Below are positions 1-64,000 of a stretch of DNA of 64,000 bases, piece by piece (position 1 is the stretch's first letter; each line of letters begins with the position of its first letter). This DNA is from Dendrobates tinctorius (Eukaryota), in contig NW_027361924.1 of the NCBI RefSeq assembly GCF_039654945.1, forward strand, positions 682,001 through 746,000, written 5' to 3'. The notes under the pieces are model-generated. The model saw only the letters and a program-made list of their open reading frames with translations. It searched no databases and had not been told where the DNA came from. The position numbers and the translations under genes are program-made.

Positions 1-1
1 A

Positions 2-538
2 CATAATAAAGTATCAGGGTCTTCTCCCAATCTCTCAGAGGTCGTGAGCAGTCTAGACACAGGTGCCAACCCCCAATATATTAATAATGAGGATGGGGGC
101 CATAAGGGTAAACTAGTAAGGATGCAATCAATATCACTAAACGATCTTGAAGACTTATCAGATCCTTCTGACCAGTCATTTGTCAAGTCAAGAAGAAAAA
201 GAAATGTATACGTGGACTGGGAGGTGCAAGACGCCAAGGAAGGTGTTTCATCTTCTATAACTGAGAAGCCAAGATCCATCCAGACAGTGGTCTCCATCCA
301 TGACTGGAAAGATAATATGGAGATGGAAGACCATATGGAGGAAAAACAGCGGAAAGATTCTGGTTTTGTGGAACATCTGTCACCAAAGACATCAATTTCT
401 TTAGATGATACTGACACCACAGCCCCACTTGTGCCAGAAAGACCTACAATGCAAGAGATCCAGTCTAGATGTACCAGCACAACCAAGATAGCTGCTCTAC
501 AGGGGAGTGGATTAACCCATGGTAAGAACTATAAATAA
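2..538 (+). CDS. noxo1: Terminal coding exon (partial gene, upstream exons outside window) of a NOXO1-like paralogue
   Basis: The frame is open from position 2 to TAA at 538. The C-terminus APLVPERPTMQEIQSRCTSTTKIAAL matches the NOXO1/p47phox proline-rich tail and parallels PPVPQRPKQHEIINSCTSVTRTAL in the downstream copy. AATAAA overlaps the stop region. Confidence 0.75.
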   Translation, partial: HNKVSGSSPNLSEVVSSLDTGANPQYINNEDGGHKGKLVRMQSISLNDLEDLSDPSDQSFVKSRRKRNVYVDWEVQDAKEGVSSSITEKPRSIQTVVSIHDWKDNMEMEDHMEEKQRKDSGFVEHLSPKTSISLDDTDTTAPLVPERPTMQEIQSRCTSTTKIAALQGSGLTHGKNYK

Positions 539-544
539 ATAAAA

Positions 545-1545
545 AAAACTTGCAAGGAACCTCCACCATGCTTCTCTATTCCCTGCAGAGCCTCATTATT
601 GTGCTGCTCTCCAGCCCTTCAATAGACAACCTGTCTTCTACTTCAGCCAAATATTTCACACTTTGACTCATCAGTCCAGAGCACCTGCTGCCATTTTTAT
701 GCACACTAGTTAATACATATTTGTGTATAGTTGAGTCACTCCATCTTTTTTTCATGTAGAAAGTTTGTGGTTTAGGCAGCAATCATTCCATGAAGACCAG
801 CTCTTGCCAGACTTTTGTGAAGTTCTGAGTTGATAGCTCTGCTGGACATCTTCCGATTTCCACAGAACGTAAGAATGATGTGTCTGTGATCTGCTGCGCT
901 AAGTTTCCTTGGATCTCTGCATCAACAGCCTCAGTTTTGCCCGTCTGTTGGTGCTTCTACAAAAGAGCCTGAACAGTAGATCTTGAAGCCCCAGTCTGCT
1001 TTACAATCTTTGCCTGGGAGACACCTTCCTGATGCAGTGTAACTACCTTGTGTCTTGTTGCTGTGCTCAGCATTGCCATGGTGAATAACATGTGACATGA
1101 AACTGTCTTCCACAACCTTTGTGGCAGAGTTTGGCTGATCCTGATGCAGTATAACTACCTTGTGTCTTGTTTCTATGCTCACTATTGCCTTAGTAGCACA
1201 GTTTGGCTATTCTTCACCCAACTGTTAGCCTCCTACACAACTGTTTCTGTATATGAAATTGATGATCATTATTGCCTGTTTGTAGAATTGGTTACTCACA
1301 CCTTTGACTATAATCCTACATAATCCTTGATTATGTGCACGCGTACTCAGAAGAATTGATGCTGTTTTGAAGACAAAGCACGCTTACTAAATATTGATGG
1401 AATTCAGATTTCTTTTTTTGCTCATTCACTTTTCATTTTGTCAGTTGTTACAAAATAAACTATTAACACTTCTATTTGTGAAAGCTTCTTACTTTGCAGC
1501 AATTTTTTTTTTTACTTTTCTGCCTAAAATATGTGCACAGTACTG
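545..1545 (-). mobile_element. Degenerate Tc1/mariner DNA transposon fragment
   Basis: Broken transposase N-terminus (SIETRHKVVILHQ...). The terminus ...TGTGCACAGTACTG|TA at ~1545 resembles a Tc1 TIR. Frameshifts and an internal duplication are present. Confidence 0.7.
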
Positions 1546-2589
1546 TAAATCTCAAGCAAATAATCCTCCACCCTCAGACGTAAGAGATTTTGTTTGTCAG
1601 GAGCATTTCCGAGAAGCAGGTGACAATCTGGTATCTGACTCCACATCCTTCAAGGATAGTTTCATATTAGCTGTAACAAGGCTGATTTCCCCGCAGACGG
1701 CTTAGGTGCATGCCGCCTGGCAGGTGTAGGGTGACTTCACCTCTGCTGCATCACCTGCTGGTGGATTTTTCACTTGCAACTATTTTACAATACACATACT
1801 TGATGTGTTAGGTATACTTTTTTTATTAATTAATATTGTTATTATTTTTTATAAGGTATGCATAAGGGAAGCATTAACCAGCACTAGGGGCCCGTTTAAA
1901 GGGAATCCAATTTTTTGCTCTCCCTTCTGAGAACAGCATGATGAAGTGGCAAAGACCCCGATTCCAGTGATGTATCACTTACAAGGCTGTTTGCTGCAGT
2001 TTTGTTAAAATCACAGTTTTCTCTGCTGCAGATCTAGCAGAGCTCGGAATGCTGAGCCACGTATAACCCCGCTCACACCACTAATTGGCTACTTTCTGTG
2101 TACACTGTGCATAGGTAGAAAGCTGTCAATCAATGATGGAGGTAGTGTTATACATAGCAAATGTATATGGAGGACTAAATAACAGCAGTTTTACTAGTCC
2201 TCCAGTTAGAATCTCCTTCTGATAAAACTATGATTTTATCAAAACTACAGCAAACAGCCCAGTAAGAAGTATTCAGGAGAAACGCGGCAATTACACCAGG
2301 TCAAACAAATTAGATATTTAGGGAAAGTGACAAGTCTATTAAAAGTGGTTGTCTAGGACTTTTTTTTTTGCTATGTGCTTAATATCAACAGGCAGGTAGT
2401 TGCCAGCAGAGGCAATTACCCACCTGTTCTACCCAGCTCCTGCTGACAATTCAGCTGCTCCACGTCAACAGAGCAGCTCTTCTTCTTCCAGGCTGCCCTG
2501 TCGACAGGGCATGAAAGCCAACATTATGCTGATTGACAGCTGGCTCCCCACAGTTAGGCAGCAGGGAGCCAGCTTTCAATCAGCATGAT

Positions 2590-2757
2590 TCCATGTTTGC
2601 GTGGGTTTCTTCGGATTCCTCCCACATTCCAAAGACATACTGATAGGGAATTTAGATTGTGAGCCCCATCTGGGACAGTGCCAATAATGTCTGTAAAGCG
2701 CTGTGGAATTAATGGCGCTATATAAATGAGTAAAATAAATATTAATAAAATAAATTT
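2590..2757 (+). mobile_element. SINE fragment (V-SINE-like core with L2-type 3' tail)
   Basis: GCGTGGGTTTC...CCTCCCACATTCCAAAGACATAC core, then GGGAATTTAGATTGTGAGCCCC...TGTAAAGCGCTG...GCGCTATATAAA tail. Related tails recur at ~8330 and ~26690. Confidence 0.65.
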
Positions 2758-2792
2758 CGAGAGTCACACCCCGTCAACAGAGCAGAAGAGAA

Positions 2793-3547
2793 AACACAAA
2801 AATTGAGCTTGGTTTGAGTTGGTACACATGCAGCATATGATTGCATGTTCACATGGCCAAAAAGCATACAAAACCTACAAAAGACAAAATGAAAAAACCC
2901 TGCTGTAATTAAATAAGTAAAAAGCAAAAGTGCATTTAAATCATACAGAGTTCTTAGTAATACTGTATTTGATCAAACATAGCATAAAAGCCGTCCCACC
3001 ATCGACAAGGTGACTCTGTGGTCGGGGCGGTCCTACACTGTCTAGTATTAAAAACCTTATCATGTGTCAATGTTGACATCTGTGTGAATAAGGGCAGACA
3101 AGGACCGGGTCCCAACCACTGGACACCAGTCAGGGGAAGCCTTTAAATACAATTCCCAGCTCAGGAGAGGGAGGCCACACCCCAGCTTGCACAGAATGTG
3201 TTTTTTCTTTGTATTTTTGCATTCTGTGCAAGCTGGGGTGTGGCCTCCCTCTCCTGAGCTGGGAATTGTATTTAAAGGCTTCCCCTGACTGGTGTCCAGT
3301 GGTTGGGACCCGGTCCTTGTCTGCCCTTATTCACACAGATGTCAACATTGACACATGATAAGGTTTTTAATACTAGACAGTGTAGGACCGCCCCGACCAC
3401 AGAGTCACCTTGTCGATGGTGGGACGGCTTTTATGCTATGTTTGATCAAATACAGTATTACTAAGAACTCTGTATGATTTAAATGCACTTTTGCTTTTTA
3501 CTTAATTATAGCAGGGTTTTTTTCATTTTGTCTTTTGTAGGTTTTGT
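2793..3547. mobile_element. Head-to-head inverted insertion with 14-bp TSD (probable Penelope-like pLTR fragments)
   Basis: Near-perfect arms 2867-3198 / 3220-3548 with a 21-nt spacer. Direct repeat AGAGCAGAAGAGAA at 2779-2792 and 3548-3561. The Penelope assignment is inferred from architecture only. Confidence 0.6.
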
Positions 3548-4454
3548 AGAGCAGAAGAGAAGCAGCTGTTCTGTCGACCTTACGTCAGCGGCGATCTGTG
3601 ACCCCTATGTGCCGGCAGAGATCGGCGCCAGGCACAACAGGCAGGTGGGTAACAACTATCTGCCTGTTAGATCTTTGGCCTATAGTAAAAATAAATTGTC
3701 CTGGATAACCATTTATTGGGATAATGGCACAACCATATTTAATAAATCCTGAAAACCACAAGTACCATAACACCTCTCTGTAGAGCCACCACTTACGTAA
3801 CGTTTAGTGAGTTTTTCTCTGAGGTTTCGCTGCATATCTAGGGTAGCTCCATGTCTGCTGTGTCCTGGATACATGGATTACAACGTGGTGACTTGTCTTA
3901 AAGAACATGTGTAAGGAGGACAGATTCCCTCCAGCCTCTTCTCTCATTTTTATCATAATGAGCTCTTGCAACTTTCAGATTCATGTTATGGAATGAGGAA
4001 ACAATACATCATTGTATCCATTGTGATTTTCCCGTGGTCTGGTGGATTTGTTTTTTCAAGGACAACCTCCTCAAACCACAGCAAGTTTCTACCGCTTCTT
4101 GGGGTATAGTCACAGGACATCTTTTCTACAAACCCACCAAATTTTTGAAAGGGAAAGAAGCTTTAGGACAATGCCTGTGATCTATTTCCTGAAGCATTTT
4201 CATTGACGTTTCTTCCATCCTCTTTGTAGCGGCTCCGACACCGGCAATGTTTTGTTTTGTAATTTAAACTTAAAAAGTCACCAAAAGAACGAACGTCTTT
4301 TAACTACTTCCTGCTTTGAAAGCCTGAAGCGTTTAAAAGAAATTACAAAAGATGGCACATATGCACAGCGAGTCATTATTATAGTGCTTTGCATTATTTC
4401 CTTTTTTACTGCTTACAGCAGAATCCGCCTGAAAAAGACACAACCTGGGCTTCC

Positions 4455-4817
4455 ATAACCTCTCAGCAGTGCCACAGGCTGATCGCCTCCATGCCATTGA
4501 TGCAGTAACTGATGTCAAAGGAGCCCCGACCAAGTACTGAGTGCATTTACTGATCATACATTTCAGGAGGACAACATTTAGGATTTTACAATCATTTTTC
4601 AAGCTGGTGTTATAAAGTATTCTAATTTACTGAGATAATGACTTTCGGGTTTTCATTGGCTGTAAGCCATAATCATCAACATTAACAGAAATAAACCCGT
4701 GACATAGATCACTCTGTGTGTAATGACTCTATAGAATATAGGAGAGTCACTTTTTGTGTCAAAAACTGAAATAAATTCACTTTTTAATGATATTCTAATT
4801 TTGTGAGAAGCACCTGT
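4455..4817 (-). mobile_element. Tc1-like non-autonomous fragment
   Basis: Ends in ATATTCTAATTTTGTGAGAAGCACCTG|TA, a Tc1 TIR followed by TA. Internal sequence is typical of Tc1 derivatives. Confidence 0.6.
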
Positions 4818-7800
4818 ATGTAACATGATCAATTTAGTTATATTTCTTGAGAACTGGAACTTTTGGCTCAACGGCGGCATAAATATATATTTTTCTTTCT
4901 TCTTAATTACTATGTTTTATTTATTTATTTTTTTAAATTTTACTTTAGGGGATATCGTTTTTTTTTTTTTCAATTTTACACTACATATTTCTGCATGCAG
5001 CCGATATAGCAGCCCCACTTGTATGGGAAACTAGCCAGGTTGAGTTGCCATATTAAGTGTTGGGTGTGATTAGACATTGATGACATATCCTACGGATTGC
5101 CATCAGTATCAAAGTGCAGGTCAATAGTCGATAAAATATGACTTGCATGGATTCACACCATAAATGGTGCAGACGTGCTGGCGAATGTGGTTAAGGTTCT
5201 CCAAGAGTCCGTGACTTTTTTGAGCTTCTTGGATTCTTGAAGATTCTTTCTTAATTCCTGGAAGTAGCTGACTATGGTTTCTTATCCTAATTTGCGGCAG
5301 GAAGAGATGCTCTGGAGCACAAACTGCTGCTCTTCGTACGCTGATGAATAATAAAATGATATTATAATTACTTTGCTATTTCCTCCTAAGTAAGGAATTT
5401 GGAGAGTTTATTGTGTCCTCGTTATTTCTCACATACACTGTATAACGGATGATATTATGTCAGCAGCGAGATGTTTTATGCCAAGGGATTGAGGAAGTTC
5501 GATATATATTTTGCAGGTATATTTAATCTGCATGATTCACGTGCTAATTATAGATGTGCGCACATGACGGGGATATTACAAGTCGCCACATATGACCTAT
5601 ATTATTCCACCTGCTCCAGCCTAGCTGTCAGTATCTGGAAATACAGGGGTGGATCCATTTTTTTTTGTTTTGTAATCTGAATACAACCCATTGAACTTCC
5701 ATGTTGCTGCGGTGCACGATAAAGGCTGCCAGAAACGTCTAGGAGTGGTGGTCGGGAAAGGGGGAAATTAGAGGATCAGACAGAAAATCTTGGATCCATT
5801 TTTCTACCTGCAATAATTTGGCAGTTTCCACCAATATTACGCTAGGGATCCCGATGAAATTATCTTAAAGGGATTTTTCCACTTTTGGGGACATTTTTTA
5901 TTTTCTTGCCAAAATATGCGTATTTTTGGCTATAAATAATGTTTGTAATTGGGTTTCATGAAACAAATGTCACCGTTTGCCTTCTATAGCTTCTGACTAG
6001 TTCTGTCTGCAAAATTGGGTTAAGTGGGAATCTGTCAGTGAGCTCATTCGAACAGCCCAATAGTTGAGTTTCTAACTCTTTTATCTGTCGCTTCCTGAGC
6101 TCCTCTCAGCTGATTTATGGCTACAGAGCACATCATAGTGGAGTATTCAGGAAAACAAAGAGTCTTTAAAAGCCAAAAAATGCAACATTTTTAATAAAAT
6201 CCATTTGCAAAAATGAATTTTGGCAATAAATACATACATTTCCGTAAAAAAAATAAATGCACCCAAAAGTGTCTAAATCCCCTCCCCTGCATGTCTATAT
6301 CCCTGGTGATCTAGGGCAGAGCTGCAAGAATAAACAAATAGAGGCTCTAACTTCTTCACAGAGATTGCTCGCCGTCGGTAGGGTCCTGTGTGTCTGCCAC
6401 ACATTGCTGCTGCTTTCTCACGTCACTCAGTCTTGTCTAGCATTTTGACAAATGTATAACTTTTTTGGGTGCAACTTGGACATGTCGGCCATTAAGAATC
6501 ATATATTTTGGCTGTGCCCTCAGTTCCTTCTGATGACCATTGATTCATAGCAGGAATACTTGGAGGTTGTTTTTGCTCTTATTCTCTGGAATTATGTTGC
6601 ACAGATAAAATCTTATGCAATTACAATAGCAATAAATAAACCTTATCCCTTCCCAAAAACATGCAATACAAAGAGATCAAAACATCTTATGTGGCATGAG
6701 GGACGTGCTGGGTCTCTTAGAATTTTACGCGATCCCCAACTTACACGATATCTTCACCCCTGGAGATTCCAGGTAGGAAATATTGTCATCATGCTCATTG
6801 TCGCAATTTTATCTTTATATAGACATGAAATATGACATGGATAGCACCATCCCTTGGACCGTTATTAAGTTGGAAAGGCTTCCAGTGATGTAAGAGAATG
6901 TGTTCTGTTCATCCCTTCGCTACAACTCTGAAAATATCTCTCCCATAAATATCAGATCGATGCAAACCCCAAAATTCATATCTGTACACAGGCACCTGCT
7001 GGTCTCTCGACAGATTATTTGATCAAAAGAAACCCTTTCCCGGCAAAGGCAGTTTTCCTCCTCTGTGTAAACAAATCCCAAACTTGACATGTGGTTCCCA
7101 GAGCATCCCCTGTTTAATGATCTGTGCACTGCAGGGGGCTGCTGCTTCAATGGAGCTGGAGGTGTCAGCTCTCTTTCTCATTTCCCTTGTTTCAATTAGC
7201 CCCTCTGTTCCTAGGTCTAATCCTATATGTTCAGTGTGAGGGGCATACCTCCCTTCTCTGGAGATGTCTTATGGATTTTTAATTTTTCTCCAAAGCATTC
7301 TCTAAAATAGTACCAAAGACAATGGTTGCTCAGACCGCAGAAACTAAGCACTTCTCCCTGGTCCTACAACTGATAAATAGAACACTTACGAGTCTCAGAT
7401 AATGGCGACACAAGACAGATTTTTTCTTCTATAAATATCTGTATTTTTTTCACCACTGAAAAAAAAAAAAAATAAAATAAATAAAACTATAAAAGTTTGG
7501 CATCACCGTAATCGTTCTGATCTTAAAAATCATGTTGCCGGGTCATTTTTATTGCACAACGAACATGATAAAAATCCAAAGATTAATGAAGGAATTGCAA
7601 GTATTTATTTATTTTTTTGTCACCATTTCACCCCACTTAGAACTTTTTGTCCATTACATGGTAAAATGAAAGGCGATTCACAAGTACAATTTGTCCTGCA
7701 AAAATAAGTCCTCACTCAGCCATGCAGATGCAAAGAGAAAAAGTTGTGGCCCTTGGAAGAGGGAGAGAAAAATTGGCCACAGCAGGAACAGGGAGTTGAA

Positions 7801-9460
7801 GACTCGATATGCAAATCCCCAACCTCATTGTAAGCATGTGTTACATTATAATATATATATATATATATGGTAAATTAAAATACTTTTGTAATTCAGTTTA
7901 ATTAAAAAATATGCACTGTTTGCCTTCTATAGACTCTATATTGCATATTTCTGGCTGCAGAATGGGTTAACTGAGAATCTGTAAGTGAGCGCCTAACAAC
8001 TCAATAGCTGAGCTTCTGACTCTTTTTAAAAAATATAAGTGTTAAATTTTGAGACCATTAAATCCGCCTCAGTTTTGTAGTCATTAAATTTGCATAAAAA
8101 ACTGAGGCGGATAAAATGGCAACAAAATTTGTAAACAGGGGGTATAATATAGAAAACTTGAAAATTATTTAAAAAAAATCTAAAAAAGCAAAAAAAAACA
8201 AAACACTAAAGGAGACTGGAAATTTCAAAAGAGAAACTATTGGAAGATGGATCAAAGACACAAAATGAATCTAAAACAACCATTCCACAAATAATCATTC
8301 CGATTCTAACATAACGCTGATGATGCAGCCAATAATGTCTGTAAAGCGCTGTGGAATTAATGGCGCTATATAAGTGAGTAAAATAAATAAATACAGGAAT
8401 ACTCAAACATGTAATAACAATGCACAGGAGAATGCTACAGCACGCGACAACAATAGATCTTTTACTTACTAAACCCAGATTAATGGATAGGAAGCCATGT
8501 AACAGGAAATTTAGTAGCCCCCACGGGACAAAATAGTAATCGCATCTGGAATAAATCACGATTTTCTGATTGAAAACTTTTTTTTTCCATGCAAAAGATG
8601 TAAGGCGTGACGTATGCCGAAAACTAACAAAAGTGAAAAAGAATTTAGCATCAATGAGCGGAATGTGAACTTCCATACCTGCATGTTATATATTCTTTTA
8701 AAGGGGCAATATATCGTTTTCAGACATTTATTACCTAAGCACCCTATAACCAAACATGGGGAATCATATATAGGATCTACATTATGGGGTCTACAAACAG
8801 TTAGAACCCCCTGGAAAGGGGGAGACAATATAGCACAAATGTCGCACAGTGAAAGTCGGTGGCTCTTTGATCTAGATACACTTGCACTGAGAAGTCTAAA
8901 TAATGAAAATGAAGTATTTGCCTTTGAATAAAGCAATCTAGTAGGGGGATAGACTTCCAGTACCGGCCATGGCATCCCTGATGAAAGAAAACGTATTTCC
9001 ATAACACTATCACTATTCTGGGACTGCCAGCAATTGTCTATAACCCGAGGATCACTTTGTCAACTGTTCATTTCCCTTGCAGCACACCCGCAGGAGAAAT
9101 TAAGTATTACACAGTCCTCATAGAAGTTAATTGACTGTCTGTGGAATGTTTGGATATGTGGAGTCCTCCAGAGCTGGGGGCGCGCTGTGTAATGAACATC
9201 CAGATGAAGATACCCCTTTGGAAACCCTTAGTAGAGTATATGTTCATAGCCTTCCTGAACCAGATTCATATAATATGACATCAGGGCTAGAATCAGGGTT
9301 TGCTCATCCACGCATATAAATTGGACCAGTGCAATCAGATAAAAACTTCAGATTGCACTCGGACCAATGTTATTCTATGAGACAGCGCAGATCGGCAGAC
9401 TTTTCTCAGCCATATTCGGAAACTTTGAAATCGGAGAGTGCAAAATTAAAATCACACGGC

Positions 9461-12400
9461 ATACGGACCATCAGTACGGTATCCGCTGTATACGGACCAT
9501 CAGTTCGGTATCCGCTGTATACGGACCATCAGTGCGGCGTCCGCTGTATACGGACCATCAGTACGGTGTCCGCTGTATACGGACCATCAGTGCAGTATCC
9601 GCTGTATACGGACCATCAGTATGGTATCCGCTGTATACGGACCATCAGTGCGGCGTCCGCTGTATACGGACAATCAGTGCGGTATCCGTTGTATACGGAC
9701 CATCAGTATGGTATCCGCTGTATATGGACCATCAGTATGGTATCCGCTGTATACGGACCATCAGTGCGGTATCCGCTGTATACGGACCATCAGTGCGGTA
9801 TCCGCTGTATACGGACCATCAGTGCGGCGTCCGCTGTATACGGACAATCAGTGCGGTATCCGCTGTATACGGACCATCAGTATGGTATCCGCTGTATACG
9901 GACCATCAGTATGGTATCCGCTGTATACGGACCATCAGTGCAGTATCCACTGTATACGGACCATCAGTATGGTATCCGCTGTATACGGACCATCAGTGCG
10001 GCGTCCGCTGTATACGGACAATCAGTGCGGTATCCGCTGTATATGGACCATCAGTACGGTGTCCGCTGTATACGGACCATCAGTGCGGTATCCGCTGTAT
10101 ACGGACCATCAGTGCGGTGTCCGCTGTATACGGACCATCAGTGCGGCGTCCGCTGTATACGGACAATCAGTGCGGTATCCGCTGTATACGGACCATCAGT
10201 ATGGTATCCGCTGTATACGGACCATCAGTGCGGCGTCCGCTGTATACTGACAATCAGTATGGTATCCGCTGTATACGGACCATCAGTATGGTATCCGCTG
10301 TATACGGACCATCAGTATGGTATCCGCTGTATACGGACCATCAGTACGGTGTCCGCTGTATACGGACCATCAGTGCAGTATCCGCTGTATACGGACCATC
10401 AGTATGGTATCCGCTGTATACGGACCATCAGTGCGGTATCCGCTGTATACGGACCATCAGTGCGGCGTCCGCTGTATACGGACAATCAGTGCGGTATCCG
10501 CTGTATACGGACCATCAGTATGGTATCCGCTGTATACGGACCATCAGTACGGTATCCGCTGTATACGGACCATCAGTGCGGCATCCGCTGTATACGGACC
10601 ATCAGTATGGTATCCGCTGTATACGGACCATCAGTATGGTATCCGCTGTATACGGACCATCAGTATGGTATCCGCTGTATACGGACCATCAGTATGGTAT
10701 CCGCTGTATACGGACCATCAGTATGGTATCCGCTGTATACGGACCATCAGTACGGTATCCGCTGTATACGGACCATCAGTACGGTATCCGCTGTATACGG
10801 ACCATCAGTACGGTGTCCGCTGTATACGGACCATCAGTATGGTGTCCGCTGTATACGGACCATCAGTATGGTATCCGCTGTATACGGACCATCAGTACGG
10901 TATCCGCTGTATACGGACCATCAGTACGGCGTCCGCTGTATACGGACCATCAGTATGGTATCTGCTGTATACGGACCATCAGTATGGTATCCGCTGTATA
11001 CGGACCATCAGTGCGGTATCCGCTGTATACGGACCATCAGTGCGGCGTCCGCTGTATACGGACCATCAGTGTGGTGTCCGCTGTATACGGACCATCAGTG
11101 TGGTGTCCGCTGTATACGGACCATCAGTACGGCGTCCGCTGTATACGGACCATCAGTACGGCGTCCGCTGTATACGGACCATCAGTACGACGTCCGCTGT
11201 ATACGGACCATCAGTACGGCATCCGCTGTATACGGACCATCAGTACGGTATCCGCTGTATACGGACCATCAGTACGCTATCCGCTGTATACGGACCATCA
11301 GTACGGTATCCGCTGTATACGGACCATCAGTGCGGTATCCGCTGTATACGGACCATCAGTACGGTATCCGCTGTATACGGACCATCAGTGCGGCGTCCGC
11401 TCTATACGGACCATCAGTTCGGTATCCGCTGTATACGGACCATCAGTGCGGCGTCCGCTGTATACGGACCATCAGTACGGTGTCCGCTGTATACGGACCA
11501 TCAGTGCAGTATCCGCTGTATACGGACCATCAGTATGGTATCCGCTGTATACGGACCATCAGTGCGGCGTCCGCTGTATACGGACAATCAGTGCGGTATC
11601 CGTTGTATACGGACCATCAGTATGGTATCCGCTGTATATGGACCATCAGTGCGGTATCCGCTGTATACGGACCATCAGTATGGTATCCGCTGTATACGGA
11701 CCATCAGTACGGTATCCGCTGTATACGGACCATCAGTATGGTATCCGCTGTATACGGACCATCAGTACGGTATCCGCTGTATACGGACCATCAGTGCGGT
11801 ATCCGCTGTATACGGACCATCAGTATGGTATCCGCTGTATACGGACCATCAGTGTGGTATCCGCTGTATACGGACCATCAGTATGGTATCCGCTGTATAC
11901 GGACCATCAGTACGGTATCCGCTGTATACGGACCATCAGTACGGTATCCGCTGTATACGGACCATCAGTACGGTATCCGCTGTATACGGACCATCAGTAC
12001 GGTATCCGCTGTATACGGACCATCAGTACGGTATCCGCTGTATATGGACCATCAGTACGGTATCCGCTGTATACGGACCATCAGTACGGTATCCGCTGTA
12101 TACGGACCATCAGTACGGTATCCGCTGTATACGGACCATCAGTACGGTATCCGCTGTATACGGACCATCAGTACGGTATCCGCTGTATACGGACCATCAG
12201 TACGGTATCCGCTGTATACGGACCATCAGTACGGTATCCGCTGTATACGGACCATCAGTATGGTATCCGCTGTATACGGACCATCAGTATGGTATCCGCT
12301 GTATACGGACCATCAGTATGGTATCCGCTGTATACGGACCATCAGTACGGTATCCGCTGTATACGGACCATCAGTACGGTATCCGCTGTATACGGACCAT

Positions 12401-13064
12401 CAGTACGGTATCCGCTGTATACGGACCATCAGTATGGTATCCGCTGTATACGGACCATCAGTACGGTATCCGCTGTATACGGACCATCAGTACGGTATCC
12501 GCTGTATACGGACCATCAGTACGGTATCCGCTGTATACGGACCATCAGTACGGTATCCGCTGTATACGGACCATCAGTACGGTATCCGCTGTATACGGAC
12601 CATCAGTACGGTATCCGCTGTATACGGACCATCAGTACGGTATCCGCTGTATACGGACCATCAGTACGGTATCCGCTGTATACGGACCATCAGTACGGTA
12701 TCCGCTGTATACGGACCATCAGTACGGTATCCGCTGTATACGGACCATCAGTACGGTATCTGCTGTATACGGACCATCAGTACGGTATCCGCTGTATACG
12801 GACCATCAGTACGGTATCCGCTGTATACGGACCATCAGTACGGTATCCGCTGTATACGGACCATCAGTACGGTATCCGCTGTATACGGACCATCAGTACG
12901 GTATCCGCTGTATACGGACCATCAGTACGGTATCCGCTGTATACGGACCATCAGTATGGTATCCGCTGTATACGGACCATCAGTACGGTATCCGCTGTAT
13001 ACGGACCATCAGTACGGTATCCGCTGTATACGGACCATCAGTACGGTATCCGCTGTATACGGAC
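9461..13064. repeat. 29-bp CpG-rich minisatellite, ~124 copies
   Basis: Unit TATACGGACCATCAGTACGGTATCCGCTG. Three units give the 29-aa period seen in the long ORF translations. Confidence 0.97.
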
Positions 13065-13384
13065 AAGTTACAATTCTGTAAAATCGGAAACTGTAAAGGG
13101 TCGTGTAAAAGGGAGTAAAAAAACGGATTGTATACGGATGACAAGTGAGAAAAATGGTCCCACTCTCCTGGCTGAGAATGGGGCCGATTACACGAGTGAA
13201 CGTACCTTTAGGGCGAGTGACAAAGTCTCCCCCTGTTCTTACATCAGACCAGGCTTTTTTTTAACATTGTTTTCTCTGCGCTTTAAGAAATCACATGATG
13301 AGGAAAACAAGGAATTACCCATCGGCCTGAAGGTTGAGTCTTTTACTTCCTCCAAGGAATGTTTCTTCCTTGAGTCAGTAACTT

Positions 13385-13432
13385 CTGATTGGTGGAATAA
13401 TTATAGCCCGGCACCGCACAATATTATAAAGA
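13385..13432 (+). promoter_or_regulatory. Putative NOXO1 core promoter (inverted CCAAT and TATA box)
   Basis: ATTGG at 13388-13392 and TATAAA at 13425-13430, about 50 nt upstream of the ATG at 13477. Confidence 0.55.
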
Positions 13433-13476
13433 GCGGCTACCACTGTCAATAATCATAACCTAGGCTTGATTACAAG

Positions 13477-16400
13477 ATGCCTCCTCAGACCATGGCCGGG
13501 CGCCATCCGTTGGAAGTCAAAGCTGTCGGCGTTCTTCGGAATGGGAAGTGGAAGGTAGCGTATTTCAGCCATTTGTTCTTCTCGTAGCAGTGCAGTCTAT
13601 AGCAATGCCAATAACAGAAACAGCGCCACACTGGTCCTCATGTTGTACCTGGTATTGCACCTCAAATCTATTAAAGTGTATGGTGCTGAGCTGTATACCA
13701 CATATAACCTGCTGGGGTGCTGTTTTTGGAAGAACACAGCCATGTTTTTAATAATTCTGAGCTTTTTTGCACTCATGGCAGTACCCCGGCTATGTACCTG
13801 CCTAGGAGTATTGGTAATGATTGCAATGCTGGCTGCCACCTTTATTAATCATATTAATATTTTAATATGATTTGGACATTTATGTTTATAGCCAAAGTTG
13901 TATTGATAGATCCAGAGATGCAACTATTCTGATTGGGGTATTTGGTATCGGCAGGGGCGACCTTACAGTGGGTGATTGGGAGGCGGTCGCACTCAGACAC
14001 TGGGCCGTAGGGGTACATAAGGTCCCTTTGTACTATATGAGAAGACTATTAAAGACCTGTGATAATTGGGGCCCACCAGCTAGAAGTTACGACACCAGGT
14101 GTCCGGAAGGCCTCTTTCCAGCTGATGACCCATTGGGCAACTTCTTCATAGGGTTTCACTTTGCCTTCGTCAGGAATAATGGAGTATTTCTTGATTTCTA
14201 ATTATTTTTATCCTCACTAACCTTGTTTTAGCCTCAGTAGTTATGTCTTGAAAACTCTCTAAGGCTACTGTTTAAACGAGTACTCTGTTTTGTCTACTTA
14301 CTAAAAGAGTCCTATAACGAGCCCCTACCGGGACCCCAAAATTCAGCTGTAATCTATGTGAAATCTTAATTTTCCTACAGCGCCACCACAGGAAAAATTA
14401 GGCCCACAGTGTCTATTGAAATCTATTGGTTGTCTGTGTAATGTAGGACAGGAGAGGTCCTCCAGAGCGAGAGATAGTCTTTAGACCGCTCTCCACTGTG
14501 GCCACGAAATAAGTATCAAGCAATGAACCCACAAATATGAAATCAATAGAATGTATGAAAATGGGTTTCCAAACTAAACAACCCCTTTAAATATGGTCGT
14601 ACTGTAAGCAGAAAGACTATAAATCATGAGGATTGCCTTCTTGATCCTTGAGGTCGCCATATGCCTACAGGATGCATGGCTCGGACTATAGGAGCACGAG
14701 CATTTTGGATGCAAGTTGGTTGAACCTAACGATTTCGGCAGGACCGACCAATCATCTGTTGCGTATGGGGTCCTTCCGCCTCCCCTCCAACAGATGGTGC
14801 CAGGAAAGATAAAAATCATGGAGCTTTCAGGGGAGAAGTCTGACAACAGCTCTCTTCCCTCTTGTTCAAACTCATGAAATCGATCTTACTAAAGGTGATG
14901 GAGGACTTCGGAGCCCTGACCTTTCTGGGCCTCAATGCCAAATCACATTGTGGCCCATGTGCGCTGCACCCCCTAAAGTTACACCCCTAGTAACAACGTG
15001 ATCCTGACAAATACACATGGCCGGCTATGTATAGATTTAGCTTCTTGCTTCAGTCCTTGCTGGGATTTGCAGTCCCCCCCAACTCACCCAAAAAAAGTGA
15101 ATTTTAGGTAATTTTTTTTTCTTTAACAGAGCAATATATTTTCAATTCTGTGGTCTGACCACAACGACATTGTCATCTACCGGACGTTTGAAGACTTCAA
15201 GAAGATGCACGTAAGTCACATTTCTGTCATCGTGTTGTGGTCCGAGAAGCCATCGTTTACATAGCAACCAATGACGCGTTGGCTCAATGAGTATCTATTA
15301 GGCGAGGCCTGGTCACGGAGGGGGGGGGGGAGGCCACGGAATCGCACTACAGTTGCCTTGTTTTAAAATCCGAGCTGTATCATGTAACCTGTGTCCAATT
15401 TTAGTCATATATTTTTTTTTAATTTCAAGATGAATGCTGAACAGGCAAGGGACAAGCATAGCAACCAATCAGCTGTCAGCTTTTATTTTTCACTGGGCCT
15501 TTGAAGAATGAAAGACGCGACCAGATTGGCTGCTGTGGGAAACTGCTCTTCTTTACTCTTTTACTCTCTTTGAGAGATGATAAAATCCACCAAATTTAGC
15601 AAACAGCACACATTCTAATCCAGAATTGTGCTATCTTGTGCCACTCATGTGAAAATCCCCATAACATGCATTACACGATGAAGATATAATTTATGCGCCA
15701 TTTCTATAAACACGGTAAAAAAGTGAAATGAATCTTTTGTTTTTTTACATATTCTTTGTTCATAGCGAGAATTAAGAAAAAAATTCCCGTTGGAATCCGG
15801 GTTACTTCGAAAATCGGAGAATATGATCCCGAAATTGAGAGGTAACGAACCCCGTCATCAATATCTGAGATCCATTAATGCCAAGGGGGTGCCATATAAA
15901 CACAGTCAAATTTAGGGGGTTCATTATCAGTCAGGGGTCAAAATGTGGAAATATCCTATCCAGAAGTTATTCACGTGACCGAGCCATAAATTGTGGATAG
16001 GATTCAGATCCCTAAATTAATAAGATTATTACATTTAAAAAAAAAAAAATTAACACCTAAAATGTGGAATAAATCCTATCCGGAATGTATGGTATTTACA
16101 TTTTTTGTCCCATTGGCAGATAATTATCTGTAATAAATGTTCGCCATAGCAATGTGCTGACACCAGAGGTGGCCGAGCCATTCCATAAAATGACTAATAG
16201 CATTGTGGACATTTCCTTTAACAGCAGCCACCCTGATGACTCACGTGCCGATTTCCTCTTCTTCCCTATAGACGTGCCGATCTTCAGGAAAAACAGGAGC
16301 AGCAGTCGCTTCATAGAGCGGCTGAGATTACTGGAGAGATTTTCGCAGGAGCTGCTGAAGACGGACAACAAAATCTCACAATGCAACGTGGTGACGACGT

Positions 16401-19395
16401 TCTTTACACCCAAAGACAGCGATCTTAACGCCACCTTCCCCGAAAACAGGTCTGTGCGCAGCGTGAGGATTCACATTTTATGGGCTCAGTTTTTAGGGGG
16501 CTGCCCAAAAATGGCCACTTTTTTTTGGGCGGAGTTTGCTCAATCCCCGACCTTTGTATTATGGTGCATCGGATCCTGGGAATATTAGAATTGCTGGCAA
16601 ATATGTTTTATATCACAAAATGAACTATACAAGTTAGAAGGGGACATGTTGTCTACTGTAATAGAATTTTTTTTAAAATGACCTACAAAGAAATTCATAG
16701 TAGGGAGTCTCCTATTGAGGACCCTCATCTAGTAACTGGAACGCAGCAGTTATAGGTTGCATCTAACTATGGAGGACCTATCCCGTCCATGCATTATATG
16801 GACAGACCATCTCAATAAACACTTTGCAATACTTATTTTTTCCTGTAGTGGCCGCTGTAGAGAATTGTAACACTTGCTTTTTATTACGAAGAGATTATGT
16901 GATCGCCGTCGATCACTGATTTTTACCATATTGCGTGGGTTTTCTTCAAATAAAACATAATATTCAATCCCTTTAAAGGGGATCTATCACCAAGTCAAAA
17001 ATGGCCAGATTTTCTTTTATTATCATTAGTTTTCAGAGTTTTTTGTTTTTAATTCCACCATAACGTTCCAGAGATATAGGATTTTTTTATGCTAACTTTT
17101 TTGGTCTATATTAATATTAATGCAGAGCAACCTAAAGCCACATCCCCACGAAAAAACAAAACACGTGAGCCACGCCCCTTTGGCAAAGACCATAAAAAAT
17201 AAGACTAAATAAAATGGTATATATCTCCGGGACCATATGGTGGATTTTAAAAATGCAAAAAATGGAATATTCAGGCAAGGTGGTGACAGGTCCCCTTTAA
17301 GACACAGAAGCTGCTGTACTAAGACTTGGAAATAAAATATAGTTTGTCTTTCTGGTTACAGTGTAGTGATATTGCCATCAGAAGTAAGAGAAACTCAGAA
17401 AAGAGAGCAGCCGAAACTACTACCACAACCACCAGCCTCCGAGCCTATTGTATCCCAGATGTACGTGTGTATCGAAGACTACGAAACCAAGGACACCAAA
17501 AACCGGCCCTTCAAAATCAAGTGCAGTGAGCAGCTGGGGGTATTGATCAAGGAAACCTCAGGTGAGACGTCACCAGCCGTTTATCAATAGATGTAAGTTC
17601 TAGGAATTACATCATGGAAGCCGTAATAACGCCCATTACATTATAGGGTGGTGGCTGGTGGAAAATGAAGAAAAACGAGTGGCCTGGTTTCCAGCTCCAT
17701 TCCTCAAAGCTGTAGAGGAAAAAGAAGAGTCAGATTCGGGAACAGAATCAGATGACGAAGGTAAACTACACACCCAGTGTTGTATTTTCTACTGGTGTAC
17801 GCTGCTTAAAAATAGTGGGAACTTAGATACTTCATTGCTATATAAAAAGAAAGAAAAAAAAAGCAAAACAATGCAAGAATTGTTTGCACCACTAGGTGGC
17901 AGATTAGAGACTATTGTACCACTCTTCTGTGTTCTTCATGGACTCAATCGACTCAAGAGCACAACATCTGGTCAGAGAAAGTACTGCAAGCAAAAAATAA
18001 TCAGCTGTGTTATGAAATATCATTATCAATTATTTTTGGGAGAGGTGAGGAGACCGAGACACTGCAGTTGTGGCATTAAGATTTTATTTTTGACTTTATT
18101 ATTATTTTTGATAGATAGATATGGATTTGTGCGGACATAGCAACGCCAAATGTTTTTTATTTCTCGATGGAGAAAATTGGAGGGATTCAAATTTAATTTT
18201 AATATATATATTATAGATTTTTTTTTAATTTTATTGTTTACTCTAGGGGACTTAAACTTGTGATCATGTGATTGTTTGTACTGTATACTGTAATTCTTCA
18301 GTATATAGCATTAAAAAAAAGGCCCGTGAAGCCCAGCCTTTCACGGAGAACCATGGAGTTAAGAAGTCCATAAAATATAACGTCCTGTACTTTTTTTTTT
18401 TTATTTTAACCAGGACTCCGTTACTATTCAACATCATCTTATGAAGCCATGAGCTGTGACGAACTGTCCATCTCCAGAGGGGTTGTAGTAGAAGTCAAGG
18501 AGAAGTCAAACAATGGATGGTGGCTAATCAGGTACCAAAATAGAATTGTTTTTTAGAAATAAATCCATCGCACAAAGGATTCTATATCTCATTAATATAG
18601 ATTTAGATAAAAAAAAGGTAGAAATATTATTTGAACAGGCCAGGTAATACCTCCCTTCCCCTGCGGGGGCGCTGCAGGGAAAATGAACACTTGCTGTATC
18701 AGCATAACTTCACTATATACTTGTAATAATAGATCTCTTATCTCATATTTATGAACAGGTACAATGGAAAATCCGGATATGTCCCAGCGATGTATTTGAA
18801 GCCCTACCGAAATTGTCACCAGCTCGAGTCCATGATGAAAGAAAGAGTCTTCTCGTCTACGGGAAACCTCTTCAAGGCCTCCAGCACCTTGGAGGTGAGC
18901 AGAGCAGAAGAATCATGGAGGGAATATGACCATCGTCCAGTTCTTAATGATGCAGAAAATAAACTGGACCGACGAAAATCCAGGTCAATCAGCGGCTTCC
19001 CACTGAACACTCAATACGGATTTCAACAACCTCCTGTGAGATTATCACCGGTGGGAAAAATTGGGGTGGTGGACCCAAGCTCGGAAACAGAAAAGAAGCC
19101 CAAGGTTCGGAAGATCGGAGCGATCAGAGATCCACCTGCTGCTTCTGAGCAACCAGCAATAGTCGTCAAAGAAGCCCCCATACCGCGACCGAGGAAGAAA
19201 AGTCTAGACGCACTGACTGTGGGAAGTGATCCCAGCAGCCCTAAAGAAACGAGCGGATCCCCAAACTCTCACCTTGTCTTTGATATTACCCCCCCGGTCC
19301 CACAACGGCCCAAACAGCATGAAATTATTAACAGTTGTACCTCTGTGACGAGGACAGCTTTAAAGAAAAGGGGGGACGCTCTCATGTATGGCTAA
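13477..19395 (+). CDS. noxo1: NADPH oxidase organizer 1 (PX domain, two SH3 domains, proline-rich tail), 8 coding exons
   Basis: Exons 13477-13554, 15130-15210, 15766-15841, 16272-16449, 17362-17561, 17647-17760, 18414-18531, 18759-19395, all GT-AG and phase-consistent. PX motifs FSILWSD..IYRTFEDFKKMH and KKFPLESG; SH3 motifs GWWLVE..AWFPAPFL and GWWLIRYNGKSGYVPAMYL. An alternative ATG lies at 13492. Convergent with TBL3, as in human. Confidence 0.93.
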
Positions 19396-20248
19396 ACACC
19401 GTAACATTGGGGGGGTTCATATTTTTAATATCTATATTTATTCTGTATATTTATTATTTCTGTGATTCACACTGGTGGAGAGGCGCGAAGGAGATCTATA
19501 TAGGATTTAGTATAACTGGAAACTGAACTTAAATCTTTGTTCATTCTATGCTTAAGAGTCCAGTGGGCGGGCCCAACAAGTAGAACCACCCACTGGACTC
19601 CTAAGGATGAGTTTGAATTTGAATGAATAAAGTAGAACTTCTGAGTTTTGTCCTACAAAACTATATATTAATCTGCTCAGTGCATGTATGCAGATCAGAC
19701 ACTAGGATCAATATGATAAGTCACCTTTAAAGGGGTTTTGGCCAGGGTGATATTAGATGTTTTTATCTATTTTGGGAGTTCAGTTAAATGGTTTGTCCAG
19801 AAAAGAGAGGTGCTGGACAATCCCTTTAACATTAAGCGCGTACATTCACAATGATCTTTATCTGATAAATCGGTATATTTTGAGCTTACATTGTATCAAT
19901 GAGAAATAAATACAATTTTGAATATAAACTGAGAGTTGTAAATTTCCATTATGTATCATCACAGCGGGAAATTCAGCGGCTTCTGTTATCTGCATTTCCA
20001 CTCTTCTCCACTGGGAAGCGCAATTTATTTCTCTACAGACTTCTATGCAACAGCGCCCCCAGAGGTAATCAGCTTAGACCTCACTTGGATTAAAACTAAA
20101 TTTACTTTTTCTTAGCCCAGTATGTTAGTATGTTATATTAAGACCCTTTAAACTTGACTTGATAAACCCACAGTAAAAAAAAAAATAATAATAATAAAAT
20201 ACCACTTATATACAACGCTATATAGTTTTTTTGGACTCACATTCTATT

Positions 20249-20256
<8 letters not shown>

Positions 20257-20321
<65 letters not shown>
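20257..20321. repeat. (TA)n microsatellite
   Basis: Pure TA run. Confidence 0.95.
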
Positions 20322-20325
<4 letters not shown>

Positions 20326-20766
20326 CTTTCTGCCAGCAGTCACCACTAGGGGGAGTTCACTGCATACAGTTTTATTATGTAGCCTAATGGAAAAACTGTA
20401 TACAAATGGCTCCATCTGGCGGCTGACAAAAATGGTGCTACTATTCTAGTTTCCAGCAATATATTGGCAGTCATTAGTCACTTGATGATCTTGAGAAATG
20501 AGAGATCGGAATAGATAAAATGTCTGTATTAAATATTCAAAATTAAGTGCCCCCCAAAAACGTTCATAGGAGGGGGCAGGCAGAAGTTTTAGGCCCTTTA
20601 AAAAAAAAAAAAATTTACATTGAACCAAAGAAACTGGAGCATGAAGCGTTTTTTTGGTAACTGCTCCACAAGCCATCCAGGATGGTGGATATGACCCCAG
20701 CAGGTCCGGGGGGAGGATTTTGGTAACTCCATACATGACTGTAGTCTCTGATGAATGATCCTGGCT

Positions 20767-23007
20767 TCAAGCCTTGCCATTTTCTTGCAAAGGAAGAGCA
20801 AGACAGGGCACAGGGACGGGCACGCTGTTCTTTTCCCCTGGCAGATCGGTCAGTCTCATATGCTGCCACATGAAGTCCACGAACATGGAAGCCTGCAGTA
20901 ACCTCCCCATCCTCTGCATGTGGCGCTCTGGAAGAAAACAAGCAACGTCATGACAGCATGCAAGAGGCATTGCCTGTAACGTGTCAGTGGTCGCCGTCCT
21001 CACCTGTGTAGGGTATGAGCGCCTCAACGCTGCCCCTGATGCCGCTGTACTGCAGCAGGACCTCGGGGGTCTCGTGCCGCAGCAGGATGCTCAGCACACA
21101 TTGGGCTTCGTGACAGTTGCGCGAGTTGGTGTTCCAGACGCTGCAGTATCTCAGGATGGACTCTGATGGGCAGACAAGGTCTTTATAGTATGATACATCT
21201 ACAAACAGCTCCACCCCTGTCTTCAGGTTGTGTGTGGTATTTCAGCTCGGCCACATCACTTTAATGGAACTAAGCCGCAATTCCAGACACAACCTGTGGA
21301 CAGGTGTGGCGCTGTTCGGGGGAAGACAGCAGACGATTTTCTAATGCAGGACAACACTTTTCAGGGCTGCGGGAGTGCTGCTGGGAAACAGAACACTTAG
21401 TAGCAGGTCTCTCTACAGATCACTGCTGATCTCTGGGGGCTTTAGAACAGAGATACTTTATGATCAGCTGATCATAACAGGAGGCTTCCAACTAGTAGGG
21501 TAAAGCGGAGGACCCCTTTAACATAGATGTGCATTTCTTTAAAAGAAAAAGGATATCAATGCCCCGCTGTTCTCAAAAGCATGATGCCCCAGTGATCCAT
21601 GGCCAATGTACGGGGAACACATGGCTATGAGACCCCAAAACCAGACGGGTCCCTCAGACATACGATTTACAGCAATTATCCCAATTACCTTTCTGGTCTT
21701 GTCGCAGCCTCAGAATATTTTTCTCCAGGTCGTCCTTCCCTTGTGGTTCTTGCAAGATGGCTGAAGGCAGAAAATAGGATGGAAGATGAAAACAGATCAA
21801 ACCTATCCCTTCAAACTACTAGTACAATTTAGCACAAAAGTGAACTGTGCTCCCGTTTCTTAAAGGGCCAGCACACCTAAAATCAGCAGTGTATTACGGA
21901 GAAAAGGCATGCATCAACTGTATCGATGTATGTAAATATATCTTTAAATGCAAAAACCTCAGTGACATTATCACTATGTCAAAAATAGGGTTTAGGGCTA
22001 TAAGTAGCCACCCTAGTCAGGAAAACACCTGAAACACCCACTCCAATAGGTATACATGCAAAGAGAAAATATGAGTAACTAGGTGAATATAATGAAAATA
22101 CGTCTTTATTAGTTAACATATGTATCACATAGTACAAAAATACAGAGAATAAAATGACACCACAGGATAGAAAAACAGAATAACCCGGGAAAAGCACCCA
22201 GCCACAAGATGTCAAGTAACACAGCAGTATATATAGAGTATAGCCACATCTATGTAAGTAACCAGTGTCTGCTAGTTCCCCATCTCCCCATTGGGAGATC
22301 ACTGCGCCACATTATAGATCCAATATGATCACCTAGTGTGCACAAATAGGTTTCACGTGGCCAGTTTGAAGAGATATCTTACCAGATATACATGGAGGCT
22401 GAGTAGTAGTAGATATATTGTGCTGTGCCTATATATCTGTAGGCACAGCACAATAAGGCACAGTGGTCCCCCATTGTACAGGGGAATTCTAGCACAGCTC
22501 CAGCAATAAATCCTTGCTTAAACGGGTGGCTAAAGGCAAAATTGTGCAAGCAAACCCAGTGCTGAATCAGAGCGATGTTCCGTAATTTTCTAATGTGTGA
22601 GGGTCCCAGAAATCTGACCCCGATCATAAAAGTGATTTCATATCCTATAATAAAGACAAACCCCTTTAAAGGGGACTTGTCACTTGCCATAAAGATGTAT
22701 TTTTTTTACCTGGTGTAAATGCTGATTGTCTCCTGAATCTGGCAATGTTTTTGTTTTTTTTCCTGCGCTTCTCCTTTCCTGAGATATGGCACCCTCTTTC
22801 CTGTATGTAATTCTAATCTGGAAGTTCAGTTGGGAGTGGTTCTAAGGATGCCCACGCCCACTTGGCTACAAATGCTGAATTTATATACAGGTGTGAAGGG
22901 TCATATCTCAGGAATGGAGAAACGCAGGAACAAAAGAAAAACATCGCTGGATTCAGGAGAACAGCGGCATTTACACCAGGTAATATAACATATATATCTA
23001 TATAATT

Positions 23008-23089
<82 letters not shown>

Positions 23090-26000
23090 TTCATTGCAAA
23101 TAACAGGTCTCCTTTAAGGGTTCTTTCAGAAGTATATATTGCTGGCCTATTCTCCAAACTGCAGGTGGATGTGCGACTGGTGAGAGTCTGATCCCATGGA
23201 AATTCAATTACTCAACACATTGAGAAACACGTCATCCATTAGCTACTTTTAAGTGGCTGACAAGAGAGATCAAAAATCGCATTTAACCATACAAAACAAT
23301 TTGGGTTTAGGGCCATTAAGCCCTGGTGAACCCTCATCACTCAAAGGGTTAAAAATTGGCACTATGCTACCCACCTTTTATGACTCTGAGAACAGTATGA
23401 GGCTGGTCTAAGGAGATCGCTAGGCCCAAAGCCTTGAGGAATCTCTTCTCGTGTAGAAGATTCGACAGTTCCTGTTGTCTTGGAAGAAAAAAAAACACAA
23501 GGTAATTAGGATCATGGCCAATAGGAGACCGGCATATAATAAGCAGGACTATTATAAGACTCACTGCAAGATTTCATTCTCCTGCTTTGCCTGCTCCTCT
23601 GCCAGCTCTACCTCCGTGACGTCCTGCACAGAAACGAAAAAAAGGGTGACCACGTGAGAGCTCAGTCCGCCATAGGCAAAGACTTTAAATGGGCGGAATA
23701 TGGTAATTTAGATTATACGTCCACTTAAAGGGTGTTCCAATAGTGCAGCAGGATGGGGCTTAGAAAGTCACACGATTTGCTATGTGAGGGGTAAGATGTC
23801 TGCTCACCTTCCACAGGACAATGCTGGAATCTGCTGATCCAGTCACCACAGCGCTGTCCAGTCGGTTCCTATGAAGCCCCCAGACTTTATCCTCATGACC
23901 GTCCAGTGTCTTAACGCACTCATTAGTTTTAATGGTCCAAAGTTTCAGCAGACCATCGGAGCCACTGAACAATGAAGGGTTAAAGGGTTATTCAACATTT
24001 TTATAAATGGGAATGGTCGGATAGAGCTCGTAAATACAAGCACTTTTGCAATTTACGGCTTGTTAAAATTTTCAGCCACTCTCGAAATATTAACACTTTT
24101 CTTTTGTTTATAGCTCATTGCCTTGGAGACCGACCACTGCTGCTAGAGAGCAGAACATGCACAATGCTCATCAGCGCTTTTCTATTGAGCTTTTAAGCAC
24201 CGTTTTGAAACTGGCTGGACCACGCTGCTACCTCCTAATCCCGGTCAGCTTGAGCACAGTGCTTACAAGCTAGACAGCAACGGTGGTCGGTCTCCTAGGT
24301 AACAACCTGTAAACAAAAAAGAAAAAATGTGTTAATATCTCAAGAATGGCTGCAAATTCTAATCTGCGGTAAATGACAAATGTGCTTATTTTAACAAGTA
24401 GAATCTGATAATATCCGCATCTGAAAATGGAAATAATCCCTTTAAATCTAAGTATATGGTGAAGGAGGAGCACGAGCAGAGAGACGGCTCAGCGATTACC
24501 TTGTCAACAGCTGGGTGCCACGACTCACGAATACCATCTTCAGTACAGAGGCGTCGTGACCCTCAAAGGTCTGCGGGAGGGGAAATGAAGGGAGGGTAAC
24601 ATACAGTATAATGAAAATATATTGTACTCATGCTGGCAGTTGTACTACTCTGTATAGAGGAGGACATCACCTTTAAGCAGCTGAAGTCATGAAGACCCCA
24701 AACTTTGACGGTTCCATCTGCAGATGAAGTGCCTACAACTTGGTCCACAGGTGAGAACTGCACGCACCACACGCCTCGCTTGTGTCCCCTGAAGACGCCC
24801 ATAAGAGAGAGATCGGTCGACGACCAGAGCTTGGCGGTTTTATCTTGAGACCCAGAGACGATCAGCTTGTCGTTGGGAGAGACCGCAACGCTGTTAATAT
24901 CCTGGAGGAGGAAAAGGGGGATCATATAAAATGTACACAATACATAGAGTTTGGACTTGCGGTTTGAAGGACAGGGCAGAGTTGAGAGTTACTCCGAGGC
25001 AGCGGATTTCAGGTGTGGGAGAGAGTGTGATGCCATTAACAAAATAGATAGGTCGGGTAGGGGAGATACGCGAGATGGAGAAAAGATGATGAGTTCGGTT
25101 TTGTCTACATTGAGTTTTAGGAAGCGAGAGGTGAAGGAGGATATGACTGATGGATACTCCGGAATTATGGGCAGCAGAGATGGGACATCTGGGCCAGAGT
25201 GTTAGATATGAGTGTCATCCGGATACAGGTGGTACTGGAAGCCATGGGAATTTATGAGTTGTCCTAGTCCAAGGGTATAGATGGAAAAAAATAGGGGCCC
25301 CAGGACAGAGCCTTGACTGTCTCCAACAGAGAGAGGGCGGGATGAAGAGGTAGTGTGGGAGTTGGAAACCCTAAATGTGCGGTCAGAAAGGCAATCCAGG
25401 ACACGGAAAGGTCTTTGGTGCCTAGGGAAGAAATAATCTATAGCAGTAGGCAGTGGTCGACTGTGTCGAAGGCAGAAGACAGGTCGAGAAGGAGGAGGAT
25501 GGAGAACTGTCTGTTAGCTTTGGCTGTAAATCATTAGTAATTTTGGTCAGGCCAGTTTCGGTGGAGTGGTGGGGGCGGAAGCCAGATTGGAGGTTGTCAA
25601 AGAGAGAGTTAGATGAGAGGTTGGAGGAAAGTTGAGCATGGACATGCTGTTCAAGGAGTTTGGAAGCAAACGGGAGCAGTTATATGGGGCGATAGTTGAG
25701 CAGAGCAGTTGGGTGAAGGTTAGTTTTTTGCGGATGGGTGTGACGGTGGCATGTTTTGAAGGCAGAGGGGAAGGTACCAGAAGATAGCGATAGGTTGAAG
25801 AGATGGGTTAGGGCTGGAATGAGCGTGTTCGTGAGGTTGTGGAGCAGATGGGAAGAGATGGGGTCAAGTGCACAGGTGGTGATATATGACTTGGAAAGGA
25901 GGTGACTAAGCTCTCCTTCAGTGATGTTGGAGAGGGAGGTTAATAGGGAAAGGCAGAGGTCTGGTATATGGAGCGGTTGAGGTAGTAGAACAATAAATGT

Positions 26001-29000
26001 TTGCCTTGTTTGGTCGATCTTATTCTGGAAGTAGGTGGCAAAGTCCTCGGCAGAGATGAGGGGAGTTGGAGGTGGCAGTGGTGGGCGGAGGAGAGTTGAA
26101 TGTGCTGAGCAGTTGTTTTGGGTTGTAGGATAATGAAGATACAAGGTTTGTGAAATAGGTCTGTTTAGCAGAGGTGAGGGCTAATTTGAAGGCAAGTATA
26201 GCTTGCTTGAAAGCAGTGAAGTCGTCTGGCAGGCGTGTTTTCTTCCAATGCAGCTCCTCGACTCTGGATGCTTGTGGAACGTTTTTGGTGAGATTGTTGT
26301 GCCAGGGATGCCTTTTGATTTGTCTCACTTTGCCATGCATGAGAGGAGCGACTGAGTCTATAGCTGATGTGAGGTTGTCGTTTCTGTGAATGTCTAGGTG
26401 TGCGAGGTTTCTGTGAGGATGTGCTAGTGGCTGGACATGGGGGGCGGGTGAGGAGGACAAGGATGAGAAGGTGAGTGGTCAGATAGGGGAAGGGAGAGGT
26501 TGTGAGATTAGATAGGGAACAGAGGCGAGTGAAGATGAGGTCTAGTGTATGTCCGTCTGTATGAGTGGCTGTGGAGGACCACTGAGTAAGTCCAAAGGAT
26601 GAGGTAATGGACAGGAGTTTTGAGGCTGATGGCTGGCGTGTGTCCGTAGGGATATTAAAGTCACCCATGATGATGGTGGCGATGTCTGATAGGGAATTTA
26701 GATTGTGAGCCCCATCGGGGACAGTGATGATAATGTGTGCAAACTGTAAAGCGCTGCGGAATATGTTAGCGCTATATAAAAATAAAGATTGTTATTATTA
26801 TAGTATATATGTACAGCTAGTATAACCCGGGTATCTCCTGTGTATAATTATATACGTACAGCTGGTATAACCTGGGCATCTCCTGTATAATATTATACAT
26901 GTACAGCCGCTATAACCTAGGTATATCCTGTATATAATTATATATGTACAGCTGGTATAACCTGGGCATCTCCTGTATAATATTATATATGTACAGCTGC
27001 TATAACCTATGTATATCCTGTATATAATTATATATGTAGAGCTGGTATAACCTGGGCATCTCCTGTATATAATTATATATGTACAGCTGGTATAACATGG
27101 GCATCTCCTTTATATAATTATATATGTACAGCTGGTATAACTTGGGCATCATCTCAGCCCTATCTTACCTTCTCATGCCCCTTCTCGGTCACGCTAGCGT
27201 ACAGACTCTCCAGTTCAGGGGTCTGGCCTTTGGACTCTGTCACGGTCTCAGGAAGCGTCCAGCGCTTTAGTGTGAAATCTTGGCTTCCGCTCACAATAAA
27301 GGAATTTTTCAATCTAATAGAAAGATAGAAGCTGAAGGCGACACTGGTCTGTCCATGATGCCACGTCTACTGCGGCTTAGGAGGGATGAACTGCAACACT
27401 GCTGTCTGCACTAAGATCAGCGGCGCCTGCAGTTTGTTAGCCGCTCATCCATCCTTCCTACCTGGAGCAGGCGATTGCCCCCACACCATTGGTGTGACCT
27501 CCGCCCATGGCGACACAATGCACCCGTCCGGTGGCTTTATTCATCCTCCAGATCCTGACTGTTCGATCCTATAAGAAAGTGCAAATTGAGCAAAGCACAT
27601 GGAGGTCACCTGCTGGAGCGGCTCATATTTTAACACATTTTTTGGATAGTAGTACCTTGGCAGAGCTGGCAAACATGAGGCCTTTCTTAAATACATCAAG
27701 GGCAAGAACAGTCTCTAAAAAAAATAAATAAAATAATAATAATGATAAATAAAATTGAGAAAAATACTGCCACCTTGTGGCTAATGTTGGTATTGCTCTT
27801 AGGCTAAAACGACACGATAACTTTAAAGGAAAAAAAAAATTAGGCTACTCTGTAAATAATTTTGATTAAAAATCTACAGTTTGGTGCACACAGTTTCTCC
27901 AAAGATTAATGTGTCTCCAAGATTTCTCCCTCCCCAATAGGTTTACAAGATTTGACATAAGGAGGGGAGTGACGTAACTTCATGATCAGCCCAAATATAT
28001 ATATACTTTTTTTTTGGGGGGTGTGTGTGCGTGTGTGTGTGTGTGGGGGGGGGGGGGGACGACAAAGAAATCATCTTTACAATTAGATTTTGTTAAAATT
28101 TTTTGATCGTTTGGTATTTATATGACTTTTTTTTCTCCATAATTCAAAATGAGTTAACTGAGGATCTATTGGTGAGCTCATTCTGAAAGCAGTTCGTCAC
28201 TATTTTTTCAGCCCTCCTTCTATGTGGTCTGTGGTCATCAATCCACCCAGAAGACCTCAGAAATAAAAGGGTTACAAACTCCTGGGAGATCTAGCTCACC
28301 GACAGATTCTCAGTAGAGTTGAGCAAATCGATTGGTGCATACATGCCTGGCATTAAGCACCACTGTACCTATGCCACACTGCTCCACCAGGTACATTGCT
28401 GGTCTCTGTAGCTCCTGTTTTTTCACGACAGGCATGTGACCACTGCGGCAATGACTAGCCGCAGCAGTGACTGACGACAGTGGTCACATGTCCATATGAC
28501 TAGAACAGGATGTCCAGAAACAGGCTCTGTACTCCTCACTTGAGATTGGCTGCAGCCGTCACATGCACATTCAGACTGGATTAAAAACAATAAAAATCTG
28601 CAGAGAATGTGGATGAAAATCTGCAGCAGAATTTTGGGGGATGCTTTTGTATTGTGAAGTGTTTGCAGACATTTGCACCGTGCACAACGTACCCGAGTGG
28701 CCGTACAGGATCTGGCAGTTCGATGTTTCCAGCTCAAAGACTTTTATTTGGGGGCTGTTTGTAGCCACAACGATGTGGGAGTCAGAGGGACCCAAGAATT
28801 TCACATCCAGAACCTCGTCGTTATATCCTGCAAACTGAGGGTGAGAATGTTAGGAGGCGGCAAAGATCACGGGAAAGCGGGTCCGAATGTACGAGACAAA
28901 CCTGCTTCTTTAGCTGTAGGTTGTGGAGGTCGTACATGATAATACTGTGCTCCGCGTTCACCGTCACCACCTCCTCCTGGTTAGGCAGAAGCAGGCAGTG

Positions 29001-32000
29001 GGTCAGGCTGTGCTCATCCCCCTCTTCTTCCGAGGCTTTCTTACTGGTGTGAGGCGATGGCTGAGTGTATAAACACCTGGATGTGGCTGCATCCCACACC
29101 TGCAGTATACCTGGCAAATAGAGATGTAGCCCAGAATCAGTACAGAAAACAGTAATGTATGTACACAGTGACTGCACCAGCAGAATAGTGAGTGCAGCTC
29201 TGGAGGATAATACAGGCTGTAACTCAGGATCAGTAATGTAATGTATGTACACTGACTGCACCAGCAGAATAGTGAGTGCAGCTCTGGAGTATAATACAGG
29301 ATGTAACTCAGGATCAGTAATGTAATGTATGTACACAGTGACTGCATCAGCAGAATAGTGAGTGCAGCTCTGGAGGATAATACAGGCTGTAACTCAGGAT
29401 CAGTAATGTAATGTATGTACACTGACTGCACCAGCAGAATAGTGAGTGCAGCTCTGGAGTCTAATACAGGATGTAACTCAGGATCAGTAATGTAATGTAT
29501 GTACACAGTGACTGCATCAGCAGAATAGTGAGAGCAGCTCTGGAGTATAATACAGGATCAGTAATGTATTGTATGTACACAGTGACTGCACCAGCAGAAT
29601 AGTGAGTGCAGCTCTGGAGTATAATACAGGAGGTAACTCAGGATCAGTAATGTAATGTATGTACACAGTGACTGCCCCAGCAGAATAGTGAGTGCAGCTC
29701 TGGGGTATAATACAGGAGGTAACTCAGGATCAGTAATGTAATGTATGTACACAGTGACTGCACCAGCAGAATAGTGAATGCAGCTCTGGAGTATAATACA
29801 GGATGTAACTCAGGATCAGTAATGTATGTACACAGTGACTGCACCAGCAGAATAGTGAGTGCAGCTCTGGAGTATAATACAGGATGTAAGTCAGGATCAG
29901 TACAGGATCAGTAATGTATGTGAATAGCGAGTGCGACTTTTTCAAGATATGTTTTTGGCTGAGAATGAGAGATGCTCATACAATAACCAACACTGCCCAG
30001 CTGTGTGTCTCTGATGCATACATTCCCTGTAATTCCACCTTCTGTCTTACCTTTACTGCCAGCTGTGATGAAGAGAAGAGACTTTGTGTCCTGATCTCTG
30101 CCGATCAGATTGGGGGCATTGGGGAGGAGCAGGACGACCTCCACACACTGTTGAGAAAAAAAAAATACATTTGTTTCTCGTGTATCTAATGTCCACAATG
30201 ACAATCAAAGATTGAGTGATCACCGACCTCGTACACGGGAACTGTCCTCTTGGGGGTCTTAGTCACCAGGTCCCACACGGTGCAGATCTTATCACGACCT
30301 GAGCTACAGACAAGAAGCGATCGCAATAACTGATCATCCCTGGGGTGTACAAACTTCTAGGAGAGCACTGGCATTGTGCAATTACAGTAGGGCCCTACCT
30401 GATCATGGTGTCCCCATCAGCGGAGAAGCACAAGGAGGTGACGGCGCTATAATGATTTTCCAACAGACACAGACACTTGCTGGACTTCAGATCCCAGATA
30501 CGAATCTTATAATCCATGGAGGAGGAGAAGAGCTGCAACCGGGACATCTCAGGATGAAACTGCACCAGACTAAAAAGAAAGACATGCATGAAAGACGGCA
30601 ATACCAGAACGAATCACTGAGCGGCGGCGTTTAAGGAGAAGAGCAGTCGCGCCTTTCTAATCTCTTACCACCCTTTCAAATATTGTACTACCTAAAATAC
30701 TAAACAGAGAGTTTACTGCTGCAATAGATGCTAAAACCAATGTCGACGGCAGTGTACCCCCTAAACTAGGCATATAAAACTTACTGGACCACGCCGGAGG
30801 AGCCCTTCAGGTTGTGGGTGCAGTACTGCTTCAGCACATCCCAGATCTTGATTGTGCTGTCACAGCCACCTACAGGTAGAGAAGGGTAATACAGTTATAT
30901 GTAGCTGCACAGCATCAGCAGCCAGACATATGTAATGATCGCAACAAGCACAAAAATACAAGAAAACAATAAATATTCTAATCAGTATTCTGCAATACGG
31001 AAGCTTTGCTCTTAATTTACATCTGACAGTGGTAGAACTAAGCCACATATTAGAGAATCGATCCGTAGCACCCTGGTCCAGTGGCCAGGTCAGTAGTTTG
31101 TGGCCACAAGACAGCAGTCCTGTGATCTGCCTCCCCAGCTCCTTTTTTCTGATGAGCAGGTCTGGAATCATGCTGCACCAGTAAAGTCGCCGGGAAGGCC
31201 GATCACAGGACTCCGGACCCGCAGCCACTGACTGTGTACCTGGCAATCTGGACCAGGGTGATACAGATGGATTCATTGATATCCATCACCTTTTCTTTTA
31301 ATCTATCTTATTCAAAGTGCTGTTAACAACTTTTAGAGGTTTACTTTACAGCAATAAACAATAGACTGGAGAGGACTCATTGACTTCAATGGGAAAGTGT
31401 TGGGGGCATTCTCTTTGACCTAAGCAAGGAGGGGGCTGATGAGATGAACTATGACAATTGACCACTATGAATAGTGGAACCTGTGTAATATATCACTTTT
31501 TAGCAGTCTCATCACCATCAAAGGTAGGCAACATACATATATAAATACTGTGTATATGTATGTTACCGGCCTGTGCCGATAATGCGACTGCTGAAAAAGT
31601 GATATACTACACAGGATCCATCATTCACATCACGGTTCAGCAGTCTCATCATCACAGGCAGGTAAAGTACATGCATATAGTGTGTGCGCGCGCTACCTGC
31701 CTGTGATGATAATGTGACTGCTGAAAAGTGATCTCTACAGAACAGGAAGTGTCAGTCTACTGAGAATCAGAGTAAAAACTGCAAGTATTCAGGATATGTT
31801 TAATAAAGACAGAGAGATGGAAAATAAAACTAAAACATAAAATCACACCATACATTTTTTTAAACAAATTATACAGATTTGTATTGTCTTTTTAAAGTAA
31901 TGGTAGCTATGATCAGAAAAGAAACGGGGGAGTCTTACCTGTAGCCAGCAATGTAGAGGTAGAGTCGAAGGCCATGCTGGAGACTGGTGCGGTGTGGATA

Positions 32001-33495
32001 GCCTTCCAGGTCCGAGTGCATGCTCCCGTCTGCCACTGCCATTGTTTTAGTAGCAAAGCACGGCTGCTGGTCACCAGGATCTACAGGGAAAACAGAACTT
32101 AAAGGGTATGTCCACCTTTGCAACCACTTTCAATTAATTGCTCCGATACATCCAAAATAAAGAAATAGTACAGATAATCCTGATTAATAAACCGCTACCG
32201 TTTTGGGTCTACATCTCTTATACAGACCTGTCACCATAGTAACAGACTACAAACAAACCCTGTGCAGTCTGACCACAATTATATCCATATGTCCCCGGCT
32301 TTGTGGCGACCTCCTGAATGTAGAAACAAAGGAGCAGCGTTTACTGCAGAATCAGACTACAGTGAACTTGATTGTAGACTGTAGATATGGAAACAAAGGT
32401 TTGCACAGGAGCTGTATACACAAAATGGTAGGATTTATAAACTTATGCTTACCAATACTAATAGCAAAAGGTCTTATTTTTTCTGTTGCGAAGAGGCCAC
32501 TTGATATTATAGTTACCTCATCATCTGGGCTGAGTATAAAACTCGTGATGTCTTCCTGATCATCCTAGGATACAAAAAAAGATGTATAGCTTAGTGAAAT
32601 GGCGCTCTGTATAGGATGGTATCAGATGGGTGAAGCCTCAATCTCCCCTCCTGGCACTGACTGGAGGAGTCACATGCTCCTGTTATTGCCCCCGAGGTCC
32701 CCATTACCTCCTATGGGGAAGATTTTTAGGACGGCAGGTCCCCTACCTGTTCTATAGTTCGGGTGATGACCCCGGTGGCGATCTCCAGGACATTCAGCTT
32801 ATTACCGCATATACATAACAGGTGGGTCCCATCCTTAGTGATCTGTCAGAAAAAAATAAATCATCATCAGATCCTGGCGGCCTCTGACATCATGGACGTC
32901 GATCTGGAGACATCTGCTGAATACCTGAATTTTGCCTCTTTTATAGAACGGCTCAATCTTCTTCTCCACGACATAACTGGAAAATATAGACAATGAGTTA
33001 TAGCGTATCCACCAGCCAGCGATCCAGTCTGCAAGCCAAAATTCATCTAGGGGGTCTCGCCTGGGGGGGGGGGGGGGGGGGTGTCTAAACTGGCAAGAAA
33101 AAAAATAACTACTCCCCTTTACATGTTACACCGATCCTGGCGACATCCTGCTCACGCCGCTGCAGGGCTGGTTACCACAGAGGTCTGGCGCAGTAACGCA
33201 CCCTGCCCAGTGTGAACAGCGCACGCTCAGGATCAGCCACTGAATGGAAACACCAAGGCCTCCAGGCACTGACAGCAAGCAGGGATCTGGATGGATGATT
33301 TATAGAAGCTATACATACACTCAGTCAGCCCCATTAATGTTAAATATCAATGTAGAGAATATTACATAGAACTGTGATGTGGTGGCGCAGCTGGGACTTG
33401 TAGTACCACTACTACTATACGCAGGAATGGGCAAAGTACCGGAAACAAACCACCCCGCCTTACTTGGTCTTAAACTGCACAGCAGGAGCCGCCAT
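20767..33495 (-). CDS. tbl3: Transducin beta-like protein 3 (UTP13 orthologue, WD40 SSU-processome protein), ~22 coding exons
   Basis: Exon 1 (33495-33464) reads [10 protein letters not shown], then [20 protein letters not shown]40 exons include [26 protein letters not shown] and [17 protein letters not shown]. The Utp13 C-terminal region reads [26 protein letters not shown]. Stop at 20767. Splice sites read are GT-AG. Confidence 0.96.
23013..23088. repeat. (TA)n(CA)n microsatellite in TBL3 intron
   Basis: Visible dinucleotide run. Confidence 0.95.
24950..26686 (-). mobile_element. L2-clade LINE ORF2 fragment (endonuclease end to RT), frameshifted
   Basis: Peptides [48 protein letters not shown], and degenerate AFDTVDH and QGSVLGP motifs. 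Confidence 0.85.
26686..26802 (+). mobile_element. SINE/L2-type 3' tail joined in opposite orientation to the L2 fragment
   Basis: CTGATAGGGAATTTAGATTGTGAGCCCC...TGTAAAGCGCTGCGGAATATGTTAGCGCTATATAAAAATAAA followed by (TTA)n. Confidence 0.65.
26803..27150. repeat. ~45-bp minisatellite in TBL3 intron
   Basis: Unit TATATGTACAGCTGGTATAACCTGGGCATCTCCTGTATATAATTA, about 8 copies. Confidence 0.9.
29150..29920. repeat. ~86-bp tandem satellite in TBL3 intron
   Basis: Unit CAGTAATGTAATGTATGTACACAGTGACTGCACCAGCAGAATAGTGAGTGCAGCTCTGGAGTATAATACAGGATGTAACTCAGGAT, about 9 copies. Confidence 0.92.
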
Positions 33496-33589
33496 GTCCT
33501 TTTTCTACCCGGTCTTCCACCCTCTGCTCAGCACCATATAGCAGAAACACACGCGGACAGCAACATCACATGCGTTCCGTACAGAGCAC

Positions 33590-33715
33590 CACACTTCCGG
33601 CGCCATCATTCTACGTCATCCGCGGGGCAGGAAGTCCCACAGGCGCCATCTTGCTCCACCCAAAGCTGTCCCTATTCTCACGGGCGCCATCTTGCTGCAC
33701 CCAAAGCTGCCTATA
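33590..33715 (-). promoter_or_regulatory. TBL3 housekeeping-type promoter (ETS/GABP, YY1 and CRE-like motifs)
   Basis: ACTTCCGG at ~33593, CAGGAAGT at ~33628, ACGTCA, and duplicated CGCCATCTT at 33644 and 33685. ZNF143-type ACTACAAnTCCCAGC motifs lie at ~33390 and ~33996. Confidence 0.6.
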
Positions 33716-35712
33716 TTTTAAAGGCACCGAGTAAAGTTATGTACCGATTACTTTTATAGGGTGTGGTGGTGGTAAAGGTCCAGCAAGGCAGAGTTGTACA
33801 CTTTTGTTTTACACATCAACGTTAAGTAAGTCAATGTTTGCCCATATGTTAGTCTGCCTTATATTTATATGATAGGGCTAGGCCCTGTGATATACTCCAT
33901 CGTCCTTACATCAACACCTTGACTGCTGTACTGAGTAATCAATTTCTTCATCATCAAGTCTTACTAGTGTTACCCAACCGCCAGCTGTTGCAAAACTACA
34001 ATTCCCAGCATGTCATGGCAGCCTGCAGTAGTTAGTTGCAGTTTGAAAATGAAAGGACACTACTAATAAGCAGCTTGTAACATGCTGCATCTCTTCGTCC
34101 AGCGGGTTGGCTTTTTTTGTAGCTTAAGCCTTTTCAACCTAAACGATCCAGGGTTGTTTAAAGTTATTTTATATTGCAAAAATATAACCATATTTTATGT
34201 GGTTTTGTTTAACCTCCAAGAGCCTGACGTATCCTGAGCATTATAGAGTCATTCATATCTTCATAATTATCCCATTGTCAGATAGACCTTGTAAATACAA
34301 GTCATTTTTCAATTTACTACTTTTTTAAAATATTCTACCGTTCTTGAGATAATAACATTTTTGTTTATAGCTTGTTGCCTAGGAGACAGACCACCACTGC
34401 TAGACGGCAGCACATGCACAGCGCTTACAACAGGCGGGGAATCTTTTATCTACCAAGGGCCATTTGGATATTTATACCATCCATTGGGGGTCGTACAAAT
34501 TGCGTCCTGCCCAACGTACGTCCTGACGCTAGCTCTGATGTCAGAACGTAATCTTTCATTGCACGCGCCTTAGCGTTCAGAAGTGAACGCGGTGTGTTCG
34601 TGCTCACAGAGCAAGAAAAAAAAAATGAATGGGCCCCGCAGCCATCAAAATACAACTGCCAGCCCATGCGCCGCGGTTACCGAGTACCTGCCCAGGGAAC
34701 GGATAAAAGACCATTGAGGGCCTGATGTTCCCCACCCCTGGCGTGCAAACCCTTTTAGGTTGATCTTGCGATCACTGTTTTGAAGCTGGCACTCATTATT
34801 ACCTCCTAATGCTGGCCAACATTAGCGCACTGTTTACAAACTAGACAGTCGCTCATAATCTCAGAAAAATCCTTCTTTAATTTAATTGAACCTTAAAACA
34901 TGGATGCAGGATAATGCAGCTACAAAGATGCACGACAGCTGTTTTGCGCACAATGGAGCTTCAACAGACTCAATGAAGCACTATTGCGCCAGAAATGGCA
35001 ATCGTCCATCTTTTTACCTGCAATATCCTGAATCCATGTTTTAAGGTTCATTGAAAAAAAGAAGAATTTTTATGGGATTGTATAGAGCCCTGCTTTTTAT
35101 TACATACTGTCTTGTTAGCTGTGTAATGCAATTATGGCTGATGGAGCATGGGAAAGCGTCCTGTCTAAAGGGCCTTTTACACATAGCGAGATCGCTAAAG
35201 CATCACCGATTTTGTGACGCAACAGCGATAGCGCTAGCGATCTCACTACTACGTGTGATCCAATTGATATATGGCGTATCAAGAAAAAAAAAAAAGCAGA
35301 ATTACTATTTTTTGGATACTGCAATAGTGCAATAAAAGGTGATAAAAAAAAATGAGCACTCCCCTAGCCCCAGATCCCGATTATTGGAAACAGCAATACA
35401 AGCAAAACATTTTTTTTTTTTTTGACAAATTTCTGAATATTTCTTCATCATGTAAAAAACAAAACACAAATATATGTTTTTCCAGGTCAGTAACAATTGT
35501 GGGACTGCATTTTTTTTTCTTTTGCAATTTCAATGCACTTGGAACGTTTTTTCCCCACTTTCCAGTGCATCACATGATAAGATGAAAAGTACAACCTGAC
35601 CTGCAAAAAAAAAAACCAACAACAAGCCCTCATACGGCTATGAGGACAGCAAAATAAAACAAAGAAACGGAGGACAAACGAACATGGAAAAAAAAAAAAA
35701 GAAATTGGTTAA

Positions 35713-36605
35713 GGCTATGTGCCCACGTAGCGTTTTAAACCGGACACTCAAAACCGGACTCCTTCCCAGAAAACGCGCTTTTTTTCCGCGCGATTTTACC
35801 GGGATTATGTTCGCGATTTTCGTGTGCGAAATTCAAGCACTTTCCAAGCGTTTTGAAGCATCGCTTGGAAAGTGATTGACAGGTTGGTCACACTCGTCAA
35901 ACATAGTGTTTGACAAGTGTGACCAGGTTTTTACTATTGAGGCCGCCTATGCGGCCTCAATAGTAAAAGATAGAATATTAAAAATGATTAAAAAAAATCG
36001 GGGTATATTCACCTTCCGACGTCCCGCGCAGTCTCAGCGGCGCTCCCGTTCCCAGTAATGCCTTGCGAGACCTGTGATGACGTTGGTCTCGCGTTGCTAT
36101 AGCGATCTCACGAGACCGCTAGAGTCACGCGAGACTACGTCATCACAGGGCCTTGCCGCAAGGCATTACTGGGAACGGGAGCGCCGCTGAGACTGCGCGG
36201 GACGTCGGAAGGTGAATATACCCCGATTTTTTATTTTTTTACAGGGGTATGGTACCCAGGGCCTGGAGGACAGTCTCCTCTCCTCCACACCGTGGGTACC
36301 AACCGCACATGAGACGCTTAACTTCGCGCATGGTGGGCATAGCCACATGCGGGAAGTAAGCGATTCTCATGCATTCCTAGAGGTGCGGAATCGCGGCAAT
36401 TCTTTGCGATTCCGCAAAAAGAATGAGCATGCTGTGTTTTTTTCCACAATGCGATTCCGCCGCGGAAAAAAGCGCAGCATTAGTACAGCATGTGCGGAAT
36501 GCCATAGGAATGCATGGTGTGGGTTCTGTACGAGTTTTTTTTAACCATTTCCGCACCAAAAATCGCGGCAAAAACGCTTAAAAGTCGCATCGTGGGCACA
36601 CAGCC
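35713..36605. mobile_element. PIF/Harbinger-type MITE with internal palindrome
   Basis: TIRs GGCTATGTGCCCACG / CGTGGGCACACAGCC with TAA duplicated. Inner hairpin at ~35985-36240. Same family as the elements at 60147 and 62873. Confidence 0.75.
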
Positions 36606-36893
36606 TAAAGGCTGTAGAAGAGGAAATATTGAATAGTTGCACACATCCTGGGGGACCTTTGTGGACCTGAAAGGTTCCCTATGCCACATAAACACACCAC
36701 TGGGGGCCCATAGCCGTCCCAAATTTACCTTGACTGCCCCCAAATTTCTAGAAACAGTCCCAATAAATTTGGGTATATCCTGGTCACTGAATTTGTTTAA
36801 TTCCTGTCATTCCCACCTTCTTTTGTTCCGACTCTATTTTACCAAGCGAGTGGTTGGCAAATATGAAGGACTTGGAAGGAGATGGATAGCCCT

Positions 36894-37032
36894 NNNNNNN
36901 NNNNNNNNNNNNNNNNNNNNNNNNNNNNNNNNNNNNNNNNNNNNNNNNNNNNNNNNNNNNNNNNNNNNNNNNNNNNNNNNNNNNNNNNNNNNNNNNNNNN
37001 NNNNNNNNNNNNNNNNNNNNNNNNNNNNNNNN
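36894..37032. other. Assembly gap (N run)
   Basis: Run of n. Confidence 0.99.
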
Positions 37033-37408
37033 AGAAAACAGTTCATTAATATAAATGTTCCAAATTCCAGCATTTATGACAATTTTCCTCTCGTTGTAAA
37101 AGAAAGATTTGTAGGATTTAAATAAAGTTTATTGAAGTTCTGCCATTTTCACATCTATGAATCTCTCTGCTGCCCATAGCAACCAATCGCAGCAGAGCTT
37201 TCATTTTGTATTCTGCTCTTCAGAAGTGAAACCTGTGCTGTGATTGGTAACCGCAAGAAGCAGTAACTACTCTGACCCAGTCCATGCCGCTGAGGGTTTT
37301 TTTTGTCAAGCTTTTAGTTTTGAGTTGTGGCAAAACGAATACATAAAAGTACATTAGATATTAGATAATGGCGGAACTATTCATTACACAGCATATGCGT
37401 CATATTAA

Positions 37409-37548
37409 NNNNNNNNNNNNNNNNNNNNNNNNNNNNNNNNNNNNNNNNNNNNNNNNNNNNNNNNNNNNNNNNNNNNNNNNNNNNNNNNNNNNNNNNNNNN
37501 NNNNNNNNNNNNNNNNNNNNNNNNNNNNNNNNNNNNNNNNNNNNNNNN
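37409..37548. other. Assembly gap (N run)
   Basis: Run of n. Confidence 0.99.
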
Positions 37549-39282
37549 TCATCAGTGAAAGGGGATTGCCATCTCCAAGATCCTATCCCAATATGTAGTA
37601 AGTGTAATAATAATAGCAAATACCTGCAATTAGAAATGTAGTATAGTTCTTCTGATTAGCTGTTTTACTTACCCCATGAGCAGGGCATTGCAGTAGCGTA
37701 GGTATCCATGGTTACTACCGCTAACAGCTAATTGTCACTATATGGCCGGGATCACACGTGAGAAATACGGCCGAGTCTCGCATGTTAATAATCAGCACTG
37801 TCGCCGGCACTTGGATCGGAGCATTCGGCCACATAGTAATACATGCAGCCGCACGCTCTGCTCCCGAGTGCCAGGTATTAACATGCAAGACTCGGCTGTG
37901 TTTCTCACATGTGTGATCCCAGCCTATAAGTGGTCATAACCATGGATAAGAAAGCTATTACAATGCCCTGCACATGGGGAAAGTGACATAGCTAATCTGA
38001 AGAACTATACTAATCTCTAATTGGAGGCATTCGCTATGATTATTATTATTATACCTATTACATATTGGGATAGGATCTTCGAGATGGAAATACCTCTTTT
38101 AAGGCTGTGTTAACATCTCGTGGCCACAAGGGTAGCAAAAACGTGCATTGTTTCACGGCAATTTTATAAAATAATGGCATAAAAAGGTTTTAAATTGATT
38201 TTTTATTCTTACACATACACACACACATACACAGCATTAAGTTTGTAGCAGATACCACATGGAATCCTCCTCAAAGAACTGACGTAATTTTTTTTTTTTT
38301 CCCCATGGATTATTTTGCAAAATTTCATTGGGGGTGGGGAGGAAGAAAAAAAAAAAAAAAAATCTTATGAACAGCAGCATAGAATTTCCAATGAAATATA
38401 TAGGAAGCGTAATAAAAGTGGATTTTAGGCAGTTTAGGGGGAGAATTCTGGAAGGGATCTACAGTAAAATCCTCCTAATAAAAAACTATCTACAAGACCG
38501 GATCTGCTCCAAAATTCTCATCAAAATCAGCTTCAAAATGCCCTCCTTATTCCTTCAATGCAAATCAACTTTGCTGTTCACAAGCTTTTTGAGCATTTTT
38601 TTCTAATGAGGTCTTGAAAAACGCTGCAAAACATAGTGTGGGAAACAGGGTGGGTTCTTTTGAAGACAGAAACAAAATCTGATGTGTTTTTTTCAAGAGG
38701 AATTCACTTCAGGAAATTTCTAGTTTTTTTTTTTCTGGAGGTGTTTTGAAGAAGATTTTGAAGCTTTTTTTTTGTCTTTTTTCTCCACCCTGTGTTCTGC
38801 AGCTTCTGGACCTGCCAATGTCAAGTTCTGAGAGGATTCCATGAGGATAGGACAGTCTTTTTTCCCAGAGGGCATTTTCAAAACGTTCTTGGTAAAAGCA
38901 AAAAAAACAAAAAAAACTTCAAAAGTGTATTTTCTACTGGAGTGAACAGTGAGATTATGCAAAGCGTATTAGAAACCTTTTATGAGACAGGATTTTGGAT
39001 TAGATCCGCTTAGAAACGCTAGCCAAGTGCTTTGTTATACAGTCGTATGGGGCCATTCATGGCCTAGTAACTGCTGTGCAGTCAGAGGATCCCAGTGCTC
39101 GGACCCCCAGCGACCTAAGATTTTATCATGTCCTGTGTGATAATGGGATTATGGGGGTGGAACAAGAACCCAAAATATAGAGGGTCCCTATGTCAAGCAC
39201 AGCTCTGCAGCGGGCAGACACGGGTTGTCGGTTCTGTCCAGAGCGCTCCTTTACGGTATGCTAGCACATGGCAGTGCTGCGG

Positions 39283-42200
39283 TTACTCCGCTTCCTCGGT
39301 GCTCGCCAGGACTACACTAAGCAGCTGTATCTGTCGGCTCATCTGCGAGGAGAGACTCTCCATCCTCCGCGCCTTCTGGCGCAGCTTGCGCAGCTGTCTG
39401 TTGTAGGTCTCTTTTAGTTCCATGTAGCAGTTATGCTCGTCTCGGTTTGCGGGGGTCAGCAGCGCTCCGCACCCCATGTGACACATCTCGCTCCAAAACT
39501 CACAGCTTTGGCTGTGGTCACCTATGTCTTTCCTCATCACCTGGGCAGGACACCCATCATTGGTGCAGGCCACCAGTCCGAAAGCGCACGACTCTGCGTG
39601 TTCCTCGCTCCTCAGCAGAGGGAAGAGGGCTGGGCAGCCATTCTGCTCATTAGGACACTGATAATCAAGACAGATACATTATGTCAGAGACCTTAAAGTG
39701 GATTTATCACTAGGTATAAATTATGCATTTTTACATGTTGTAAAGTCCGCTGTTCTCCTGAATCCGGCGAGGATTTGCTTTTCTTCTTGCGCCTCTCCGT
39801 TCCAGAGATAAAGCCTTTTCTTCCTTGTATATATCTAGTATTTAGCCAACTGGGTGTGGTCCTTAGGAAGATGCCCACAGAGAAGAGTTGGAATCATTCA
39901 GGGAAGAAACCGCTGCATCTCTAGAACGGAGAGGAGCAGAAACAAAAGAAAAAAAAACGGATTCAGGAGAATGGCAGCATATACACCAGATTAATTTTTA
40001 TTTTTCATATTTATGGTAAGGGTTTAAAGTGGTAGCACAAAATTAAAGAACAAATCATGGCTACTTTCCTTCATTCAAAGACAGCGCTAAACCTGTTTGC
40101 AGTCTAAGGGTGTGTGCAAACCTGTTTGCAGTCTAAGGGTGTGTGCACACAGTGCGGATTGTCCTGCGGATTTTTCCGCGCGGATTTGGCTAAATCCACA
40201 GGTAAAATGACCTGCAGATTTACCTGCGGATTTTGTGCAGAATTTGTGCGGATTTCCCCTGCGTTTTGACAACTGCGGATTCCTGTAATGGAGCAGGTGT
40301 CAAACCGCTGCGGAATCCTTACAAAGAATTGACATGCTGCTGATTTAAATCCACAGCTAATCCGCAGCGTTTTTCGTTTTTCATTGATTATAATGGTACT
40401 GTATCCGCAGGGCCAAATCCGCTGCGGATCTGCAGTAGAATCCGCACCGTGTGCACACACCCTCAGAAAACTCACTTCAATGGAGCCGCAATACCAGACA
40501 CAATCCGTGGACAGGAGTGGCGCTGTTTCTGAAAGAAATCCAAAATGCTTTGTTTCATTTCACTGTCATTTTGAAGAACTCTGCTATCAGTAATTATCCT
40601 TTCTAAGGGTGTGTGCACACGTTGCGGATTGTGCTGCGGATCCACAGTGGAATTGGCCCTGCGGATCCGCAGCAGTTTCTGCTGCGTTGTACAGCACCCT
40701 TTTAGTCTATGGGAAATGAAATCCGCAGTGCCCACAGTGCAGTATTTTCCGTGCGGATTTGCTGCGGTTTCAAATCCGCAGCATGTCACTTCTTTGTGCG
40801 GATTCCGCTGTGGTTTGGCACCTGCTCCATTGTACAGGTGTCAAACCGCAGGGGAAAACCGCAGGCTAATCCGCAGTTCTTTTGACCTGCAGATTTTGCA
40901 AAATCCGCAGCACAATCTGCAACGTGTGCACGCACCCTTACACCCAATCGGAAAGTCCCACTTGCTGGCAGTCACATTAAAAGGGCCATTTCAGGCATTT
41001 TGAAATTTTTTTTGGCTAATCACAATATTTTTTTTTTGCACAGATGTACACCACTCCCCCAAAGTGATATTTCTATGTCTTTTACGTACGACATTTAAGT
41101 GATTGAAGGGAGGGGGACACAATCATCCTCATCACATCACAAAAATCTATGGCCGCCTTATCTCCTTTACCTTGACTTGCAGACTGTTGATTTTCCTCTT
41201 CAGCTTATGCATCTGTATATAGTGTTTACCCCTCACTTCAGTTCTACAGCATGGACAGGTCTGCTGTCTGGGAAAAGCAAGTATAATCAAACAAGGGCTA
41301 ATGAAGATGACCGTATTTTAAAGTCTGTGGGAAACATCAACAAACTGCCATTTATGGAGCCGATTTTCAGATATCCATCATAGGAAGCTCCAAGAAGCTG
41401 CAATTGACGGAGCTGGTATTTTTAACCTATTTAAACCTTTAAATCCATACTAATATCCTATTATGTTTAAGATACACTGTATTTAAAATTGGAGTTGCTA
41501 AAATAACATGTCCTCAATAAAATATCATGTCCTCACTATATCTGAAACTGAACCTGTCAAAGACTGAACTCCTGGTGTTTCCTCCCTCTACTAATGTACC
41601 TATACCCGACATTGCTATTTCTGTGTGTGGTTCCACTATTACTCCCCAGCAACATGCCCGCTGTCTTGGGGTCATACTTGATTCCGAGCTTTCCTTTGCC
41701 CCCCACATTCGATCACTGGCTCGCTCTTGTCATCTGCACCTCAAAAACATTTCTAGAATTCGACCTTTTCTTACTTTTGACTCTGCAAAAACTCTTACTG
41801 TTTCTCTTATTCATTCTCGTCTCGACTATTGTAACTCTCTTCTAATCGGTCTCCCTCTTACCAAACTCTCCCCTCTCCAATCTGTCTTGAATGCTGCAGC
41901 CAGGATCATATTCCTCACCAATCGTTACACCGATGCCTCTACCTTGTGCCAGTCATTACACTGGCTACCCATCCACTCCAGAATTCAGTATAAACTTATT
42001 ACCCTCACCCACACAGCCCTCCATGGCTCAGCACCACCCTACATCTCCTCCCTTGTTTCAGTATATCACCCTACCCGTGCCCTCCGTTCTGCTGATGACC
42101 TGAGGTTAGTATCCTCAATAGTCGGAACCTCCCACTCCCGTCTCCAAGACTTTACACGTGCCGCGCCAATTCTTTGGAATGCACTTCCCAGGTCAATACG

Positions 42201-45200
42201 ATTAGTCCCCAATCCCCACAATTTTAAGCGTGTCCTGAAAACGCATTTATTCAGACTGGCCTATCGCCTCAACACATTAACCTAACCTATCCCTGTGTGG
42301 CAGAGCCAAAAGTTTTACCATAACCAGGTTCCCAGCATCATGTTCCCACATGCTTTATGCATCCATTAGCCCTCTGTGTCTGTACTGTTACACACTTATC
42401 ATTATGGCTGGTCCATACAATCAGGGCAACTGTTACCACCCACCTTTCGTGTCTACCTCTTTCCTCATAGACTGTAAGCTTGCGAGCAGGGCCCTCATTC
42501 CTCTTGGTATTTGTTATAATCTACTGTATGTGATTATTGTTATGCTGTAATGTCTATTGTCTGTACAAATCCCCTCTGAAATGTAAAGTGCTGCGGAATA
42601 TGTCGGCGCTATAAAAATAAAATGTATTATTATTATTATTATTAAATAACCAGAAAAAACATAGATGTCCATAAATTAAGTGGTGTGTAAGAATGAGAAA
42701 TTACAAAGGGGAAAAAGTATTGAACATATGAAGAAAAAGGTGCAAAAAGCCATGGAAAGTCCTGACACCATCTGAAATCTATCAGTAATTAGAAAGCACT
42801 ATTGCCACTTAATGAAATATCTACTGATTCAACTGATGACCTATAAAAGTGTCTCATCAACAAGGTGCCACAAAATAAATATAGTGTGTAAAACCAGTGA
42901 GCTCTCTCAAGACCTTCACAGCCTTATTGTTACAAAAAATACTCATGGCATTGATTTACAGAAGAATTTCTTATTTACTGAAGGTCCCAGTGAGCACTAG
43001 TGGGGTCATAATCCGTAAGTAGAAAAACATCATTTCACTATAAAGTGCAAAACCAATAACTTCAAAGAAAACTACACTGCTCAAAAAAATAAAAGGAACA
43101 CTTAACACAATGTAACTCCAAGTCAATCACACTTCTGTGAAATCAAACTGTCCACTTAGGAAGTAACACTAATTGACAATTTCACATTCTGTTGTGCAAA
43201 TGGAATAGACAACAGATGGAAGTTATTGGCAATTATCAAGACACCCTCAATAAAGGAGTGGTTCTGCAGGTGGGGACCACAGACCACATCTCAGTACCAA
43301 TGCTTTCTGGCTGATGTTTTGGTCACTTTTGAATGTTGGTTGTGCTTTCATAATCGTGGTAGCATGAGACGGACTCTACAACCCACACAAGAGTATATGA
43401 TAATGCCCAGTATCAGAGAACGAGACAAGGCGGTGACCATGGTCCAAAAACGCCTTGTGCATGGATTACCACTCCATATGCTAATCTTAAAAAGGAGAAA
43501 ACGGAGTAACGGATACAAAATATATGCAAAAGTATAAATGTTATTAATACTCACATCAAGTGCTGACAAGTATACAAGTTGACTAAAATAGGGGGGATAA
43601 GCCCCAATGATACAACAATCAGGACAGACAAGGACAGGGTAAATAAAATGATACCAGTGCTCGAAATCTACATGGCACAACGTTCAGTCAGCCCATGGGC
43701 ATTGCACATAACAGACATGTGTCTAATGGTAAAAGATAGTCAAATATGGCATACTCAATTAAATGTGTATTGTACATAGTTGTACATGTCCAGAGCGCCA
43801 AAAAAAAAAAAAACCATCCAGAGGGGTCAATGTGCAAGTCCAATGGACACTGAACATAAATGAATCAATGACATGTGGAAGGATTCTTACATAGTAAATA
43901 ACATATGTATCAACATATCAAAACTGCGCAATTGTGCCAGAGAGAACCCGGGAGACGACCCGCCCAGCGGTCCAAATGACCGAAGTGTGGAAACAAGTAA
44001 AGTCAGGCTGCTTACCGGGGAGCAGAGGAGGTGAAGGCCCATGCAACGACACCCGACGTACGTTTCGCGCCCGCCACAGGCGCTTTATCAAGGGAGTGTT
44101 GACTGAGGTGAACCACCATGTTTTTATGCAGAAAGACCTCCCACTTGAAAGCGGTCACATGGGGCAGGTCTACCAACCAAAGGCAGCGGACAGAGCATGC
44201 GCAGTGCAGCTCACTCAAACCAGGAAGTGATCAATAGTATGGTCACAAAAAAAAAAAAAAATATGGCGGGACAAAACCGCACTCATATAAAAACTAGATA
44301 GCATCGTTACCCTAGACGCCTGCGCAGTGTATTGCGTTGACAAAAAGTGTCAGAGCTCAATGAATGATAAAGATGTAATCAGACCATAATAGCGGCGCAT
44401 ACTCAGTGCAACACCTCAGTCCTCCAGGAGATGGGGCAGGCGTCACGCGTCAGGGAAAACAGAGGGAATTTAACCCCGTGTATAACCTGAGGCGGGCAGA
44501 CGCCCAAACCCATATCGGAGCAACGGGTGAGCGCAGGTATGCGCACTAAGGTCACAGCATAAAGAATCAGGAGAAGAAAATTAAGTAAAAAATAAAAAAT
44601 AAATAATAAACCAAGACAGACCATGGAGGAAATACAGTAAAGATAGTGACATCAATCATAATTGGGGCAAACAATATAAACACATTATATGATAGTGTAT
44701 GCTACCAAAAATCCAGAGCACCAGTAAGGATTGTAAAGGCACACAATAAGGTTGATGCAACAGTCCAGAAAATTTTTTTTTTTTTTTTTTTTTTCTTTTC
44801 CCCTTCTCTCCTTCTCTTTCCCCCTTCTTCCTTTCTCTTCTTCTTATATAGTAATAGACGAGTGACCCGAACACGATGGAGTGTCCGCATTCTCCATAAT
44901 ATCAATATGCCGTGAAACGATGATGAAGGTAGATATTCTTTCCAGATCCAACAGATAATAAACGCAGGCGTGGGTACGGACATCCAGAATAGAGGGGTCC
45001 ACACCACACAATGGTACCAGTGAGTCCACATGTAGCCAACACAGAAAACACAGGGAAACTAAAAAAATATATAAAAAGACAAAAAGTTAAAATCATACAA
45101 ACCGAATGTTGATAGGGCCTAAAAAAATGAAACAATGGTGAGTGCAGCGGAGACAGCAGAAGCTATAAAAATGAGGAGAAACTCAGAGATTCGTTAAGTC

Positions 45201-48200
45201 CTTTGGGGGTCATAGTATCCAGGGCGACGATCCACTTAGCCTCTCTCTGGGCCAACGCCTTTTTGTAATTTCCAGCTCGGATTCCCAAGTGTACACATTC
45301 AATACCTCTTACCATGAAGGACCCCGGGTCACAATCATGGGAGGATCTGAAGTGACGTGGGATGGTCTTAAGGGTAGTAGGATCGACCACTGTCTTGGCC
45401 GCCCGAATGTCCCTAACATGCTCACGAACTCTCACACGTAATTCTCTTGATGTGAGGCCCACATATATCAGTGGGCACCCACATGTCGCGTAGTATATGA
45501 CATTAGTACTACTGCAGGAAATGTGTTGTTTGATGTGAAAATCTTTTTCACCATCGGAGGACTGAAAGGAGGAGCAGCGAAGGACATTCGGGCAGGCAAC
45601 ACAGTGGCCGCAAGGAAAACACCCCCGAGTTGGACCAGTAGATCCAAAGGGGTTCGTTGTCGTCGCGATGTAATGGCTCTTGACCAAAAAATCCCTCAAG
45701 TTTCTACATCTTCTTGAAGTCATCAGAGGACGATCACCGATAACCTGGCCCAGAGATGGCTCCGAGCCAAGAATTGCCCAGTGTTTGGCCAAAATGCTCC
45801 TCATGTGTTCCCATTCATGATTGAAGGTAGAGATGAAACGTATTGGGGCAGATCCACCTGACTTAGCAGATCTCCCAGTATTATCACGCCTCGGATAAAG
45901 CAAGTCCCTACGGGCAGTAGCCCTGGCTCTACTGTAACCCTTTCGTATGCTCCTGTTACTATATCCCCGGTTGCGAAAACGAGTCTGTAGGTCCCTAGCT
46001 TGCCTTTCAAAACCATCCTCGGTGGAGCAGATCCGCCTCATCCTGAGGAACTGACCGACAGGAACGGCCCTGATGGTAGAGGTGTTATGTGCGGACTCGG
46101 CATGGAGTAAAGAGTTGACAGAAGTGGGCTTCCTGTACACGTCAGTCTGGATCCGGCGTGTATCGTCGATCTCCAGTGTGACGTCCAGGAAGTCAATAGT
46201 TTTAAGATCATATTTAAATGTCAATCTAATGTTAAAAGTATTAGCATTGAGCCATGCCATGAAGTCCCCGAGCTGCTGCAGTGTCCCGTCCCAAAAAAAT
46301 AAAACATCATCGATATAGCGGTGCCAGCACAGCACATGGGAAGCGGCCGGCGCGCCCTCGTCGCCAAAGATGGATCTCTCCCAGGCACCCAAGAAGAGAT
46401 TAGCGTACGAGGGCGCACAGGCCGCGCCCATCGCCGTGCCGCACCGCTGACGATAGAATTGATCTTTGAATACAAAAAAATTGTGGGTAAGGACAAACTG
46501 CAGCAGCTCAAGGAGTAGTCCACACATCGGGCCGTCCAGGTCGGACATCCCCAGGAAGAGGCGGACCGCATCCAAACCGAGGGTATGGTCAATACATGTA
46601 TAAAGGGACTCTACGTCCGCGGTCACCAGAAAGGTATGACCGTCCACAAGGACGCCGTCAACCCGCGTGAGGACGTCCGTTGTGTCTTTAATGTAAGATG
46701 GTAATGATTCAACCAGTGGTTTGAGGTAGAAGTCAAGAAATTTACATACTGGGTCGCAGAGCCCTTCAATACCAGACACAATCGGACGGCCAGGCGGCTC
46801 GACGGCGTCCTTGTGGATCTTAGGCAAGAGATAGAAGGTGGGTGTCTTTGGGGTTCGGACCATCAGCCCCTCAAAGACCGTTTTGGTTATAATACCCCCC
46901 TCCAAAGCTCGAACAAGAATACGCTGAAGGGAGAGCGAGAAGGAGGCAGTCGGGTTATAGGATAACCTTTCGTAAGTATTACGGTTTCTCAATTGCCTAT
47001 GTGCCTCACGTTCATACATATGTGTAGGCCATACCACGATATTCCCCCCCTTGTCAGCAGGTTTGAAAACCACCCCCGAAAGTGATTGTAATTCGGAGAT
47101 AGCCTTCCGCTGTCTCCATGTGAGGTTGTCAAATTTACGTCTAGATGGTAATTTTCTGAAATCCTCTGCGACTAGTTTTGTAAAAATGTCGATGGCGGGA
47201 CTGAGAGACAGGGGGGGGAATCTCGTGGATTTCGGCAAAACGTGTGGAGGAAACTTACTCCTACTTGGTGGTGTCTGCTCATCGAGAAGATCCTCCAAAA
47301 CTCGAAGTGCCTCCATCTCACTCTCCGTCAACGACTCCTGAGAGATATTCTTATGGTGTAGCTTGCGTAATAGTAGCTTTCTGGAGAACAGGTGAAGATC
47401 CTTCAGTGCTACAAAAAAGTTAAAAGGATTAGTGGGGGAGAAAGTCAGTCCACGACTCAAAACCTCCAACTGGGGTTGTGTAAGAGCATGTGTTGAGAGG
47501 TTAACTACCTGAAGGCCACCAGCTGAGTAATCAGTAAAATTGCGTCCGGTGTATGTCTTCTTTCTGGCAGATTGCCGTGTAACCACACGTTTAGTTACGG
47601 GGTCAGAGCTGGAGCTGAGGGTACCACCTGGATGAGACAGCTGCACCGATGCCTCGTCGTCAACAGAAACAGTGGATTTAATAGATGTAGATCTAGATCG
47701 AGAACGTGACATACTCCTATATAACTGTCTGGATCTATCAGGAGGATGGCGCCATCTGTACACATGGGCCGTTAATTTATCCTGTATATCTCGTTTGAGT
47801 TTCTTCGTCTTGGTTGCTTGTGTTTCTTGGGCCCATTTTTGGAGGTCAACATCAAGTTCATCGTTAAACTTTTTGAGTGATTCCCCAGTTAAGCCTTTTT
47901 GTAAATCCAATTGAATAATTTCGATCTCACTCTCGAGAAGAGTAAGCGTTTTTTTATTTTGTGTTTTCAATAGGTCCAAAAAACCCATAGAACATACATT
48001 GGCCAACTCCTCCCACTTGGCTTTGAAATCATCATCCTGAATGGGGAAAGAGGGGAAGACCTGGATACGCAGACCCCTAGGGATAAGATTATTCTGAATA
48101 TATTTGTCAAGAAATTCATGGTTCCACCATATGCGTGTGCGTTTCCTGAGCAGATCTCTGAATTTCAACATAGCTGCTTGATTTTAACTTTTTGTCTTTT

Positions 48201-51200
48201 TATATATTTTTTTAGTTTCCCTGTGTTTTCTGTGTTGGCTACATGTGGACTCACTGGTACCATTGTGTGGTGTGGATCCCTCTATTCTGGATGTCCGTAC
48301 CCACGCCTGCGTTTATTATCTGTTGGATCTGGAAAGAATATCTACCTTCATCATCGTTTCACGGCATATTGATATTATGGAGAATGCGGACACTCCATCG
48401 TGTTCGGGTCACTCGTCTATTACTATATAAGAAGAAGAGAAAGGAAGAAGGGGGAAAGAGAAGGAGAGAAGGGGAAAAGAAAAAAAAAAAAAGATTTTCT
48501 GGACTGTTGCATCAATCTTATTGTGTGCCTTTACAATCCTTACTGGTGCTCTGGATTTTTGGTAGCATACACTATCATATAATGTGTTTATATTGTTTGC
48601 CCCAATTATGATTGATGTCACTATCTTTACTGTATTTCCTCCATGGTCTGTCTTGGTTTATTATTTATTTTTTATTTTTTACTTGTTTTTTTTTTTGTTT
48701 TTTTTTTTTAATTTTCTTCTCCTGATTCTTTATGCTGTGACCTTAGTGCGCATACCTGCGCTCACCCGTTGCTCCGATATGGGTTTGGGCGTCTGCCCGC
48801 CTCAGGTTATACACGGGGTTAAATTCCCTCTGTTTTCCCTGACGCGTGACGCCTGCCCCATCTCCTGGAGGACTGAGGTGTTGCACTGAGTATGCGCCGC
48901 TATTATGGTCTGATTACATCTTTATCATTCATTGAGCTCTGACACTTTTTGTCAACGCAATACACTGCGCAGGCGTCTAGGGTAACGATGCTATCTAGTT
49001 TTTATATGAGTGCGGTTTTGTCCCGCCATTTTTTTTTTTTTTTTGTGACCATACTATTGATCACTTCCTGGTTTGAGTGAGCTGCACTGCGCATGCTCTG
49101 TCCGCTGCCTTTGGTTGGTAGACCTGCCCCATGTGACCGCTTTCAAGTGGGAGGTCTTTCTGCATAAAAACATGGTGGTTCACCTCAGTCAACACTCCCT
49201 TGATAAAGCGCCTGTGGCGGGCGCGAAACGTACGTCGGGTGTCGTTGCATGGGCCTTCACCTCCTCTGCTCCCCGGTAAGCAGCCTGCCTTTACTTGTTT
49301 CCACACTTCGGTCATTTGGACCGCTGGGCGGGTCGTCTCCCGGGTTCTCTCTGGCACAATTGCGCAGTTTTGATATGTTGATACATATGTTATTTACTAT
49401 GTAAGAATCCTTCCACATGTCATTGATTCATTTATGTTCAGTGTCCATTGGACTTGCACATTGACCCCTCTGGATGGTTTTTTTTTTTTGGCGCTCTGGA
49501 CATGTACAACTATGTACAATACACATTTAATTGAGTATGCCATATTTGACTATCTTTTACCATTAGACACATGTCTGTTATGTGCAATGCCCATGGGCTG
49601 ACTGTATGTTGTGCCATGTAGATTTCGAGCACTGGTATCATTTTATTTACCCTGTCCTTGTCTGTCCTGATTGTTGTATCATTGGGGCTTATCCCCCCTA
49701 TTTTAGTCAACTTGTATACTTGTCAGCACTTGATGTGAGTATTAATAAAATTTATACTTTTGCATATATTTTGTATCCGTTACTCCGTTTTCTCCTTTTT
49801 AAGATTAGCATATGGAGTGGTAATCCATGCACAAGGCGTTTTTGGACCATGGTCACCGCCTTGTCTCGTTCTCTGATACTGGGCATTATCATATATGTAT
49901 TGATTGTATCTGTGTTTTTCACAGAATTTTCCTGCCCGAATATGGATTTTCGTGCACGTGACACGACGTGGCGTGCGCAGCTTAATGATGCTCTCCAGGA
50001 CAGTAGTGGCGGGGACACTGGTGGTTGCAGCGGTGATATGCAAGCAGCTATGTTGAAATTCAGAGATCTGCTCAGGAAACGCACACGCATATGGTGGAAC
50101 CATGAATTTCTTGACAAATATATTCAGAATAATCTTATCCCTAGGGGTCTGCGTATCCAGGTCTTCCCCTCTTTCCCCATTCAGGATGATTTCAAAGCCA
50201 AGTGGGAGGAGTTGGCCAATGTATGTTCTATGGGTTTTTTGGACCTATTGAAAACACAAAATAAAAAAACGCTTACTCTTCTCGAGAGTGAGATCGAAAT
50301 TATTCAATTGGATTTACAAAAAGGCTTAACTGGGGAATCACTCAAAAAGTTTAACGATGAACTTGATGTTGACCTCCAAAAATGGGCCCAAGAAACACAA
50401 GCAACCAAGACGAAGAAACTCAAACGAGATATACAGGATAAATTAACGGCCCATGTGTACAGATGGCGCCATCCTCCTGATAGATCCAGACAGTTATATA
50501 GGAGTATGTCACGTTCTCGATCTAGATCTACATCTATTAAATCCACTGTTTCTGTTGACGACGAGGCATCGGTGCAGCTGTCTCATCCAGGTGGTACCCT
50601 CAGCTCCAGCTCTGACCCCGTAACTAAACGTGTGGTTACACGGCAATCTGCCAGAAAGAAGACATACACCGGACGCAATTTTACTGATTACTCAGCTGGT
50701 GGCCTTCAGGTAGTTAACCTCTCAACACATGCTCTTACACAACCCCAGTTGGAGGTTTTGAGTCGTGGACTGACTTTCTCCCCCACTAATCCTTTTAACT
50801 TTTTTGTAGCACTGAAGGATCTTCACCTGTTCTCCAGAAAGCTACTATTACGCAAGCTACACCATAAGAATATCTCTCAGGAGTCGTTGACGGAGAGTGA
50901 GATGGAGGCACTTCGAGTTTTGGAGGATCTTCTCGATGAGCAGACACCACCAAGTAGGAGTAAGTTTCCTCCACACGTTTTGCCGAAATCCACGAGATTC
51001 CCCCCCCTGTCTCTCAGTCCCGCCATCGACATTTTTACAAAACTAGTCGCAGAGGATTTCAGAAAATTACCATCTAGACGTAAATTTGACAACCTCACAT
51101 GGAGACAGCGGAAGGCTATCTCCGAATTACAATCACTTTCGGGGGTGGTTTTCAAACCTGCTGACAAGGGGGGGAATATCGTGGTATGGCCTACACATAT

Positions 51201-54200
51201 GTATGAACGTGAGGCACATAGGCAATTGAGAAACCGTAATACTTACGAAAGGTTATCCTATAACCCGACTGCCTCCTTCTCGCTCTCCCTTCAGCGTATT
51301 CTTGTTCGAGCTTTGGAGGGGGGTATTATAACCAAAACGGTCTTTGAGGGGCTGATGGTCCGAACCCCAAAGACACCCACCTTCTATCTCTTGCCTAAGA
51401 TCCACAAGGACGCCGTCGAGCCGCCTGGCCGTCCGATTGTGTCTGGTATTGAAGGGCTCTGCGACCCAGTATGTAAATTTCTTGACTTCTACCTCAAACC
51501 ACTGGTTGAATCATTACCATCTTACATTAAAGACACAACGGACGTCCTCACGCGGGTTGACGGCGTCCTTGTGGACGGTCATACCTTTCTGGTGACCGCG
51601 GACGTAGAGTCCCTTTATACATGTATTGACCATACCCTCGGTTTGGATGCGGTCCGCCTCTTCCTGGGGATGTCCGACCTGGACGGCCCGATGTGTGGAC
51701 TACTCCTTGAGCTGCTGCAGTTTGTCCTTACCCACAATTTTTTTGTATTCAAAGATCAATTCTATCGTCAGCGGTGCGGCACGGCGATGGGCGCGGCCTG
51801 TGCGCCCTCGTACGCTAATCTCTTCTTGGGTGCCTGGGAGAGATCCATCTTTGGCGACGAGGGCGCGCCGGCCGCTTCCCATGTGCTGTGCTGGCACCGC
51901 TATATCGATGATGTTTTATTTTTTTGGGACGGGACACTGCAGCAGCTCGGGGACTTCATGGCATGGCTCAATGCTAATACTTTTAACATTAGATTGACAT
52001 TTAAATATGATCTTAAAACTATTGACTTCCTGGACGTCACACTGGAGATCGACGATACACGCCGGATCCAGACTGACGTGTACAGGAAGCCCACTTCTGT
52101 CAACTCTTTACTCCATGCCGAGTCCGCACATAACACCTCTACCATCAGGGCCGTTCCTGTCGGTCAGTTCCTCAGGATGAGGCGGATCTGCTCCACCGAG
52201 GATGGTTTTGAAAGGCAAGCTAGGGACCTACAGACTCGTTTTCGCAACCGGGGATATAGTAACAGGAGCATACGAAAGGGTTACAGTAGAGCCAGGGCTA
52301 CTGCCCGTAGGGACTTGCTTTATCCGAGGCGTGATAATACTGGGAGATCTGCTAAGTCAGGTGGATCTGCCCCAATACGTTTCATCTCTACCTTCAATCA
52401 TGAATGGGAACACATGAGGAGCATTTTGGCCAAACACTGGGCAATTCTTGGCTCGGAGCCATCTCTGGGCCAGGTTATCGGTGATCGTCCTCTGATGACT
52501 TCAAGAAGATGTAGAAACTTGAGGGATTTTTTGGTCAAGAGCCATTACATCGCGACGACAACGAACCCCTTTGGATCTACTGGTCCAACTCGGGGGTGTT
52601 TTCCTTGCGGCCACTGTGTTGCCTGCCCGAATGTCCTTCGCTGCTCCTCCTTTCAGTCCTCCGATGGTGAAAAAGATTTTCACATCAAACAACACATTTC
52701 CTGCAGTAGTACTAATGTCATATACTACGCGACATGTGGGTGCCCACTGATATATGTGGGCCTCACATCAAGAGAATTACGTGTGAGAGTTCGTGAGCAT
52801 GTTAGGGACATTCGGGCGGCCAAGACAGTGGTCGATCCTACTACCCTTAAGACCATCCCACGTCACTTCAGATCCTCCCATGATTGTGACCCGGGGTCCT
52901 TCATGGTAAGAGGTATTGAATGTGTACACTTGGGAATCCGAGCTGGAAATTACAAAAAGGCGTTGGCCCAGAGAGAGGCTAAGTGGATCGTCGCCCTGGA
53001 TACTATGACCCCCAAAGGACTTAACGAATCTCTGAGTTTCTCCTCATTTTTATAGCTTCTGCTGTCTCCGCTGCACTCACCATTGTTTCATTTTTTTAGG
53101 CCCTATCAACATTCGGTTTGTATGATTTTAACTTTTTGTCTTTTTATATATTTTTTTAGTTTCCCTGTGTTTTCTGTGTTGGCTACATGTGGACTCACTG
53201 GTACCATTGTGTGGTGTGGACCCCTCTATTCTGGATGTCCGTACCCACGCCTGCGTTTATTATCTGTTGGATCTGGAAAGAATATCTACCTTCATCATCG
53301 TTTCACGGCATATTGATATTATGGAGAATGCGGACACTCCATCGTGTTCGGGTCACTCGTCTATTACTATATAAGAAGAAGAGAAAGGAAGAAGGGGGAA
53401 AGAGAAGGAGAGAAGGGGAAAAGAAAAAAAAAAAAAAAAAGATTTTCTGGACTGTTGCATCAATCTTATTGTGTGCCTTTACAATCCTTACTGGTGCTCT
53501 GGATTTTTGGTAGCATACACTATCATATAATGTGTTTATATTGTTTGCCCCAATTATGATTGATGTCACTATCTTTACTGTATTTCCTCCATGGTCTGTC
53601 TTGGTTTATTATTTATTTTTTATTTTTTACTTGTTTTTTGTTTTTTTTTTTTAATTTTCTTCTCCTGATTCTTTATGCTGTGACCTTAGTGCGCATACCT
53701 GCGCTCACCCGTTGCTCCGATATGGGTTTGGGCGTCTGCCCGCCTCAGGTTATACACGGGGTTAAATTCCCTCTGTTTTCCCTGACGCGTGACGCCTGCC
53801 CCATCTCCTGGAGGACTGAGGTGTTGCACTGAGTATGCGCCGCTATTATGGTCTGATTACATCTTTATCATTCATTGAGCTCTGACACTTTTTGTCAACG
53901 CAATACACTGCGCAGGCGTCTAGGGTAACGATGCTATCTAGTTTTTATATGAGTGCGGTTTTGTCCCGCCATATTTTTTTTTTTTTTTTTTGTGACCATA
54001 CTATTGATCACTTCCTGGTTTGAGTGAGCTGCACTGCGCATGCTTTGTCCGCTGCCTTTGGTTGGTAGACCTGCCCCATGTGACCGCTTTCAAGTGGGAG
54101 GTCTTTCTGCATAAAAACATGGTGGTTCACCTCAGTCAACACTCCCTTGATAAAGCGCCTGTGGCGGGCGCGAAACGTACGTCGGGTGTCGTTGCATGGG

Positions 54201-56849
54201 CCTTCACCTCCTCTGCTCCCCGGTAAGCAGCCTGCCTTTTCTTGTTTCCACACTTCGGTCATTTGGACCGCTGGGCGGGTCGTCTCCCGGGTTCTCTCTG
54301 GCACAATTGCGCAGTTTTGATATGTTGATACATATGTTATTTACTATGTAAGAATCCTTCCACATGTCATTGATTCATTTATGTTCAGTGTCCATTGGAC
54401 TTGCACATTGACCCCTCTGGATGGTTTTTTTTTTTTTTTTTTTGGCGCTCTGGACATGTACAACTATGTACAATACACATTTAATTGAGTATGCCATATT
54501 TGACTATCTTTTACCATTAGACACATGTCTGTTATGTGCAATGCCCATGGGCTGACTGAACGTTGTGCCATGTAGATTTCGAGCACTGGTATCATTTTAT
54601 TTACCCTGTCCTTGTCTGTCCTGATTGTTGTATCATTGGGGCTTATCCCCCCTATTTTAGTCAACTTGTATACTTGTCAGCACTTGATGTGAGTATTAAT
54701 AAAATTTATACTTTTGCATATATTTTGTATCCGTTACTCCGTTTTCTCCTTTTTAAGAACCCACACAAGAGGCTCAGGTAGTGCAGCTCATCCAGGATGG
54801 CACATCAATGCGAGCTGTTGCAAGAAGGTTTGCTGTGTCTGTCAGCGTAGTGTCCAGAGGCTGGAGGCACTACCAGGAGACAGGCCAGTACATGAAGAGA
54901 CGTGGAGGGGGCCGTGGGAGGGCAAGAACCCAGAAACAGGACCGCTACCTCAGACTTTGTGTAAGGAGGAACAGGAGGAGCACTGCAAGAGCCCTGCAAA
55001 ATGACCTCCAGCAGGCCACAAATGTGCATGTGTCTGCACAAACGGTTACAGTAGAAACCGACTCCATGAGGATGGTACGGTATGAGGGGCCAACCTCCAC
55101 AGATCAGATGGGGGTTGTGCTCACAACCCAACACCGTGCAGGACGCTTGGCATTTGCCACAGAACACCAGGATTGGCAAATTCGTCACTGGCACCCTGTG
55201 CTCTTCACAGATAAAAGCAGGTTCACACTGAGCACTTATGACAGTCTGGAGATGCCGTGGAGAGCGATCTGCTGCCTGCAACATCCTTCAGCATGACCGG
55301 TTTGGTGGTGGGTCAGTAATGGTGTGGGGTGGCATTTATTTGGAGGACTGCACAGCCCTCCATGTGCTCGGCAAAGGTAGCCTGACTGCCATTAGGTACC
55401 AAGATGAGATCCTCAGACCCCTTGTGAGACCATATGCTGGTGCGGTTGGCCCTGGGTTCCTCCTAATGCAGGACAATGCCAGACCTCATGTGGCTTTAGT
55501 GTGTCAGCAGTTCTTGCAAGATGAAGGCATTGAAGCTATGGACTGGCCCGCCCGTTCCCCAGACCTGAATCCAATTGAGCATATCTGGGACATCATGTCT
55601 CGCTCCATCCACCAACGTCACATTGCACCAGACTGTCTAGTAGTTCGCGGATGCTTTAGTCCAGGTCTGGGAGGAGATCCCTCAGGAGAACATCTGCAAC
55701 CTCATCAAGAGCATGCCCAGGTGTTGTACAGTAGGGAGGTCATACACAATACTGAGCATCATTTTGACTTGTTTTGACTCCAAATCCAGGCCTCCATTGG
55801 TTAATAAATTTGATTTCCATTGGTGATTTTTATGTGATTTTGTTGTCATCACATTCAACTTTGTACAGAACAAAGTATTCAATGAGAATATTTCATTCAT
55901 TCAGATCTAGGATGTGTTATTTGAGTGTCCCCTTTATTCCTTTGAGCAGTGTATAAGTAATGCACCCAACCTCAATCGTCTGTATGCATGCTCACCACAC
56001 AACCTCCAAGACCTGTATGGATGCTCACCATGCAAGATTTGCTTAACAAAAAGCATGTTCAAGCACAATTAAAGATTTCTCAACATTTAGCCAACCCTGT
56101 TAAATACTGGTCGACTACAGTCTGGTCAGACAAGACCAAAATTGAATTATTTGGATGCAATTTTGGGAAACTGACATTTTGCGGTCACACTTGCACTTGT
56201 CATGGACCCCCCTCACCCAAACACCTGTTGACAGATCTTATATTTTTATTATGAGTTCTCCAATACTAGCGCAGCCTATTAACCCTCTGCAGCCTTGATC
56301 GTACAGCTCACATAACACCCTTATTACTACATTTCCCCTCATTTTCTCACCTTTTTAGCCATTGCAAAATGCATTTTCTGCAGAAGATGTGCCCGCAGGA
56401 GATCATGATGGGGCACCTGAGCACACCATGGCAGATGGAGCACAGTAGATCGTCATCTGGATTGTCTGTAAATATATCTAGATCGTATCCTCCTCCCTGA
56501 AAATTTGTAAGCATCAGGTCATTAATAAAAGGTCTGCGGCACTAGGAACACACTGACCACTTCAGAGCCACCCCACGCCCTTGTTCACAGGGACCTTACA
56601 ACCATGGTCATGACCTGGGTTGTCCCCGTAAAAGTTCAAGTACCCACTGGAGACCTTAAATGTCCCCTGGCACACATCACACCAGTACATACCATTGTAA
56701 TACATATGTACGCTCCACTGCCCCAGGGAATCTGTTACACTTACCACCGCCTGTCCCAGCGCAGCCATCCACCACTCAGCTCTTTCTAGATCCAGGTCAC
56801 ATTCATCACCCTGATCACGTGCAGCCGGCTGACCCGTCACATTCACCAT
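39283..56849 (-). CDS. rnf151: RING finger protein 151 (RING plus TRAF-type zinc finger)
   Basis: Exon 56496-56351 reads [48 protein letters not shown]. Exon 41267-41171 reads [33 protein letters not shown]. Exon 39657-39283 reads [16 protein letters not shown]..stop. An ATG-only first coding exon is a candidate at 56849-56847 (ATG|gtgaat) and is less certain. Syntenic with TBL3. Confidence 0.88.
40137..40462. mobile_element. Harbinger-type MITE
   Basis: TIRs GGGTGTGTGCACAC / GTGTGCACACACCC with a GCGGAT-rich interior. Confidence 0.7.
40607..40937. mobile_element. Harbinger-type MITE, same family, opposite orientation
   Basis: TIRs GGGTGTGTGCACACG / CGTGTGCACGCACCC with TAA/TTA flanks. Confidence 0.7.
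41514..42643 (+). mobile_element. 5'-truncated L2 LINE (ORF2 C-terminus and 3' UTR)
   Basis: Peptides [51 protein letters not shown], followed by the L2 3' tail and (ATT)n. Confidence 0.9.
44044..44101 (-). ncRNA. Minimal type I hammerhead ribozyme in Penelope pLTR (copy 1)
   Basis: Reverse complement of the motif at 49190-49247. Confidence 0.75.
45163..48171 (-). CDS. Penelope-like reverse transcriptase / GIY-YIG endonuclease, lacking ~36 N-terminal residues
   Basis: Uninterrupted 1002-aa ORF with [43 protein letters not shown] and [17 protein letters not shown] motifs. Confidence 0.93.
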   Translation of the reverse strand: MLKFRDLLRKRTRIWWNHEFLDKYIQNNLIPRGLRIQVFPSFPIQDDDFKAKWEELANVCSMGFLDLLKTQNKKTLTLLESEIEIIQLDLQKGLTGESLKKFNDELDVDLQKWAQETQATKTKKLKRDIQDKLTAHVYRWRHPPDRSRQLYRSMSRSRSRSTSIKSTVSVDDEASVQLSHPGGTLSSSSDPVTKRVVTRQSARKKTYTGRNFTDYSAGGLQVVNLSTHALTQPQLEVLSRGLTFSPTNPFNFFVALKDLHLFSRKLLLRKLHHKNISQESLTESEMEALRVLEDLLDEQTPPSRSKFPPHVLPKSTRFPPLSLSPAIDIFTKLVAEDFRKLPSRRKFDNLTWRQRKAISELQSLSGVVFKPADKGGNIVVWPTHMYEREAHRQLRNRNTYERLSYNPTASFSLSLQRILVRALEGGIITKTVFEGLMVRTPKTPTFYLLPKIHKDAVEPPGRPIVSGIEGLCDPVCKFLDFYLKPLVESLPSYIKDTTDVLTRVDGVLVDGHTFLVTADVESLYTCIDHTLGLDAVRLFLGMSDLDGPMCGLLLELLQFVLTHNFFVFKDQFYRQRCGTAMGAACAPSYANLFLGAWERSIFGDEGAPAASHVLCWHRYIDDVLFFWDGTLQQLGDFMAWLNANTFNIRLTFKYDLKTIDFLDVTLEIDDTRRIQTDVYRKPTSVNSLLHAESAHNTSTIRAVPVGQFLRMRRICSTEDGFERQARDLQTRFRNRGYSNRSIRKGYSRARATARRDLLYPRRDNTGRSAKSGGSAPIRFISTFNHEWEHMRSILAKHWAILGSEPSLGQVIGDRPLMTSRRCRNLRDFLVKSHYIATTTNPFGSTGPTRGCFPCGHCVACPNVLRCSSFQSSDGEKDFHIKQHISCSSTNVIYYATCGCPLIYVGLTSRELRVRVREHVRDIRAAKTVVDPTTLKTIPRHFRSSHDCDPGSFMVRGIECVHLGIRAGNYKKALAQREAKWIVALDTMTPKGLNESLSFSSFL
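49190..49247 (+). ncRNA. Minimal type I hammerhead ribozyme in Penelope pLTR (copy 2)
   Basis: CAACACTCCC-TTGATAA-A-GCGCCTG(TGG)CGGGCGC-GAAACGTACGTC-GGGTGTCGTTG. The core is the U3-A8 variant of CUGAnGA with stem II, GAAA, palindromic stem III and a GUC cleavage triplet ending at 49236. Confidence 0.78.
49942..53055 (+). CDS. Full-length Penelope-like (Neptune) reverse transcriptase / GIY-YIG endonuclease
   Basis: Intact ORF. Likely start is MDFRARD at 49942, just after the splice acceptor TTTTTCACAG (49924). Contains LIPRGLR, RT motifs (GTAMG, YIDD), a Cys-rich linker and GIY-YIG. Confidence 0.93.
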   Translation: MDFRARDTTWRAQLNDALQDSSGGDTGGCSGDMQAAMLKFRDLLRKRTRIWWNHEFLDKYIQNNLIPRGLRIQVFPSFPIQDDFKAKWEELANVCSMGFLDLLKTQNKKTLTLLESEIEIIQLDLQKGLTGESLKKFNDELDVDLQKWAQETQATKTKKLKRDIQDKLTAHVYRWRHPPDRSRQLYRSMSRSRSRSTSIKSTVSVDDEASVQLSHPGGTLSSSSDPVTKRVVTRQSARKKTYTGRNFTDYSAGGLQVVNLSTHALTQPQLEVLSRGLTFSPTNPFNFFVALKDLHLFSRKLLLRKLHHKNISQESLTESEMEALRVLEDLLDEQTPPSRSKFPPHVLPKSTRFPPLSLSPAIDIFTKLVAEDFRKLPSRRKFDNLTWRQRKAISELQSLSGVVFKPADKGGNIVVWPTHMYEREAHRQLRNRNTYERLSYNPTASFSLSLQRILVRALEGGIITKTVFEGLMVRTPKTPTFYLLPKIHKDAVEPPGRPIVSGIEGLCDPVCKFLDFYLKPLVESLPSYIKDTTDVLTRVDGVLVDGHTFLVTADVESLYTCIDHTLGLDAVRLFLGMSDLDGPMCGLLLELLQFVLTHNFFVFKDQFYRQRCGTAMGAACAPSYANLFLGAWERSIFGDEGAPAASHVLCWHRYIDDVLFFWDGTLQQLGDFMAWLNANTFNIRLTFKYDLKTIDFLDVTLEIDDTRRIQTDVYRKPTSVNSLLHAESAHNTSTIRAVPVGQFLRMRRICSTEDGFERQARDLQTRFRNRGYSNRSIRKGYSRARATARRDLLYPRRDNTGRSAKSGGSAPIRFISTFNHEWEHMRSILAKHWAILGSEPSLGQVIGDRPLMTSRRCRNLRDFLVKSHYIATTTNPFGSTGPTRGCFPCGHCVACPNVLRCSSFQSSDGEKDFHIKQHISCSSTNVIYYATCGCPLIYVGLTSRELRVRVREHVRDIRAAKTVVDPTTLKTIPRHFRSSHDCDPGSFMVRGIECVHLGIRAGNYKKALAQREAKWIVALDTMTPKGLNESLSFSSFL
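54137..54194 (+). ncRNA. Minimal type I hammerhead ribozyme in Penelope pLTR (copy 3)
   Basis: Identical to the motif at 49190-49247, with GUC ending at 54183. Confidence 0.78.
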
Positions 56850-57872
56850 ACGTCCACGTCAGCATTTATTCCGGACACGGACCACTATTGGCTCTGCAGA
56901 TCAATGGGCAACTCGCTTCCTAGCTGTGTATTGTTTTCAGCCCGAAATATACTGCACAATGCAGGACAGGAGTCTACGTGCACCCATTGTTCTGCACAGA
57001 GGTGGAAAACTGTCAGGAGTCAGAAAATGAGGCAAAAAGTTCTATACATGAAGTGCAACTTTATTGAAGTTTAAACAATAAAGCAACACGACAAGTAACG
57101 AAACCTACTGTAAAAACTCACGCATACGATAAAGGACCTGCAAAATGGAGAGGAAAGGCTGAATGTCAACTATATTTTAGGTCCATTGAATAATGAGATG
57201 TCACAGATAACGGACTCTGGGAATAGTGGGAAATAAGACCACCTTTCCAGGATCAGAAAATATCGGCTTACATTGCATTAGTTCCCCTCGTGATGCAGAA
57301 ACCGCTAATCCTTAAAGAGGCCAATATGTTCTTTCCGGCACCGCTCGCCGACACCACCCATTATGCTGGTAGCTGCCTTTGGACGTCCATGTACCACCCG
57401 CCAGCCATTACTTGTACCTGGCAGGCACCGGTCACAACAGCTAGTGTGGCACTGAGCGGTGACATAAAAATCCTTTAAGTCCCGGGCTACTAGGATTTCA
57501 GCCATGACAGGTTTGCAGCTGTGCCATTAAATTGGACAACTTTAGCACCTAGTTTGTGGGACTTGGGAGCCAAATTAATAGTATTGTCACTACACTAAGA
57601 GTTGTATTATACAGAATTTGAGGGGACCGTTTGTGTGAATTTTCTGACCAGATGATCAAGATCTCACACTGTGGTCAGATGCTTTTGCTTGGTCATTTGT
57701 CTTCCTCCCATCACGCTTAAGATCGGACTGGTCCCTCAATGTCCTATGCACACTCCGCAACAGCAAGAAGTACAAGTTGTGGAATTAAGGAACTCACAGG
57801 ATGGAGACAAGTTAATGATCTGGAAATGGTGAGAAACTGAAAACAAAACATTGGGATTTATTCAGTCTGGAG

Positions 57873-58034
57873 CAGGGTTCCCCAACTCCAGTCCTAAAGG
57901 CCCACCAACAGATCATGTTTTCAGGATTTCCTTAGTATTGCCAAGGTGATAATTGCTTCACCTGTACAATACAAAGGAAATCCTGAAAACATGATCTGTT
58001 GGTGGGCCTTGAGGACTGGAGTTGGGGAACCCTG
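57873..58034. mobile_element. hAT-type palindromic MITE with 8-bp TSD
   Basis: CAGGGTTCCCCAACTCCAGTCC / GGACTGGAGTTGGGGAACCCTG, with GTCTGGAG duplicated at 57865-57872 and 58035-58042. Confidence 0.88.
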
Positions 58035-58585
58035 GTCTGGAGCGCCACATACAGAAATCCCAGCACTAGGGTTATTAATGGTCGTCTGAGCAAGGTTCTA
58101 CCGCGCTTAAAGTACTTTGGCAAATCATCAAGATCCCCTGCTGGCAGCTCCATGCATCACCGGTGAATGTAGTCCCCGATGAGACCAGTCCAGAGACGCT
58201 GCAGACGTGCGAGCAGGTTTAGGCCACGGCAGCTGCTCACTGTAGCATGAGCAACATGAGGCATAGCGTGGAATTGAAAACCAGCTCCTGGGACATAAAT
58301 GGCCGCACCACTGGTTCTACCACCCCGAGAGGTTAGTGTACCAGGAATGTAGACTAATGGGTTACAGTTACTGTACCCCACAGCATAATCCCCAGTGTGG
58401 GACCTCACAAAGGTCTCTTCATGGTGTTGCCCACATGATCTCCAGCCTAATTTACCGCAAACCAAGAGGGACACTGACCATAACTACTGCTAGTAAACCT
58501 ATATATTAATGCTACTGAGCCAAGTAAGCGCCTTAAAATTTGCATCTAAACTCTGAAAAAAAAACAGTATGTGAACATAGCCTTA

Positions 58586-59436
58586 GGGCCCCGTCACACA
58601 TAGCGACTCACCAGCGATCCCGACAACGATATCAACATGTCAGGATCACTGGTGAGCTGTTAAGACAGCTTCACCAGCGAACGGCATCGCTGTGTACTTT
58701 AACTACCAGCACGCAGATGCAGGGAGCTGGTAACTAAGGTACACATCAGGTTTCTAAGTGACACACATCCCTTAGGCTAGTTTCACATTTGCGTTTCAGG
58801 GCGCAGCAACGGCCTGTGCACGGCCGCCGCTAAGCCCCGCCCCCTCCGATAGCTCCGCCTCTGGGCACATGACGCTGCATGCGTCCCCTATCTTTACCAC
58901 TGGGGACGCAGGCCGTGCGCAGTATGCGTTTGGCGGCGTGCATCGTCCTTTTGACGGTGCGCCACCAAATTGCAACAGGTTGCGTTTGGCGCTGGTCGGC
59001 GCACCGTCAAAAGGACGCAGGCGCCACCAAAACGCATACTGCGCACGGCCTGCGTCCTCAGTGATAAAGATAGGGGACGCATGCAGCGTCATGCGCCCGG
59101 AGGTGGAGCTATCGGAGGGGTACGGCAGGGGCGGGGCTTAGCTGCTGCCATGAGCAGGCTGTCGCTGCGCCCTGAGACGCAAGTGTGAAACTAGCCTTGG
59201 AAACCCGATCTGTACCTTAGTTACCAGCTGATCGCTGGTCTCCCACCGGTCACACACAGCGATGCGTGCTGGCTAGTGGGAGACCAGCGATCAAAGATCT
59301 GTCCAGGGCTTTCCAACAGCGATCAGCGATACCGGCAGGGGGGCCGGTCGCTGGTAAGTGTCACACACAGCGATCTCGCTAGTGAGATCACGGTTGCGTC
59401 ACAAAACTTGTGACTCAGCTATGTGTGACGGGGCCC
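58586..59436. mobile_element. Harbinger-type MITE with a nested palindromic MITE (58775-59196)
   Basis: Outer TIRs GGGCCCCGTCACACATAGC / GCTATGTGTGACGGGGCCC with TTA TSD. Inner TIRs GGCTAGTTTCACA / TGTGAAACTAGCC form a near-perfect ~420-bp hairpin. Confidence 0.8.
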
Positions 59437-60146
59437 TTACACTCCAAATGTAACTTACCAGCAGGTGGAATAATGTCACAGCAGGTGTGATGCTGCCAGT
59501 CCCATCCCAGGCTGGTAGCAAGGGATGTTCACAATCTGCATACGCTGCCTCATTATCCCCAGAGTCCACAACATTGAAACCATGGAAGTGCAAGGGCTCC
59601 AAGATTTCACAAAATATTGGCAGAGCCCTTACACCAAACACCCATTCCTGCAAGCTTGGGATTTGCAGAATCGCACCTCTGCACACCCCCTCCTCTCAGT
59701 CCAATGCCTGCAGAATCACCCAACTCCTGCAACCCCCCCGTAAGCTACTTTTCAGACTATAAGCCACACCCACCATTTTTTCTTTTTTTAGGGGGGTTGA
59801 GGTGCATCTTACAGTAAAAAAATACTGTAAGTATAAAGCTATGAGCCCCCCCAAAATTGCTTTTATCTGATCTTCAAGTAACTCGACAGTTTGGAGCTTA
59901 AACATCTTACAAACAATACCACTTCCTCAATTTCCATAACCTACAACTTGTCCTTCTTGGTGTTGTAATTTCAATGTTCCGGCATGTATACAGGCAAAGG
60001 TTTTGGCAGAGATTGTTGTGGAGAAAAACCAACATGATGAACTTGTATATATTGTTATTTAGAGCAGATAAGTCTGCTGCCCATAGAGGACAACGGGCCT
60101 TATGGTAACTATGACCAGTAGCAGGTAATGAAAACTGCATCATTTA

Positions 60147-60685
60147 GGCCGAGTGCCCACATTGCAGAATTTTCCGCAATTCCCTGCCGTGGGTAAAACG
60201 CATGCAGAATTTGCATGCATTTTCCTGCAAAATACTAGCATTTTTAGCTTGGAAAGGTGATTGACAGGTTGGTCACACACAAGCATAGTGCTTGACAAGT
60301 GTGACCAACTTTTTACTATTGATGCTGCCTATGCAGCATCAATAGAAAAGATAGAATGTAAGAATAAAAAATAGGGATATACTCGCCTTCTGCCGGCCAG
60401 CTCCATTCCCAGGGATGCATTGCGACAATGACCTCAGATGACGTAGCGGTCACATGACCGTGGCGTCATCTGGGGTGATTCGCGCAATGCATCCCTGGGT
60501 ACGGAAGTTGCCAGCAGCGTGGCTGAGGGCTGACAGAAGGTGAGTATATCCCTATTTTTTATTTGAATTCTATTTTTTACAGAATTATGGTACCCAGGGC
60601 CTGGAGGACAGTCTCCTCTCCTCCAGACCCTGGGTACCATTCGCACATGAAGAGCTCACTTTACGCATGGTGGGCATAGCCGCGG
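60147..60685. mobile_element. Truncated MITE, family of 35713-36605
   Basis: Shares GATTGACAGGTTGGTCACAC and GGTACCCAGGGCCTGGAGGACAGTCTCCTC blocks. Confidence 0.7.
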
Positions 60686-61004
60686 TAAATCCTAATGCTC
60701 CTGTTATTCAGCCTTATAGATGTATGATGATGCACAGCTCCCCTCACACACAATAGGGTGCCTGCAGTCACCCCCACTACTGACAAAATAAACCTCACCT
60801 TGTTCCATTACCCCCAATGTGCAGTGTGTGAACTAAGACTCAGCACAGCAGCTACAATCTAGTCACATCATCGTACCTGCTGCACTGAGACTCCGTTGAA
60901 TGGTGGCTCCTGTTCCACCATTGAATTAATCTGAGGACCAAGGCCATATTGCCCAGGTCTGTTTTATGATATACTGAAATACATTTAAACCTTTATTGAC
61001 AAAT

Positions 61005-62036
61005 TCAAGTTTCATTAAAGACTGAATATTTACAGCGTTGCCCCTTATTTTTTAGGACTTCTGCAATTCTCTCAGGCATGCTGGATATCAGTTTCTGGGC
61101 CAAATCCTGAGTGATTGCAGCCCACTCTTCCCTAATCATTGCTTGGAGCTTATCAGAACTTAGGACTTTTTGTTTGGCCAGCTGCTTTTTGAGGATTGAC
61201 CACAGGTTCTCAATGGGATTAAGATCTGGAGAGTTTCCTGGCCATGAGCCCAGAACTGCAATGTTTTGCTCACTGAGCCACTTAGTCACCAGTTTTGCCC
61301 TGTGACATGGTGCATCATCATGCTGGAAAACATATTGGTCATCACCAAACTGTTCCTGGATGGTTGGGAGAAGTTGCTCTTGGAGGAGGGTTAGATACCA
61401 TTCTTTATTCATGGCTGGGGTCTGAGGAAAGATTGTAAGTGAGCCCACTCCCTTGGATGAAAAGCAACCCCACACATGAATGGTCCCAGAATTATTTACT
61501 GATGGCATGAAACAGGCCTCAGGGAAGCTCTCACCCCTTCTCTGAAGCATCATTCTTCCAGATACCCCTAACAGTCTAAAAGTCGCTTTATCAGAGAAAA
61601 TTACTTTCCCCCAGTCCGCTGCAGTCCAATCCCTGTACTTCCTGCAGAATGTCAGTCTGTCCTTTATGTTATTCTGGGAGAGAAGTGACTTCTTTGCTAC
61701 CCTTTTCGTCACTAACCCAGCCTCCAAAAGCCTTCTCCTCACTGTGCGAGCAGATGCACTGACCCCTGCCTGCTGCCATTCCAGAGCAAGCTCAGCACTG
61801 GTGTTAAACTGATCCTCTTGCTGAATCTTCTTTAGGAGACTGTCCTGGCACTTGCTAGTCTTTCTTGGGCGCCCTGAAGCCTTCTTCACAGCAATCGAAC
61901 CACTCTCTTTGAAGCTCTTGATGATCCGATAAACGGTTGATTTAGGGGCTATCGTAGAAGCGGCAATAGCTTTGATTGATAATCCCTTTTGATGCAAAGC
62001 AATAATGTCTGCACGTGTTTCCTTAGAGGTAACCAT
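61005..62036 (-). CDS. Intact Tc1-family (DD35E) transposase ORF, candidate domesticated gene
   Basis: ATG at 62036 (ACCATGG context). Paired-like HTH with GRPRKT; catalytic VIFSD, FQHD and SPDLNPIE with 35 residues between the second D and E. No stops or frameshifts. AATAAA at 60997-60992. Confidence 0.85.
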   Translation of the reverse strand: MVTSKETRADIIALHQKGLSIKAIAASTIAPKSTVYRIIKSFKESGSIAVKKASGRPRKTSKCQDSLLKKIQQEDQFNTSAELALEWQQAGVSASARTVRRRLLEAGLVTKRVAKKSLLSQNNIKDRLTFCRKYRDWTAADWGKVIFSDKATFRLLGVSGRMMLQRRGESFPEACFMPSVNNSGTIHVWGCFSSKGVGSLTIFPQTPAMNKEWYLTLLQEQLLPTIQEQFGDDQYVFQHDDAPCHRAKLVTKWLSEQNIAVLGSWPGNSPDLNPIENLWSILKKQLAKQKVLSSDKLQAMIREEWAAITQDLAQKLISSMPERIAEVLKNKGQRCKYSVFNET

Positions 62037-62549
62037 GGTTAACAAAAGACAATTTCAAGCTTCAGTACCATAGTTCAGTCTGCTCTTTTAAATTAATTAG
62101 CATGAAAGTGATATCAAGTGCCTTGTCCTAGTTAACACTTTCTCCAGCGTTAACAAGATCACTGGAATGATGTAAGCAGGTCATTTAGTGGCAGGGTTTA
62201 AAAATCATTAATGGAAAGGAAATGACTACATTTCTTTGTAATTTATCTTATCTCTCTTCAAAACAATCTGGCCACAAAAACAAAACCAAGCACCAAAAAC
62301 AAAACTTGTGTCAGCCTCAATACTTTTGGACACAACCGTATATTCCACCCCTGACAGGCTGCATTGTCACCGCATAATCAGTGTTATTAACTATCCATGA
62401 TGTTAGCGCCTCTGCCAGGTGATCACCGCAAATTTTTCTAGCTCAGCTTCCACAAGTGCAGCCCCGACAAGGTCTAAAATAAAGAAAACAAAAGGTTAAT
62501 CAGGTGCAGTCACACGACACATGCACACTCCATGTATGCACAGCCAGAC

Positions 62550-62681
62550 TAGTGTAGGAACACGGGTCTCATTACACACATATAGGTTATGGGTAATGAG
62601 CTAAATGCTCCCAATTCCTGTAGGCACAGTGATCTTACTAAAGGCTACGAAGAGGCCAGAAGTAATTTTCAGTTTGTGCCA
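62550..62681 (-). ncRNA. SNORA78: H/ACA box snoRNA, SNORA78 (ACA64) orthologue
   Basis: Hairpin 1 GGCACA..TGTGCC, H box ACAGGA, hairpin 2 GGGAGCA..CTCATTAC..GTAATGAG..TGTTCCT, then ACA plus 3 nt; 132 nt in total. The 5' pocket ACUGAAAAU / AGAUCA complements the 28S rRNA segment UGAUCU-UG-AUUUUCAGU (recalled, not searched). It lies ~76 nt upstream of a 3' splice site and has the same strand and order relative to RNF151/TBL3 as in human. Confidence 0.85.
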
Positions 62682-62872
62682 AAGTCACTATGCCAATATC
62701 CCCCAATACAAGTCATTCATCAGACTGCCAAGATCTCCACCTACAGACATTATGCCCCAAACATCCTACCTGTACGCTGACCCTGGGGCCCAGGCTATGC
62801 CATACAAACCTCCAGCCCCGGACGCATCACTACATATTACATATACACCACCCACACCAGCCTGCACCATTA

Positions 62873-63518
62873 GGCTATGTGCGCAAGTGCAGATTTTTCA
62901 AGGAATTTTCTGCAGCAGTTCCGCAGCTCCCGGCATCAGGAAATACGCGAAAAATCCACCTGCTGATCGACAGGTTGGTCACACTCATTTGACAAGTGAC
63001 CAACTTTTTACTATTGCGGCTGCCTAAGCATCAGTAGTAAAAACATATGTTAAAGATAAAAAAAAAAACACGGGATATTCTCACCTTCCGGCATCCCCAG
63101 GCCTCAGCAATGCTCCCGGTCCCAGCGATACTTGTGACAAAGACCTCTGATGACGTACGCTACGTCATCACAGGTCATTATCGCGTAAGGCATTGCTTGG
63201 AACGGGAGTTACCAGGAGCATCGCTGAAGCCTGGGGACATCGGAAGGCAAATTTATCACGATTTTTTCTTTTTTTTCCCCCAGGGATATGGTACCCAGGG
63301 CCTGGAGGACAGTCTCCTCCAGACCCCGGGTACCAGCCACACATTTTCCGCAAAAAGAATGAGCCTGCTGCGTATTTTTCCGTGATGCAATTTTGCCCCA
63401 GAAAAATACGCAGCATTAGCACAGCATGTGTGGAATACAATGGCTTGCTTATTTTATGCATTTTTGCAGCAAAAACACGCATAAAATCTGCAGGCATTCC
63501 AGACATGTGAACACAGCC
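62873..63518. mobile_element. Harbinger-type MITE, family of 35713-36605
   Basis: TTA|GGCTATGTG...CACAGCC|TTA with shared internal blocks. Confidence 0.75.
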
Positions 63519-63639
63519 TTACACTATATATATGCCCAGCCCACATTACACTGTATACCACCCACTCCAGAGTAGCCAATTACACTATATACCCCCCAGT
63601 CAATCCTGCACCACTACACTATATACACCAAACCCTGTA

Positions 63640-64000
63640 ACATTACACTATATACACCCCCCCACCCAGAGGAGCATAGTCTGCACCACTACACTATATA
63701 CACCCCCCCACCCAGAGGAGCATAGTCTACACCACTACACTATATACACCCCCCCACCCAGAGGAGCATAGTCTGCACCACTACACTATATACACCCCCC
63801 CACCCAGAGGAGCATAGTCTGCACCACTACACTATACACCCCCCCACCCAGAGGAGCATAGTCTACACCACTACACTATATACACCCCCCCACCCAGAGG
63901 AGCATAGTCTGCACCACTACACTATATATACCCCCCCACCCAGAGGAGCATAGTCTACACCACTACACTATATACACCCCCCCACCCAGAGGCGCATAGT
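63640..64000. repeat. ~46-bp minisatellite running off the window end
   Basis: Unit CACTACACTATATACACCCCCCCACCCAGAGGAGCATAGTCTGCAC. Confidence 0.92.

What the first reader, a model, noticed from the sequence alone, without database searches (positions are those of the whole stretch)
2779..3561. A miniature of the same insertion geometry 40 kb away
Seen: a 14-bp TSD (AGAGCAGAAGAGAA), ~330-bp near-perfect inverted arms, a 21-nt spacer and a 74-nt left-only overhang. Read outward, the overhang ends in TTTTTGTGTTTTC, resembling the pre-acceptor tract TCTGTGTTTTTCACAG of the large pLTR. The 11.4-kb composite also has a 14-bp TSD and a ~90-nt left-only overhang ending just before the acceptor. No sequence similarity between the two is evident. 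Inference: this is not a MITE but a doubly primed, heavily truncated insertion from a second Penelope family. That would suggest a general mechanism, with a ~14-nt stagger and offset second priming, that produces palindromes in frog genomes.
Basis: partly seen in the sequence, partly recalled or inferred. Interest (0 to 1): 0.7.

Follow-up and report, generated by a model that had tools for sequence, protein, structure and literature searches.

The report
Two-armed retroelement insert in frog DNA
A 755-base non-coding insert made of two head-to-head copies of an abundant 420-base frog repeat carries the insertion scar already described for Penelope-like retroelements, so it is a clean but fairly ordinary example of a known kind.

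Summary
An identical 14-bp duplication (2779-2792, 3548-3561) flanks a 755-bp insert: a 74-nt left-only end, inverted arms of 332 and 329 nt (inner 289 nt identical) and 21 nt between them.

Public reads show the insert belongs to a very abundant family, roughly thousands of copies. Other copies join the outer left end directly to the "spacer", so the family is a 420-nt unit arranged head to tail. Both the spacer and the overhang are family sequence. Each arm therefore holds family sequence that the other lacks. This excludes a MITE and simple snap-back, and supports two separate reverse-transcription events, one on each nicked strand.

This layout (duplication, tail, arm, inverted arm, duplication) is the published Penelope-like signature (PMC3846280, PMC8557442, PMC11167929). 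The genuine Penelope composite 40 kb away has it too, with a 14-bp duplication and a 91-nt tail.

Not supported: "heavily truncated" (the arms are 406 and 352 of 420 nt), any hammerhead, any link to an RT/GIY-YIG ORF, and the T-tract resemblance.

New here: the two arms map to one contiguous 1.8-unit stretch of tandem RNA. The top-strand primer end pairs with the RNA next to its start site. This looks like twin priming on a multimeric transcript.

Other windows of this genome were already noted with the same architecture.

The parts
2779..2792 (.). Target-site duplication, left copy (14 bp). Its 3' end GAAGAGAA is the inferred top-strand primer.
   Evidence: Paralogous empty sites, table 5c. 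Primer pairing.
2793..2866 (-). The 74-nt 'tail': family sequence present only on the left arm (unit positions 347-420). Its outer end is start site S2.
   Evidence: It has high family depth, and the contigs of run X13 start at 2792 (tables 2 and 8).
2867..3198 (-). Left arm, with sense on the minus strand. Together with the tail it forms a 406-nt cDNA copy of unit positions 18-420.
3197..3198 (.). A 2-nt microhomology (TG) where the two 5'-side ends are joined.
   Evidence: with the family junction inferred from the joints.
3199..3219 (+). The 'spacer'. It is not filler. It continues the right arm in the 5' direction and holds the last 4-6 nt of the preceding unit plus unit positions 1-17.
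   Evidence: joints 2794/2798/2799 <-> 3197/3201, and run X13 record 24..
3220..3547 (+). Right arm, with sense on the plus strand. Together with 3197-3219 it forms a cDNA copy of about 351 nt that ends at start site S1 (unit position 345). Base 3548 could belong to the arm or to the duplication.
3548..3561 (.). Target-site duplication, right copy (14 bp).
2390..3700 (.). Host element: a moderately repeated MITE-like element with inverted ends. Both the palindrome and a SINE (2590-2762) inserted into it.
   Evidence: sequence; depth table, joint 2436<->3653 on opposite strands, and skips 2588/2589->2762.

Best explanation
The insert is one retrotransposition event of a non-coding, very abundant frog repeat. 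The repeat unit is 420 nt and normally lies head to tail.

Proposed steps:
1. An endonuclease cut both strands of the target 14 bp apart.
2. Each freed 3' end primed reverse transcription of the repeat's RNA.
3. The bottom-strand primer started at site S1, without homology. It made the right arm, about 351 nt, running 4-6 nt past the unit boundary.
4. The top-strand primer started 74 nt further along the unit, at S2, and made the left arm, 406 nt.
5. The two cDNA ends were joined head to head at a 2-nt microhomology.

Because the template is a tandem or multimeric RNA, the two oppositely primed copies are homologous, so the product is a palindrome. The 'tail' and the 'spacer' are simply the parts that each cDNA has and the other lacks.

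The machinery is most likely a Penelope-like RT/GIY-YIG protein acting in trans, as proposed for animal retrozymes. This family, however, has no hammerhead.

Sub-claim (about 50% if the main claim holds): both arms were copied from one RNA molecule, as adjacent monomers. The second primer annealed by 8 base pairs just 3' of S2. This is twin priming as described for L1.

Shown: the anatomy, family membership, head-to-tail junction, duplication and primer pairing. Inferred: the RNA intermediate, which enzyme acted, and the one-RNA model.
For: - An exact 14-bp duplication sits at the insert ends. Paralogous host-MITE copies carry the motif once (table 5c).
- Summed depth over 2786-3541 is 20,000-110,000, against about 9.5 on the single-copy flank. 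It drops at 2785/2786 and at 3541/3542 (table 2).
- Joints 2794/2798/2799 <-> 3197/3201 occur in three runs. In run X13 two contigs (386 nt and 98 nt, depths 38 and 42) close a circle of about 420 nt (tables 5 and 8). This shows a head-to-tail unit, with the spacer belonging to the right arm.
- Each arm has family sequence that the other lacks: 74 nt on the left, 17-21 nt on the right.
- Both arms share variants that 85-99.8% of the family depth lacks (3071/3347, 3155/3263, 3078/3340). The C/T difference (2905, G>A in 54-67% of family depth) and probably the indel (variants at 3501) fall at sites where the family itself varies (tables 3 and 4). This fits neighbouring monomers from one source.
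- The left arm's 3' start (position 420) and the right arm's 5' end (position 415-417) abut on the unit. A random end would do so about 13 times in 420.
- The top-strand primer end GAAGAGAA pairs fully (Watson-Crick plus G-U) with UUUUCUUU immediately 3' of the first copied base. Only 2 of 420 positions allow this.
- The genuine PLE composite in the window has the same layout: a YIDD reverse-transcriptase motif, a CX2CX2C cysteine motif and a GIY-YIG motif, a 14-bp duplication and a 91-nt one-sided tail.
- Literature: an inverted 5'-truncated copy plus a one-sided tail is the PLE signature (PMC3846280, PMC8557442). A purified PLE protein cuts and extends both strands from two internal start sites, and the tail is the sequence between them (PMC11167929). 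Non-LTR retrozymes are proposed to be PLE non-autonomous derivatives (bioRxiv 10.64898/2026.07.22.740005).
Against: - Nothing links this family directly to a PLE. There is no RT/GIY-YIG ORF, no similarity to the window's PLE and no hammerhead. Rfam at E<=10 found nothing, and no CUGANGA occurs on either strand of the circular dimer.
- The tail is 74 nt, against 30-40 nt in the literature.
- The abutment and the primer pairing were noticed after the fact in a single insertion.
- The large PLE composite shows neither feature.
- The X13 contigs of two subfamilies both break at 2792. This hints that S2 is a fixed, recurrent end, which favours the published two-start-site model over microhomology-guided twin priming.
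- A 14-bp duplication and twin priming are also typical of L1-type LINEs.
- No RNA evidence was obtained.
Confidence: 0.65

Rival explanations
1. The same two-primer retrotransposition, but carried out by a LINE (L1-, CR1- or L2-type) reverse transcriptase acting in trans on a transcript of the tandem repeat. This would be classic twin priming, not a Penelope-like enzyme.
For: A 14-bp duplication, abutting inverted and direct segments, primer microhomology and a microhomology join are the hallmarks of L1 twin priming. That statement about L1 is from general knowledge, not checked in a paper here.
Against: There is no poly(A) or LINE-type 3' repeat at either outer end. The first start site shows no homology to its primer. 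The family's dominant head-to-tail arrangement and the identical geometry of the neighbouring PLE point to PLE machinery.
Confidence: 0.12
2. A single priming event followed by snap-back. One cDNA folded back on itself and copied itself, producing the second arm.
For: The inner 289 nt are 100% identical, and a short loop-like stretch lies between the arms. Self-priming has been proposed for PLE palindromes (PMC3846280).
Against: Each arm carries family sequence that the other lacks. The 74-nt tail is only on the left, and the 17-21 nt upstream stretch belongs, in sense, to the right arm. So neither arm can be a pure copy of the other. The arms also differ at a site (2905), and probably a second (the indel), where the family itself varies.
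Confidence: 0.07
3. DNA-level capture. A fragment of satellite DNA or extrachromosomal circular DNA was patched into a staggered double-strand break, with a fold-back rearrangement.
For: The family is satellite-like: tandem and very abundant. No RNA intermediate is demonstrated.
Against: The precise 14-bp duplication is the same length as that of the PLE 40 kb away. The primer end pairs exactly at the start of the copied sequence. The outer ends sit at unit positions where other copies also end: the X13 contigs break at 2792, and an X12 contig diverges at 2862.
Confidence: 0.08
4. A foldback element or long-TIR MITE moved by a DNA transposase.
For: It has long, near-perfect inverted arms and is non-coding.
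Against: A 14-bp duplication is longer than those I know for DNA transposon superfamilies. The arms are unequal at both ends. Other copies are head-to-tail units, not fixed-length TIR elements.
Confidence: 0.03
5. An assembly artefact, with a palindrome created by the assembler.
For: Palindromes and tandem or inverted PLE structures are hard to assemble (PMC8557442). No read spanning the centre was seen here.
Against: An exact duplication flanks the structure. The asymmetric ends are made of genuine family sequence. An independent short-read contig spans the right junction without a difference (record 8).
Confidence: 0.03

Closest known systems
Penelope-like element (PLE) insertion architecture: pLTR tandems, an inverted 5'-truncated copy and a one-sided 'tail' (Arkhipova et al. 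2013, PMC3846280; Craig et al. 2021, PMC8557442; Frangieh et al. 2024, PMC11167929)
   Same: A duplication flanks the whole unit. The two copies lie head to head with their 3' ends outward. An extension is present at one end only. Other copies are head to tail. A TATA-like motif lies inside the unit. The mechanism fits the in vitro finding that both strands are cut and extended from two start sites.
   Different: There is no RT/GIY-YIG ORF and no detectable hammerhead. The tail is 74 nt rather than 30-40. One primer pairs with the template, whereas non-homologous initiation was reported in vitro.
Animal non-LTR retrozymes (Cervera & de la Pena 2020, PMC7229834; Li, Clavereau & Pollet 2026, bioRxiv 10.64898/2026.07.22.740005)
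   Same: A non-coding unit of a few hundred nt, in tandem arrays, in high copy number, with duplications longer than 4 bp. Mobilisation by PLEs is proposed.
   Different: The defining type I hammerhead ribozyme is absent. Circular RNA was not tested.
L1 twin priming, which produces inverted and 5'-truncated L1 insertions (Ostertag & Kazazian 2001; cited from memory, not read here)
   Same: The second-strand nick primes internally on the same RNA by microhomology. The two cDNAs abut with a few nt of overlap and are joined by microhomology. The duplication is about 14 bp.
   Different: There is no poly(A). The template is a tandem repeat, so the product is a palindrome rather than a simple inversion. 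The enzyme is probably not L1.
Non-autonomous Chlamys/PLE derivatives such as MRC1 in Chlamydomonas (PMC8557442)
   Same: Non-coding, forming pLTRs and multicopy head-to-tail insertions. Their autonomous relatives, the Chlamys/Naiad PLEs, lack a canonical hammerhead.
   Different: A different host kingdom. Similarity of this family's 3' end to an autonomous partner is not shown here.

Membership tests
PLE-type insertion (structural signature) | A target-site duplication flanks the whole, possibly composite, insert | tested here: met
   A 14/14 repeat lies at both ends. Paralogous empty sites are seen, table 5c.
PLE-type insertion (structural signature) | An inverted copy lies head to head, with 3' ends facing outward | tested here: met
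   The arms are 2867-3198 and 3220-3548. Orientation is inferred from the head-to-tail junction of the family.
PLE-type insertion (structural signature) | A short extension ('tail') is present at one end only | tested here: met
   2793-2866 is 74 nt of family sequence on the left only. It is longer than the published 30-40 bp.
PLE-type insertion (structural signature) | Other copies lie in tandem or partial tandem (pLTR-like) | tested here: met
   Head-to-tail joints occur in X1, X5 and X13, and the X13 contigs close into a circle.
Penelope-like element (as a family member) | An ORF with a PLE reverse transcriptase and a GIY-YIG endonuclease, in this copy or in family masters | tested here: not met
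   This copy has no ORF above 61 aa. Protein look-ups were blank. A master copy elsewhere in the genome could not be searched for.
Penelope-like element (as a family member) | A hammerhead ribozyme in the pLTR (canonical clades) | tested here: not met
   Rfam at E<=10 gave none. There is no CUGANGA on either strand of the circular dimer. The genuine PLE in the window also gave none by the same tests, so this feature is a weak discriminator here.
Non-LTR retrozyme | A type I hammerhead ribozyme in each unit | tested here: not met
Non-LTR retrozyme | A short non-coding unit in tandem arrays, in high copy number | tested here: met
Non-LTR retrozyme | Expressed as circular RNA | not testable with these tools
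   Only contigs were available, and no run is on record as RNA.
MITE / foldback DNA transposon | Fixed-length copies bounded by terminal inverted repeats, with a short duplication of fixed length | tested here: not met
   Other copies are head-to-tail units. The arms are unequal at both ends. The duplication is 14 bp.
L1-type twin priming | The inverted and direct segments are contiguous on the RNA, with internal priming by microhomology | tested here: met
   Abutment with 4-6 nt of overlap. An 8-bp primer pairing that only 2 of 420 sites allow.
L1-type twin priming | A poly(A) tail at the 3' junction | tested here: not met
   The right junction reads ...GGTTTTGT|AGAGCAG.

The most novel reading that the evidence does not exclude
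The palindromes left by Penelope-type machinery may arise by twin priming on a single multimeric transcript. The second nicked strand anneals to the RNA about one unit upstream of the first start site. The first cDNA runs up to that point. Because the template is a tandem repeat, the inverted 5' part and the direct 3' part are homologous, so the product is a palindrome. Tail length would then be set by unit length and primer pairing, not only by two fixed start sites. The family would also be a hammerhead-less counterpart of animal retrozymes.
Probability: 0.3. Interest if true: 0.5.

Novelty: new member of a known kind. Interest (0 to 1): 0.32.

Why it matters
The insert itself is a junk-DNA event with no sign of function. 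Its value is as a very clean, young, fully resolvable example of the two-armed Penelope-type insertion scar.

Each arm keeps sequence that the other lacks, which argues for two independent priming events and against snap-back. The arms map to adjacent monomers of one tandem RNA, with primer pairing at the second start. If this recurs genome-wide, it would link the published in vitro result (both strands extended) to a concrete in vivo pathway. It would also explain why PLEs and retrozyme-like repeats so often form palindromes.

The case also shows that an abundant, tandem, retrozyme-like frog family can use this scar without a hammerhead ribozyme.

Tried and rejected
- Hammerhead or other ribozyme. 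Rfam at gathering score on the whole window and at E<=10 on 2300-3900 gave only generic miRNA-hairpin hits on the palindrome centre. A regex for the hammerhead core on the circular dimer found nothing.
- Positive control on the large PLE. Rfam at E<=10 on its pLTR and regex scans also found no canonical hammerhead. Absence is therefore weakly informative.
- tRNA-like or SINE head: none.
- Internal tandem repeats: none.
- RNA structure. The unit folds only marginally better than shuffles, with z -1.7 for sense and -1.2 for antisense. There is no viroid-like rod.
- Other copies in the window: none.
- Host-MITE paralogue in the window, to serve as an empty site: none.
- Fetching other copies through protein look-ups of arm ORFs, and through a 25-mer scan of metagenome and viral contigs: all blank.
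- Other short-spacer inverted repeats in the window (I13, I16, I17, I20, I25): none has a flanking duplication or tail. A window-level table of duplication and tail lengths therefore has only two rows.
- Testing the one-RNA twin-priming model on the large composite. Its arm ends do not abut, and neither primer pairs with the template.
- The weak 24-nt match to the large pLTR (inspected) was judged to be chance.

Full report
**1. Observation**

Reading 2600-3750 and the repeat finder confirm each feature.

- The 14-mer AGAGCAGAAGAGAA occurs at 2779-2792 and 3548-3561.
- The inverted arms are 2867-3198 and 3220-3548. Their inner 289 nt (2910-3198 / 3220-3508) are 100% complementary.
- 21 nt (3199-3219) lie between the arms.
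- 74 nt (2793-2866) lie between the left duplication and the left arm, with no counterpart on the right.
- The arms differ only in their outer 43 nt: a 4-nt indel, one C/T, and T6 versus T7. If these were random later mutations, all three falling there would have p about 0.002.
- A 14-mer repeated exactly at both ends of the insert is not chance (about 1e-6).
- The companion claim also holds. The 11.4-kb composite has AACCCACACAAGAG at 43380-43393 and 54758-54771, and a 91-nt left-only stretch at 43394-43484.
- Its ORF carries YIDD, a CX2CX2C cysteine motif and a GIY-YIG motif, so it is a canonical endonuclease-bearing Penelope-like element.
- The two elements share no sequence.

**2. What the insert is made of**

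Public contigs of four runs were laid on 2300-3900 at 80% likeness or more.

- The single-copy flank (3704-3900) has depth about 9.5 in run X1. The insert (2786-3541) has a summed depth of 20,000-110,000, with sharp drops at both insert ends. The tool warns that summed depth is not a copy number. As an order of magnitude, the family has thousands of copies.
- The 74-nt overhang is as deep as the arms, so it is family sequence.
- In X1, X5 and X13, contigs join 2794/2798/2799 to 3197/3201 on opposite strands. Read in one sense, this is the outer left end (...CAATTTTTGTGTT) followed directly by the 'spacer' and the start of the right arm (TTTTCTTTGTATTTTTG-CATTCTG...).
- In X13, a sample with little frog DNA where only consensus-level repeats assemble, a 386-nt contig (2792-3176, 7 differences, depth 38) and a 98-nt junction contig (depth 42) close a circle of about 420 nt.
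- The family is therefore a 420-nt unit that mostly lies head to tail.
- The 21-nt 'spacer' is not filler. It is the 5' continuation of the right arm.
- The unit has no ORF above 61 aa, no tRNA-like part, no Rfam ribozyme at E<=10, no hammerhead core CUGANGA on either strand of the circular dimer and no unusually stable fold.
- It contains a GC box and a TATA-like motif (GGGGTGTGG ... TATTTAAAG). pLTRs of PLEs are reported to carry basal promoter motifs (PMC3846280). Whether this one acts as a promoter is inference only.

**3. The duplication is real**

The insert sits in a MITE-like host element (about 2390-3700), which also received a SINE at 2590-2762. Three paralogous copies of that MITE in public contigs cross the site with a single copy of the motif (table 5c). 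A 958-nt public contig with no differences spans the right junction (record 8).

**4. Anatomy in unit coordinates**

Set position 1 at 3203 (sense on the plus strand) and position 420 at the complement of 2793.

- The left arm plus tail is a 406-nt copy of positions 18-420.
- The right arm plus 'spacer' is a copy of about 351 nt, running from position 415-417 of one unit through position 345 of the next.
- The two inner ends share TG (3197-3198).
- Each arm therefore has family sequence that the other lacks: 74 nt on the left and 17-21 nt on the right.
- This excludes a transposon with terminal inverted repeats. It also excludes simple snap-back, in which one arm is templated by the other.
- The C/T difference between the arms (2905) falls where the family depth is split about 50:50, and the indel falls in a stretch (around 3501) where family variants are also seen. 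Both arms nevertheless share variants that 85-99.8% of the family depth lacks: 3071/3347, 3155/3263 and 3078/3340 (tables 3 and 4).
- The simplest reading is two cDNAs made from closely related but not identical monomers, such as neighbours in one array transcript.

**5. Mechanism**

With 3' ends outward and a 14-bp duplication, the plus-strand 3' end at 2792 and the minus-strand 3' end at 3548 each primed one cDNA. Two further observations bear on how.

- The left arm's first copied base (position 420) and the right arm's last copied bases (position 415-417) abut on the unit. The arms together therefore equal one contiguous 1.78-unit stretch of tandem RNA, with its 5' part inverted. A random end would do this about 13 times in 420.
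- The top-strand primer end GAAGAGAA can pair (Watson-Crick plus G-U) with UUUUCUUU immediately 3' of the first copied base. Only 2 of 420 positions on the unit allow that.
- The bottom-strand primer shows no pairing at S1.

This is the geometry of twin priming as known for L1. I cite that from memory and did not read a paper on it here. On a tandem template, it yields a palindrome automatically.

These two features were found after the fact in one insertion. The large PLE composite shows neither abutment nor pairing. The X13 contigs of two subfamilies both break at 2792, and an X12 contig diverges at 2862. These breaks hint that S2 and S1 are recurrent, fixed ends. I therefore hold the one-RNA model at about even odds against the published model of two fixed internal start sites.

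**6. Comparison with what is known**

- Arkhipova et al. 2013 (PMC3846280) describe the typical Penelope insert: pLTRs plus an adjacent inverted pLTR, flanked by a duplication, with a 31-bp tail at the 3' end of one inverted pLTR.
- Craig et al. 2021 (PMC8557442) describe the inverted 5'-truncated copy and a 30-40-bp tail, often at one end only. They also describe non-autonomous derivatives that form head-to-tail insertions, and PLE clades (Naiad, Chlamys) that lack canonical hammerheads.
- Frangieh et al. 2024 (PMC11167929) show that a purified PLE protein cleaves and extends both strands. Reverse transcription initiates at two adjacent internal sites that are not homologous to the target, and the tail is the sequence between them.
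- Cervera & de la Pena 2020 (PMC7229834) and a 2026 preprint (10.64898/2026.07.22.740005) treat tandem hammerhead repeats of animals as non-autonomous PLE derivatives.

This insert works like a PLE-mobilised, retrozyme-like element. It fails the membership tests for a PLE (no ORF) and for a retrozyme (no hammerhead). A search for 'twin priming' together with 'Penelope' found only passing mentions.

**7. Earlier notes of this scan**

Searches list the same architecture in other windows of this genome. They include a two-armed 352-nt hammerhead retrozyme insert judged ordinary, a 404-nt tandem-unit element with no proven ribozyme, and several 13-14-bp duplications. I used these as leads only.

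**8. Verdict**

This is a new member of a known kind, of modest interest. The one point worth following is whether two-armed copies genome-wide show the abutment and primer pairing seen here.

The 279 N in the window were left untouched.

Noticed in passing
window 2390-3700: The host of the palindrome is a moderately repeated MITE-like element with inverted ends (joint 2436<->3653 on opposite strands). It also has internal inverted symmetry, including a 26-nt hairpin at 2523-2589. Paralogues lack both nested insertions.
   Followed up: partly
window 2590-2762: A very abundant frog SINE-like element, with summed depth up to about 1e6 against 9.5 for single copy. It is inserted in the same MITE, and paralogues skip 2589->2762.
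   Followed up: partly
window 9316-13452: A 29-bp satellite of about 140 units. It generates spurious ORFs of up to 1361 aa in three frames.
   Followed up: no
window 62550-62677 (-): An H/ACA snoRNA, ACA64. It is a full-length Rfam match at 72.7 bits against a gathering score of 35.
   Followed up: no
window 43380-54771: The large Penelope composite shows no primer-to-template pairing at either outer end, which fits non-homologous internal initiation. It has no canonical hammerhead by Rfam (E<=10, 48100-50100) or by regex. Both 14-bp duplications in the window (this one and the small insert's) contain AAGAG near the 3' end.
   Followed up: partly
window 35992-36232: A perfect 76-nt inverted repeat with 89 nt between the arms. 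No flanking direct repeat of 8 nt or more was found within 160 nt.
   Followed up: partly
runs X12 and X13: The 420-nt family is also present in contigs labelled as other organisms. In organism C it is at about 87-89% identity. In organism D it is at 98% identity and low depth, with the same SINE-to-unit depth ratio as the frog, which suggests frog DNA within that sample.
   Followed up: no

What the first reader, a model, noticed from the sequence alone, without database searches (positions are those of the whole stretch)
60990..62681. Intact DD35E transposase apparently captured as the terminal exon of the SNORA78 host gene (SNHG9 equivalent)
Seen on the minus strand, in order: an H/ACA snoRNA (62681-62550), a branch-like CTGATTAAC, a long pyrimidine tract and AG acceptor (62475-62474), ~130 nt of unique exon, a decayed Tc1 left end (TACGGTTGTGTCCAAAAGTATTGAG at ~62340), an uninterrupted 343-codon transposase with all three catalytic residues, and AATAAA 8 nt after the stop. 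No right TIR is visible. The other Tc1 copies here are frameshifted or fragmentary, whereas this one has eroded ends but a clean ORF. Known: SNORA78 is hosted by the lncRNA SNHG9, transcribed divergently from RPS2. Inference: an immobilised transposase kept open by selection and expressed from a broadly active snoRNA-host promoter, turning a non-coding host gene into a coding one, possibly as a DNA-binding repressor of related Tc1 elements.
Basis: partly seen in the sequence, partly recalled or inferred. Interest (0 to 1): 0.85.

Follow-up and report, generated by a model that had tools for sequence, protein, structure and literature searches.

The report
Transposase gene inside snoRNA host transcript
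In a frog, the spliced carrier RNA that releases the small nucleolar RNA SNORA78 also carries a complete but immobilised jumping-gene enzyme (a Traveler/Tc1 transposase); the same copy is transcribed at the same spot in a second species, and selection may be keeping it readable, though this is not proven.

Summary
Rfam finds ACA64 (=SNORA78) at 62550-62677(-). An intact 343-codon Tc1-type ORF lies at 61005-62036(-). Its left end is homologous to the family's inverted repeat, and no right repeat exists.

New here: contigs from four RNA-like public runs (three of the window's species, one of a second species) have zero depth over the snoRNA intron. They stop exactly at the predicted acceptor (62475/62472), continue into an upstream exon, and run through the whole ORF to at least 60621. 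The second species' contigs include the non-transposon flanks, so the insertion is orthologous and predates the split.

The element belongs to the Traveler (DD35E) family but sits on a long, lone branch. No protein above 75% identity exists among 5.8 billion.

Selection evidence is suggestive only:
- Between the two species there are 12 nonsynonymous and 8 synonymous changes (omega about 0.4, p about 0.1).
- The coding sequence differs by about 2-3% against 4% or more in the flanks.
- No stop was seen.
- Indels that could be located lie in the UTRs.

Against a coding role, there are eight upstream ATGs and several replacements at family-invariant residues.

Verdict: a real, expressed, immobilised transposase in the SNORA78 host gene's last exon. 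It is a credible but unproven domestication candidate. RPS2 synteny could not be checked.

The parts
62960..63037 (-). Upstream exon of the host transcript (inferred; 5' limit unknown, overlaps a MITE-like repeat)
   Evidence: RNA contigs that stop at 62475/62472 carry 18-78 further letters that do not match the adjacent intron (table 8). Depth reappears only in bin 62952-63103. For X2, 52 letters at depth 33 over a 152-nt bin predict 11.3, and 10.9 was observed. CAG|GTGGAT donor at 62960|62959. No joint row was shown, so the position is inferred.
62474..62959 (-). Intron of 486 nt that holds the snoRNA
   Evidence: Zero depth in all four runs across 62496-62951 (table 2). GT at 62959-62958 and AG at 62475-62474.
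62550..62677 (-). H/ACA snoRNA ACA64 = SNORA78
   Evidence: Rfam RF01225, 72.7 bits (gathering score 35), E 3.8e-13, model positions 1-128 of 128. H box ACAGGA, and ACA three nt from the 3' end. The 3' end lies 75 nt upstream of the acceptor.
62474..62503 (-). Branch-like CTGATTAAC, pyrimidine tract and AG acceptor
   Evidence: Sequence. Contigs of X2, X8 and X14 end at 62475 and the X19 contig at 62472 (table 8).
60621..62473 (-). Last exon seen in RNA (3' limit not defined)
   Evidence: The X2 contig of 1911 nt covers 60621-62475 with 2 other letters. X8, X14 and X19 tile the same span (table 8). Weaker coverage continues to about 59362 in organism A only.
62339..62473 (-). Non-transposon part of the exon leader (135 nt, with 3 upstream ATGs; ends in the TA target dinucleotide)
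   Evidence: No homology to family members. Present in organism B's contig up to the junction.
62293..62338 (-). Left inverted-repeat homologue of a Traveler element, with a mutated tip (CGGTT where the family has CAGTC)
   Evidence: 76-85% identity to the reverse complement of the right repeats of L002/L004. 32 of 46 positions match L001's left repeat. Family motif taken from PMC7093834.
62037..62292 (-). Transposon 5' UTR, decayed by indels (about 8 W-specific events, including a 32-nt deletion near 62204), with 5 upstream ATGs
   Evidence: Alignment to four family members. uATG list.
61005..62036 (-). Intact 343-codon DD35E transposase ORF (ACCATGG start; stop shifted 6 codons beyond the family's stop)
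   Evidence: One in-frame 3-nt deletion relative to the family, and no stop or frameshift.
60959..61004 (-). Remnant of the transposon 3' UTR with the family's own AATAAA (60997-60992). Homology ends here and the right repeat is missing
60621..60958 (-). Transcribed non-transposon 3' flank, also present in organism B's contig (from 60654)
   Evidence: table 8 (records 15, 22, 31, 5). 14 differences in 351 nt between the two species (table 3).

Best explanation
This is the frog counterpart of a SNHG9-type snoRNA host gene. Its intron yields SNORA78. Its last exon contains, in sense orientation, an old one-ended copy of a Traveler (DD35E, Tc1/mariner) transposon.

Shown: the host promoter and splicing deliver a mature RNA that carries the complete transposase ORF behind a 437-nt leader in the last exon. 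The copy cannot move, because its left tip is mutated and its right end is gone. It sits at the same locus and is transcribed in two species.

Inferred: the ORF has been kept open by moderate purifying selection, strongest on the N-terminal DNA-binding half. If so, the gene makes both a snoRNA and a stand-alone transposase-derived DNA-binding protein. Many changes at residues that active transposases conserve suggest the protein no longer needs to cut DNA. What it does (for example binding Traveler ends or other sites) is not known.
For: Structure and expression:
- Searches give the snoRNA, the ORF, the zero-depth intron, contigs ending at the acceptor and carrying upstream-exon letters, and a 1911-nt contig across the ORF.

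Orthology:
- Organism B's contigs include both non-transposon flanks.

Immobility:
- No right inverted repeat.

Lone lineage:
- Best protein identity is 72-75% for the whole protein and for each half. Nothing turned up in metagenomes.
- Depth over the W-type 5' UTR equals the locus's own contig.
- In the tree, W sits inside the Traveler clade (support 100/100) on a branch 4.4 times the median length.

Constraint between species A and B:
- 8 synonymous and 12 nonsynonymous changes, no stop.
- pS 3.5-3.8%, about equal to the 3' flank at 4.0%, while pN is 1.5-1.6%.
- Nonsynonymous sites against the 3' flank give Fisher p 0.019.
- The DNA-binding half has 3 N to 5 S, the catalytic half 9 N to 3 S.
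- No net indel in 61134-61589, judged from the from_end values.

Constraint on the long branch:
- omega about 0.3 with dS about 0.4.
- One in-frame indel in 1029 nt of coding sequence, against about 8 indel events in about 300 nt of 5' UTR.
- 5 of 12 lost CpGs went CGN to AGR, which keeps arginine.
Against: - The N:S test alone is not significant (p 0.10-0.16).
- The list of differences is capped, and paralogue contigs may hide roughly 260 nt of coding sequence, so the contrast between coding sequence and flanks could be weaker.
- Organism B's ORF could not be read in full. 61005-61134 and 61589-62036 are unchecked for indels.
- Eight upstream ATGs precede the start, and the last uORF ends 2 nt before it.
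- 35 W-derived replacements fall at positions conserved in both the family and its outgroups.
- Since the split there have been radical changes at invariant sites: Q72R, L164P and T201R in B, and E150K next to catalytic D149 in A.
- The long-branch statistics mix time spent as a mobile element with time at this locus.
- The copy was picked because it is intact (ascertainment), and genome-wide copy number was not measured.
Confidence: 0.5

Rival explanations
1. Neutral passenger. The host RNA is an ordinary non-coding snoRNA carrier, like mammalian SNHG9, whose last exon happens to include a dead transposon. The ORF is still open by luck and modest age, and nothing is translated.
For: - lncRNA exons often contain transposon sequence (general knowledge).
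- Eight upstream ATGs in the leader.
- omega of 0.42 is not significantly below 1.
- The catalytic half shows 9 N to 3 S, close to neutral.
- Radical changes at invariant residues in both lineages.
- 35 derived changes at deeply conserved sites, more than in a frameshifted dead copy, which has 24.
- The finding was selected for intactness in a transposon-rich genome.
Against: - The nonsynonymous rate is below both the synonymous and the flank rates.
- No stop among 20 substitutions, and no indel located in the coding sequence, while the UTRs carry several.
- If the relaxed part of the long branch were fully neutral (about 6% divergence), an open 1029-nt frame would be expected in roughly 1 in 10,000 copies. 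This is my estimate from the 4.6% of random changes that create a stop and an assumed indel-to-substitution ratio of about 0.1-0.15, which the UTR gaps suggest but do not measure.
Confidence: 0.38
2. Constraint acts on the RNA rather than on a protein. The exon sequence would be conserved as part of a functional lncRNA or for processing of the host transcript.
For: Mammalian Snhg9 has reported lncRNA functions (PMC10688608). The coding sequence diverges less than the flanks.
Against: The synonymous rate (3.5-3.8%) equals the flank rate (4.0%), and only nonsynonymous sites are slowed. That is the signature of protein-level constraint, not RNA-level constraint. CGN to AGR changes preserve arginine.
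Confidence: 0.05
3. A member of a still-mobile or recently active subfamily with many near-identical copies. The RNA signal would come from those copies or from the element's own promoter.
For: Canonical Traveler copies are transcribed in both species: contigs match conserved parts of the coding sequence and then diverge, for example at 62049 (table 7). Traveler can reach thousands of copies in frogs (PMC7093834).
Against: - Contigs are continuous from the unique flanks and the splice junction through the ORF, with 0-2 differences in 1.8 kb.
- No right end.
- No protein above 75% identity anywhere.
- Only 77-83% nt identity to canonical copies.
Confidence: 0.04

Closest known systems
Traveler (TR), the DD35E family of Tc1/mariner transposons (Zong et al. 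2020, PMC7093834)
   Same: - 35 residues between the second D and the E.
- A transposase of about 340 aa with paired-like HTHs, GRPR and a DDE domain.
- An element of about 1.5 kb, found in ray-finned fish and frogs.
- The window protein sits inside the clade of fish and frog family members.
- A canonical Ranitomeya copy (L001:23553-25131) has TA-CAGTC ends.
   Different: - The window copy is a lone long branch at 67-73% aa identity.
- Its left tip reads CGGTT rather than CAGTC or CAGCC.
- It has no right repeat, a 6-codon C-terminal extension, and many changes at family-invariant residues.
- The family is described as a very recent invader, whereas this copy looks old.
Mammalian SNHG9, the non-coding host gene of SNORA78
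   Same: SNORA78 lies in the intron between the host exons (PMC10688608). The two-exon layout around the snoRNA is the same here.
   Different: The mammalian host is non-coding. Here the last exon carries a complete transposase ORF. Neighbourhood with RPS2 could not be checked in this window.
Domesticated Tc1/mariner-pogo transposases and host-transposase fusion genes (e.g. SETMAR; Cosby et al., 10.1101/2020.05.07.082677; PMC7386202)
   Same: An immobile copy at a fixed locus shared between species, transcribed from a host promoter through host splice sites, with its DNA-binding domain retained.
   Different: - No fusion: the ORF starts at its own ATG, 437 nt inside the last exon, and encodes the whole transposase including the catalytic triad.
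- The host is a snoRNA carrier.
- Selection is not yet demonstrated.
Single-copy, repeat-less Traveler copy with a 344-aa coding capacity reported in a squamate (PMC7093834)
   Same: A lone Traveler-derived ORF that keeps coding capacity without the terminal hallmarks.
   Different: It is in a different host and was not examined for expression or selection. I found no evidence that the two are related, and no squamate protein was among the close hits.

Membership tests
Traveler (DD35E) Tc1/mariner | Catalytic triad with 35 residues between the second D and the E | tested here: met
   D149, D240 and E276; residues 241-275 make 35. Family definition from PMC7093834.
Traveler (DD35E) Tc1/mariner | N-terminal paired-like HTH domains with GRPR, then a DDE domain, about 340 aa in all | tested here: met
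   Pfam HTH_23/HTH_29 (4-59), HTH_Tnp_Tc3_2 (70-136) and DDE_3 (145-297). SGRPRK at 54-59. 343 aa.
Traveler (DD35E) Tc1/mariner | Groups with family transposases in a tree | tested here: met
   Clade of W plus 13 fish and frog members, support 100/100 against the next cluster. W's place within the clade is unresolved, and its branch is 0.34 against a median of 0.077. I had no sequence labelled TR by the paper. Identification rests on matching features and a Salmo salar member.
Traveler (DD35E) Tc1/mariner | Two short terminal inverted repeats ending CAGTC/CAGCC, flanked by TA | tested here: not met
   Left end is TA then CGGTT, 70-85% like the family repeat. The right end is absent (shuffle test). 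It is therefore a derivative of the family, not an intact element.
Domesticated transposase (usual working criteria) | Immobile: lacks a functional pair of ends | tested here: met
Domesticated transposase (usual working criteria) | Single copy in the genome | tested here: inconclusive
   No sibling in the window, in 5.8 billion proteins or in the transcriptome contigs over the W-type UTR. The genome itself could not be searched.
Domesticated transposase (usual working criteria) | Orthologous copies at the same locus in different species | tested here: met
   Organism B's contigs cover 60654-61380 and 61355-62472, including both non-transposon flanks and the same splice junction. Only two species were available.
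Domesticated transposase (usual working criteria) | Purifying selection on the ORF after immobilisation | tested here: inconclusive
   12 N to 8 S, omega about 0.42, p 0.10-0.16. Nonsynonymous sites against the 3' flank give p 0.019. The list of differences is incomplete.
Domesticated transposase (usual working criteria) | Transcribed and translated | tested here: inconclusive
   Transcription and splicing were seen in runs from four studies. Translation cannot be tested here, and 8 uATGs argue for low efficiency.
SNHG9-type snoRNA host gene | SNORA78/ACA64 inside a spliced intron of the host transcript | tested here: met
SNHG9-type snoRNA host gene | Lies next to RPS2, transcribed divergently from it | tested here: inconclusive
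No RPS2 exon in 62700-64000. The window ends too early.

The most novel reading that the evidence does not exclude
A vertebrate snoRNA carrier gene has become bifunctional. Its intron gives SNORA78, and its spliced RNA is the mRNA of a stand-alone domesticated Traveler transposase. The protein's DNA-binding half is under purifying selection while its catalytic half drifts. This would make a host DNA-binding factor (for instance a binder or repressor of Traveler ends) driven by a housekeeping snoRNA-host promoter. It would also be the first domestication reported for this transposon family.
Probability: 0.35. Interest if true: 0.7.

Novelty: new member of a known kind. Interest (0 to 1): 0.55.

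Why it matters
Domestication of Tc1-proper transposases is rarely documented in vertebrates. Searches of the open literature held here found none for the Traveler family and none involving a snoRNA host gene.

If selection and translation are confirmed, this locus would show a simple route from a non-coding carrier RNA to a protein-coding gene. A whole transposon lands in the last exon, which avoids nonsense-mediated decay, and borrows a broadly active promoter.

Traveler copies are also transcribed in these frogs, so the locus could allow a test of whether an immobilised transposase regulates its mobile relatives.

If neutrality is confirmed instead, it is an ordinary transposon-bearing lncRNA exon.

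Tried and rejected
- Right inverted repeat: local alignment of the canonical right repeat, and of the reverse complement of W's own left repeat, against 61004-60300. Scores were no better than shuffles. A MAFFT hint of similarity near 60820-60870 was rejected on that basis.
- Orthologues or siblings by protein search with the whole protein, the N-terminal half and the C-terminal half. Nothing exceeded 75% identity.
- The exact protein is not on record in the assembly index.
- Metagenome scan: no relative.
- Earlier findings searched by sequence: blank, which means nothing.
- The R. imitator protein P0023 is a chimeric gene model over an unrelated canonical copy with a frameshift, not an orthologue.
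- Synteny: no RPS2 exon and no RING-like exon found in the window.
- I tried to delimit which coding positions were hidden by paralogue contigs in organism B. My 90%-over-40-nt mask (564 nt) was clearly too wide, because it covered places where only the locus's own contig was present. I therefore give a range instead.
- W as a basal lineage that merely keeps ancestral residues: rejected. Only 8 of 49 W-unique residues match the outgroups and 35 are derived.
- Fusion with the upstream exon: rejected. The frame upstream of the start codon is closed within a few codons, 437 nt short of the acceptor.

Full report
**What is in the sequence**

On the minus strand, Rfam finds one RNA family in the whole window. 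It is ACA64, at 62550-62677, scoring 72.7 bits against a gathering score of 35, full length, with an H box and a terminal ACA. ACA64 is the older name of SNORA78 (PMC12289781). In mouse, Snora78 is flanked by the Snhg9 exons and lies near Rps2 (PMC10688608).

Seventy-five nt downstream of the snoRNA come CTGATTAAC, a pyrimidine tract and AG at 62475-62474.

An uninterrupted 343-codon ORF runs from an ACCATGG start at 62036 to a TGA at 61007-61005. Pfam places paired-like HTH domains at 4-59, HTH_Tnp_Tc3_2 at 70-136 and DDE_3 at 145-297. D149, D240 and E276 are present, with 35 residues between the last two.

The window holds no second copy at the DNA level. There is only one distant Tc1-like fragment, at 54772-55639.

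**Which transposon it is**

The nearest proteins among 5.8 billion are fish Tc1-like transposases of 337-349 aa at 67-73% identity, plus part of a Ranitomeya imitator gene model.

I fetched DNA for four relatives:
- L001, a genomic R. imitator copy
- L002 and L004, Logan contigs
- L003, from Umbra

L001:23553-25131 is a complete 1.58-kb element with TA-CAGTC ends.

These features match the Traveler (TR) family described by Zong et al. 2020 (PMC7093834): 35-residue spacing, about 340 aa, about 1.5 kb, CAGTC tips, and a distribution in fish plus frogs. In a maximum-likelihood tree the window protein falls inside that clade (support 100/100), but on a terminal branch of 0.34 against a median of 0.077.

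**State of the copy**

- Left end: TA at 62340-62339 followed by CGGTTGTGTCC..., 70-85% identical to family repeats, with the tip mutated.
- 5' UTR: homologous from about 62210 to the ATG, with about eight W-specific indels including a 32-nt deletion.
- Coding sequence: 77-83% nt identity to the relatives, with a single in-frame 3-nt deletion. The family's stop has mutated, adding six codons.
- 3' UTR: keeps the family's own GTCAATAAA signal. Homology ends near 60959. Nothing downstream resembles a right repeat better than shuffled sequence does.

The copy is therefore one-ended and cannot be excised by the usual mechanism.

**Transcription and splicing**

It also returned four runs of a second species (organism B) holding 29%.

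I laid three A runs from three studies and one B run on 59000-63550.
- All four have zero depth over 62496-62951, which is the snoRNA intron. They therefore behave as RNA.
- Their long contigs stop at 62475 (A) or 62472 (B) and carry 18-78 further letters that do not match the intron.
- The two extra matching bases are expected if the upstream exon ends in AG.
- Depth returns only in bin 62952-63103. For X2, 52 letters at depth 33 predict 11.3 in that bin, and 10.9 was observed.
- A CAG|GTGGAT donor sits at 62960|62959.

I therefore place the upstream exon at 62960 and beyond, inside a MITE-like repeat. This junction is inferred, because no joint row was printed.

One 1911-nt A contig covers 60621-62475 with two differences. 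The spliced RNA therefore carries the whole ORF and runs at least 380 nt past the AATAAA. Contig depths fall after about 61000 in two A runs, which hints at partial use of that signal, but contigs cannot show RNA ends.

**Orthology**

Organism B's contigs cover 60654-61380 and 61355-62472. That span takes in the non-transposon 3' flank, the ORF, the leader and the same junction. The insertion therefore predates the split of the two species.

**Selection since the split**

Table 3 lists 20 B-specific differences inside 61005-61968 and 14 in the 351-nt 3' flank.
- Of the 20, 8 are synonymous, 12 are nonsynonymous and none makes a stop.
- With 227 synonymous and 802 nonsynonymous sites, omega is about 0.42.
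- A binomial test against the neutral expectation gives p 0.10-0.16.
- The synonymous rate (3.5-3.8%) equals the flank rate (4.0%). The nonsynonymous rate is 1.5-1.6%, and Fisher against the 3' flank gives p 0.019.
- The DNA-binding part (1-136) has 3 N to 5 S (ratio 0.18). The rest has 9 N to 3 S (ratio 0.83). The difference between the two parts is not significant, p 0.17.
- From the from_end values, B has no net indel in 61134-61589.
- B is net +33 letters somewhere in 61589-62229. That fits retention of the 32 nt that A lacks in the 5' UTR, but I could not place it.

Caveats on these figures:
- The table is capped at 40 rows.
- 30 of the 46 differences in B's second contig are unlisted. 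I think they lie beyond 61968, because ties seem to be kept in ascending order, but this is a guess.
- High-depth paralogue contigs may hide roughly 260 nt of coding sequence, where a 1.5% share falls under the 10% listing threshold.
- Allowing for this, coding divergence is 1.9-3.0% against 4.0-5.6% in non-coding exon sequence.

Polarising with the relatives shows changes in both lineages. Some are radical or hit invariant residues: Q72R, L164P and T201R in B, and E150K next to D149 in A.

**The long branch**

- By three-taxon decomposition the W branch has dN 0.13, dS 0.40-0.44 and omega about 0.3. The canonical branches have omega of about 0.15-0.2, and L004 sits almost at the node.
- Of 49 residues unique to W at well-conserved columns, 35 are derived (the family agrees with its outgroups) and only 8 could be ancestral. 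A dead, frameshifted copy has 24 derived.
- Only 4 of 16 ancestral CpGs survive. Five were lost by CGN to AGR, which keeps arginine.

These figures show protein-level constraint along the branch, looser than in active elements. They cannot separate time spent as a mobile element from time at this locus. UTR length also varies among active Traveler elements, so the excess of UTR indels is not decisive either.

**Against a coding role**

The 437-nt leader inside the last exon has eight ATGs opening uORFs of 1-18 codons. Three are in fair context, and the last uORF ends 2 nt before the main ATG. The ORF is not fused to the upstream exon.

**Judgement**

Solid:
- the gene structure
- the expression
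- the immobility
- the shared locus in two species

That selection keeps the ORF open is the more likely reading, at about one in two. A neutral passenger in a lncRNA exon is close behind, at about two in five.

No paper in the library links a snoRNA host gene to a transposase, or reports a domesticated Traveler.

I did not test that note.

Noticed in passing
window 60258-60648, 62964-63344 and 35863-36344: Three copies of one palindromic MITE-like repeat, about 68-69% alike. Two of them flank the snoRNA-transposase unit in direct orientation. The inferred upstream exon of the host transcript lies inside the copy at 62964-63344, so part of the host gene's 5' region may itself be repeat-derived.
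   Followed up: partly
window 62229, and between 60705 and 60763: All four RNA runs, including three of the window's own species, read A where the window has C at 62229. All carry 4 extra letters between 60705 and 60763. This is a private allele or a small assembly error in the window.
   Followed up: no
window 59362-60257: In organism A, low-depth RNA contigs continue for more than a kilobase downstream of the last exon as defined here. In organism B, 59608-59911 has zero depth. This may be read-through or a longer 3' UTR in one species only.
   Followed up: no
window 61182-62049 (conserved parts of the ORF): Very deep short contigs (thousands) from other, canonical Traveler copies match conserved coding segments and then diverge (e.g. 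at 62049, 61189, 61246). Canonical Traveler elements are therefore transcribed in both frog species.
   Followed up: partly
L001:5001-24886 (Ranitomeya imitator, GCA_958301615.1): The annotated 538-aa protein P0023 is a chimeric gene model. It stitches fragments of different Tc1-like copies across 20 kb, and its last part is a canonical Traveler copy with a frameshift near codon 290.
   Followed up: partly
window 63580-64000: Tandem repeat of a unit of roughly 60 bp running to the end of the window, just upstream of the host gene region.
   Followed up: no
window 54772-55639 (+): Fragment of an unrelated Tc1-like transposase (26-28% identity to the ORF, in two pieces), next to the Penelope insertions noted by the scan.
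   Followed up: no
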